Virus record (IMG/VR): IMGVR_UViG_3300027838_001061
Coordinates: 1 to 37,203 of that record
From: a virus
Taxonomy: Duplodnaviria > Caudoviricetes
DNA: 37,203 bases
Direction: 5' to 3' (one strand)
The notes below the pieces were generated by a model. It saw only the letters and a program-made list of their open reading frames with translations, did no database searches and was not told the DNA's origin. Shown here piece after piece: positions 1 through 37,203 of the stretch. The translations under genes and the position numbers were made by a program. How positions within the stretch are numbered: the first letter of the stretch is position 1; every line of letters starts with the position of its first letter.

Positions 1-1
1 C

Positions 2-1444
2 ACCATCTGGCTCTTTTCGCCAGAAGATGAGGAGATGGAACTCGCAAAAACTGGTAATTGGTTTCACGATAATCCTCAACGTGGCCGTTCTAATAATTCT
101 GCTCTCCTACTTCGTGATAAGACCAGTCCTGAACAATTTGCATCATTAATGCAATCGGTTAAGGAGTTCGGTGAGCCGGGGTTTGTTTGGTCAGATTCTA
201 CAGAGCTTATCGTAAATCCCTGTGTTGAAATTGGCCTTTATCCTGTTGATGAAGTAACAGGAAAAACCGGTTGGCAAGCATGTAACCTAAGTACGATCAA
301 TTGCGCAAAGGTAAAGACCAAAGAAGAATTTCTAGAGTCTTGTAAAGCAGCAGCCATCATAGGAACTCTGCAAGCTGGTTTTACTGAGATGACGTATCTC
401 GGAGAGGTCACAGAAAGAATCCTAAAAAAAGAGGCTCTTCTTGGCGTTTCAATGACCGGGATAATGGAGAACCACGAGATATGCTTAGACCCAACGATAC
501 AAAAAGAGGGTGCTAGGGTAGTAAAGAAGACAAACAGGGAGCTTGCTTCAAAGATAGGGATCAGCCCGGCTGCTAGGACTACCTGCGTCAAGCCAGAAGG
601 CACGTCTAGCTGCATTCTAGGGACTAGCTCTGGTATCCATCCTCATCATGCCAAGCGTTATATCAGGCGGGTGCAGGCTAACAAGATGGAGAATATATAT
701 CAGCACTTTGAGAAGACAAATCCAAGGGCGTGCCAAGAATCCGTTTGGTCTGCCAATGACAGTGATGATGTCATATCTTTTTGCATTGAGGTTCCCGATG
801 GTTCCAAACTAAAAAACAAGATCGGGGCCATTAGTCTTTTAGAGTATGTAAAAAGCACTCAACAAAACTGGGTTATGACAGGGAGAAACGAGTCCCTCTG
901 TGTAAAAGATTTTCTTCAGCACAATGTTTCCAATACGATCAATGTGAAACCAGAAGAATGGGATGAAGTAACAAAATTTATCTACAAGAATAGAAGATAT
1001 TTCTGCGGAGTCTCTCTACTACCTGTGAGTGGAGACAAGGACTATCCGCAAGCACCGTTTACAACGGTGTATCTTCCCAGTGAAATGATATCCCATTATG
1101 GAGATGGGGCCATGTTCGTGAGTGGTTTAATAGAAGTTGCACTCAATCTATGGGAAGACAATCTTTGGACCGCTTGTAACTCCTTGGTGGGGCTTGGAGA
1201 AAAAGTCAAGGGCAATGGTAAAAAGACTTGGGCAAAAAGATGTCAAAATTTCGCTGATAAATATATGAATGGCGACGTAAAAAGGTTAAGCTATTGTATG
1301 AAAGATGTATACAACTGGAAAGAATGGTTGGATACAAAAAGACAGTACGAGTCGGTTGATTATACAACCTGCGTAGAAGAACAAGACAACACAAAACTAG
1401 AACAAGAAATAGCCTGTGCTGGTGGAGCCTGTGAAATAATATGA
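2..1444 (+). CDS. nrdJ: Class II (adenosylcobalamin-dependent) ribonucleotide reductase, monomeric RTPR-like; 5' truncated by window edge
   Basis: Frame is open from base 2 (TIWLFSPEDEEM...). Motifs: NPQRGRSNNS, thiyl-radical NPCVEI, CNLSTIN, TTCVKPEGT, and C-terminal redox pair CAGGACEII resembling Lactobacillus RTPR CEGGAC. Confidence 0.9.
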   Translation, partial: TIWLFSPEDEEMELAKTGNWFHDNPQRGRSNNSALLLRDKTSPEQFASLMQSVKEFGEPGFVWSDSTELIVNPCVEIGLYPVDEVTGKTGWQACNLSTINCAKVKTKEEFLESCKAAAIIGTLQAGFTEMTYLGEVTERILKKEALLGVSMTGIMENHEICLDPTIQKEGARVVKKTNRELASKIGISPAARTTCVKPEGTSSCILGTSSGIHPHHAKRYIRRVQANKMENIYQHFEKTNPRACQESVWSANDSDDVISFCIEVPDGSKLKNKIGAISLLEYVKSTQQNWVMTGRNESLCVKDFLQHNVSNTINVKPEEWDEVTKFIYKNRRYFCGVSLLPVSGDKDYPQAPFTTVYLPSEMISHYGDGAMFVSGLIEVALNLWEDNLWTACNSLVGLGEKVKGNGKKTWAKRCQNFADKYMNGDVKRLSYCMKDVYNWKEWLDTKRQYESVDYTTCVEEQDNTKLEQEIACAGGACEII

Positions 1445-1686
1445 GTGACGTGGAAAAATTCGAGGCTTTTATTGGTAAAATCGTAGCAGAAGCTGAGAGT
1501 GATAATATTGGTTTTGTAATGCACTTGTCTTATGTTGACGAGGAGTCTTCAGAAGTAAAACATTTCAACCTATCTCACAGGTTCCCATACGGCGATCTAA
1601 TCACATCAAAAGCAAATTACGCAGACTTTATAAAGTATGCTGAGTCTACCAGAGACAACGAGGACAAGCCTGAAGAGGACAAATGA
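1441..1686 (+). CDS. Hypothetical acidic protein (81 aa)
   Basis: ATGA overlap with nrdJ stop; fills the gap to dUTPase. Confidence 0.7.
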   Translation: MSDVEKFEAFIGKIVAEAESDNIGFVMHLSYVDEESSEVKHFNLSHRFPYGDLITSKANYADFIKYAESTRDNEDKPEEDK

Positions 1687-2211
1687 ATGGTCTTTTTTCC
1701 TACCTATAGCGACACTTGTGATGGCCGAATAAAGTTAGACTATGTGGACAAGAACCACATAGACCTAAAGGTAAAACGCCTCTCCGATACCGCCATCTTG
1801 CCTACCAAGGCAAATAAACATGACGCAGGGATAGACCTTTATGCGGACGAAACTGTCACGATTAAACATCTAGAGACTATCATAGTAGGCACTAGCGTGT
1901 CTGTTTCTATCCCAGAAGGATTTGTTGGCTTTATATGGGACAGGTCATCAATGGGATGTAAAGGGATACACAGATTCGCTGGAGTTATAGATAGTGGCTA
2001 TACCGGAGAGATAAAGATCTGTTTTAATAATTCAGGTTATGGAATGCAGTTCTGGCCACATTTTCCAGTTAGTTATGAGATAAAGACTGGTGATAAGATA
2101 GCACAGATGGTGATACAGTCAATACCTACAGTCAGCATTGAAGAGGTAATTGAATTATCTACAACAGAAAGAGGCGAGAAAGGTTTTGGTAGTAGTGGCT
2201 CGAAAGCTTAA
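1687..2211 (+). CDS. dut: Trimeric dUTPase
   Basis: All five motifs: AGIDL, RSSMG, GVIDSGYTGEI, GDKIAQ, RGEKGFGSSG. Confidence 0.95.
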   Translation: MVFFPTYSDTCDGRIKLDYVDKNHIDLKVKRLSDTAILPTKANKHDAGIDLYADETVTIKHLETIIVGTSVSVSIPEGFVGFIWDRSSMGCKGIHRFAGVIDSGYTGEIKICFNNSGYGMQFWPHFPVSYEIKTGDKIAQMVIQSIPTVSIEEVIELSTTERGEKGFGSSGSKA

Positions 2212-2839
2212 GAAAAGACGACTTCACCCTAAAACAGATAACCAAGCTGATTACATACGGTCAATAGCAAACAATATAGTTACCCTGTGTCATGGTCCAG
2301 CCGGTACAGGTAAAACAAGTGTTTCTGTTGGTTTGGCATGCGAATATCTAACTGAGGGTAAAGTTGAAAAGATTATTATAACTAGACCGGTTGTAGAATC
2401 CGGCAGAAAGGGGTTGGGATATTTACCCGGTTCTTTTAAAGATAAAATACATCCATATCTTATCCCCGTATTAGAAGAGATGGATCTTTATCTTAACAGT
2501 CAACAGTCAAAAAGATTATTAGACAATAATATTATTGAAATTGTTCCTCTTGAATATATGAGGGGAAGAAACTTTCATAATGCTTTTATGATCTTAGACG
2601 AGGCGCAGAACGCAACTTTTGATCAAATAAAAATGTTTATAACCCGCGTTGGAAGAGATTCAAAATCTGTGATCAATGGAGATCTACAGCAAAGTGACCT
2701 GTCTAATAAAGGTGGTTGTGATTTTCATGAGATTATAAAACGTCTTGACAAACTTGAAAATGTTGGTATAATGGAACTTACAGTTGAGGATATAATCAGA
2801 AACCCGATCATAGGATCAATAATTGATAGGCTGAGTTAA
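2195..2839 (+). CDS. phoH: PhoH-family ATPase
   Basis: GPAGTGKT Walker A, IIITRPVVE, LGYLPG, YMRGRNF, ILDEAQN, GDLQQSD. GTG at 2195 is a likelier start than TTG at 2150. Confidence 0.93.
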   Translation: MARKLKKRRLHPKTDNQADYIRSIANNIVTLCHGPAGTGKTSVSVGLACEYLTEGKVEKIIITRPVVESGRKGLGYLPGSFKDKIHPYLIPVLEEMDLYLNSQQSKRLLDNNIIEIVPLEYMRGRNFHNAFMILDEAQNATFDQIKMFITRVGRDSKSVINGDLQQSDLSNKGGCDFHEIIKRLDKLENVGIMELTVEDIIRNPIIGSIIDRLS

Positions 2840-2844
2840 TAATT

Positions 2845-3093
2845 ATGAAACTATCTGAAGACAACTTACACGAAATACTACAGTTAACCAAAGAGAATCC
2901 TGTGTTTGGTTACGAAATAGTAGAGACGTTGTCAAAGGACTTGCTTAGACTGACCGTATTGTGCAAGGATCTTGTAAGCGCTAGGGATGATGAGTTGCAA
3001 CCACTTACCAACCTGCGGCGTTTGGAGGCTTTGGATGTTTTTATATCAAGAATAAGACATGCTGTAAGAAATAAAGAAAATGCCGACGTATGA
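2845..3093 (+). CDS. Hypothetical protein (82 aa)
   Basis: Tiles between phoH and the next gene; no motif recognised. Confidence 0.65.
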   Translation: MKLSEDNLHEILQLTKENPVFGYEIVETLSKDLLRLTVLCKDLVSARDDELQPLTNLRRLEALDVFISRIRHAVRNKENADV

Positions 3094-3427
3094 ATATAAA
3101 TGCTCTGCCTGTAGTCATAGTTTTGAAATAGTTCAATCTATGAAAGATAGACAGAAAAGAAAATGTCCAGAGTGTAAAAAAAGTAAGCTCAAAAAAGTTC
3201 TGGGAACCCCCATCATCTTCGTTAAGGGGGAGCCGCAAAGTATTGGACACTGGGCGGAAAAGAACACCGAAAAAATGGGTTCTTATGAACTTAGTGAAAA
3301 AAGAGAGATGGAAAATAAAAGTAAAAAGTCTGAGCCTTGGTGGCGTAAGGACAGCAAGTATTCAAACGATCAGATAAAAAAGATGTCTGAATCTCAAAGG
3401 AAAAATTTCATCGAGGGTGGAGGATAA
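3080..3427 (+). CDS. FmdB-family zinc-ribbon protein
   Basis: MPTYEYKCSACSHSFEIVQSM...CPEC is the typical FmdB CxxC...CxxC pattern. Confidence 0.85.
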   Translation: MPTYEYKCSACSHSFEIVQSMKDRQKRKCPECKKSKLKKVLGTPIIFVKGEPQSIGHWAEKNTEKMGSYELSEKREMENKSKKSEPWWRKDSKYSNDQIKKMSESQRKNFIEGGG

Positions 3428-3651
3428 TGGGTAAACAAGACGCTCCGCATCGAGCAGTACTTAGGATTAACCTCTCTCTGCACGCCCTTATGAACACAGG
3501 GGAGTGTTCAGCAAGGTTTATCCCCAACGAAACCCTAGAGAAATGCGGTCTTCAAGAAGATTTTTTGCTGTATGTTGACGGAAAAGATCAGTGGGATTGC
3601 CTTAATAAGTTACAGAAAAAGATAAAGGATTTTCAAGATAAAAATGGCTAG
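3427..3651 (+). CDS. Hypothetical protein (74 aa)
   Basis: TAATG coupling; GGAGG just upstream. Confidence 0.65.
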   Translation: MGKQDAPHRAVLRINLSLHALMNTGECSARFIPNETLEKCGLQEDFLLYVDGKDQWDCLNKLQKKIKDFQDKNG

Positions 3652-3985
3652 ACATGATCGAGAAGAGCTAGATATAGAATTGCCCGACCCGATTTCATAC
3701 CTATCTTTCTGCTACACAATAAAGGGTGTTGAAATAGATGGGAATGACCCTAAAGCGTACTGTAAAAAATCTGTAAACACCCAGACCGAACGTACTACAT
3801 ATTATGCGAAATTTGGGAGGGGTGTCTTGTTTGATCCGTGGGGTATTTTTGCTGGCAAAGAATCGTCAAGAGATTTTAAATTCGTTAAAGTTTCTCAAAC
3901 AGTGTTCGAGCATTACTATAAGTATATAGAAGGCAAGAACAGGTCTTTTTTATCATTAGCTGAAAGGAGCATGATTGATGTCTAA
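3644..3985 (+). CDS. Hypothetical protein (113 aa)
   Basis: Overlapping ORF in the tiled run; no recognised family. Confidence 0.7.
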   Translation: MARHDREELDIELPDPISYLSFCYTIKGVEIDGNDPKAYCKKSVNTQTERTTYYAKFGRGVLFDPWGIFAGKESSRDFKFVKVSQTVFEHYYKYIEGKNRSFLSLAERSMIDV

Positions 3986-4301
3986 ACCAAAAGGAGGACC
4001 GCTAAGTAAGGCAGAAAAGTTTTACATAGCAAATAACGTTACTTTTAGTGATGAAGATTTTGCAAAGGATCTTAATCGTTCCCCCAACATAATTGAGAAA
4101 TACAGGTCCAGTCTTCCAAAAAATGAAGAACCCACTACAAAGGTCTCTGACCTCATGGCCAGAACCGACAAGGGTGCTACTACCATGACTGAAGCTGCCT
4201 CAATGTTGACCGACGAGAAAAAACAAGTCACGTCAAAAGAAGAGAAAAAGTCTAAGGAGAGATCATTCAGAGGAAGTATCCATAGGATCAAAGAGGGTTA
4301 G
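3978..4301 (+). CDS. Hypothetical basic protein, possible N-terminal helix-turn-helix
   Basis: AAGGAG upstream of ATG 3978; LSKAEKFYI...DFAKDLNRSPNIIEKY resembles an HTH. Confidence 0.6.
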   Translation: MSKPKGGPLSKAEKFYIANNVTFSDEDFAKDLNRSPNIIEKYRSSLPKNEEPTTKVSDLMARTDKGATTMTEAASMLTDEKKQVTSKEEKKSKERSFRGSIHRIKEG

Positions 4302-4302
4302 C

Positions 4303-4734
4303 ATGAGTATCTGTACTGAAATAGACTCGTATGCTGGTAAGTTCTCTGACGAGAATGCTATGTGGGTGATAGAGTTATCAAATGGAACAACGGTTTTTCA
4401 AGATGATGGAAGACCGGGGGTTGCAGAGCATAGCGCATGGATAAGGCTTGGAAAGTATTGCGAAGATAATGATTTACATATAGAATCAATGAAACTAAAG
4501 TTTAGATCTAACGAGATTGAGGTTGGAAGGGGTGACAAAGGCTATTACTTTTGTAAGGGCGTGTCTGGACAGATGTTTGGGGGATCAACCAGACATTTGT
4601 ATATGGCTGGAGCGTTAAAAAATAATGACTCATTACTTGTAAAAAGCTGGCTAGTTCCAGAATTGATTCCAGAAGCGTCTGAACCAAGGAACCCAGATCT
4701 AGCCGGGGAATGTTTGATACTTAAAAATGGCTGA
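4303..4734 (+). CDS. Hypothetical protein (143 aa)
   Basis: Tiled ORF; no recognised family. Confidence 0.7.
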   Translation: MSICTEIDSYAGKFSDENAMWVIELSNGTTVFQDDGRPGVAEHSAWIRLGKYCEDNDLHIESMKLKFRSNEIEVGRGDKGYYFCKGVSGQMFGGSTRHLYMAGALKNNDSLLVKSWLVPELIPEASEPRNPDLAGECLILKNG

Positions 4735-5164
4735 AAAAAGAACAGATAGAAGCAAGTACAAATCACCTTCCACCGGAGACTATTGCACAACGGCTCAGTA
4801 TATAGCAGAACTTATGTGTCAAAGAATGGCCGAAAACTCTAACGAAGGCTCGCTGGCATATAAATTCTGGAACACAGAAAAGTGGAAGGGCACTTTCACC
4901 CAGCAGGTAGTGCTAGCGAATCGTCTTCTAAAAAATTATGACGAGAGAGCAGTTATAAGAGCTTTGAGGAGTAAACGAGGGTCTAAAATATATTCCTTAC
5001 GGTTCCCCGCTCTTTCCGATCTCATAGAATCTGAGCAGTCCGGTCTAGAAAAAGAACTGTCTAGACAAAAGACTATAGACGTAACTTCTCACAACTCTAA
5101 AGTAATTCCAAAGCCTTTTGGAAAGAGAAGTGGAATAAACAAACTGCGAGATCTAGATGAGTAA
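4727..5164 (+). CDS. Hypothetical basic protein (145 aa) upstream of recA
   Basis: Overlaps both neighbours; no recognised family. Confidence 0.7.
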   Translation: MAEKRTDRSKYKSPSTGDYCTTAQYIAELMCQRMAENSNEGSLAYKFWNTEKWKGTFTQQVVLANRLLKNYDERAVIRALRSKRGSKIYSLRFPALSDLIESEQSGLEKELSRQKTIDVTSHNSKVIPKPFGKRSGINKLRDLDE

Positions 5165-6200
5165 AAATAAAAATACCAAGTTTGATGACCCTGTAACCAA
5201 GGAAGTTATCAAAAAATATGGCCATGTTGTCAGGGCTGGAATAGATGTTTTTGAGGAAAGCTCCAACCTAAAGGTCATATCGGTCAGCCCGGCCCTAGAC
5301 GTTGCCTTGGGTGGGGGTATAAGAGAGGGGAGTTGGGTTATTTTTACCGGGGAGCCAAAGACTGGGAAAACTACAACAGCACTACATTTTGCCGCCAACT
5401 GTCAAAAAGAAGAAAATGGATCAAGACCAGTAATTTTCATTAACGCAGAAGGCAGACTAAAGTCCATGAATCTTGGTGGAGTCAAGGGCTTGGACATTGA
5501 AAAAATTCGTGTTGTTGAGTCTGATGCAGAGCCAATGAGCGCGGAAGAATATCTTGATATTGTAGTCAAGTACGTAAGCAAGGAGCCAGAGTGTGTTGTG
5601 ATAATAGACTCAGCCTCCGCCCTTATACCAGAGAGAGAACTAATAGAGGATGTGAGCGGGCAGTTCAGAGCGGGGCTGCCGAAAATATTAGCAGCTTTCA
5701 CAAGAAGGCTCTCAAATGTAGTTACAAAGCAGAGGGCAATAATAATTCTCATCACCCATTTTATAGCCAACACCAGCGGGATGGGTAGGAAGACAAAGCT
5801 GGCAGATGGCGGTAAAAAAATACAATACCAAGCTGATACCAACATGGTCATAGAGTATATAAAATCGTGGGAATCTGGAGGACGTAGCATAGGCCAACAA
5901 ATAAATTGGAAAGTGCTGTGTTCTTCTTCTGGTGGATTCCCCGGATCTACCGCTCAGGGGTGGTTAAGGTATGGTGTTGGTGTAGATAGCATACAAGAAC
6001 TTCTTATGATGGGTATAGAATTTGGTATTATATCTAAGGCTGGAGCTTGGTATAGCTGTAATTTCCTTGAAAACCACGGGGAGAAGTATTCAGAGATGTC
6101 TGAAGAAAAATTTCAAGGACAAGATAAATTGTACAATTTTATCGAACAAAACCCAGATGTCATGAATTTGCTGAATGAAGAGTTAAAGGCAATTCTGTGA
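5157..6200 (+). CDS. recA: RecA/UvsX-like recombinase
   Basis: SPALDVALGGG, Walker A GEPKTGKTT, FINAEG (catalytic Glu), Walker B VIIDS, GGKKIQY, C-terminal KAGAWY...FQG. Confidence 0.92.
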   Translation: MSKNKNTKFDDPVTKEVIKKYGHVVRAGIDVFEESSNLKVISVSPALDVALGGGIREGSWVIFTGEPKTGKTTTALHFAANCQKEENGSRPVIFINAEGRLKSMNLGGVKGLDIEKIRVVESDAEPMSAEEYLDIVVKYVSKEPECVVIIDSASALIPERELIEDVSGQFRAGLPKILAAFTRRLSNVVTKQRAIIILITHFIANTSGMGRKTKLADGGKKIQYQADTNMVIEYIKSWESGGRSIGQQINWKVLCSSSGGFPGSTAQGWLRYGVGVDSIQELLMMGIEFGIISKAGAWYSCNFLENHGEKYSEMSEEKFQGQDKLYNFIEQNPDVMNLLNEELKAIL

Positions 6201-6619
6201 AGGTTTTAGGTTTTGATGGTATGCAAAAAACGTGGAACCTGACCAAGCATGTTCCAAGTAAAAATGATAAGAGACACCGATCAAAAAATCATCTGCGAGC
6301 AAGAAAAATCCTTCGTGAAATCTTTCCAAGAGACCGTCTTCTTGAAGAGGTCTCCCTTCCGGGTAGCAACACGCCCAATAGGAAGTCGCTACTATACGCA
6401 GACTTTTTTGTACCATCACACGATCTTGTGGTAGAAGTTCACGGCAGCCAACATTACGAGTTTGTGAAGTTCTACCACAAAACCAAAGGTGAGTACTATC
6501 GCTCTAGAAAGAGAGATCAAGACAAGATTGACTGGTGTAAACTAAATTCCCTTACAATAGTAGTACTAAAATATTCTGAGAGTGATGATGTCTGGACAAA
6601 AAGGATTAACGGCGAGTGA
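6197..6619 (+). CDS. DUF559/Vsr-like PD-(D/E)XK endonuclease
   Basis: YADFFVP...VVEVHGSQHY...RDQDKIDWC...IVVLKY matches the Vsr/DUF559 pattern. Confidence 0.7.
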   Translation: MKVLGFDGMQKTWNLTKHVPSKNDKRHRSKNHLRARKILREIFPRDRLLEEVSLPGSNTPNRKSLLYADFFVPSHDLVVEVHGSQHYEFVKFYHKTKGEYYRSRKRDQDKIDWCKLNSLTIVVLKYSESDDVWTKRINGE

Positions 6620-7073
6620 GCGTCTTGCTAGGTTTGAGAAAGCAACCGAGGATTATATAAATTCTAAGCACCTATGTCCCATAGGGTTTAATATTGAAGC
6701 AATCGAGATACTAAACTTGACAGTTGAAGAATTAAAAAACCTCTCCCCCGAGGAATGTGTAGCGAAATCTTATGTGGTATTTGCTTACGCTAATTATCTA
6801 CAGGAAGAGCATAATCTCAATTTAGTAAAACTAAACTACGCTAATGATTCTTTGAGACAAATTGTTACTGCTGAGATGGGACAGTTTGACAAGTACATGA
6901 AACATGAAATAAAACAACAGAACGTTATAAACAACAATGAATTTGCTTCGAAGTTAGACAATATCAGAAAACATGCCCAAGCAAGAGTTGACAAGATGAC
7001 TGAAAAAATAAGAGACATACGAAGAATGGGTGAATCACTTTTGGAACTTGCAAAAAGGAAAGCGTACTCATGA
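6588..7073 (+). CDS. Helical/coiled-coil hypothetical protein (possibly UvsY-like recombination mediator)
   Basis: Helical, heptad-rich composition; two genes downstream of recA. Function is inferred from context only. Confidence 0.55.
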   Translation: MSGQKGLTASERLARFEKATEDYINSKHLCPIGFNIEAIEILNLTVEELKNLSPEECVAKSYVVFAYANYLQEEHNLNLVKLNYANDSLRQIVTAEMGQFDKYMKHEIKQQNVINNNEFASKLDNIRKHAQARVDKMTEKIRDIRRMGESLLELAKRKAYS

Positions 7074-7507
7074 ATCCTATAGACAAGATAAAGTCTGGCA
7101 TACAGAAAAATAATATGATCCTTGTCTCTGAGGGGTTTGAAGATCTGACTGGAGAAAAAGTCATCGCAGAAGATGAACAAGAGGTGGTTGAAACAGAGAA
7201 GGAAGACGCGGGAGATAGTTTTATAACCTCAACCAGATCGTCGGAGACTAGCGGGAAAAGTAGGATAGCCAGATCAGAACCTTTAGATATCACAGATCGA
7301 GAGAACACCTTTGTTGATGATGGGACCGAAGCCTCGGAAGACACGGCTGTGGATAAAAAACTGGCGGTTAAACCTCCCGTCGAAAGAACCAGAAGGATAT
7401 TCAAGAGAATTTCTACCACATGTGTTTCGTGCAATAAGAATTTTGAGATCCATCCCACATTAGTTCGCGAAAATTACAAGTGCGATAATTGCATAACAAG
7501 AAGATAA
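7070..7507 (+). CDS. Hypothetical protein with acidic middle and C-terminal C4 zinc finger
   Basis: CVSC...CDNC at the C-terminus; ATGA-coupled to the previous gene. Confidence 0.7.
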   Translation: MNPIDKIKSGIQKNNMILVSEGFEDLTGEKVIAEDEQEVVETEKEDAGDSFITSTRSSETSGKSRIARSEPLDITDRENTFVDDGTEASEDTAVDKKLAVKPPVERTRRIFKRISTTCVSCNKNFEIHPTLVRENYKCDNCITRR

Positions 7508-7509
7508 AA

Positions 7510-8970
7510 GTGAATCTATTACATAACTCAGCGGCTGAACGAGCGGTTCTTTCAGGAGTTTGTTCACATGGAGCCAGCGCTTTTATAGACATAGGCGGGG
7601 TAGTTGAATTTGATACTTTTGTTATCGAAGAAAATCAGATAATTTACAAGTGTCTTTGTAAAGTGCTTGAAAAATCTGACTCTGTAGATATATCCTCAAT
7701 ACTAGCCGCCGCCAATGATCTTGATTTTCAGGACAACTTAAACAGCAAGAGTGGTCTTGAACATCTTCGTGCGGTATATCATTTTCCGATCAAGCTAGAA
7801 AATGTTAGGCCGCACGCAGTAAAAATTCGTAAACTACAGCTTGCAAGAGATATACAAAAGCTATCTAAAGAAATATACAATAACATATCAACAATTGATG
7901 GTGACGAGAGTATAAGTGAAATAATAAATATTGCGGAGAAGCCTATATTAGACTTTTCTTCCAATCTAAACAGAGAAGAAGACAGTACTCCGTTACCATT
8001 GGGTAAAGACATTGAAGAATACATCAAACACCTAGAGGAAAATCCATCAGACATACTGGGCATACCCAGCGGATACAGTCGGTATGACATTAGTATCGGG
8101 GGAGGACTCAGAAGAAAGTGTGTTGACTTAATCGCCGCTCGTCCCAAGGTTGGTAAAAGCATGTTTGGCGATAATGTTGCGATGCATGTAGCAGGCGAGT
8201 TGAACATACCGGTCCTGATGCTGGACACCGAGATGTCAAAAGAGGATCATCTCAACAGAATACTTGCTAAATTAAGTGGCATAGATATAAATGATATCTC
8301 TACAGGAAAGTGTTTTAGTAGCCAGACAAATAAAGAAAAAATTGAGAGGTCAGCCAGAAAGATAGAAGAAATACCATATGATTATATCAGCATATCTGGA
8401 AAGCCTTTCGATGAAATACTTTCTCTGATGAGAAGATGGATTATACAAACGGTTGGCTTTGATGAGAACGGCAGAACAAATAACTGCTTGATAATTTACG
8501 ACTACTTGAAATTGATGACCTCCGACACGATCAACAATAGCGTTCAGGAGTTTCAGGCTCTTGGTTTTCAGATAACCGCACTTCATAACTTTTGTGTTGA
8601 ATACGATTGTCCATGCCTAAGTTTTGTACAGCTAAACAGAGATGGTATAACCAAAGAATCTACGGATGTTGTCAGTGGCTCAGACCGACTGATATGGTTA
8701 TGCACCAGTTTTAGTATTTTTAAGAATAAGAGTGATGAAGAGATTGCAGAGGATGGCGATGAGTATGGAAACAAAAAGCTGGTCCCAATCGTTGCCAGAC
8801 ATGGCCCCGGACTTTCCGACAGAGACTATATAAGCATGGCTATGAAGGGCGAGACCGCCAACATTGTTGAGAAGTGTACACGCAATGAAATAAGAAAAGT
8901 CGTTAAACAAAAAGATGAAGGATTTGTTGTAGAGGATAACAATAAAAACGATATTCCATTTGAAATGTAA
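7510..8970 (+). CDS. dnaB: Replicative DnaB-family helicase
   Basis: N-terminal AERAVL, GIPSGY, Walker A AARPKVGKS, DTEMS, Walker B IYDYLKLM, VQLNR, ARHG. Likely start is GTG 7510. Confidence 0.93.
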   Translation: MNLLHNSAAERAVLSGVCSHGASAFIDIGGVVEFDTFVIEENQIIYKCLCKVLEKSDSVDISSILAAANDLDFQDNLNSKSGLEHLRAVYHFPIKLENVRPHAVKIRKLQLARDIQKLSKEIYNNISTIDGDESISEIINIAEKPILDFSSNLNREEDSTPLPLGKDIEEYIKHLEENPSDILGIPSGYSRYDISIGGGLRRKCVDLIAARPKVGKSMFGDNVAMHVAGELNIPVLMLDTEMSKEDHLNRILAKLSGIDINDISTGKCFSSQTNKEKIERSARKIEEIPYDYISISGKPFDEILSLMRRWIIQTVGFDENGRTNNCLIIYDYLKLMTSDTINNSVQEFQALGFQITALHNFCVEYDCPCLSFVQLNRDGITKESTDVVSGSDRLIWLCTSFSIFKNKSDEEIAEDGDEYGNKKLVPIVARHGPGLSDRDYISMAMKGETANIVEKCTRNEIRKVVKQKDEGFVVEDNNKNDIPFEM

Positions 8971-8976
8971 AACTTA

Positions 8977-10035
8977 ATGCAGAAATTTGAAAAAGAAAAG
9001 ATCAGCGTTCTCTCTGAGAAGTTATCTGAAAGAATCATTGATATACTGGACCACTTCAATATTGAATATACCGAACAGGACGAGTGGATATACTGTCCCT
9101 GTCCTGTGCATGACGGAGACAAAAAGGATGGGTTTAGCATCCGACAATCAGACATTTTTCCAAACCAAATAGTATGGTCTTGCTGGACCCACCATTGTGA
9201 AAAAGAATACATCAATTCTGTTTTGGGGTTACTACGAGGTATCCTCTCTAGAGAGAGAGGTGAGGAAGTAGGATTCCCCCAAGCCGTTTCATTTGGATTT
9301 AAATTTTTGAACTTCTCCCCCGATGACATAAAAGTAGACGAATCTCAAAAAGATAAGTCAAACTTTATAAGGTGTGCAAATAGCATATTTAAACAAAAAA
9401 AGGAAGCAAACAAGGTCGCGACTAGGGCGATGGTTGTGGCGGGATTGTGTAGGCCCGTCGAATACTATTTGAACAAAGGATTTAACCAGTCAACTTTAGA
9501 CTTTTTTGATGTGGGAATCTGCAAAGACCCATCAAAACCTATGTATAATAGAATTGTTGTTCCGGTGTATGATGACAGTCACGCCTACATGACTGGGTGC
9601 ATTGGGAGATCACTGGAGGAGAAGCCCTTGACTCATAAATGGGTTAATAGCAAGGGTCTTAACACGGGTGACTTCCTATATAACTACTGGAACGCCAAGG
9701 AATTCATCGAAGAAACCAGCAGCGTGGTAGTGGTGGAGGGTCAGGGAGACGTGTGGCGTCTTCATGAAGCCGGTATTAGGAATTCTGTTGGAATGTTTGG
9801 TTGCTATTTGAGTGATTATCAGCGTATAATATTAGAGAGGTCTGGGGCGTTGAATCTCATAATTTTAACCGATAGCGATGAAGCGGGAAGAGATGCGTCT
9901 GCGAGGATAAAAACCCAGTGTGAAAGACTTTTTAATATATATACTCCAGACATAACCCCACACAAAGACGTGGGTGACATGAGCGTTTCTGAGATACAGC
10001 AGATACTAAATCCTCAACTACAAGGTCTTATATAA
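8977..10035 (+). CDS. dnaG: DnaG-type primase (CHC2 zinc finger + TOPRIM)
   Basis: CPVH...CWTHHC zinc finger, NRIVVPV, GRSL, TOPRIM VVVEGQGDV and DSDEAG, KDVGD. Confidence 0.9.
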   Translation: MQKFEKEKISVLSEKLSERIIDILDHFNIEYTEQDEWIYCPCPVHDGDKKDGFSIRQSDIFPNQIVWSCWTHHCEKEYINSVLGLLRGILSRERGEEVGFPQAVSFGFKFLNFSPDDIKVDESQKDKSNFIRCANSIFKQKKEANKVATRAMVVAGLCRPVEYYLNKGFNQSTLDFFDVGICKDPSKPMYNRIVVPVYDDSHAYMTGCIGRSLEEKPLTHKWVNSKGLNTGDFLYNYWNAKEFIEETSSVVVVEGQGDVWRLHEAGIRNSVGMFGCYLSDYQRIILERSGALNLIILTDSDEAGRDASARIKTQCERLFNIYTPDITPHKDVGDMSVSEIQQILNPQLQGLI

Positions 10036-10370
10036 TGGTAACACTAACCGATAAGGCAGTCAAAGAAATTAAACGGGTTATGGAAGACTTGCCCGATGCT
10101 ACTAATAGTCTACTTAGGGTTGCCGTTGCGGGTGGGGGATGTTCTGGCTTTGAATATAAACTAGGTTTTGTAGAACTATCAGAGTATTCAGACAAAACCC
10201 ACAATAAATACGAGCAGGGTGGCCTAGCTCTAATCGTAGAAAAGAAGGCCGAATTATTTATCGACGGCACTACCATTGACTGGATAGAAGACTTGTCGAA
10301 ACGTGGATTCTCTTTTAATAACCCAAACGCTTCTAGCAGTTGTGGATGCGGTGAGAGCTTCAGCGTCTAG
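10035..10370 (+). CDS. iscA: A-type Fe-S carrier protein (IscA/SufA/ErpA, HesB family)
   Basis: TLTDKA, LRVAVAGGGCSGFEY, GTTIDW, NNPNASSSCGCGESF; all three Cys ligands present. The paralog (iscA/erpA/sufA) cannot be resolved by eye. Confidence 0.93.
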   Translation: MVTLTDKAVKEIKRVMEDLPDATNSLLRVAVAGGGCSGFEYKLGFVELSEYSDKTHNKYEQGGLALIVEKKAELFIDGTTIDWIEDLSKRGFSFNNPNASSSCGCGESFSV

Positions 10371-10400
10371 TTAGACATCTTACGTAAACGAGACTACATA

Positions 10401-11195
10401 ATGACTCAGAAAATACTGGCGTTTTCAGGATCTAAGCAGAGTGGAAAAACTACTAGGGTTAATTTTCTTCACGGCTATGAGATGAAAAGAACTGAAGCCA
10501 TAAAGATTTTTGAAATAAATGAGAATGGAAACTTGGTTGTAAATGCCGTCACTACTGATGAAAGAGGAGGGGCCTCAGAGGGTATGGGTGTCCTTGATGT
10601 AGAAAGGGATGATTTTGAGTTTGCCTCATACGCATCACAAAGGATATGGCCTTTCATCAGGGCTTACAATTTTGCCACCCCGCTAAAAGGGGTTTGCATG
10701 AGCCTGTTTGGACTCACACACAAACAATGTTACGGCACTGATCAAGAAAAGAACACCCACACAAACATTATGTGGGAAAATCTATCACCAGAACACAAAT
10801 CAGGCACAACGACCGCCAGAGAATTCCTGCAATTTTTTGGAACGGATATTTGCAGACAAATAAAATCAGATATTTGGACTTCGATCTGTATAGATCACAT
10901 CATAGATGATGAAAGCGAGCTTGCTATAATAGGTGATTGTAGATTCAGAAATGAAGTCGATGCCGTACATGAAGCTGGGGGTAAGGTCGTCAGACTACTG
11001 AGAAGGCCCAATGACGACAGTCACTCAAGCGAAAATGATCTAGAAGGCTATGATGAATTTGATTATGTGATTGATAATTCTGATATGACGATAGAGGAAT
11101 GCAATAAGAAACTGTTAGAGGTGTTGGTTGGCTGGGGGTGGGTTCAATCTGCGGAGCCTGTTGGGTTTACAATGAGGATAAAAGAGGATCGTTAA
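10401..11195 (+). CDS. Deoxynucleoside monophosphate kinase (T4 gp1-like)
   Basis: P-loop FSGSKQSGKT, FATPLK, REFLQFFGTD, IGDCRFRNE, HSSE. Confidence 0.82.
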   Translation: MTQKILAFSGSKQSGKTTRVNFLHGYEMKRTEAIKIFEINENGNLVVNAVTTDERGGASEGMGVLDVERDDFEFASYASQRIWPFIRAYNFATPLKGVCMSLFGLTHKQCYGTDQEKNTHTNIMWENLSPEHKSGTTTAREFLQFFGTDICRQIKSDIWTSICIDHIIDDESELAIIGDCRFRNEVDAVHEAGGKVVRLLRRPNDDSHSSENDLEGYDEFDYVIDNSDMTIEECNKKLLEVLVGWGWVQSAEPVGFTMRIKEDR

Positions 11196-11537
11196 ATGGG
11201 CGATGTAATAAAACCTTGGGGTTTCTATGAAGATATATTTAGGTCTGATGAGGTGGTCTTCAAAAGGATAGTGATAAGTCCCGGCGAAGAAATATCGTAC
11301 CAAAGGCATTCTAAAAGGAGTGAGTTTTGGTATGTGGCAGAAGGATTTGGATATTTCAGATGGAATAATGTTACCAAGTGGAAAGTCAAGCAGGGATTCA
11401 CTGTAGAAATAAACGTGAATGACAACCATCAGCTTATTAACACTGGAGATACTGATTTAGTCATCTATGAAATGCAGTATGGGAAGTGCGAAGAAGACGA
11501 CATCATAAGAATGGAGGATAAATATGATAGAGATTAA
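11196..11537 (+). CDS. Stand-alone cupin, type II phosphomannose isomerase C-terminal domain-like
   Basis: KPWGFY, KRIVISPG...SYQRHSKRSEFWYVAEG, HQLINTG...EMQYG...EDDIIRMEDKY. Confidence 0.85.
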   Translation: MGDVIKPWGFYEDIFRSDEVVFKRIVISPGEEISYQRHSKRSEFWYVAEGFGYFRWNNVTKWKVKQGFTVEINVNDNHQLINTGDTDLVIYEMQYGKCEEDDIIRMEDKYDRD

Positions 11538-11567
11538 ACTCAATCAACCTTTAATGGGATACACTGT

Positions 11568-12578
11568 ATGATAGTTACATATGTAAGAAGCTCTTCATAT
11601 AATAATTATGATTATTGTCAACAGCAATATTATATTAATTATGTTTTGGGACACCCCTCTCTTTCTGGAAAGAAGGCGGAGATGGGGACCATTGTACATA
11701 AGGTTATGGAGTGTCTTGCGCGATCAAAATACGCATTACAGAATAAAAAAAAGAGCTTCACAGACGAATCGTTGGGAAGAATTCGTCTAACAAAAGATAT
11801 AATGCTATCAGAGAACTTTGTAAATAATCTTACAGACAAAAGCATTGAATTTTATACAGATAGAAGCTCGCACGCTTTTACAAAAGGAGATTTGTCTAAC
11901 TGTCAAAAGTGGGTATGGCTCGCTCTAGAATACAACAAGGGACAATTTGACCCAAGAAAAAGAAAAATAGTAGCCGCTGAACCTCATTTTGACATCGAGA
12001 TCAACGAGCCTTGGGCCAAGTATGACTACGAGCTTCCAAGTGGTGAGACAATCTCTGGAAACCTTGCCATCAAGGGGACCATAGACTTGGTTACTGAATC
12101 TTCCGAAGATGTTATAGAGGTCGTAGACTGGAAGACTGGAAGAAGAATAGACTGGGCTACGGGTCAAGAAAAGGACTATGAAAAACTTTCCCAAGACCCA
12201 CAACTCCTTCTTTATAACTACGCGATCTCAAAGCTTTTTCCAGAATATAGTCAGTCAATAATGTCAATTTTTTATATCAGAGATGGAGGTCCATTTTCAC
12301 TATGCTTTGATAAATCTGATAGAGATAAATTTTTGGAGATGCTTAAGAATAGGTTTGAAGAAATAAAAGCAAACGAATCTCCTAGGATGCTATCTCAAGA
12401 ACAAGCACACTGGAAATGTAAAAAACTATGTGCATACTACAAAAATAATTGGGAAGGAACCAACACCAATATTTGTAAGCATGTCCATAAGGAGCTGGAA
12501 AATAAGGGTCTAGAAAGGACTACCGCAGAGTGTACTAAACAAGGTTTTAATATAGGGTATTATGATGCTCCCGGTTAA
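11568..12578 (+). CDS. PD-(D/E)XK exonuclease, Cas4/AddB/RecB-like
   Basis: SSYNNYDYC, GTIVH, GTIDLV, VVDWKTG, QLLLY, C-terminal CKKLC...C. Confidence 0.85.
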   Translation: MIVTYVRSSSYNNYDYCQQQYYINYVLGHPSLSGKKAEMGTIVHKVMECLARSKYALQNKKKSFTDESLGRIRLTKDIMLSENFVNNLTDKSIEFYTDRSSHAFTKGDLSNCQKWVWLALEYNKGQFDPRKRKIVAAEPHFDIEINEPWAKYDYELPSGETISGNLAIKGTIDLVTESSEDVIEVVDWKTGRRIDWATGQEKDYEKLSQDPQLLLYNYAISKLFPEYSQSIMSIFYIRDGGPFSLCFDKSDRDKFLEMLKNRFEEIKANESPRMLSQEQAHWKCKKLCAYYKNNWEGTNTNICKHVHKELENKGLERTTAECTKQGFNIGYYDAPG

Positions 12579-13494
12579 ACATTTTAGCAACGACGAAGTG
12601 GCAGACTTACTCTCAGTACCAGCTTGTATAGAGCTTGTAGAAGACCTATTTAAAAACATTGACGACACACAAATGCCGCCAAAGGTATACATGAATGTTC
12701 CAAGCGGGGACTTTCGGGCAATGCCAGCAGTAGTAGGCAACACGGCAGGAATCAAATGGGCCGGACTCAGTGTCAAGGAGGCGGGCAAGATCAACATCTT
12801 TGCTATGGTGATGATCAACGATATCGAAACTGGAGATCTGCTAGCTGTTCTAGATGCAGAAACTCTTACCGCTATTAGAACGGCTGCTGTGACGGGGGTC
12901 GCCACAAGGTATCTATCCCGTACTTATTCCAGAACGGCAGCATTTATAGGGTGTGGACATCAAACCCTTCGCCAAATTCAGGCGGTGTTGGCTGTCAGAG
13001 ATATAAAAACTATAAAGCTCTTTGATCTTAGCGAAGATAGAGCCAACGCAGTAAAGGACAGTCTTGACTATTTACCAGAGCCTATCAAGGTAGAAGTTTG
13101 TAAAACACTGGAAGATTGTCTGTGGGATTCTGACATAGTTACAACTCTAACGCCTTCCAGAAAGCCCTTCATAAAGTACGAGGATCTAAAACCCGTAGTC
13201 CACATTAATGCTGTTGGTGCTGACGCAGAAGGAAAAAGAGAATTGCACCCATGCGTCCTTGACAATGTAGACCTAGTTTCCTACGATGAGTGGGTTCAGT
13301 GTTCCCACTCTGGGGAGATACAATACGCTAAGAAAAGTAAAATCTCACAGATATGGTCGCCGCTAGCAGAGATAGTTCAGGGGAGAGTGGAGATGGACGG
13401 CGCTCTAACAACACTATTCGATGCCACAGGACTAGCTATAGAGGACGTTGCAGCAGCACGATATATTTATGAAAAATTCAACAGAACGAAGTAA
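12562..13494 (+). CDS. Ornithine cyclodeaminase/mu-crystallin family protein, archaeal alanine dehydrogenase-like
   Basis: MPPKVY, GDFRAMPA, GIKW, LTAIRTAA, Rossmann FIGCGHQ, TPSRKP, HINAVGAD, FDATGLAIEDVAAA. Confidence 0.9.
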   Translation: MMLPVKHFSNDEVADLLSVPACIELVEDLFKNIDDTQMPPKVYMNVPSGDFRAMPAVVGNTAGIKWAGLSVKEAGKINIFAMVMINDIETGDLLAVLDAETLTAIRTAAVTGVATRYLSRTYSRTAAFIGCGHQTLRQIQAVLAVRDIKTIKLFDLSEDRANAVKDSLDYLPEPIKVEVCKTLEDCLWDSDIVTTLTPSRKPFIKYEDLKPVVHINAVGADAEGKRELHPCVLDNVDLVSYDEWVQCSHSGEIQYAKKSKISQIWSPLAEIVQGRVEMDGALTTLFDATGLAIEDVAAARYIYEKFNRTK

Positions 13495-13999
13495 CATTGT
13501 TGAAGCCCCCTTCACCGAAGCGATGGTGAAGTCTGCAAAAGGCAAGGCAAAAAGATTGGGAGAAATAAAAAATTCTATTCTAAAAGGAAAAGGAAATTTT
13601 GCTGGCTACTTAGGGGAATCAATTGTTGCTGAGTATATTGGCGCGAAAATAGTTAGCAATAAAAGAGGTGAAGAAAAATATAATCACGACTTGGTGCTTG
13701 GGAACAAAACTATAGAGATAAAAACCAAGCGTAGGACAGTTCCCCCTAAAGATTTTTATGATGCTAGCGTTGCCCATACCAGCCTACATCAAAACCCAGA
13801 CTTCTATGTGTTTGTAAGTATTCAATTTCGTGGTGACAAACCAGTTAAAGCTTGGATATGCGGACAAAAAAATTCAACAGAGTATTTTAAACAAGCGACC
13901 TTCTATGCAAAGGGTGACGTAGACCCCTCAAACGGATGGAAGGTGTTAACCGATTGTTACAACTTGCCGTACAAGAATCTTGACCAGCTAGGACTTTAG
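13469..13999 (+). CDS. Hypothetical protein, restriction-endonuclease-like PD-(D/E)XK fold
   Basis: GYLGE...HDLV...IEIKTK pattern; start chosen at ATG 13469. Confidence 0.55.
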   Translation: MKNSTERSNIVEAPFTEAMVKSAKGKAKRLGEIKNSILKGKGNFAGYLGESIVAEYIGAKIVSNKRGEEKYNHDLVLGNKTIEIKTKRRTVPPKDFYDASVAHTSLHQNPDFYVFVSIQFRGDKPVKAWICGQKNSTEYFKQATFYAKGDVDPSNGWKVLTDCYNLPYKNLDQLGL

Positions 14000-14000
14000 A

Positions 14001-15935
14001 ATGACTTGGATTCCTCTACATCTGCATACTCATTATAGCCTGTTGGACGGTCTCTCGAAGCCCCCACAGGTTGCAGACCGTTGCGTGGAGCTTGGCTATG
14101 ACTCCTGTGCGATGACAGATCACGGCACGATTTCTGGAGCCGTTTCGTTTGTCAGGAGCATGCGAGAGAAGAATGTAAAACCAATTTTAGGATGCGAGTT
14201 TTATATATCAAAAGATGCCAAGCTAAGAACCAAAGAAAATAAAACTCTAACCCACTTGGTAGTATTAGCTAAGAATTTAACAGGTTGGAATAAGTTAATT
14301 GAAGCTACATCTAGAAGTAACGAAGAAGACGTATTTTATTTTAAACCTAGACTAGACCTAAGACTTTTGTCTGAAATCATAGGTGAAGATAAGGGCAGTC
14401 TAATATCTTTTAGTGGACATCCCGGTAGCGATCTTGCCAATGTTTTATTCCAAGATGTTAAGAAGGCATATTCGGCTCACAGTTATGACGAAGCAGCTAA
14501 GTACTTAAAAAAGGATTGGAAAAGAGAGTGCGTCTTTGCTGCGAACAGTCATCTAAAAGTATTTGGCTCTGGAAACTTTTTCATAGAGATACAGCTTATA
14601 GATAAGGACAACTTTCCGGCGTCTGAACTTATAGCAGAGTGCCTAAGAAAAGTCGCAGCAGAAACAAAAATACCCTGTGTTGCAACGGCAGACTCACACT
14701 ACCCCAAAAAAGAAGACGCGGCAGACCAAAGAATACTCCTTTGTTCTGCCATGAAAACAACTCTAAAAAAAGTAGAGAATAAGATAAGAAATAATGAAGA
14801 CGTAGGAATGTCCTGCTTTTTTAGATCAAATAACTACCACATTCCCTCGTCAGAAGAAATGGAATCATTGCACACAGAAGAAGAAATTCGTAACTCTTCT
14901 ATAATAGCTAGCTTTTGTGAGAATTATGATATACTTGGACAGCCTATGCTTCCAAAATTTTCTTGCCCAAACAATATGACAGAAGAAGAATATCTTCGAG
15001 ACCTTTGTCGAGATGGCTGGCGTAAAAGATTAAAAGCTCAGGATAAAGTTAACACAGAAGAAGACACTCAAAAATATGTAGACAGAATAAAAGAGGAGCT
15101 TGATGTAATACAAAAAGCCAACCTCTCTGGATATTTCCTAATAGTTAGAGATATTATAAACTATGTTAAAGAAAACAACTGGCTCGCTGGCCCCGGTAGA
15201 GGTTCCGCTGCGGGTTGTTTAATTTCATACCTAATAGGCATCACTGAAGTAGACCCTATCGAATATGACTTGATTTTTGAGAGGTTTTATAATATAGGTA
15301 GGAATACGGAAGACCATGTTTCCTTGCCGGACATAGACATGGATGTTCCCGCAACAAAAAGAGACGAAGTTATCGACTACATACGCTCTAAATATGGGGA
15401 AGATCGCGTGTGTCAGATGGTAACATTTGGAAGGCTGCAAGGCAGGAGTGCTCTAAAGGAAGTCCTCAGAGTTCATGATGCCTGTTCATTTGACGAGATG
15501 AACACCATAACAAAAGCATTGCCCCAAGAAGATAAAATATCTGATCAATTGGAGTCTATGGAAAGCCCCTCCTCTATAATGTGGACTCTGGCTTACCAAC
15601 CAGAGATTCTAAAGGGATACTGTGAACTAAAAGAGGATGGCACTCTGGGCGGTAATTATTCTAAGCTGTTCGAACAAGCCATAAGGCTCGAAGGAACCTA
15701 TAAATCTCAGGGGAAACATGCGGCTGGCGTTGTAATATCTTCTAAAGATCTAGACAAATCATGCCCCATGGTAAAAGAAACCAACGGGACTGGGAAAATA
15801 GCAGGGTTGGAAATGACAGACCTTGAGGCAATGGGTCATGTCAAGTTTGACGTTCTAGGCGTTAATTTATTAGATAAGCTCATGGGTGTTAGGGATCAAC
15901 TTTTAACTGGAGATATACATGAAGGAACATTATAA
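14001..15935 (+). CDS. dnaE: DNA polymerase III alpha, N-terminal half (PHP + palm/thumb)
   Basis: LHLHTHYSLLDG, TDHG, GCEFY, ADSHY, GPGRGSAAGCLISY, LIFERF, catalytic PDIDMD, GKHAAGVVI, KFDVLG. The ORF stops about 24 residues after KFD. Confidence 0.95.
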   Translation: MTWIPLHLHTHYSLLDGLSKPPQVADRCVELGYDSCAMTDHGTISGAVSFVRSMREKNVKPILGCEFYISKDAKLRTKENKTLTHLVVLAKNLTGWNKLIEATSRSNEEDVFYFKPRLDLRLLSEIIGEDKGSLISFSGHPGSDLANVLFQDVKKAYSAHSYDEAAKYLKKDWKRECVFAANSHLKVFGSGNFFIEIQLIDKDNFPASELIAECLRKVAAETKIPCVATADSHYPKKEDAADQRILLCSAMKTTLKKVENKIRNNEDVGMSCFFRSNNYHIPSSEEMESLHTEEEIRNSSIIASFCENYDILGQPMLPKFSCPNNMTEEEYLRDLCRDGWRKRLKAQDKVNTEEDTQKYVDRIKEELDVIQKANLSGYFLIVRDIINYVKENNWLAGPGRGSAAGCLISYLIGITEVDPIEYDLIFERFYNIGRNTEDHVSLPDIDMDVPATKRDEVIDYIRSKYGEDRVCQMVTFGRLQGRSALKEVLRVHDACSFDEMNTITKALPQEDKISDQLESMESPSSIMWTLAYQPEILKGYCELKEDGTLGGNYSKLFEQAIRLEGTYKSQGKHAAGVVISSKDLDKSCPMVKETNGTGKIAGLEMTDLEAMGHVKFDVLGVNLLDKLMGVRDQLLTGDIHEGTL

Positions 15936-16134
15936 CGAGGTACTTCTGGATGGATGTGCCATAGAATACAAGGATATTTCTCTTTGTAAAATCAACGATT
16001 ATTATGATAGAGCTATTAAAAAAGAATTGTACCAAGTACATTCTGATAATAGGAAATTTAAATTCAGCATGTTGTACAAAAACCTAAGTGCAGCAGTTGA
16101 AAAATTTTTGGAAATTAAAGGTATAGCGACATGA
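15919..16134 (+). CDS. Small hypothetical protein (71 aa) nested between the dnaE halves
   Basis: GGAG upstream; overlaps dnaE-N by 17 nt and is ATGA-coupled to the exonuclease. Confidence 0.7.
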   Translation: MKEHYNEVLLDGCAIEYKDISLCKINDYYDRAIKKELYQVHSDNRKFKFSMLYKNLSAAVEKFLEIKGIAT

Positions 16135-16814
16135 ACTATCGAGACATTATAGTTTTTGATTTTGAAACCGGATCTGTCAATCCAAACAAGACACAGCCAA
16201 CTCAAATAGCTGCGGTTGCGATACATGGTAGGAAGCTGACACCACAGCCCGGAGGATTTTTTAACAGTGAAATTCGTCCAATTCTTGATGACGAGGAGGC
16301 AATCAAGCAGGGTCTTGATCCCATAGAAGATGAAGCTCTTGAGATAACACACAAAACACGAGAAGAGTTAGCTAAAGCCCCACATCCTAAACAGGTCTGG
16401 AAAAAATTCACAAAATTTGTTGACAAATTTAATTTCAAAAAGACCCAATGGTACGCGCCCATACCAGCGGGATACAACATTCTTGGATTTGATATGGTGA
16501 TAGTAGATCGTATGTGTAAACAATACGGTCCACTAAACGAAAAAACTGGACATCAAAAATTGTTCAGTAAAGTCAACAAGATAGACGTTATGGATATGAT
16601 GTTTCTCTGGACAGAAAATGACCCAGATATAAAATCGATCAGCATGGATAATATGCGGAAATACTTGGGGTTGTCAAGCGAGAATGCTCACGACGCCTTA
16701 CAAGACGTTAAAGATACGGCGAACATAATGATCAGGTTTATGAAGTTCCACAGAGGTCTGGCATCCAGAACCAAATTTGAAAAGGCTTTTGCAGATGGCA
16801 ATTTATACGTTTGA
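16131..16814 (+). CDS. dnaQ: DEDDh 3'-5' exonuclease (DnaQ/epsilon-like)
   Basis: ExoI VFDFETG, ExoII AGYNILGFD, ExoIII AHDALQDV. Confidence 0.88.
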   Translation: MNYRDIIVFDFETGSVNPNKTQPTQIAAVAIHGRKLTPQPGGFFNSEIRPILDDEEAIKQGLDPIEDEALEITHKTREELAKAPHPKQVWKKFTKFVDKFNFKKTQWYAPIPAGYNILGFDMVIVDRMCKQYGPLNEKTGHQKLFSKVNKIDVMDMMFLWTENDPDIKSISMDNMRKYLGLSSENAHDALQDVKDTANIMIRFMKFHRGLASRTKFEKAFADGNLYV

Positions 16815-18450
16815 ATGCGGATGTGAGTTTGACATAGACGGAGACCGCTCTATACTAAAGGAGGACGGACTCCCTGTTATTAACCTGAACATACTTAATG
16901 TTAACTACGACTGCTCAAGAACTTGGGATCTTATATGCGACGGTAAAACAAAAGGGGTTTTTCAGTTAGAGAGTCAGCTTGGTAGGTCATGGGCAAAGAA
17001 GCTAAAACCCAGAAATATTGAAGAACTAGCAGCGCTGTCTGGACTATTGAGACCGGGATGTCTTAGAGCAATTGTAGACGGCAAATCCATGACCCAGCAT
17101 TATGTTGATCGAAAACATGGTAAAGAAAATATAGAATATATAGACGATTCTCTTGAGCCTATCCTAAAGTCTACACAGGGGGTTCTTGTATATCAAGAAC
17201 AGTCCATGAAAATTGCTCAGGTAATTGCCGGATTTAATTTAAGAGAGGCAGACGATTTAAGAAAAGCCATCGGTAAGAAAAAAGCCGATCTAATGACAGA
17301 GGTAAAGGAGACCTTCTTAAGAGGAGCGATTAAAAAAGATGTTGTTTCTAAAGAAGCAGCGGAGGAGATATTCGGGTGGATCGAAAAATCTAATCGCTAT
17401 GCTTTTAATAAGTCCCATGCTGTTTCTTATGCTATTTGTGGTTACTGGTCTGCTTATTGTAAAGCACATTTTCCGCTCGATTTCTACTGTAGCTACCTGT
17501 ATTATTCTGGGGGGAAACCGGACCCACAACAGGAGGTAAAAGATCTAGTTTCAGACGCTAAATCTAGCGGAGTATCGGTAGAACCCCCAAGAATAGAGAA
17601 GCTGAACAGGTCTTTTAAAATATATAATAAGTCTGTTAATTTTGGTCTTGGAGATATAAAGTATATCGGCAAGAACCACGTAGAAAAGCTGTTGTCTTCA
17701 GTAAAAGAGTATACCTCAACTGGACTGTTCAGCGAGGAGCTAGACTGGTATTCCTTTTTGATAAATGTTTCAGGTAAAATAAGCTCAAAAGTAGTTGAAT
17801 CACTAATACTGGCTGGGGCCTTAACAAAGCTTACAGGAAAAAAGACAGCCAGAAAAAAGTGTATGTATGAGTTTGAAACTTGGTCAGTGCTAACTAAAAA
17901 AGAGAAGGAATGGATTGTAGAAAGTTGTCAACAAGAAAACAATATATTATCTGCGCTTAAAAGACTATCCCCAACAAAAAAAGAAGGCGGCGGTACTTTC
18001 AGCAGCAAGAGAAAAGAGATAGTCGACGATCTCATAACCCAGCTAGAAACCCCACCATATTCTCTGGATGATTACCCAAATGAGATAGCCATGGACGAAG
18101 AAAGACTTCTTGGCGTAGCCCTTTCGTATTCCAAAGTAGATTCTTGTGACACAACCTCTGCGAACACAACCTGTAAGGAATATTCAGAAGGAAAAAAGGG
18201 TAAAATGACTTTGGGGGTAGAGGTAAAATCCTGTAGAGAATGGATTATAGCGAAGGGCAAAATGAAAGGTGAGAAAATGGCATTTCTAAGTATAGAGGAT
18301 GGAACTTCAGAAGCAGATTCAATAGTTGTATTTCCAGAAAACTGGGAAAAGTTTAAAAGCCTTTTGACAGAGGGCAACACGGTGCTCCTTTGTGGGGAGA
18401 CTTCAAAGAATAGAGACGGTCTTATAGTTGACAAGGTTTTTCAAATTTAA
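16795..18450 (+). CDS. dnaE: DNA polymerase III alpha, C-terminal half (fingers, HhH, OB fold)
   Basis: TKGVFQLES, LLRPG, VYQEQ, ADDLRKAIGKKK, YAFNKSHAVSY, GLGDIKYIG, EERLLGV, OB fold MAFLSIEDG...VVFP. Likely start is ATG 16795. Confidence 0.95.
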   Translation: MAIYTFECGCEFDIDGDRSILKEDGLPVINLNILNVNYDCSRTWDLICDGKTKGVFQLESQLGRSWAKKLKPRNIEELAALSGLLRPGCLRAIVDGKSMTQHYVDRKHGKENIEYIDDSLEPILKSTQGVLVYQEQSMKIAQVIAGFNLREADDLRKAIGKKKADLMTEVKETFLRGAIKKDVVSKEAAEEIFGWIEKSNRYAFNKSHAVSYAICGYWSAYCKAHFPLDFYCSYLYYSGGKPDPQQEVKDLVSDAKSSGVSVEPPRIEKLNRSFKIYNKSVNFGLGDIKYIGKNHVEKLLSSVKEYTSTGLFSEELDWYSFLINVSGKISSKVVESLILAGALTKLTGKKTARKKCMYEFETWSVLTKKEKEWIVESCQQENNILSALKRLSPTKKEGGGTFSSKRKEIVDDLITQLETPPYSLDDYPNEIAMDEERLLGVALSYSKVDSCDTTSANTTCKEYSEGKKGKMTLGVEVKSCREWIIAKGKMKGEKMAFLSIEDGTSEADSIVVFPENWEKFKSLLTEGNTVLLCGETSKNRDGLIVDKVFQI

Positions 18451-18456
18451 TATTCT
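18428..18456 (+). promoter_or_regulatory. Candidate sigma-70 promoter for the 18486-ssb-sigma genes
   Basis: TTGACA (18428-18433), 17-nt spacer, TATTCT (18451-18456), ending in the largest intergenic gap of the window. Confidence 0.45.
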
Positions 18457-18485
18457 CAAACCTCCTACATATCGTATATAATATA

Positions 18486-19034
18486 ATGGCGCCAGAGTTC
18501 AATAAGATAAAAAAGTTCTTCAAAGAGAATGATTATTATGTCAGGGTTTCTTCGAGTCATGACAAGTGCTGCTGTATCGCAGAATTTCCAGAGAGGACAG
18601 CGATAAAACCTTGGATTGATGGAAAAACGTGCTTGTACTCAATAGAGAAAAGTGGTATATTATATTTTAGTTCTGGATTTCCCTCAATCAAAACCGAACT
18701 AGATTTAATAGAAGAGAAAAACTTACACATAGAATGTCCCTCTTATGCCAGAAGACTTGTTATCTTCAATGATATATTTAACAACACAACAAAAATAGGA
18801 CTTTCTGTATCTTTCATATTGTTCTGTAACAACGATGGGTCAGAAGTTTCCGACATCCTGACTTTTACAGACATACTAAATCCACCCAAGACAGAAGAAG
18901 AAAAAGAATTAGAATTAGTTCTGGCTGAATTTTTCTATCTGAATCTAGAGAATCCCAGCGAGGATTATTCTGAAACGGCAGAAGAAAAAAATGTAGGACA
19001 AGGATACCGTCTGTTAAAAGGCCCGTTTGTTTAA
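18486..19034 (+). CDS. Hypothetical protein (182 aa)
   Basis: ATG-started ORF filling the space between dnaE-C and ssb. Confidence 0.7.
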   Translation: MAPEFNKIKKFFKENDYYVRVSSSHDKCCCIAEFPERTAIKPWIDGKTCLYSIEKSGILYFSSGFPSIKTELDLIEEKNLHIECPSYARRLVIFNDIFNNTTKIGLSVSFILFCNNDGSEVSDILTFTDILNPPKTEEEKELELVLAEFFYLNLENPSEDYSETAEEKNVGQGYRLLKGPFV

Positions 19035-19045
19035 GGAGATTTTGG

Positions 19046-19420
19046 ATGAATTCTTGTAACTTTATGGGAAGATTCGTGAAAGACCCGGATCTTAAGAATG
19101 CCAATGGGGTGGATGTTATAGATTTCACTCTGGCTATAAACGAATACAGAAAGTCAAAAGACGGATCTAAGACCAAGACCGTTGACTTTCTAGATTTCGT
19201 TGCTTGGGATACTGGAGCCGCAACAATAGCAAAACACTGTAAAAAGGGAGACAGGATTGCTTTAAGCTGCTCTGCGAGACAAGAAAAATGGGAAGATAAA
19301 ACGGGGAACAAAAGATCTGCAATAAAGTTTAGAGTAAACAAGTTCTATCTACTAACCGCTCCTCAATATTCTGAAGAACCTGATGAGAACGTGGAGGCAA
19401 TCGTTAGTGATGCTATATGA
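19046..19420 (+). CDS. ssb: Bacterial-type single-stranded DNA-binding protein
   Basis: MNSCNFMGRFVKDPDL, FTLAIN, FLDFVAW, KKGD, WEDKTGNKRS; AAGGAG RBS; acidic tail. Confidence 0.9.
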   Translation: MNSCNFMGRFVKDPDLKNANGVDVIDFTLAINEYRKSKDGSKTKTVDFLDFVAWDTGAATIAKHCKKGDRIALSCSARQEKWEDKTGNKRSAIKFRVNKFYLLTAPQYSEEPDENVEAIVSDAI

Positions 19421-19887
19421 ATAATTACAACCCCTCGGAGTCAGAGAACCAAAGGATAAAAGAAAATTACGGTCTAGTGGTTTCTCTGGCTCTTTCTTTT
19501 TCAAGATCATATAATCAAGATCTAGAAGACTATATTCAAGTCGGCTTAATAGGACTGCTTAAAGCAATCAGAAAGCATGACCCTGAACGTAGTAAGCTCT
19601 CAACGTATGCAACGGTTTGTATCAGAAATGAAATTGTAAAGTACACCAATAAAAACAAAAAGAATCAGTTTAATGCATCCTTAGAAAATCAAGCTGACAA
19701 CAGTTATCAAGATTCTTTTTGGGAATACGAACCAGACAGTTTGAGCGAGCAGGAGCGATCACTTTTATACATGAAAAGAGATAACTATTCATACCAAGAA
19801 ATATCAGAAGAGTTAGAATACTCAAAAAGCTACACAAAGGAACTTGCAAAAAGAGTTTTCAATAAAATAAATGAAGCAAATAAATGA
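19417..19887 (+). CDS. Compact sigma-70 family RNA polymerase sigma factor (regions 2 and 4)
   Basis: NYGLVVSLA...DLEDYIQVGLIGLLKAIRKHDPERSKLSTYATVCIRNEI (region 2); LSEQER...YSYQEISEEL (region 4 HTH). Confidence 0.88.
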   Translation: MNNYNPSESENQRIKENYGLVVSLALSFSRSYNQDLEDYIQVGLIGLLKAIRKHDPERSKLSTYATVCIRNEIVKYTNKNKKNQFNASLENQADNSYQDSFWEYEPDSLSEQERSLLYMKRDNYSYQEISEELEYSKSYTKELAKRVFNKINEANK

Positions 19888-21545
19888 GAAAAAAAAGGAT
19901 CCTGTTTTGTGGCGAAGCCACATATTTAAATACCGGATATGCAACCTATTGGCGGGAAATAATAACTAGACTGCACGCCACTGGGAAGTATGAGATAGCG
20001 GAGCTTGGAGGATATTCAAAGCCAGATGATAAAGAGCTATCTTATCATCCTTGGAAAATTTATCCGAACATGCCCGACATGAATGATGCCGCCTCTGTTG
20101 AAGAGTATAACAGCAACGTTCCAAATCAATTTGGTGAATGGAAATTTGAAGAGATCTGTTTAGATTTCAGACCAGATATAGTATGTGACATAAGAGACTT
20201 TTGGATGATGGAGTTTGAGGAAAGATCTCCTTTTAGGAGATTTTTTCATTGGTTTATAATGCCTACCGTGGACGCAGCACCACAACACCCGCAGTGGCTT
20301 TCTACATACTCCAGTGCAGATGCGGTGTTGTCATATTCAGAATGGGGAAGGGATGTTTTAAATAGGGAAAGCGGAGGGAAGGTTGACTGTCTTGGGATAG
20401 CTCCACCAGCGGCAGACAAGGTATACACACCGGTTGCCAACAAAGAGGCACACAAGCTATCGCTGGGGCTAGACCCAGACAGTATCATTATTGGCACTGT
20501 CATGCGCAACCAAAGGAGGAAACTTTTTCCAGATCTGTTTTTAGCCTTTAGAAAATTTCTGGATCTATACAAGAAACCAAATGTTTATCTATATTGTCAC
20601 ACGACTTACCCGGATGTTGGCTGGAACATACCCGAATTAATATCTAAGAACGGCCTTTCCAGTAGGGTATTACTAACCTATGCTTGCTCTGGCTGCGGAT
20701 CAACATTCCCCTCCTTCTTCCACGACGCTCTGACAGAATGCAAACACTGCCACAGCTTTCAGGCCAAGCTAACCAATCCCAGAGAAGGGGTTTCTACGGA
20801 GGTTCTATCTCAGATAGTTAACACCTTCGATTTATATGTGCAGTATGCCAACAGCGAAGGGTTTGGTCTTCCGCAGGTCGAGGCCGCTTCTTGTGGAATT
20901 CCTGTAATGTCTATTGATTACTCTGCCATGAGTAGCGTTGTAAGAAAAGTTGATGGCACACCCCTAAAACTAGCGGCAAAATACACAGAATTGGAGACCG
21001 GCTGTTTCAGAGCGGTCCCAGACAATGACTATTTTGTTGAGAAACTTAACGAGTTCTGCTCTTTACCAAAGGCTGTTCGAAGTAACAAAGGATTTCAAGC
21101 CAGAAAAGCATTTGAAAAAAACTACCGGTGGGAAGACAGCGTAAAGAAGTGGGAAGAACTTTTTGACGCTGCGGAAATAAGAAATGAAAAGGAGACGTGG
21201 GACTCACCTCCTAATATACATGAGCCACCAAAAGGATATCCAGACAATCTAGACACAAAAAATCTGGTAGACTGGCTAATAATTAATGTCTTGGGTGACA
21301 CGAGCAAGCTGAATTCCTATATGGCCGCAAGACTTATAAGAGACTTAAATTACGGTGTATCGACTGATGGAACTGGGGGAGTGTATTATAATGACGGCTC
21401 CCTTCTTTCTCTCAGTCCCAAAAATAAAAGGTTTGTGCAAGAGGATGCATACAGGGAGATGTTGATTCTTGCAAACAGAAAAAATTACTGGGAACAGATT
21501 AGGTCTAAACCTAAATGGGACTTTGGTGGAGTGACCAACAAATGA
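19884..21545 (+). CDS. GT4-family glycosyltransferase with CxxC...CxxC insertion
   Basis: NTGYATY, RNQRRK, EGFGLPQVEAASCGIPV; CSGC...CKHC insert. Confidence 0.85.
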   Translation: MRKKRILFCGEATYLNTGYATYWREIITRLHATGKYEIAELGGYSKPDDKELSYHPWKIYPNMPDMNDAASVEEYNSNVPNQFGEWKFEEICLDFRPDIVCDIRDFWMMEFEERSPFRRFFHWFIMPTVDAAPQHPQWLSTYSSADAVLSYSEWGRDVLNRESGGKVDCLGIAPPAADKVYTPVANKEAHKLSLGLDPDSIIIGTVMRNQRRKLFPDLFLAFRKFLDLYKKPNVYLYCHTTYPDVGWNIPELISKNGLSSRVLLTYACSGCGSTFPSFFHDALTECKHCHSFQAKLTNPREGVSTEVLSQIVNTFDLYVQYANSEGFGLPQVEAASCGIPVMSIDYSAMSSVVRKVDGTPLKLAAKYTELETGCFRAVPDNDYFVEKLNEFCSLPKAVRSNKGFQARKAFEKNYRWEDSVKKWEELFDAAEIRNEKETWDSPPNIHEPPKGYPDNLDTKNLVDWLIINVLGDTSKLNSYMAARLIRDLNYGVSTDGTGGVYYNDGSLLSLSPKNKRFVQEDAYREMLILANRKNYWEQIRSKPKWDFGGVTNK

Positions 21546-22675
21546 AAATTCTTTATATAGGATGCTATAGAGAAGGTACTGGTTGGGGGAACTCAGCCAT
21601 AGATTATATACTCGCTTTAGACAAGGCAGGGGTTGATGTTGTATGCAGGCCCGTCAAGCTTAACAATAATAACCCGGAAATACCTGACAGAATTTTGGAA
21701 CTAGAAGCGAGAGATTCTTCCGGGTGCGATATTTGTATACAGCACGTTCTACCTCACCACATGGAGTATAGTTCTTCTTTCAAAAAGAATATTGGATTGT
21801 ATTTCACTGAAACTTCCTCTTTTGAATATTCTACGTGGCCCAACAGGATCAACCAGCTTGACGAGGCTTGGGTTTCTTGTCAACAAAGTTTAGATGCTTC
21901 AATATATAGTGGAGTTAAAATACCCATTAGAGTACTACCTATCCCAACAAATATCTCTAGATTTGAGCGCAGTTACGAGCCTCTGGAAATACCAGAGACA
22001 GAAAACTCGTTCACATTTTATTTTATCGGTGAGGCTATAAGAAGAAAGAATCTTGTCGCCTTAATAAAGGCTTTCCATCTTGAGTTCTCTGTAAACGAAC
22101 CGGTTTCTTTGGTTATCAAAACTAGTAAATCCAACATGTCCGCAGAAGAATGTCACAAACATGTTTCTGAGATATGTTCTCAGATCAAAAGTAATTTAAA
22201 GCTGTATAAAAATGTAGATGACTATAAGAAAGAAGTAATAATTACACAAAGACTTAGCGATGACCAGATGATGGGCCTCCACAGATCTTGTGATTGCTTT
22301 GTTATGCCCAGCTTCGGAGAGGCTTGGTGTATTCCCGCTTTTAATGCTATGGGATTTGGTAAAACCCCAATCTGTACTAACGTAGGTGGGATGGCAGACT
22401 TTCTAAAGCATGGTGGAGGCTTTTTGGTTGAGGGAAACTCAGAACCCGTGTTCGGAATGACTGAAACATTCCATGACATCTACACGGGAAGGGAGGACTG
22501 GTGCAATATAGATATAAGGTATCTACAATCAGAGATGAGATACGTGTATGATTCACACACGTCTCAAGATAAAGAGTACTTAAAGATAAAAAAACAGGGT
22601 GTTGAGTCTGTCTATAATTATTCCTATGAGGCCATAGGAAAGCTGATGAGAAAGGAGCTAGAAAATGCCCTCTAG
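21542..22675 (+). CDS. GT4-family glycosyltransferase
   Basis: GTGWG, RRKNL, CDCFVMPSFGEAWCIP...AMGFGK, TNVGGMADF. Start is ATG 21542. Confidence 0.85.
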   Translation: MKILYIGCYREGTGWGNSAIDYILALDKAGVDVVCRPVKLNNNNPEIPDRILELEARDSSGCDICIQHVLPHHMEYSSSFKKNIGLYFTETSSFEYSTWPNRINQLDEAWVSCQQSLDASIYSGVKIPIRVLPIPTNISRFERSYEPLEIPETENSFTFYFIGEAIRRKNLVALIKAFHLEFSVNEPVSLVIKTSKSNMSAEECHKHVSEICSQIKSNLKLYKNVDDYKKEVIITQRLSDDQMMGLHRSCDCFVMPSFGEAWCIPAFNAMGFGKTPICTNVGGMADFLKHGGGFLVEGNSEPVFGMTETFHDIYTGREDWCNIDIRYLQSEMRYVYDSHTSQDKEYLKIKKQGVESVYNYSYEAIGKLMRKELENAL

Positions 22676-23690
22676 CGCAGTCTCGACAATAATAAGAGCG
22701 GCTACTAAAAAGAAGGACGCACCTCTTAATATACTAACTTTTGTGACACATGAGAGATACGAGTCCTTTCTTTCAAAAACTGGACACAATTTTTTCTCTC
22801 TCACCACCACTGACACGAAAGACTGGAACACCAACTACGGACCCGTCCCGAGCAATTATCACATTTTAAAATCTCTGGATGCAAATGTAAGAGTCCCCCT
22901 ACATCTAGACGTAGACTTGATTTTGTCTCAAAGCAAATTCGGACAATTTCAAGTTCTACAACAGATTGCAACTAGACTACACCTCCCGTTAGTCAATCTA
23001 GAACACACGCTTCCGGTCGATTCTTGGTCTCCAGAAAATTTAAGCCTCATGAAAAATATGACTGGAGATATAAATATCTTCATAACAAAATACAATATGA
23101 ATCAATGGGGCTATGAGGAAAGCAGAAATTTCTCTCCAATATATCACGGCATTGACACCGAACTGTTTTCCCCCCCGAAAGAAGAAAAAAGAGAGCCTCA
23201 CGCTCTATCAGTGGTAAATGATTGGGTAAATAGAGATTACTGTTGTGGTTTTAATATCTGGAAACAAATATCAGAAGAAGTGCCTACTAAAGTTGTCGGG
23301 GATACTCCGGGTCTTTCAGAACCTGCAAAATCTGTAGAAGACTTGGTTAATCAATATGGGTCTTCGCAAGTTTTCTTAAACACCTCCACGCTCTCGCCTA
23401 TACCAATGTCATTACTGGAGGCAATGTCTTGTGGTTGCGCCGTTGTATCTACAAACAACTGTGCAATACCAGAAGTAATAAAGGACGGAGAAAATGGGTT
23501 CTTCTTTGACAATCCAGCAGAAGCTAGGCAAAAGGTCTCCATGCTCTTATCAGACCCGGCTCTTGCTAGGAAAATAGGACAGAATGCAAGAGACACCATA
23601 CTGTCTAAATTCTCTCAAGGGGTTTTTCTAGACAGGTGGAACGAGGTTTTTAATAGAGCTTCCAAAATGGTATATACAGGGGTTAACTAA
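22665..23690 (+). CDS. GT4-family glycosyltransferase
   Basis: HGIDTELF, VFLNTS...PMSLLEAMSCGCAVVST, EVIKDGENGF. Confidence 0.85.
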   Translation: MPSSAVSTIIRAATKKKDAPLNILTFVTHERYESFLSKTGHNFFSLTTTDTKDWNTNYGPVPSNYHILKSLDANVRVPLHLDVDLILSQSKFGQFQVLQQIATRLHLPLVNLEHTLPVDSWSPENLSLMKNMTGDINIFITKYNMNQWGYEESRNFSPIYHGIDTELFSPPKEEKREPHALSVVNDWVNRDYCCGFNIWKQISEEVPTKVVGDTPGLSEPAKSVEDLVNQYGSSQVFLNTSTLSPIPMSLLEAMSCGCAVVSTNNCAIPEVIKDGENGFFFDNPAEARQKVSMLLSDPALARKIGQNARDTILSKFSQGVFLDRWNEVFNRASKMVYTGVN

Positions 23691-24112
23691 TGAAAGTTTA
23701 TCTAACCGTAAAGGGTGACAATATTAGCGGGTATCACAACATTGATGCCTCTTCTGGAGGAGATATTGTAAAGATGGAAGGAGTCGAAGACTCAGAAGCA
23801 ACCGAGATTATTGCTTCAGACGTAATTAATTTCACTGACATTGGCTCAATTAACGATCTATTGAGTGGTTGGATAAAAAAACTACGACACGGCGGTAGGA
23901 TCGTTTTAGGTGGAGTTGAGATTGATGAGGTATGTAAAGCTTTTGTATCCAAGGCTATTGATATAAATCAATTTAACAAAATCGTTTACGAGGGGAGGGT
24001 CAGCCAGATCACTGGTGCTGATCTAGAAAAAATTCTTATAAAGCATGGGCTTACTGTAACAAAAAAGAGGACTGATAATTTCAATATGATAATAGAGGCC
24101 ACTAGACCATGA
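23690..24112 (+). CDS. Degenerate class I methyltransferase-like protein
   Basis: GYHNID...EIIASDVI...WIKKLRHGG resembles short glycan-locus MTases, but the GxG SAM motif is absent. Confidence 0.5.
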   Translation: MKVYLTVKGDNISGYHNIDASSGGDIVKMEGVEDSEATEIIASDVINFTDIGSINDLLSGWIKKLRHGGRIVLGGVEIDEVCKAFVSKAIDINQFNKIVYEGRVSQITGADLEKILIKHGLTVTKKRTDNFNMIIEATRP

Positions 24113-25002
24113 CATTTTCACCATCAAATAAACAGGCGACTGGAGATGAGATAGTAACCACCTCCTGTTGTGACTGCGTGTTTGCGGAATATGTAGGAGA
24201 TACCCAGACCGATTGCTCTATGGGTAGGTTGGAGAAGTTTAGGAAAAACGGAACAACGGTTTTAGAAGCTCAGAACGAGGATAAAGAATTCTATGTCGTA
24301 GAAAGATTTTGTTCTGCGTTTAGAGATAGTGAGTGGAAGGACATACTGTTTTATTATTCAAATGATCTATCTGAAACTCCAGAAGATAGAGTTCGTAGAG
24401 AAATCAAAATAAAATGCGGATGTTTTATAGGCTTTGATGATACGTGCTCTATATCTGATTTAGAAAAAACTATTGTAAGTATAGAGAGGCAAGAACTACA
24501 ACCACTATACGTTACAGTAGCTAATTGTTCCAAGACTAATAATCTTGTTATTATGGACGTGCTTCGCTCTTACTTTGAGGATGGTGGTGAAGTTGTATAT
24601 ACTTGCTCATACGTAGACTTGGATGAATTGTCAACCAGAGAACAAACAGAAATTCCAGAAATATGGAGGGCTGTTGACGCCGCTTTTAATACCACGGCGA
24701 AAAATGGATACTACGCAGCAATAAAAGCCGGTAGAGAATTTTCAAAGGACTATCTTACATCTATTAATCACTATATAAACGAAGATATGAATCAGGTTAT
24801 TCTGATAAAATCAGGAGATGATACAGAGGATTATTTCATGCAATGCTCCTTGCATAAACTCATGTACGGTAGCAACGGGAAGTTTATCGTCGATAAGGTA
24901 ACGGAACTCTCGGAAGAGCAAGACCTTTACCATATGGTTACTGATATTAAAAACGTGAAAGAATCTTATGAGTCTACCAAGAGTAACGATAGTAATAGCT
25001 AG
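24109..25002 (+). CDS. Hypothetical protein: Cys-rich N-domain plus degenerate GT-A-like domain
   Basis: CCDC...C...C at the N-terminus; DLEKTIVSIERQ resembles the GT2 N-terminal helix; no DxD. Confidence 0.55.
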   Translation: MTFSPSNKQATGDEIVTTSCCDCVFAEYVGDTQTDCSMGRLEKFRKNGTTVLEAQNEDKEFYVVERFCSAFRDSEWKDILFYYSNDLSETPEDRVRREIKIKCGCFIGFDDTCSISDLEKTIVSIERQELQPLYVTVANCSKTNNLVIMDVLRSYFEDGGEVVYTCSYVDLDELSTREQTEIPEIWRAVDAAFNTTAKNGYYAAIKAGREFSKDYLTSINHYINEDMNQVILIKSGDDTEDYFMQCSLHKLMYGSNGKFIVDKVTELSEEQDLYHMVTDIKNVKESYESTKSNDSNS

Positions 25003-25777
25003 CTATAATTATGCCGAATACATAGGCGGGTGTATTCAAAGTGCTCTCAATCAGGACTATGAGGGCACTCTGAATATTTGTGTTGTTGACGACGGATCAA
25101 CAGACGGTTCATGGCAGATAATTAAGCATCAGTTTTCTGACCAAATATCCGAGAGTAAAACCGATGAACTTCTTATCATGGAAGAGATCGTAGATAGTAA
25201 ACGGCTAATAGCTATACAACAGCGAAACTCCGGTGCAAGCTCGGCTAGGAATACCGCGATAGACCATGCTTGGGATATGACCGACGCATATTCAATATTG
25301 GATGCAGATGATGAATATTACCCCAGCAAGGTTAGACTTTGTGTTGAAAAAATGATGTTCGACATGGATAATATCGGAGTAGTTTATACAGATTACGATA
25401 TAGATTACACTGTTTTCAATTTTAAAAAGACGGAGTTTAAAGAGCCTTACAGTGGACTCCGTCTTAAACAGAACTGCATAATTCACAGTGGCTCTCTTAT
25501 TAACAAAAAGGCTCTTGAAAAAGTCAGGGAAAACGGGGAGTACTATGATACTAGTCTTCATGGTCCGGGTGATCAGGATTTTATAGGATGCTCAGAAGAC
25601 TATGATCTCTGGCTTAGAATTGCTGAAAAATTTATAATTGCCCACATACCTACACCCCTCTCCCTTGCAAGAGAGACCGGAAAAAATCAGACATCAAACG
25701 TGACAGAACAGTCTGAGGTAAGAACCCGTAAGATAATATCTGACAAAATTATGGTTAGGCAACAAGCAAAAAGATGA
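24968..25777 (+). CDS. GT2-family glycosyltransferase
   Basis: IASYNY, SALNQ, VVDDGSTDGS, NSGASSARN, LDADD, EDYDLWLR. Confidence 0.93.
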   Translation: MSLPRVTIVIASYNYAEYIGGCIQSALNQDYEGTLNICVVDDGSTDGSWQIIKHQFSDQISESKTDELLIMEEIVDSKRLIAIQQRNSGASSARNTAIDHAWDMTDAYSILDADDEYYPSKVRLCVEKMMFDMDNIGVVYTDYDIDYTVFNFKKTEFKEPYSGLRLKQNCIIHSGSLINKKALEKVRENGEYYDTSLHGPGDQDFIGCSEDYDLWLRIAEKFIIAHIPTPLSLARETGKNQTSNVTEQSEVRTRKIISDKIMVRQQAKR

Positions 25778-26484
25778 GCCGAAGACATGTTTCAAAAATA
25801 AAAAGAGCGGAGACTAATGATATTGGAATAGTTCTCTTAGCTTATGAAACCGGACAAAAGCCTAAGTCTCACATATCCAGATATCTATTAAGCACCGACA
25901 ATGGAGAAAGCGTTATTGAGAGGCAGTCAAAGATTATATCCGAGGTTTTTTCTGAAAATAGCCTGTATATAGCGACCGGTTCTGATTGTGACAAAATTGC
26001 TAGCGTGATGCCAAAAAATGTTAGGATAGTAGAAAACCAAAATTTTCAATCCACCGGGGCGGCTGAATATATCAGGCTTGTGATTAATAATTCCACAGAA
26101 AGAAGCCTTCTAATTATTGACGGAAACATCTTGTTCTCAGAAGACGTTCTTCTTGATCTAGATTTTTCTAAGTCCTTTGTTTTATGCTTAGAAGGAATCA
26201 ATGAACAGCAAGACATAGGGGCTACCATCAGCGAGGGGCGTATAAGTCAGTTTTCTTTCGGGCTAAAAAGCAAGATATGTGATATGATCTTTCTCAAAGA
26301 CCACGAGCTAAACTTGGCTGAAAAAATTTGTAAAAACAGAGACAAAAATAAGCTTTTGATATTTGAAGTTTTGAACTTTGTTGTAAACAACGGCGGGAGT
26401 ATTCACCCACATACACCCAAACGGTCTAGTTCTATAAAGAAGATAGAGTCTGCAAAGGACGTATATGAAAATTCTAATATCTAG
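25774..26484 (+). CDS. Nucleotidyltransferase-like (LicC/NTP_transferase fold), degenerate signature
   Basis: IVLLAY...YLL...SVIERQ, VENQNF, LIIDGNILF; the canonical LAAGxGxR...PK is eroded. Confidence 0.6.
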   Translation: MSRRHVSKIKRAETNDIGIVLLAYETGQKPKSHISRYLLSTDNGESVIERQSKIISEVFSENSLYIATGSDCDKIASVMPKNVRIVENQNFQSTGAAEYIRLVINNSTERSLLIIDGNILFSEDVLLDLDFSKSFVLCLEGINEQQDIGATISEGRISQFSFGLKSKICDMIFLKDHELNLAEKICKNRDKNKLLIFEVLNFVVNNGGSIHPHTPKRSSSIKKIESAKDVYENSNI

Positions 26485-27529
26485 CGATGGCATGCACGCG
26501 CATTTCTACATAAGGTCTGGCTGGGCCAAAGCTTTTAGCTATTCTGGACATGAAGTCATACTGTGGGATACAAAGATTCAAACAGCCTTTGACATTTTCG
26601 ATGAGTTTGAACCAGACCTTTTTATAGGACAAACATATAACGTCACGAGTCCTGTTTTTAAATGCATAGCAGAAAGACCTAACTTAAAAGTTATAATGAA
26701 AGCCCCGGACTGGGGGGATATGCAAAAGGAAATCGATCCAAATAAATACAACGTATTGTTTGTTAGCGAAGAGGAAAAAAAAATAATAGAAAGGCTGAAG
26801 AAGGAGACTGGCAAACCAGACTTTGTTTACGTACACTATCTAGACGAGGATGTAAAAAGAACCCACAACGGATGGGGTGATATTGGAGTGCGAACTACCG
26901 GCCTTTTGAATGCCGCAGATATATTTGAATATGTTAACGGAAAAGAGATAAACTATCTAAAAAGCGATATATCTTTCGTAGGAGGTTGTTGGCCGTACAA
27001 AGCGATAAGCTTTAATAAATACATAAGCCCACTATTTTATCCACCGGGAAAATATAATATAAAGATATTTGGAAACCAGCCTTGGAGCGCTATATCTGGT
27101 ATTCAATATATGGGATTTATTCCTGACTCTATTGTAAAGAATGTTATGAAGTCTGCCACGGTTTGCCCAAACATAAGCGAGCCTCATGCTCAAGACTTTG
27201 GGATGGATGTTAATGAGAGAACGTTCAAAATTCTATCTAACAAATCTTTCTGCGTGTCAGACAATGTGGAGGCAATGAAAAAAATATTTTCTGATGACGA
27301 AGTAGTTTTCACCTCCCCCTCTCAGTTTAAAGAGACGGTAGATCACTTCATAGCCCACCCAGAAGACAGACAATCGTATATTGAAAAAGGCTACAAAAAC
27401 GTCATGAAGAACCACACATACTTTAACAGGTGTGCTAAGATATTTGATCTGCTTGGTATGGAAAAATATAAAAATAACTGCCTTTTAGCACTGAAAAAGA
27501 TGACCTCTTCGGTGGAATCAAATGAATAA
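26465..27529 (+). CDS. CgeB-like (GT-B) glycosyltransferase
   Basis: SDISFVG, PNISEPH, VNERTFKI, HTYFNR. Confidence 0.75.
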   Translation: MKILISSDGMHAHFYIRSGWAKAFSYSGHEVILWDTKIQTAFDIFDEFEPDLFIGQTYNVTSPVFKCIAERPNLKVIMKAPDWGDMQKEIDPNKYNVLFVSEEEKKIIERLKKETGKPDFVYVHYLDEDVKRTHNGWGDIGVRTTGLLNAADIFEYVNGKEINYLKSDISFVGGCWPYKAISFNKYISPLFYPPGKYNIKIFGNQPWSAISGIQYMGFIPDSIVKNVMKSATVCPNISEPHAQDFGMDVNERTFKILSNKSFCVSDNVEAMKKIFSDDEVVFTSPSQFKETVDHFIAHPEDRQSYIEKGYKNVMKNHTYFNRCAKIFDLLGMEKYKNNCLLALKKMTSSVESNE

Positions 27530-28481
27530 AAATGATACCATACTAGTCACCGGAGGGAGGGGGTTTCTGGGTAGGGCTGTATATAAAAATCTTAGAAAAC
27601 TTGGGTTCACCAGAATAGTTAGTCTTGCTGGATCTACTGGAGCACTGGCTCTGGACCTAACCAAACAGAACAATGTCCATCACGTGCTTGATACATACGA
27701 ACCCAAGATAGTTGTACATCTCGCGGCAAGAGTTGGTGGAATCGGAGCCAACAGGGTAAACCCCGGACTTTTTATCTACGAAAACCTTTCTATGGGAGTT
27801 AACCTCATAGAAGAATCCCGTCTCATGGGGGTGGAAAAATTTGTAATGGTGGGTACTGTGTGTGCATACCCAAAGCACACTCCCATACCCTTTAAGGAAG
27901 AAGACATTTGGAATGGATACCCAGAGGAAACCAACGCCCCGTATGGCATAGCCAAGAAGACGTTGATGCAGATGATAATATCATATAAGCAACAGTATGA
28001 CTTCAATGGTATAAATTTGATACCCGTTAATATGTATGGACCACATGACAACTTTAACCCTAGCTCAAGCCATGTAATACCCGCCTTGATATTGAAATTT
28101 CATGAAGCTATGAAGGAGATCCCACACAAGGAGATGGAGGTATGGGGAACTGGAAATGCTAGCAGGGAGTTTCTTTACGTAGACGACTGTGCTAGGGCGA
28201 TAGCTCTCGCGGTAGAACATCATAATGACCCAGAACCTATCAACATAGGAACTGGAGCGGAGATAAAGATATCTGATCTGGTAGAATTGATTGCTGACCG
28301 AATGGGTTACGGCGGAAACATCGTTTGGGATTCAACAAAGCCTGATGGACAACCTAGAAGATGTTTAGATGTCTCTAGGGCCGAAAATCTTTTAGGATTT
28401 AACGCCTCTGTCTCTTTGAGTGAGGGGCTTGATCAAACAATAGAATGGTTTAAATCAAATGATATCTGCAATAGTATTTAG
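27522..28481 (+). CDS. fcl: GDP-L-fucose synthase (epimerase/reductase)
   Basis: VTGGRGFLG, HLAARVGGIGAN, GTVCAYPK, PEETNAPYGIAKK, NMYGPHDNF, SHVIPALI, WGTGNASREFLYVDD, KPDGQPRR. Confidence 0.93.
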   Translation: MNKNDTILVTGGRGFLGRAVYKNLRKLGFTRIVSLAGSTGALALDLTKQNNVHHVLDTYEPKIVVHLAARVGGIGANRVNPGLFIYENLSMGVNLIEESRLMGVEKFVMVGTVCAYPKHTPIPFKEEDIWNGYPEETNAPYGIAKKTLMQMIISYKQQYDFNGINLIPVNMYGPHDNFNPSSSHVIPALILKFHEAMKEIPHKEMEVWGTGNASREFLYVDDCARAIALAVEHHNDPEPINIGTGAEIKISDLVELIADRMGYGGNIVWDSTKPDGQPRRCLDVSRAENLLGFNASVSLSEGLDQTIEWFKSNDICNSI

Positions 28482-29295
28482 TAAAGATCGTGCAGCACAA
28501 TTAGATCTCCTACTGAGAAGTATAGAAAAGAATTGTCCACACTTCTTTGAAGTTTGTATTCTATATGATTACTCTGACGAGGAGTTCAAGAGGGGGTACT
28601 CCCTAGCTCAAGAAAAATACCCCTCTCACGAAAGATATCACTGGGTAGATCAGTCCGACTTCCAAAAAGATTTGGAAAACTTAGTAGACAGATCAAATCC
28701 GTATATATGCTTCTTTACTGATGACGATATAGTTTATAGAGAATCTGAGCTTAGAAGACATAATATCAATGACATATTTACAGCGTTCGAAGACCTGTGT
28801 TGCATCTCTATGCGTCTAGGTAAAAATATTTCCATACAGGACCAGTATACAGACGAAAAGTGTATACCGCCAATGGAAGTGGTCAAATTTGACGATGTGG
28901 CATTATGGAATTGGAAGAGGGTTGGTACTGGAATAAGTAATTTCTTCTACCCATTTTCTGTGGATGGACATGTCTACAGGAGGTCGGATATAAAGACCCT
29001 GTTTTCCAAACTTGAATACAACGACCCTAATGAGCTTGAGGGGAGGGCTTTCTTACATGCCTACAGCCTACCTCCTCTCATGGGCTGTTTCGACACAAGC
29101 TCGGTAGTTAACACTCCCATAAACTTATGTGGACCCTCGACAAAAAATAGGGCAGGGGAAAGGTTTGGTATTACACTTAAAGAATTGAACAATGACTATC
29201 TAAACAACAGAGTTATAAATTTAGAGAATATAGACTTCTCTGATATAAAGGGATGCCATCAGGAATTAAAAATGGAGATGACCGATGCTTCTTGA
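28459..29295 (+). CDS. Putative GT-A fold glycosyltransferase
   Basis: IVFSKDRAAQLDLLLRSI, FFTDDDIV (DxD); locus context. Confidence 0.65.
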   Translation: MISAIVFSKDRAAQLDLLLRSIEKNCPHFFEVCILYDYSDEEFKRGYSLAQEKYPSHERYHWVDQSDFQKDLENLVDRSNPYICFFTDDDIVYRESELRRHNINDIFTAFEDLCCISMRLGKNISIQDQYTDEKCIPPMEVVKFDDVALWNWKRVGTGISNFFYPFSVDGHVYRRSDIKTLFSKLEYNDPNELEGRAFLHAYSLPPLMGCFDTSSVVNTPINLCGPSTKNRAGERFGITLKELNNDYLNNRVINLENIDFSDIKGCHQELKMEMTDAS

Positions 29296-29950
29296 TTTCG
29301 ATCAGTTAATAGAAAAGCACGACGTTAATATAAGGGGCTGTATACATATAGGCGCATACATTGGGCAAGAGATTATACCATATATAAAACACGGAATCGG
29401 CCACATCATCTTCTTTGAACCTCAAGAAGAAATATTCGACATACTGGCGCACAACGTAAACATGTTCTCTGGCGAGAAGACGAACGTAGTCTTAGTAAAC
29501 AAGGCTGTTGGAAATGAAAACAAAAGCACCACCATGTTCCTGTCAAATACGCCCGGAGGTATTGCCAACGGATCGGGAGCCTCTAGCTCTGTGCTTAAGC
29601 CAAAAAAACATCTAGAACAATACCCTCACATCACTTTTCCAAAAACTCAAGACGTAAGCATGGTGCGGATTGATGACTTTTGGTATTTTACAGAGCTAGA
29701 CAAAAGCTATTATAACTTTATGAACATAGATGTTCAGGGGTATGAGCTAGAGGTCTTGAAGGGGGCTGAAAAGACACTGGAGGGGGTGGACTATGTTATG
29801 GCAGAGATCAACAGAGACGAGGTATACGAAAATTGTGCTTTGGTTGACGAGATTGATGAATTTCTTGGCAGCTATGGATTCCAGAGAGTTGAAACCTCTT
29901 GGGAGGGCGGTACTTGGGGCGACGGATTCTATAAGAAAACAGGACTATAG
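29285..29950 (+). CDS. FkbM-family SAM methyltransferase
   Basis: HIGAYIG, FFEP, NKAVG, SSSVL, NIDVQGYELEVLKG. Confidence 0.9.
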   Translation: MLLDFDQLIEKHDVNIRGCIHIGAYIGQEIIPYIKHGIGHIIFFEPQEEIFDILAHNVNMFSGEKTNVVLVNKAVGNENKSTTMFLSNTPGGIANGSGASSSVLKPKKHLEQYPHITFPKTQDVSMVRIDDFWYFTELDKSYYNFMNIDVQGYELEVLKGAEKTLEGVDYVMAEINRDEVYENCALVDEIDEFLGSYGFQRVETSWEGGTWGDGFYKKTGL

Positions 29951-29958
29951 CATTTAAC

Positions 29959-30900
29959 ATGACTGTAAAAAACTTACTAACTCTCAGTGATAAAAACTAT
30001 CTTGAGAACGGACTCTGTTTATATGATTCGCTCAAGAAGCATTCCGACAATTTCTACCTGCACTACTTAGCTCTAGACGAGCAGACACATAAGGTCTTAC
30101 GAGAGCTTGATCTTGAAAATATGTTTGTGTACAGTCTTATAGATCTTTCCGTAGACACCGACCTAGAGATATTGATTCACAACAATCCCTCCAGACCGAT
30201 AGACACAAGCGATGGACAAAGCCCTTTCCATTGGGCCTTAGCTTCTTTTTTCTGCAACTTTTTAGTTGAGCAGTACAAAATACCCCATGTGATGTACCTA
30301 GATTCTGATCTTCTTTTTTATGACTCGATAGAAAAAATATTTGATTCTATCGGCAAAAAAAGTATAGGACTTATTACACACAAACATATAAAGCTTGACA
30401 AAAACACAAGAAATCCGGGTTATTATAACGTGGGTGTTATCTATTTTAGAAACAATAAGATAGGTAAGGAGTGTTTGAAATTCTGGAGAGACTGTTGTGT
30501 CAGTCCGAACAACCAGTTTTCAGATGTCTTTGGTTCGTGTGGAGACCAAAAATATCTTGAGTTATTTGACGAGATTGTTGATAAAGATGAAATAAAGATT
30601 ATAGACAAAGACGTTGGACATGGCGCCCCTTGGAGCTTCGTTCTTTTTGATTTCATAAGTCCGACTCATGTGGTTTGGAAAGACCCCATGCATCTAGTAT
30701 TGGAAGAAGATTCTCTTGAACAGGACATTGTCTTCAACCACTTCAGCCATTTTACTATAGACCGTGACACTGGAGCCTATTCAATGGATCGAAATGGTGA
30801 GTGGGGGCCGAGACTAGGACAACATCCGGGCGTCAAAGAAGTGTACGATGACTATTATGAAAAACTTAAAGAGACAAGAGAGAGATATAATTTATCATGA
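29959..30900 (+). CDS. GT8-like / nucleotide-diphospho-sugar transferase
   Basis: YLDSDL (DxD), YNVGVIYF, GDQKYL, APW, FNHFSH. Confidence 0.75.
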   Translation: MTVKNLLTLSDKNYLENGLCLYDSLKKHSDNFYLHYLALDEQTHKVLRELDLENMFVYSLIDLSVDTDLEILIHNNPSRPIDTSDGQSPFHWALASFFCNFLVEQYKIPHVMYLDSDLLFYDSIEKIFDSIGKKSIGLITHKHIKLDKNTRNPGYYNVGVIYFRNNKIGKECLKFWRDCCVSPNNQFSDVFGSCGDQKYLELFDEIVDKDEIKIIDKDVGHGAPWSFVLFDFISPTHVVWKDPMHLVLEEDSLEQDIVFNHFSHFTIDRDTGAYSMDRNGEWGPRLGQHPGVKEVYDDYYEKLKETRERYNLS

Positions 30901-31781
30901 AGATAACATTCGGAATGATAGTGTTTAACGGAAACTATGTCCTAGAAGAGGTTCTGGCTTCCGTTTATCCTTACGCACATCAAATCTTAATTGCGGAAGG
31001 CCCGGTTCAGTTCTGGCAATCGACCGGACGTTTAACATCTTCCGATGGAACCAGTCAAATCATCGACAACTTCCCAGACCCCGACAATAAGATCTCCATT
31101 ACCCACGGGTTATATTCTGAAAAAGAAGAGCAGTGCAATGCTTACATGAAGAACCTTTCTCCAGACACCGACTATGTATGGAACCTAGATTCCGACGAAG
31201 TTTTCAAGCCAGAAGACATAGAGAAGGTGATTTCTCTTCTAGAGAAAGAACAGTACACTACCGTGGGGTTCAAGAGTTGTTCCTTCTATGGGGGTTTTGA
31301 TAAAATTCTAGGGGGTTTTGAGGAGGGGGCAGAGTTCAACAGGATCTGTAAGGTATATCCCGGCTCCACTTGGGCCTCTCACAGACCGCCCAGAATGAAG
31401 CATGAGGTAGAGGGACTGCCCGAGAAGCATCTCGATTTTAACGAACTATACAAAGAGCATGGAGTAAGAATGTATCACTACTCCTACGTGTTCCCATATC
31501 AAGTCGCGCAAAAGGTTGCCTATTACAAGGCCGCTGTCAGTAAAGACAACTGTATCGATAACTACTTCGATGAAGTATACCTTCCTTGGGTAACTGGTGA
31601 TGAGCTACAAAAGTCTCTGGTTGAACATAAGCATGAAGGGGTTCATGAGTTCAAACCTAGATCTCGCGGCGAGTGTAAAACCAAGGACTTTGACGGCGAG
31701 CACCCGGAAATAATAAAAGAGAATATGCCTAAGCTCAAAAATAGGTTTGTGGAACAGCTATCGGAGTTTGTACATAAATGA
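30897..31781 (+). CDS. GT2-like glycosyltransferase
   Basis: GMIVFNG, IAEG, SSDGT, NLDSDEVF, YHYSYV. Confidence 0.7.
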   Translation: MKITFGMIVFNGNYVLEEVLASVYPYAHQILIAEGPVQFWQSTGRLTSSDGTSQIIDNFPDPDNKISITHGLYSEKEEQCNAYMKNLSPDTDYVWNLDSDEVFKPEDIEKVISLLEKEQYTTVGFKSCSFYGGFDKILGGFEEGAEFNRICKVYPGSTWASHRPPRMKHEVEGLPEKHLDFNELYKEHGVRMYHYSYVFPYQVAQKVAYYKAAVSKDNCIDNYFDEVYLPWVTGDELQKSLVEHKHEGVHEFKPRSRGECKTKDFDGEHPEIIKENMPKLKNRFVEQLSEFVHK

Positions 31782-32389
31782 AATATATAGATTCTTGGAA
31801 AGATCCAGAGGTCTTTAAATACCAGCTAGCATTAAATCAAAGACAATTGTCTCCAAGTGGAAGATACCCTTCCCACTGGCTTCATTTTATTGATTGTATG
31901 GACGAGCTTCAAAATATAACTAGAATTGTGGATATAGGCTGCGGGGCTGGGGCATATTGCGCCTTATCTCAAAGACATTTTCCCGATAAGGATTATATCG
32001 GGTATGACTATTCTGAAAACGCTGTTTCTACCGCGAGTCGCGCTTGGGATGGGGGTTTTGAATGCAAGGATTACAAGGATTTATCGACAGAGGATATCAG
32101 ACCGGGGGATGTTGTAGTAGCAAACGCTCTATGTGATGTTCTTCCCAACGGGGACGAGTGTTTTGAACATCTCCTATCATTAAAAGCTGACAGCTTAATA
32201 ATTCAAAGAATGAAAATAACAGGATGGCCAAGCTTCTATAAAACAGTTGGTGGATATAATATAACAACATATGCTTTTCACCATAAGGAGCAAGATGTTA
32301 TTGATTCTATACAAAAGCACGGATATGAATATAAAGAATCAAGAATGGATCAAGTGAATTTTAATTTTTTACTGAGAAAAATCACATGA
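31778..32389 (+). CDS. Class I SAM-dependent methyltransferase
   Basis: IVDIGCGAG, YIGYDYS. Confidence 0.8.
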   Translation: MKYIDSWKDPEVFKYQLALNQRQLSPSGRYPSHWLHFIDCMDELQNITRIVDIGCGAGAYCALSQRHFPDKDYIGYDYSENAVSTASRAWDGGFECKDYKDLSTEDIRPGDVVVANALCDVLPNGDECFEHLLSLKADSLIIQRMKITGWPSFYKTVGGYNITTYAFHHKEQDVIDSIQKHGYEYKESRMDQVNFNFLLRKIT

Positions 32390-33051
32390 AAAAAGAGATC
32401 ATTTATACAAAGCCTATTCTTGAAGTGGGCGATAATATATGCATAGTTGCCTCAAGCATAAATCTGTTGGATAATAAATACGGAAAAGAGATAGATGCAT
32501 TTGATGACGTGGTGAGGTTTAACAGGGCACCAACAGAGGGGTTTGAGGAACACGTGGGCGGAAGAACTACCGTTAGGATAGCCAACAATCATGTGTTCGC
32601 AAATATTCCTCACACAGGGTGGGCCACTGAAGGACAGCCAGCTAATTTTATTAAGAATCAAAAGAACATAAAGATTGTTAGAATTGGTCCCCACCCTTCT
32701 AATATATCGGCTGAGCATGCTCGAATGCATATAGACGAAACTTCATCCGCGTATATTGTCCCATTCAATGATATTGTTCATCAAATGAGATATGCTAAAG
32801 AAAGCTGGGTTGGAAACAACCCCCTAAGAAGCGACTTCATTCCCAGTATAGGAATCGCTTTTGTCTGGATGTGCGTAGAAAGCAATATAACACCGCATTT
32901 ATTTGGGTTTGGTGTGGACGAACCTCCAGAAAATGCCACACACTATTGGGAAAAATGCAAGGTAGCCGCAGGACCATGCCATAGATATTCTGTAGAGAGG
33001 GAAATGCTAATAGAAATGGAATCCAGCAAAAAGGTAATTATCCACAGATGA
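32386..33051 (+). CDS. GT29 sialyltransferase-like protein
   Basis: Sialylmotif L (CIVASS..LL..YGKEIDAFDDVVRFNRAPTEGFEEHVGGRTT), S (PSIG...LFGF), III (HYWE), VS (HRYSVE). Confidence 0.85.
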   Translation: MKKEIIYTKPILEVGDNICIVASSINLLDNKYGKEIDAFDDVVRFNRAPTEGFEEHVGGRTTVRIANNHVFANIPHTGWATEGQPANFIKNQKNIKIVRIGPHPSNISAEHARMHIDETSSAYIVPFNDIVHQMRYAKESWVGNNPLRSDFIPSIGIAFVWMCVESNITPHLFGFGVDEPPENATHYWEKCKVAAGPCHRYSVEREMLIEMESSKKVIIHR

Positions 33052-34226
33052 AGACCAAATTCCTAGATCTCGGAAAACAACCTATAGCAAACGCATTTGT
33101 AACCCCAAACAAGTGTGAAGATGAATTCTTCTACGATCTAGAAGTTGGATTTGATCCAGAAACAAAGCTTGTCTCACACATGAACTTTGTAGACCCTTCT
33201 CTTATGTTCAATGATACCTACATGTATCATTCTTCTGGGTCTCAAACCATGCGTAATCACTTCACCAAGATAGCAAAGTTAATCAGCTTCTATTTTCCTC
33301 GGGAACGTGTTTTGGAAATCGGGAGCAATGACGGTGTTTTTCTAGAACACTTCGATCCTAAAAAGGCTTTCTCGGTAGAGCCTTGTGGAAATTTCGCAAA
33401 GACAACAAGAGAACTGGGATACACTACTTACGATGACTTTTGGGACATGGAGCTTTCTAACATAATAAAAGAGTCTGAGGGGGAGGTGAAGGTTGTATAT
33501 TCAGCTAACTGCATGTGCCATATACCAAATATAGAAGAAGCTTTCAAAGCGGTAGAAAATATTCTACATAAAGATGGTGTCTTTATTTTCGAAGACCCTT
33601 CAGTCTCGGAAATGCTGGAAAGAAACTCATACGATCAAATTTATGATGAGCATGCGCATTTATTTTCCATTACCTCTCTCGATAATGTTTTAGAAAGAGC
33701 GGGGCTGGAGATATTTCATGTAGAGAAAACCAAGGTTCACGGAGGTTCTAATAGAGTATTTGCTCAGAAACTAAAGTCCCCAAAATACAACAACAATATA
33801 GTACACAAGCTTATAGAGAACGAATTCGAATCTGGAATAGATAGCATAACAACTTATTACGAATTTGCAGAGAGGGTTGAAAAGTCTAAGAAAGATCTTA
33901 ATGACTTACTATATAGGCTTAAGAAGGGGGAAAATAAAATTGTTTGTTATGGCGCCACCTCTAAGTCCACCTCCATCTTTAACTATTGCGGTATAGGTCC
34001 AGAAATAATAGACTATATAACTGACACGACAATTTCCAAGCAGGGAAAACTATCACCGGGAATGCATATACCAGTCGTGTCTCCTCAAGAAGGATTTAAC
34101 CTTTCTGTAGATTACGCTTTTTTGGGCGCTTGGAATTACCTAGAGGAAATAAAACAGAAGGAGTTTCATTTTATCAAACGGGGCGGTAAGTTTATAACAC
34201 ACGTACCGAAAGTGTCTATTGTATGA
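33048..34226 (+). CDS. NDP-hexose C3-methyltransferase (TcaB9/KijD1/EvaC-like)
   Basis: FLDLGKQP, YHSSGS..MRNHF, EIGSNDG, ANCMCHIP, FIFEDP, DQIYDEH, VHGGS, YGATSKS, KQGKLSPGMHIP, AWNY. Confidence 0.9.
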   Translation: MKTKFLDLGKQPIANAFVTPNKCEDEFFYDLEVGFDPETKLVSHMNFVDPSLMFNDTYMYHSSGSQTMRNHFTKIAKLISFYFPRERVLEIGSNDGVFLEHFDPKKAFSVEPCGNFAKTTRELGYTTYDDFWDMELSNIIKESEGEVKVVYSANCMCHIPNIEEAFKAVENILHKDGVFIFEDPSVSEMLERNSYDQIYDEHAHLFSITSLDNVLERAGLEIFHVEKTKVHGGSNRVFAQKLKSPKYNNNIVHKLIENEFESGIDSITTYYEFAERVEKSKKDLNDLLYRLKKGENKIVCYGATSKSTSIFNYCGIGPEIIDYITDTTISKQGKLSPGMHIPVVSPQEGFNLSVDYAFLGAWNYLEEIKQKEFHFIKRGGKFITHVPKVSIV

Positions 34227-35137
34227 ATTTTCTAATAACAGGAGGGCTAGGGCATATAGGATCTTTTTTCCTTAACAAAATCCCCACCGAAGACAACGTA
34301 AGAGTGATAGACGATTTATCTTCCTCAAGATGGGGTTCGTTGTTCAGTCTTAATAGAAAGATAGATTTCAGAGAGAAGAATATTAAAGACATTGATTCCT
34401 TTGATCTTGAAGACATAGATATCGTCCTTCATCTGGCAGCGATGACGAACGCATCTAAGAGCTTTACTAATACCGAAGAGGTTGAACGAGTAAATATACA
34501 GTACACAACTAAATTTATTAACGAGTGCAGGACATCTGAGGTTAAATTATTTATCTTCCCATCCTCTACCAGTGTTTACGGGATCTCTACTGATAAAGTT
34601 TGTGAAGATAACAGTTCTCATATCAACCCACAAAGTCCCTACGCCGAATCAAAAATCGCGATAGAAGATGTCATGTCTTCCTTGCTGGGTGAGGGGTGTG
34701 ATACGAATTATCTCACTCTTAGGCTAGGAACTATATTTGGAAAAAGTCCCGGTATGCGATTCCATACCGCCGTAAATAAATTTTGCTATCAAGCAGCTAT
34801 CGGAAAGCCTTTGACTATCTGGGAAGAAAATTACGATAAACATAGGCCATATCTGGGTCTGGAAGACTGCTTCTTTGCAATCAATCATCTCATAAAAAAA
34901 GAAGAGTGTTGGAACCAAGTATACAATCTCATAACTGACAATATCAAAACCAGAACCATAATCGATATTATAGAGAACAATATTCAGGTCACAAAAGAGA
35001 TGGTAGATTGCCCAATGCTAAATCAACATACGTATAAAGTCAGTGACGAAAAAATAAAACAAACCGGATTTACCCCAAGGGATAGTATAGAAGAAGCAAT
35101 TGAGGACACGCTTGATTTATTTAGGAATATTAGATGA
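34223..35137 (+). CDS. Extended SDR NAD-dependent sugar epimerase/dehydratase/reductase
   Basis: ITGGLGHIGS, HLAA, SSTSVYG, PQSPYAESK (YxxxK), LRLGTIFG. Confidence 0.88.
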   Translation: MNFLITGGLGHIGSFFLNKIPTEDNVRVIDDLSSSRWGSLFSLNRKIDFREKNIKDIDSFDLEDIDIVLHLAAMTNASKSFTNTEEVERVNIQYTTKFINECRTSEVKLFIFPSSTSVYGISTDKVCEDNSSHINPQSPYAESKIAIEDVMSSLLGEGCDTNYLTLRLGTIFGKSPGMRFHTAVNKFCYQAAIGKPLTIWEENYDKHRPYLGLEDCFFAINHLIKKEECWNQVYNLITDNIKTRTIIDIIENNIQVTKEMVDCPMLNQHTYKVSDEKIKQTGFTPRDSIEEAIEDTLDLFRNIR

Positions 35138-35775
35138 GCAGTTGTATCATTTGGGGAGGGACTGGTCAGGCAAAAATAGTCAGACCAATTATAGAAAGCT
35201 ACGGTCTGGAAGTATTGGCCATATTTGATGATACTGAGGGATTAACCCCTCCATTTAACGATATACCTCTATATTTTGGTAATGATTATGATTCATGGAT
35301 TTCGCAAGTAGATAAAAGAGACTTAAAATTTTGTGTTGCAATTGGTAACCCGAGTGGATTAGCTAGAATACGGATTGCTAACAGGCTGGTCAGCGATGGG
35401 TTGACGCCTATTGACGTTGTACATAAAACGGCATTTATATCTAACAGCGCAGTCATTGGAGACGGATGTCAAATATCTGCGGGGGCAATAGTTCTTGAAG
35501 AAGCGGTGCTTGGTATACAATGTATTGTTAATACTAACGCCAGCGTAGATCACGAGTGCATTCTGGGGGATGGTGTTGAGATATCCCCCGGCGTTACCCT
35601 GTGTGGAAACGTTGTCATTGATGATGGTGCTTGGATTGGTGCTGGGGCAACTGTTCTGCCCGGATTGCAGATAGGAGAAAATTCTATCGTGGGGGCTGGA
35701 GCCGTGGTTATCGAAGATGTCCCCTCCGATGTGGTTGTGGTTGGCGTTCCTTCCAGAATAACGAATAGAAAATGA
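35134..35775 (+). CDS. NeuD/PglD/PerB-family sugar acetyltransferase (left-handed beta-helix)
   Basis: IWGGTGQA, VAIGN...R, hexapeptide repeats, VDHEC, WIGAGATVLPG, GAGAVV..DVP...VGVPSR. Confidence 0.9.
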   Translation: MSSCIIWGGTGQAKIVRPIIESYGLEVLAIFDDTEGLTPPFNDIPLYFGNDYDSWISQVDKRDLKFCVAIGNPSGLARIRIANRLVSDGLTPIDVVHKTAFISNSAVIGDGCQISAGAIVLEEAVLGIQCIVNTNASVDHECILGDGVEISPGVTLCGNVVIDDGAWIGAGATVLPGLQIGENSIVGAGAVVIEDVPSDVVVVGVPSRITNRK

Positions 35776-36878
35776 ATAACATAGAAATGGCTGGTCCTTG
35801 GATCACACAACACGAAATAGATACAGTTCTTGATGCCATGTCTAACGGATGGTATGGATCAGATAAGTACTACTATTGCGAACAGTTACAAAAAGAATTT
35901 GCCGAATATCATGGAAGAAAATATGGAATAATGACCCCCAATTGCACAGCATCTATTCATCTTTTATTGACAGCCTTGGGGATAAGGGATGGTGATGAGG
36001 TCATAGTTCCAGAATGTACATGGATAGCGAGCGCCGCAGGGGTAACGTACTTAAGAGCGAAGACTATTTTCTGTGACATAGAACCAGACAACTGGTGCCT
36101 ATCCCCAGACAGCGTGATTGAAAAAATAACAGACAAGACAAAGGCAATTATCGTAGTCAATCTTTTCGGCAATATGGCTAGGATGGATCTCCTAGAGAAG
36201 ATCTGTTTGGAAAAAGGCATCTACCTCATAGAGGACGCTGCGGAGTCTTTAGGATCAAAATACCAAGACCGCAGGTCTGGAAGCTTCGGTGTTGGTTCGG
36301 TGTTTAGTTTCCACAGAACTAAGACAATGACTACTGGCGAAGGAGGTATGCTGCTATTGGATGATGACAATCTGTATGAGAGATGTATGTTTCTCAGAGA
36401 TCATGGAAGATCCAAAGACAAGCTGTATTATAATGACGAAGTAACCTACAAGTATATGCCGTTTAATCTTCAGGCTGCTCTTGGGTACGCACAGTTTCAG
36501 AGACTGGACGAGCTTGTTGACAAGAAAAGAGAGCAGTTACATTTTTATAAAACCGAACTGTCAGACATAGACGACCTGCACTTCAACCAAGAGTCTCCAG
36601 ACGTATATAATTCCGCTTGGATAACAGGCTTGGTGTTTGGAAAGTCTCATGACATCTCCAAGGAGGAGGCTATGAAGGGGCTTGAACAGCTAGGAGTCCC
36701 ATCTAGACCATTTTTCTATCCCCTATCTTCGCTTCCGGCCTATAATAGTATAGGTAGTACAAACGAAATTGCGTATGATATATCCAGCAGGGGAATCAAT
36801 TTGCCGGGAGCGGGAAACTTGAAGAAGAAGCACCTAAAGTTTGTGTGTGACGGTATCAGAACTCTTTTAGGAAGATAG
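35772..36878 (+). CDS. DegT/DnrJ/EryC1/StrS PLP-dependent sugar aminotransferase (perosamine synthase-like)
   Basis: GDEVIVP, KTKAIIVV, IEDAAESLG, SFHRTKTMTTGEGG (PLP Lys), RGINLP. Confidence 0.92.
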   Translation: MNNIEMAGPWITQHEIDTVLDAMSNGWYGSDKYYYCEQLQKEFAEYHGRKYGIMTPNCTASIHLLLTALGIRDGDEVIVPECTWIASAAGVTYLRAKTIFCDIEPDNWCLSPDSVIEKITDKTKAIIVVNLFGNMARMDLLEKICLEKGIYLIEDAAESLGSKYQDRRSGSFGVGSVFSFHRTKTMTTGEGGMLLLDDDNLYERCMFLRDHGRSKDKLYYNDEVTYKYMPFNLQAALGYAQFQRLDELVDKKREQLHFYKTELSDIDDLHFNQESPDVYNSAWITGLVFGKSHDISKEEAMKGLEQLGVPSRPFFYPLSSLPAYNSIGSTNEIAYDISSRGINLPGAGNLKKKHLKFVCDGIRTLLGR

Positions 36879-36880
36879 CA

Positions 36881-37203
36881 GTGAAATTTAACGAAGATGA
36901 CAGAGCACAAAGACTGATTGATGTTTTTCCTAAAGTCAATGGTCAAATAAATATTTCTCATGTAAACTCTACGAACCACATTGTTGCTTGGCATAAGCAT
37001 GAGATACAGACCGACTATTGGTTCTGCGTCAAGGGATCTTTTAAGGTTGGTCTAGCGGAACCAAACGGAAACGAAAGTGGAAAAAAATATGATGTAAGCT
37101 GGGAATATCTTTCGGACAAAGTTCCAAGAATGATAACTATCCACCCCGGAATTTATCATGGATACAAGGCCCTAGAACCGGGGTCCATCATGCTGTACTA
37201 CTT
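36881..37203 (+). CDS. RmlC-like cupin (dTDP-sugar 3,5-epimerase or 3,4-ketoisomerase); 3' truncated, absent from the supplied ORF track
   Basis: GTG at 36881 reads MKFNEDDRAQ...QINISHV...IVAWHKHEIQTDYWFCVKGSFKVGL...TIHPGIYHGYKALEPGSIMLY and stays open to the window end. Confidence 0.8.
   Translation, partial: MKFNEDDRAQRLIDVFPKVNGQINISHVNSTNHIVAWHKHEIQTDYWFCVKGSFKVGLAEPNGNESGKKYDVSWEYLSDKVPRMITIHPGIYHGYKALEPGSIMLYY

What the first reader, a model, noticed from the sequence alone, without database searches (positions are those of the whole stretch)
14001..18450. Intein-free split C-family replicase with the proofreading exonuclease gene placed inside the split
Seen: DnaE is encoded as two ORFs. 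The N-half has the PHP domain and all three catalytic Asp motifs (PDIDMD, KFD) and stops about 24 aa after KFD. The C-half resumes near the normally adjacent GVFQLES motif and carries fingers, HhH and OB. Neither junction has intein motifs. The 0.86 kb between them is fully occupied by a 71-aa ORF and a DEDDh exonuclease, all overlapping (17, 4 and 20 nt). Known: the cyanobacterial split dnaE is broken at the Y-CFNKSH site and rejoined by a trans-splicing intein; here that site is intact (YAFNKSH) and the break is at the palm/fingers boundary. Inference: a non-covalent alphaN/alphaC/epsilon(/small subunit) polymerase made in coupled stoichiometry. I know of no characterised C-family polymerase built this way, but cannot exclude one.
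Basis: partly seen in the sequence, partly recalled or inferred. Interest (0 to 1): 0.85.

Follow-up and report, generated by a model that had tools for sequence, protein, structure and literature searches.

The report
Intein-free two-chain phage DnaE replicase
An uncultured marine phage, like many aquatic relatives, encodes its bacterial-type replicative DNA polymerase as two separate genes cut between palm and fingers, with no intein found and a nuclease gene in the gap, so the enzyme likely assembles from two chains and the nuclease likely proofreads.

Summary
DnaE is encoded as an N-half (PHP, palm, thumb; 644 aa) and a C-half (fingers, HhH, OB; 551 aa), with a 71-aa gene and a DEDDh exonuclease between them. 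No intein, intron or conserved frameshift was found. Independent assemblies bridge both junctions. The split with the exonuclease inside recurs in 137 of 142 viral contigs and 59 of 80 metagenome loci. All four genes are under purifying selection, and no other DNA polymerase was detected in three near-complete split genomes. Invariant active-site residues lie on both halves, so a non-covalent two-chain enzyme is likely (0.8, untested). The four-subunit, coupled-stoichiometry idea is weaker: the small gene is often absent, inserts reach 6 kb, and one relative has a uracil-DNA glycosylase in the gap. Fused relatives nest among split ones (split-only clade rejected, p-AU 1e-4), suggesting re-fusion. 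The closest precedents are intein-free split family B polymerases and a predicted minimal split Pol III of jumbo phages. This scan had already found the same architecture in other genomes. Verdict: new variant of a known kind.

The parts
14001..15935 (+). dnaE N-half (644 aa): PHP domain with all nine metal-ligand positions (H7 H9 D16 H41 E66 H85 H140 D231 H233), palm and thumb with catalytic D444, D446, D617; ends 27 aa after KFD
   Evidence: motif HHDHEH[C/H]DH from PMC12926913
15919..16134 (+). Small conserved gene (71 aa), no Pfam/PHROG/NCBIfam family; predicted helix, beta-meander, helix; accessory, absent or replaced in part of the family
   Evidence: (dN/dS 0.10 vs L002)
16131..16814 (+). 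DnaQ-like DEDDh 3'-5' exonuclease (227 aa); D10, E12, D121, H187, D192 invariant in 63 of 63; likely proofreader
   Evidence: (phrog_192)
16795..18450 (+). dnaE C-half (551 aa): fingers, HhH, OB; R156/K157 align to Taq R766/R767; YAFNKSH intact at 17398-17418
16816..16914 (+). Extra head of the C-half with C8-x-C10 ... C40, a possible metal site formed at the new N-terminus (speculative)
   Evidence: 39 of 39 C-halves with CxC have the third Cys, against 12 of 81 without it
5157..19887 (+). Surrounding phage replication block: RecA/UvsX, DnaB, primase, dNMP kinase, PD-(D/E)XK nuclease, SSB, sigma factor; order largely shared with relatives

Best explanation
This phage encodes its DnaE polymerase as two separate genes with no splicing element found, and the two chains likely dock non-covalently to rebuild one replicase, with the exonuclease in the gap likely serving as proofreader. 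Shown: the break, the absence of intein domains, conservation across a large lineage of roughly 145-167 kb aquatic phages, purifying selection, and no other detectable polymerase. Inferred: the metal-binding aspartates are on the N-half and the nucleotide-binding fingers residues (role recalled from DnaE structures) are on the C-half, so catalysis needs both chains. The break lies in the connector between palm and fingers, which tolerates free ends. The exonuclease most likely supplies proofreading (about 0.65), because most relatives have lost the PHP metal ligands but keep it; this genome keeps both. The small gene is likely an operon passenger, not a core subunit. History, likely (about 0.6): one old split by insertion of the exonuclease gene, followed by two or three re-fusions in which that gene moved out.
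For: 137 of 142 distinct viral contigs are split here with the exonuclease between; 3 are fused and 2 incomplete. In metagenomes 59 of 80 loci are split with the exonuclease between, 18 lack the N-half within the locus and 3 are fused. Catalytic motifs are kept in 118 of 118 complete split loci (PDxDxD, GRGS, KxD, LR[KR]AxGKK, FNKSH). dN/dS against L002 is 0.053, 0.096, 0.034 and 0.050 for N, small, exonuclease and C; pN is far below pS in all 13 pairs tested. One DnaE catalytic domain and no PolA, PolB or beta clamp match in 4 of 4 near-complete genomes, 3 of them split. PHP ligands: 9 of 9 in 23 of 63 sequences, 0-1 of 9 in 38 of 63. The exonuclease is kept in all six fused family loci inspected: upstream in L008, L009, L195, L224, downstream in L153, L220. 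Fused junctions measure 42-45 aa (19 of 19) in two groups and 47-52 aa in the third, against 49-50 aa in 16 of 16 bacterial sequences. Split family B polymerases work as two chains (PMC3061061, passages).
Against: No binding or activity was measured. The exonuclease's best solved match is weak (PolC exonuclease domain 2P1J, E 8e-10) and DEDDh nucleases have other roles. This genome's PHP looks intact, so it may not need a second proofreader. L152 has the split without the exonuclease in the gap. On change counts alone the tree does not separate one split plus re-fusions from several splits (at least 3 changes forced). The one RNA run laid covers only the first 330 nt, so splicing at RNA level is not excluded by data. 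The searches were seeded mostly with split-form sequences, so the split:fused ratio is not a census.
Confidence: 0.8

Rival explanations
1. The halves associate, but the exonuclease and small gene are only operon neighbours that occupy a tolerant insertion site; the nuclease does another DNA-processing job or binds only transiently.
For: The gap accepts unrelated cargo: six amino-acid-metabolism genes in L016-L021, other inserts in several loci, and a uracil-DNA glycosylase in L152. No curated epsilon model passes its cut-off. PMC12926913 (passages) notes that standalone DnaQ homologues are common and that mycobacterial DnaQ does not bind DnaE1 stably.
Against: The exonuclease is between the halves in 137 of 137 split viral contigs and is the slowest-changing of the four genes in most pairs. 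It stays near dnaE in fused relatives. PHP ligands are lost in 38 of 63.
Confidence: 0.3
2. The halves are rejoined into one chain by an unrecognised route: an intron, a ribosomal frameshift or hop, or non-canonical protein splicing.
For: Overlapping ORFs in the window. The lineage does carry split inteins with endonucleases at other dnaE sites (L009, L144, L145, L147). No RNA data cover the junctions.
Against: No Rfam match at E up to 1 in 15500-17200. No Hint domain in 126 halves. The C-vs-N frame is 0, +1 and +2 in 11, 28 and 24 of 63 loci, and the gap ranges from about 0.65 to 6.9 kb. Tail and head lengths at the junction vary freely, and the intervening genes are conserved proteins under selection.
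Confidence: 0.05
3. The split state spread sideways by recombination between phages, or arose several times at one weak point, instead of one split followed by re-fusion.
For: Split forms are not one clade (p-AU 0.000116). N and C distance matrices agree only partly (Spearman 0.79; same nearest neighbour in 39 of 63). Key branches are unresolved.
Against: Every split form breaks at the same point with a homologous exonuclease in the same place, on both deep branches of the family. The fused groups differ in junction length and in where the exonuclease lies.
Confidence: 0.35
4. Misassembly or a decaying pseudogene.
For: Fused, intact relatives exist.
Against: Independent assemblies bridge both junctions; there are 196 split loci across two collections, some overlapping; dN/dS is about 0.05; no other polymerase was found.
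Confidence: 0.01

Closest known systems
Single-chain DnaE / Pol III alpha (Taq 2HPI/3E0D, E. coli 2HNH/5FKU, M. tuberculosis 5LEW/7PU7)
   Same: Same domains in the same order, same catalytic aspartates; the C-half model matches these folds.
   Different: Two genes, cut between palm and fingers; no residues aligned past the OB domain; an extra CxC..C head on the C-half.
Intein-free split family B polymerases: gp43 of T4-like phages 133/44R/31/25/65, Methanothermobacter PolB, phage RM378 (seen as passages in PMC3061061; the primary papers were seen only as its citations)
   Same: A replicase encoded by two genes, 2 bp to 3 kb apart in the phages, working as a non-covalent pair. This is the best model of how it works.
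   Different: Unrelated fold (family B); cut in the finger tip or palm; proofreading domain is built in.
Minimal split Pol III alpha of group 2.2 jumbo phages (PMC7824862, passages)
   Same: Predicted C-family catalytic module in two stand-alone phage proteins.
   Different: There only the catalytic core is present, split inside it, on distant genes, beside a family B polymerase. Here the full PHP-to-OB enzyme is present, is the only polymerase detected, and the genes are clustered.
Cyanobacterial split dnaE and metagenomic 'fractured' dnaE genes (PMC2677866, passages)
   Same: dnaE in two genes; in fractured loci another gene lies between the pieces. Relatives of this phage carry such loci at the FNK|SH position (L009, L144, L147).
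   Different: Those are rejoined by split inteins and hold a homing endonuclease. This break is about 150-200 residues upstream, has no intein, and holds an exonuclease.

Membership tests
C-family DnaE polymerase | PHP + catalytic (palm/thumb) + fingers + HhH + OB domains | tested here: met
   summed over both halves
C-family DnaE polymerase | Three catalytic aspartates and the fingers arginine pair | tested here: met
   D444, D446, D617, R156, K157 invariant in 63 of 63; aligned to Taq; residue roles recalled
C-family DnaE polymerase | Single polypeptide | tested here: not met
C-family DnaE polymerase | DNA polymerase activity | not testable with these tools
   needs a bench assay
Split-intein dnaE (cyanobacterial or fractured) | Hint half-domains at both junctions | tested here: not met
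   positive controls L009, L144, L147 score for Hint
Split-intein dnaE (cyanobacterial or fractured) | Break at or near the FNKSH motif; homing endonuclease between (fractured type) | tested here: not met
   YAFNKSH intact; the gap holds a DEDDh exonuclease
Active PHP proofreader | HHDHEH[C/H]DH motif (PMC12926913) | tested here: met
   9 of 9 in the window; activity untested
Pol III epsilon (DnaQ) | DEDDh active site | tested here: met
Pol III epsilon (DnaQ) | Close homology to validated DnaQ | tested here: not met
   below all NCBIfam cut-offs, best epsilon model E 8e-5; nearest solved sequence is a PolC exonuclease domain
Pol III epsilon (DnaQ) | Binds alpha and proofreads | not testable with these tools
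   needs pull-down and fidelity assays
Minimal split Pol III of group 2.2 jumbo phages | Core-only module on distant genes, co-occurring with a family B polymerase | tested here: not met
   full domain set; no PolB match in 4 of 4 related genomes

The most novel reading that the evidence does not exclude
The split is a working design, not a scar. The new ends at the palm/fingers seam form a new interface, in part a cysteine-metal staple, where a non-canonical proofreading nuclease docks. The lineage has switched between two-chain and one-chain states more than once, and some members make a three-piece replicase that combines non-covalent assembly with intein trans-splicing.
Probability: 0.2. 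Interest if true: 0.85.

Novelty: new variant of a known kind. Interest (0 to 1): 0.62.

Why it matters
A full-length bacterial-type replicase that works with palm and fingers on separate chains was not found in the papers searched, yet it appears to be the usual state in a widespread lineage of large marine and freshwater phages. It gives a natural, selection-tested split point for DnaE. It lets fingers and palm be studied or exchanged separately. It offers paired PHP-active and PHP-dead relatives for asking how proofreading passes from PHP to a DEDDh nuclease, and a case of gene fission and re-fusion in an essential enzyme. It also means gene-by-gene annotation scores these phages' polymerases as fragments.

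Tried and rejected
Complex prediction of N-half + small protein + exonuclease, exonuclease scored: no answer, score 0.00; not used either way. No N+C complex was folded, because halves of a split gene tend to pass by likeness. Small protein: no Pfam match in 46 of 46 members; atlas hits 0.86 or lower and unnamed; best structural match YkuJ 2FFG, Z 6.5, rmsd 2.5, 62 aligned, within the range of common arrangements; no viral Foldseek match at E 0.001. No fold is assigned. Cultured phages: best identities about 36% (N) and 31% (C, exonuclease), no close relative. Host: five GTDB contigs lie in MAGs of four different groups and two carry further breaks; where flanks were matched they show phage gene order, so they were read as binned phage contigs and no host is named. 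RNA run X20 holds 5% of the words and two 151-nt pieces: no evidence of expression. Searches for loci of fused proteins P0128 and P0146 found nothing. Promoter and terminator scans gave nothing usable; no tRNA. An exonuclease-C frameshift fusion was rejected because 18 of 63 loci have no overlap there and frames vary. Literature: 10 searches; no listing described this split; passages of seven papers were read. Supplements were not read, and subscription journals are mostly missing, so prior mention is not excluded.
Full report
Setting. The window is a virus record of 37,203 bases. All long ORFs are on one strand: nucleotide metabolism, RecA, DnaB, primase, the polymerase block, SSB, a sigma factor, and a 17-kb sugar-modification cluster. 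Near-identical DNA occurs in marine metagenomes: 20 of 24 listed runs hold some of it and 9 hold half or more. Related near-complete genomes are 145-167 kb. No cultured phage is close.

Observation. The four ORFs and the 17, 4 and 20 nt overlaps are as described. The N-half aligns with Taq alpha to residue 627 and the C-half from 629. In 16 bacterial enzymes the KxD and GVFQ motifs are 49-50 residues apart; here tail plus head give 83, so the break adds residues and removes none. The cyanobacterial split models meet at C-half residues 203-206, which are continuous here. No intein domain is found at the junctions or in 63 + 63 aligned halves, while the same scan finds Hint in relatives that do carry split inteins. 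Rfam gives nothing across the gap. A contig from a run not flagged as a possible source spans both junctions without a difference.

Distribution. Three viral scans gave 147 loci (one search kept the best 80 of 269). After dropping 5 repeats of the same contig, 137 of 142 are split at this point with the exonuclease between, 3 are fused (one a distant 30% DnaE) and 2 are incomplete. One of the 137 (L001) is identical to the window. Even the fused query P0121 returned 55 split loci of 57. A partial metagenome scan (best 80 kept) gave 59 split with the exonuclease between, 18 without the N-half in view, and 3 fused. The GTDB scan gave 5 MAG contigs. All searches were seeded from this family, so these are not unbiased frequencies.

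Function of the pieces. All 118 complete split loci keep the PDxDxD, GRGS, KxD, LR[KR]AxGKK and FNKSH motifs. All four genes show strong purifying selection, so the small ORF is a real gene. In four near-complete relatives (three split, one fused; a fifth handle was not held) there is one DnaE catalytic domain and no match to PolA, PolB or beta clamp. The aspartates D444, D446 and D617 sit on the N-half. R156/K157, which align to Taq R766/R767, sit on the C-half. From recalled DnaE structures these bind the metals and the incoming nucleotide, so one active site needs both chains. That is the main argument for assembly; it is inference. The C-half folds confidently alone (pLDDT 89) into the DnaE fingers-to-OB shape.

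No route to one chain. Frames between N, exonuclease and C take all three values among 63 loci, and 18 of 63 lack the exonuclease-C overlap. The gap reaches about 6.8 kb where six amino-acid-metabolism genes are inserted. An intron, hop or frameshift common to the family is therefore unlikely, though RNA evidence is lacking. The same facts weaken strict coupled stoichiometry.

Exonuclease and small gene. The DEDDh residues are invariant. The PHP metal site is all-or-none: complete in 23 of 63, nearly wholly lost in 38 of 63, often with a deletion of about 85-90 residues. PMC12926913 (passages) reports that inactive PHP domains in DnaE1 are complemented by DnaQ-type proofreaders, which fits. 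Against this: the protein is no close epsilon homologue, the window's PHP is intact, and L152 has a uracil-DNA glycosylase in the gap. The small gene family is present in 105 of 137 split contigs; ten loci show an unrelated 56-64 aa ORF, and in several the exonuclease follows the N-half directly. It has no family or clear fold, so I treat it as accessory.

History. On palm plus fingers columns (91 of 116 rows after merging at 90% identity; fused proteins with internal inteins left out), fused proteins form three groups inside a strongly supported family whose two main branches both hold split forms. With 37 rows under LG+G4, a split-only clade is rejected (p-AU 0.000116). The labels came from gene layout, but the test was run after the first tree was seen and without a mixture model. 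Two fused groups have 42-45 aa junctions and the exonuclease upstream; the third has 47-52 aa junctions and the exonuclease downstream. One split with two or three re-fusions explains this best; repeated splits or lateral spread remain possible. Inteins invade the family at other sites, giving three-piece genes in L144, L145 and L147.

Comparison. It works like the intein-free split family B polymerases summarised in PMC3061061 (passages). It is a DnaE by domains and motifs but fails the single-chain feature, and it is not a split-intein dnaE (PMC2677866, passages). PMC7824862 (passages) predicts a different, core-only split Pol III in jumbo phages that also have PolB. Passages of PMC3201878, PMC4889955 and PMC12926913 matching 'split' do not mention this form; PMC2993671 was read only for gene 43 passages. 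Ten searches found no description; supplements were not read. Earlier notes of this scan report the same architecture (look-alikes in 13 windows of 12 genomes, 8 notes shown); they are not independent support.

Verdict. Real, conserved and under selection. Two-chain non-covalent replicase 0.8; exonuclease as proofreader about 0.65; small protein as core subunit about 0.15. New variant of a known kind; interest 0.62.

Noticed in passing
L009:8001-12687 (also L008): Fused at the palm/fingers junction, order small gene - exonuclease - dnaE, but split at FNK|SH by a split intein with a NUMOD3/DUF559-like endonuclease gene between (a 'fractured' dnaE).
   Followed up: partly
L144:5001-10787, L145, L147: Three-piece dnaE: the intein-free split plus a second break in the C-half; Hint domain confirmed in L144 and L147.
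   Followed up: partly
L152:3365-8170: Same split, but a uracil-DNA glycosylase gene fills the gap and the C-half is again in two ORFs.
   Followed up: partly
L148:1942-4935: The N-half itself is in two ORFs around a LAGLIDADG endonuclease gene (intron or intein not resolved).
   Followed up: no
L018:1422-7350 (L016-L021): Six genes that look, by eye from the translations, like amino-acid catabolism enzymes (aldehyde dehydrogenase, amidinotransferase, aminotransferase, saccharopine dehydrogenase-like) lie between the small gene and the exonuclease.
   Followed up: no
L077-L089, between N-half and exonuclease: An unrelated 56-64 aa ORF with a conserved [ST]CC motif replaces the small gene in one clade.
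   Followed up: no
window 19884-36878: About 17 kb of glycosyltransferases (including a GT29 sialyltransferase-like gene), epimerases, methyltransferases, an acetyltransferase and a DegT aminotransferase.
   Followed up: no
window 12562-13494 and 10035-10370: Ornithine cyclodeaminase-family gene and an Fe-S assembly (HesB/IscA-type) gene inside the replication block.
   Followed up: no
P0123, P0125-P0127, P0140, P0145, P0149 and others: Stand-alone C-halves of 966-1273 aa carrying one or more cis-inteins in the fingers domain.
   Followed up: no
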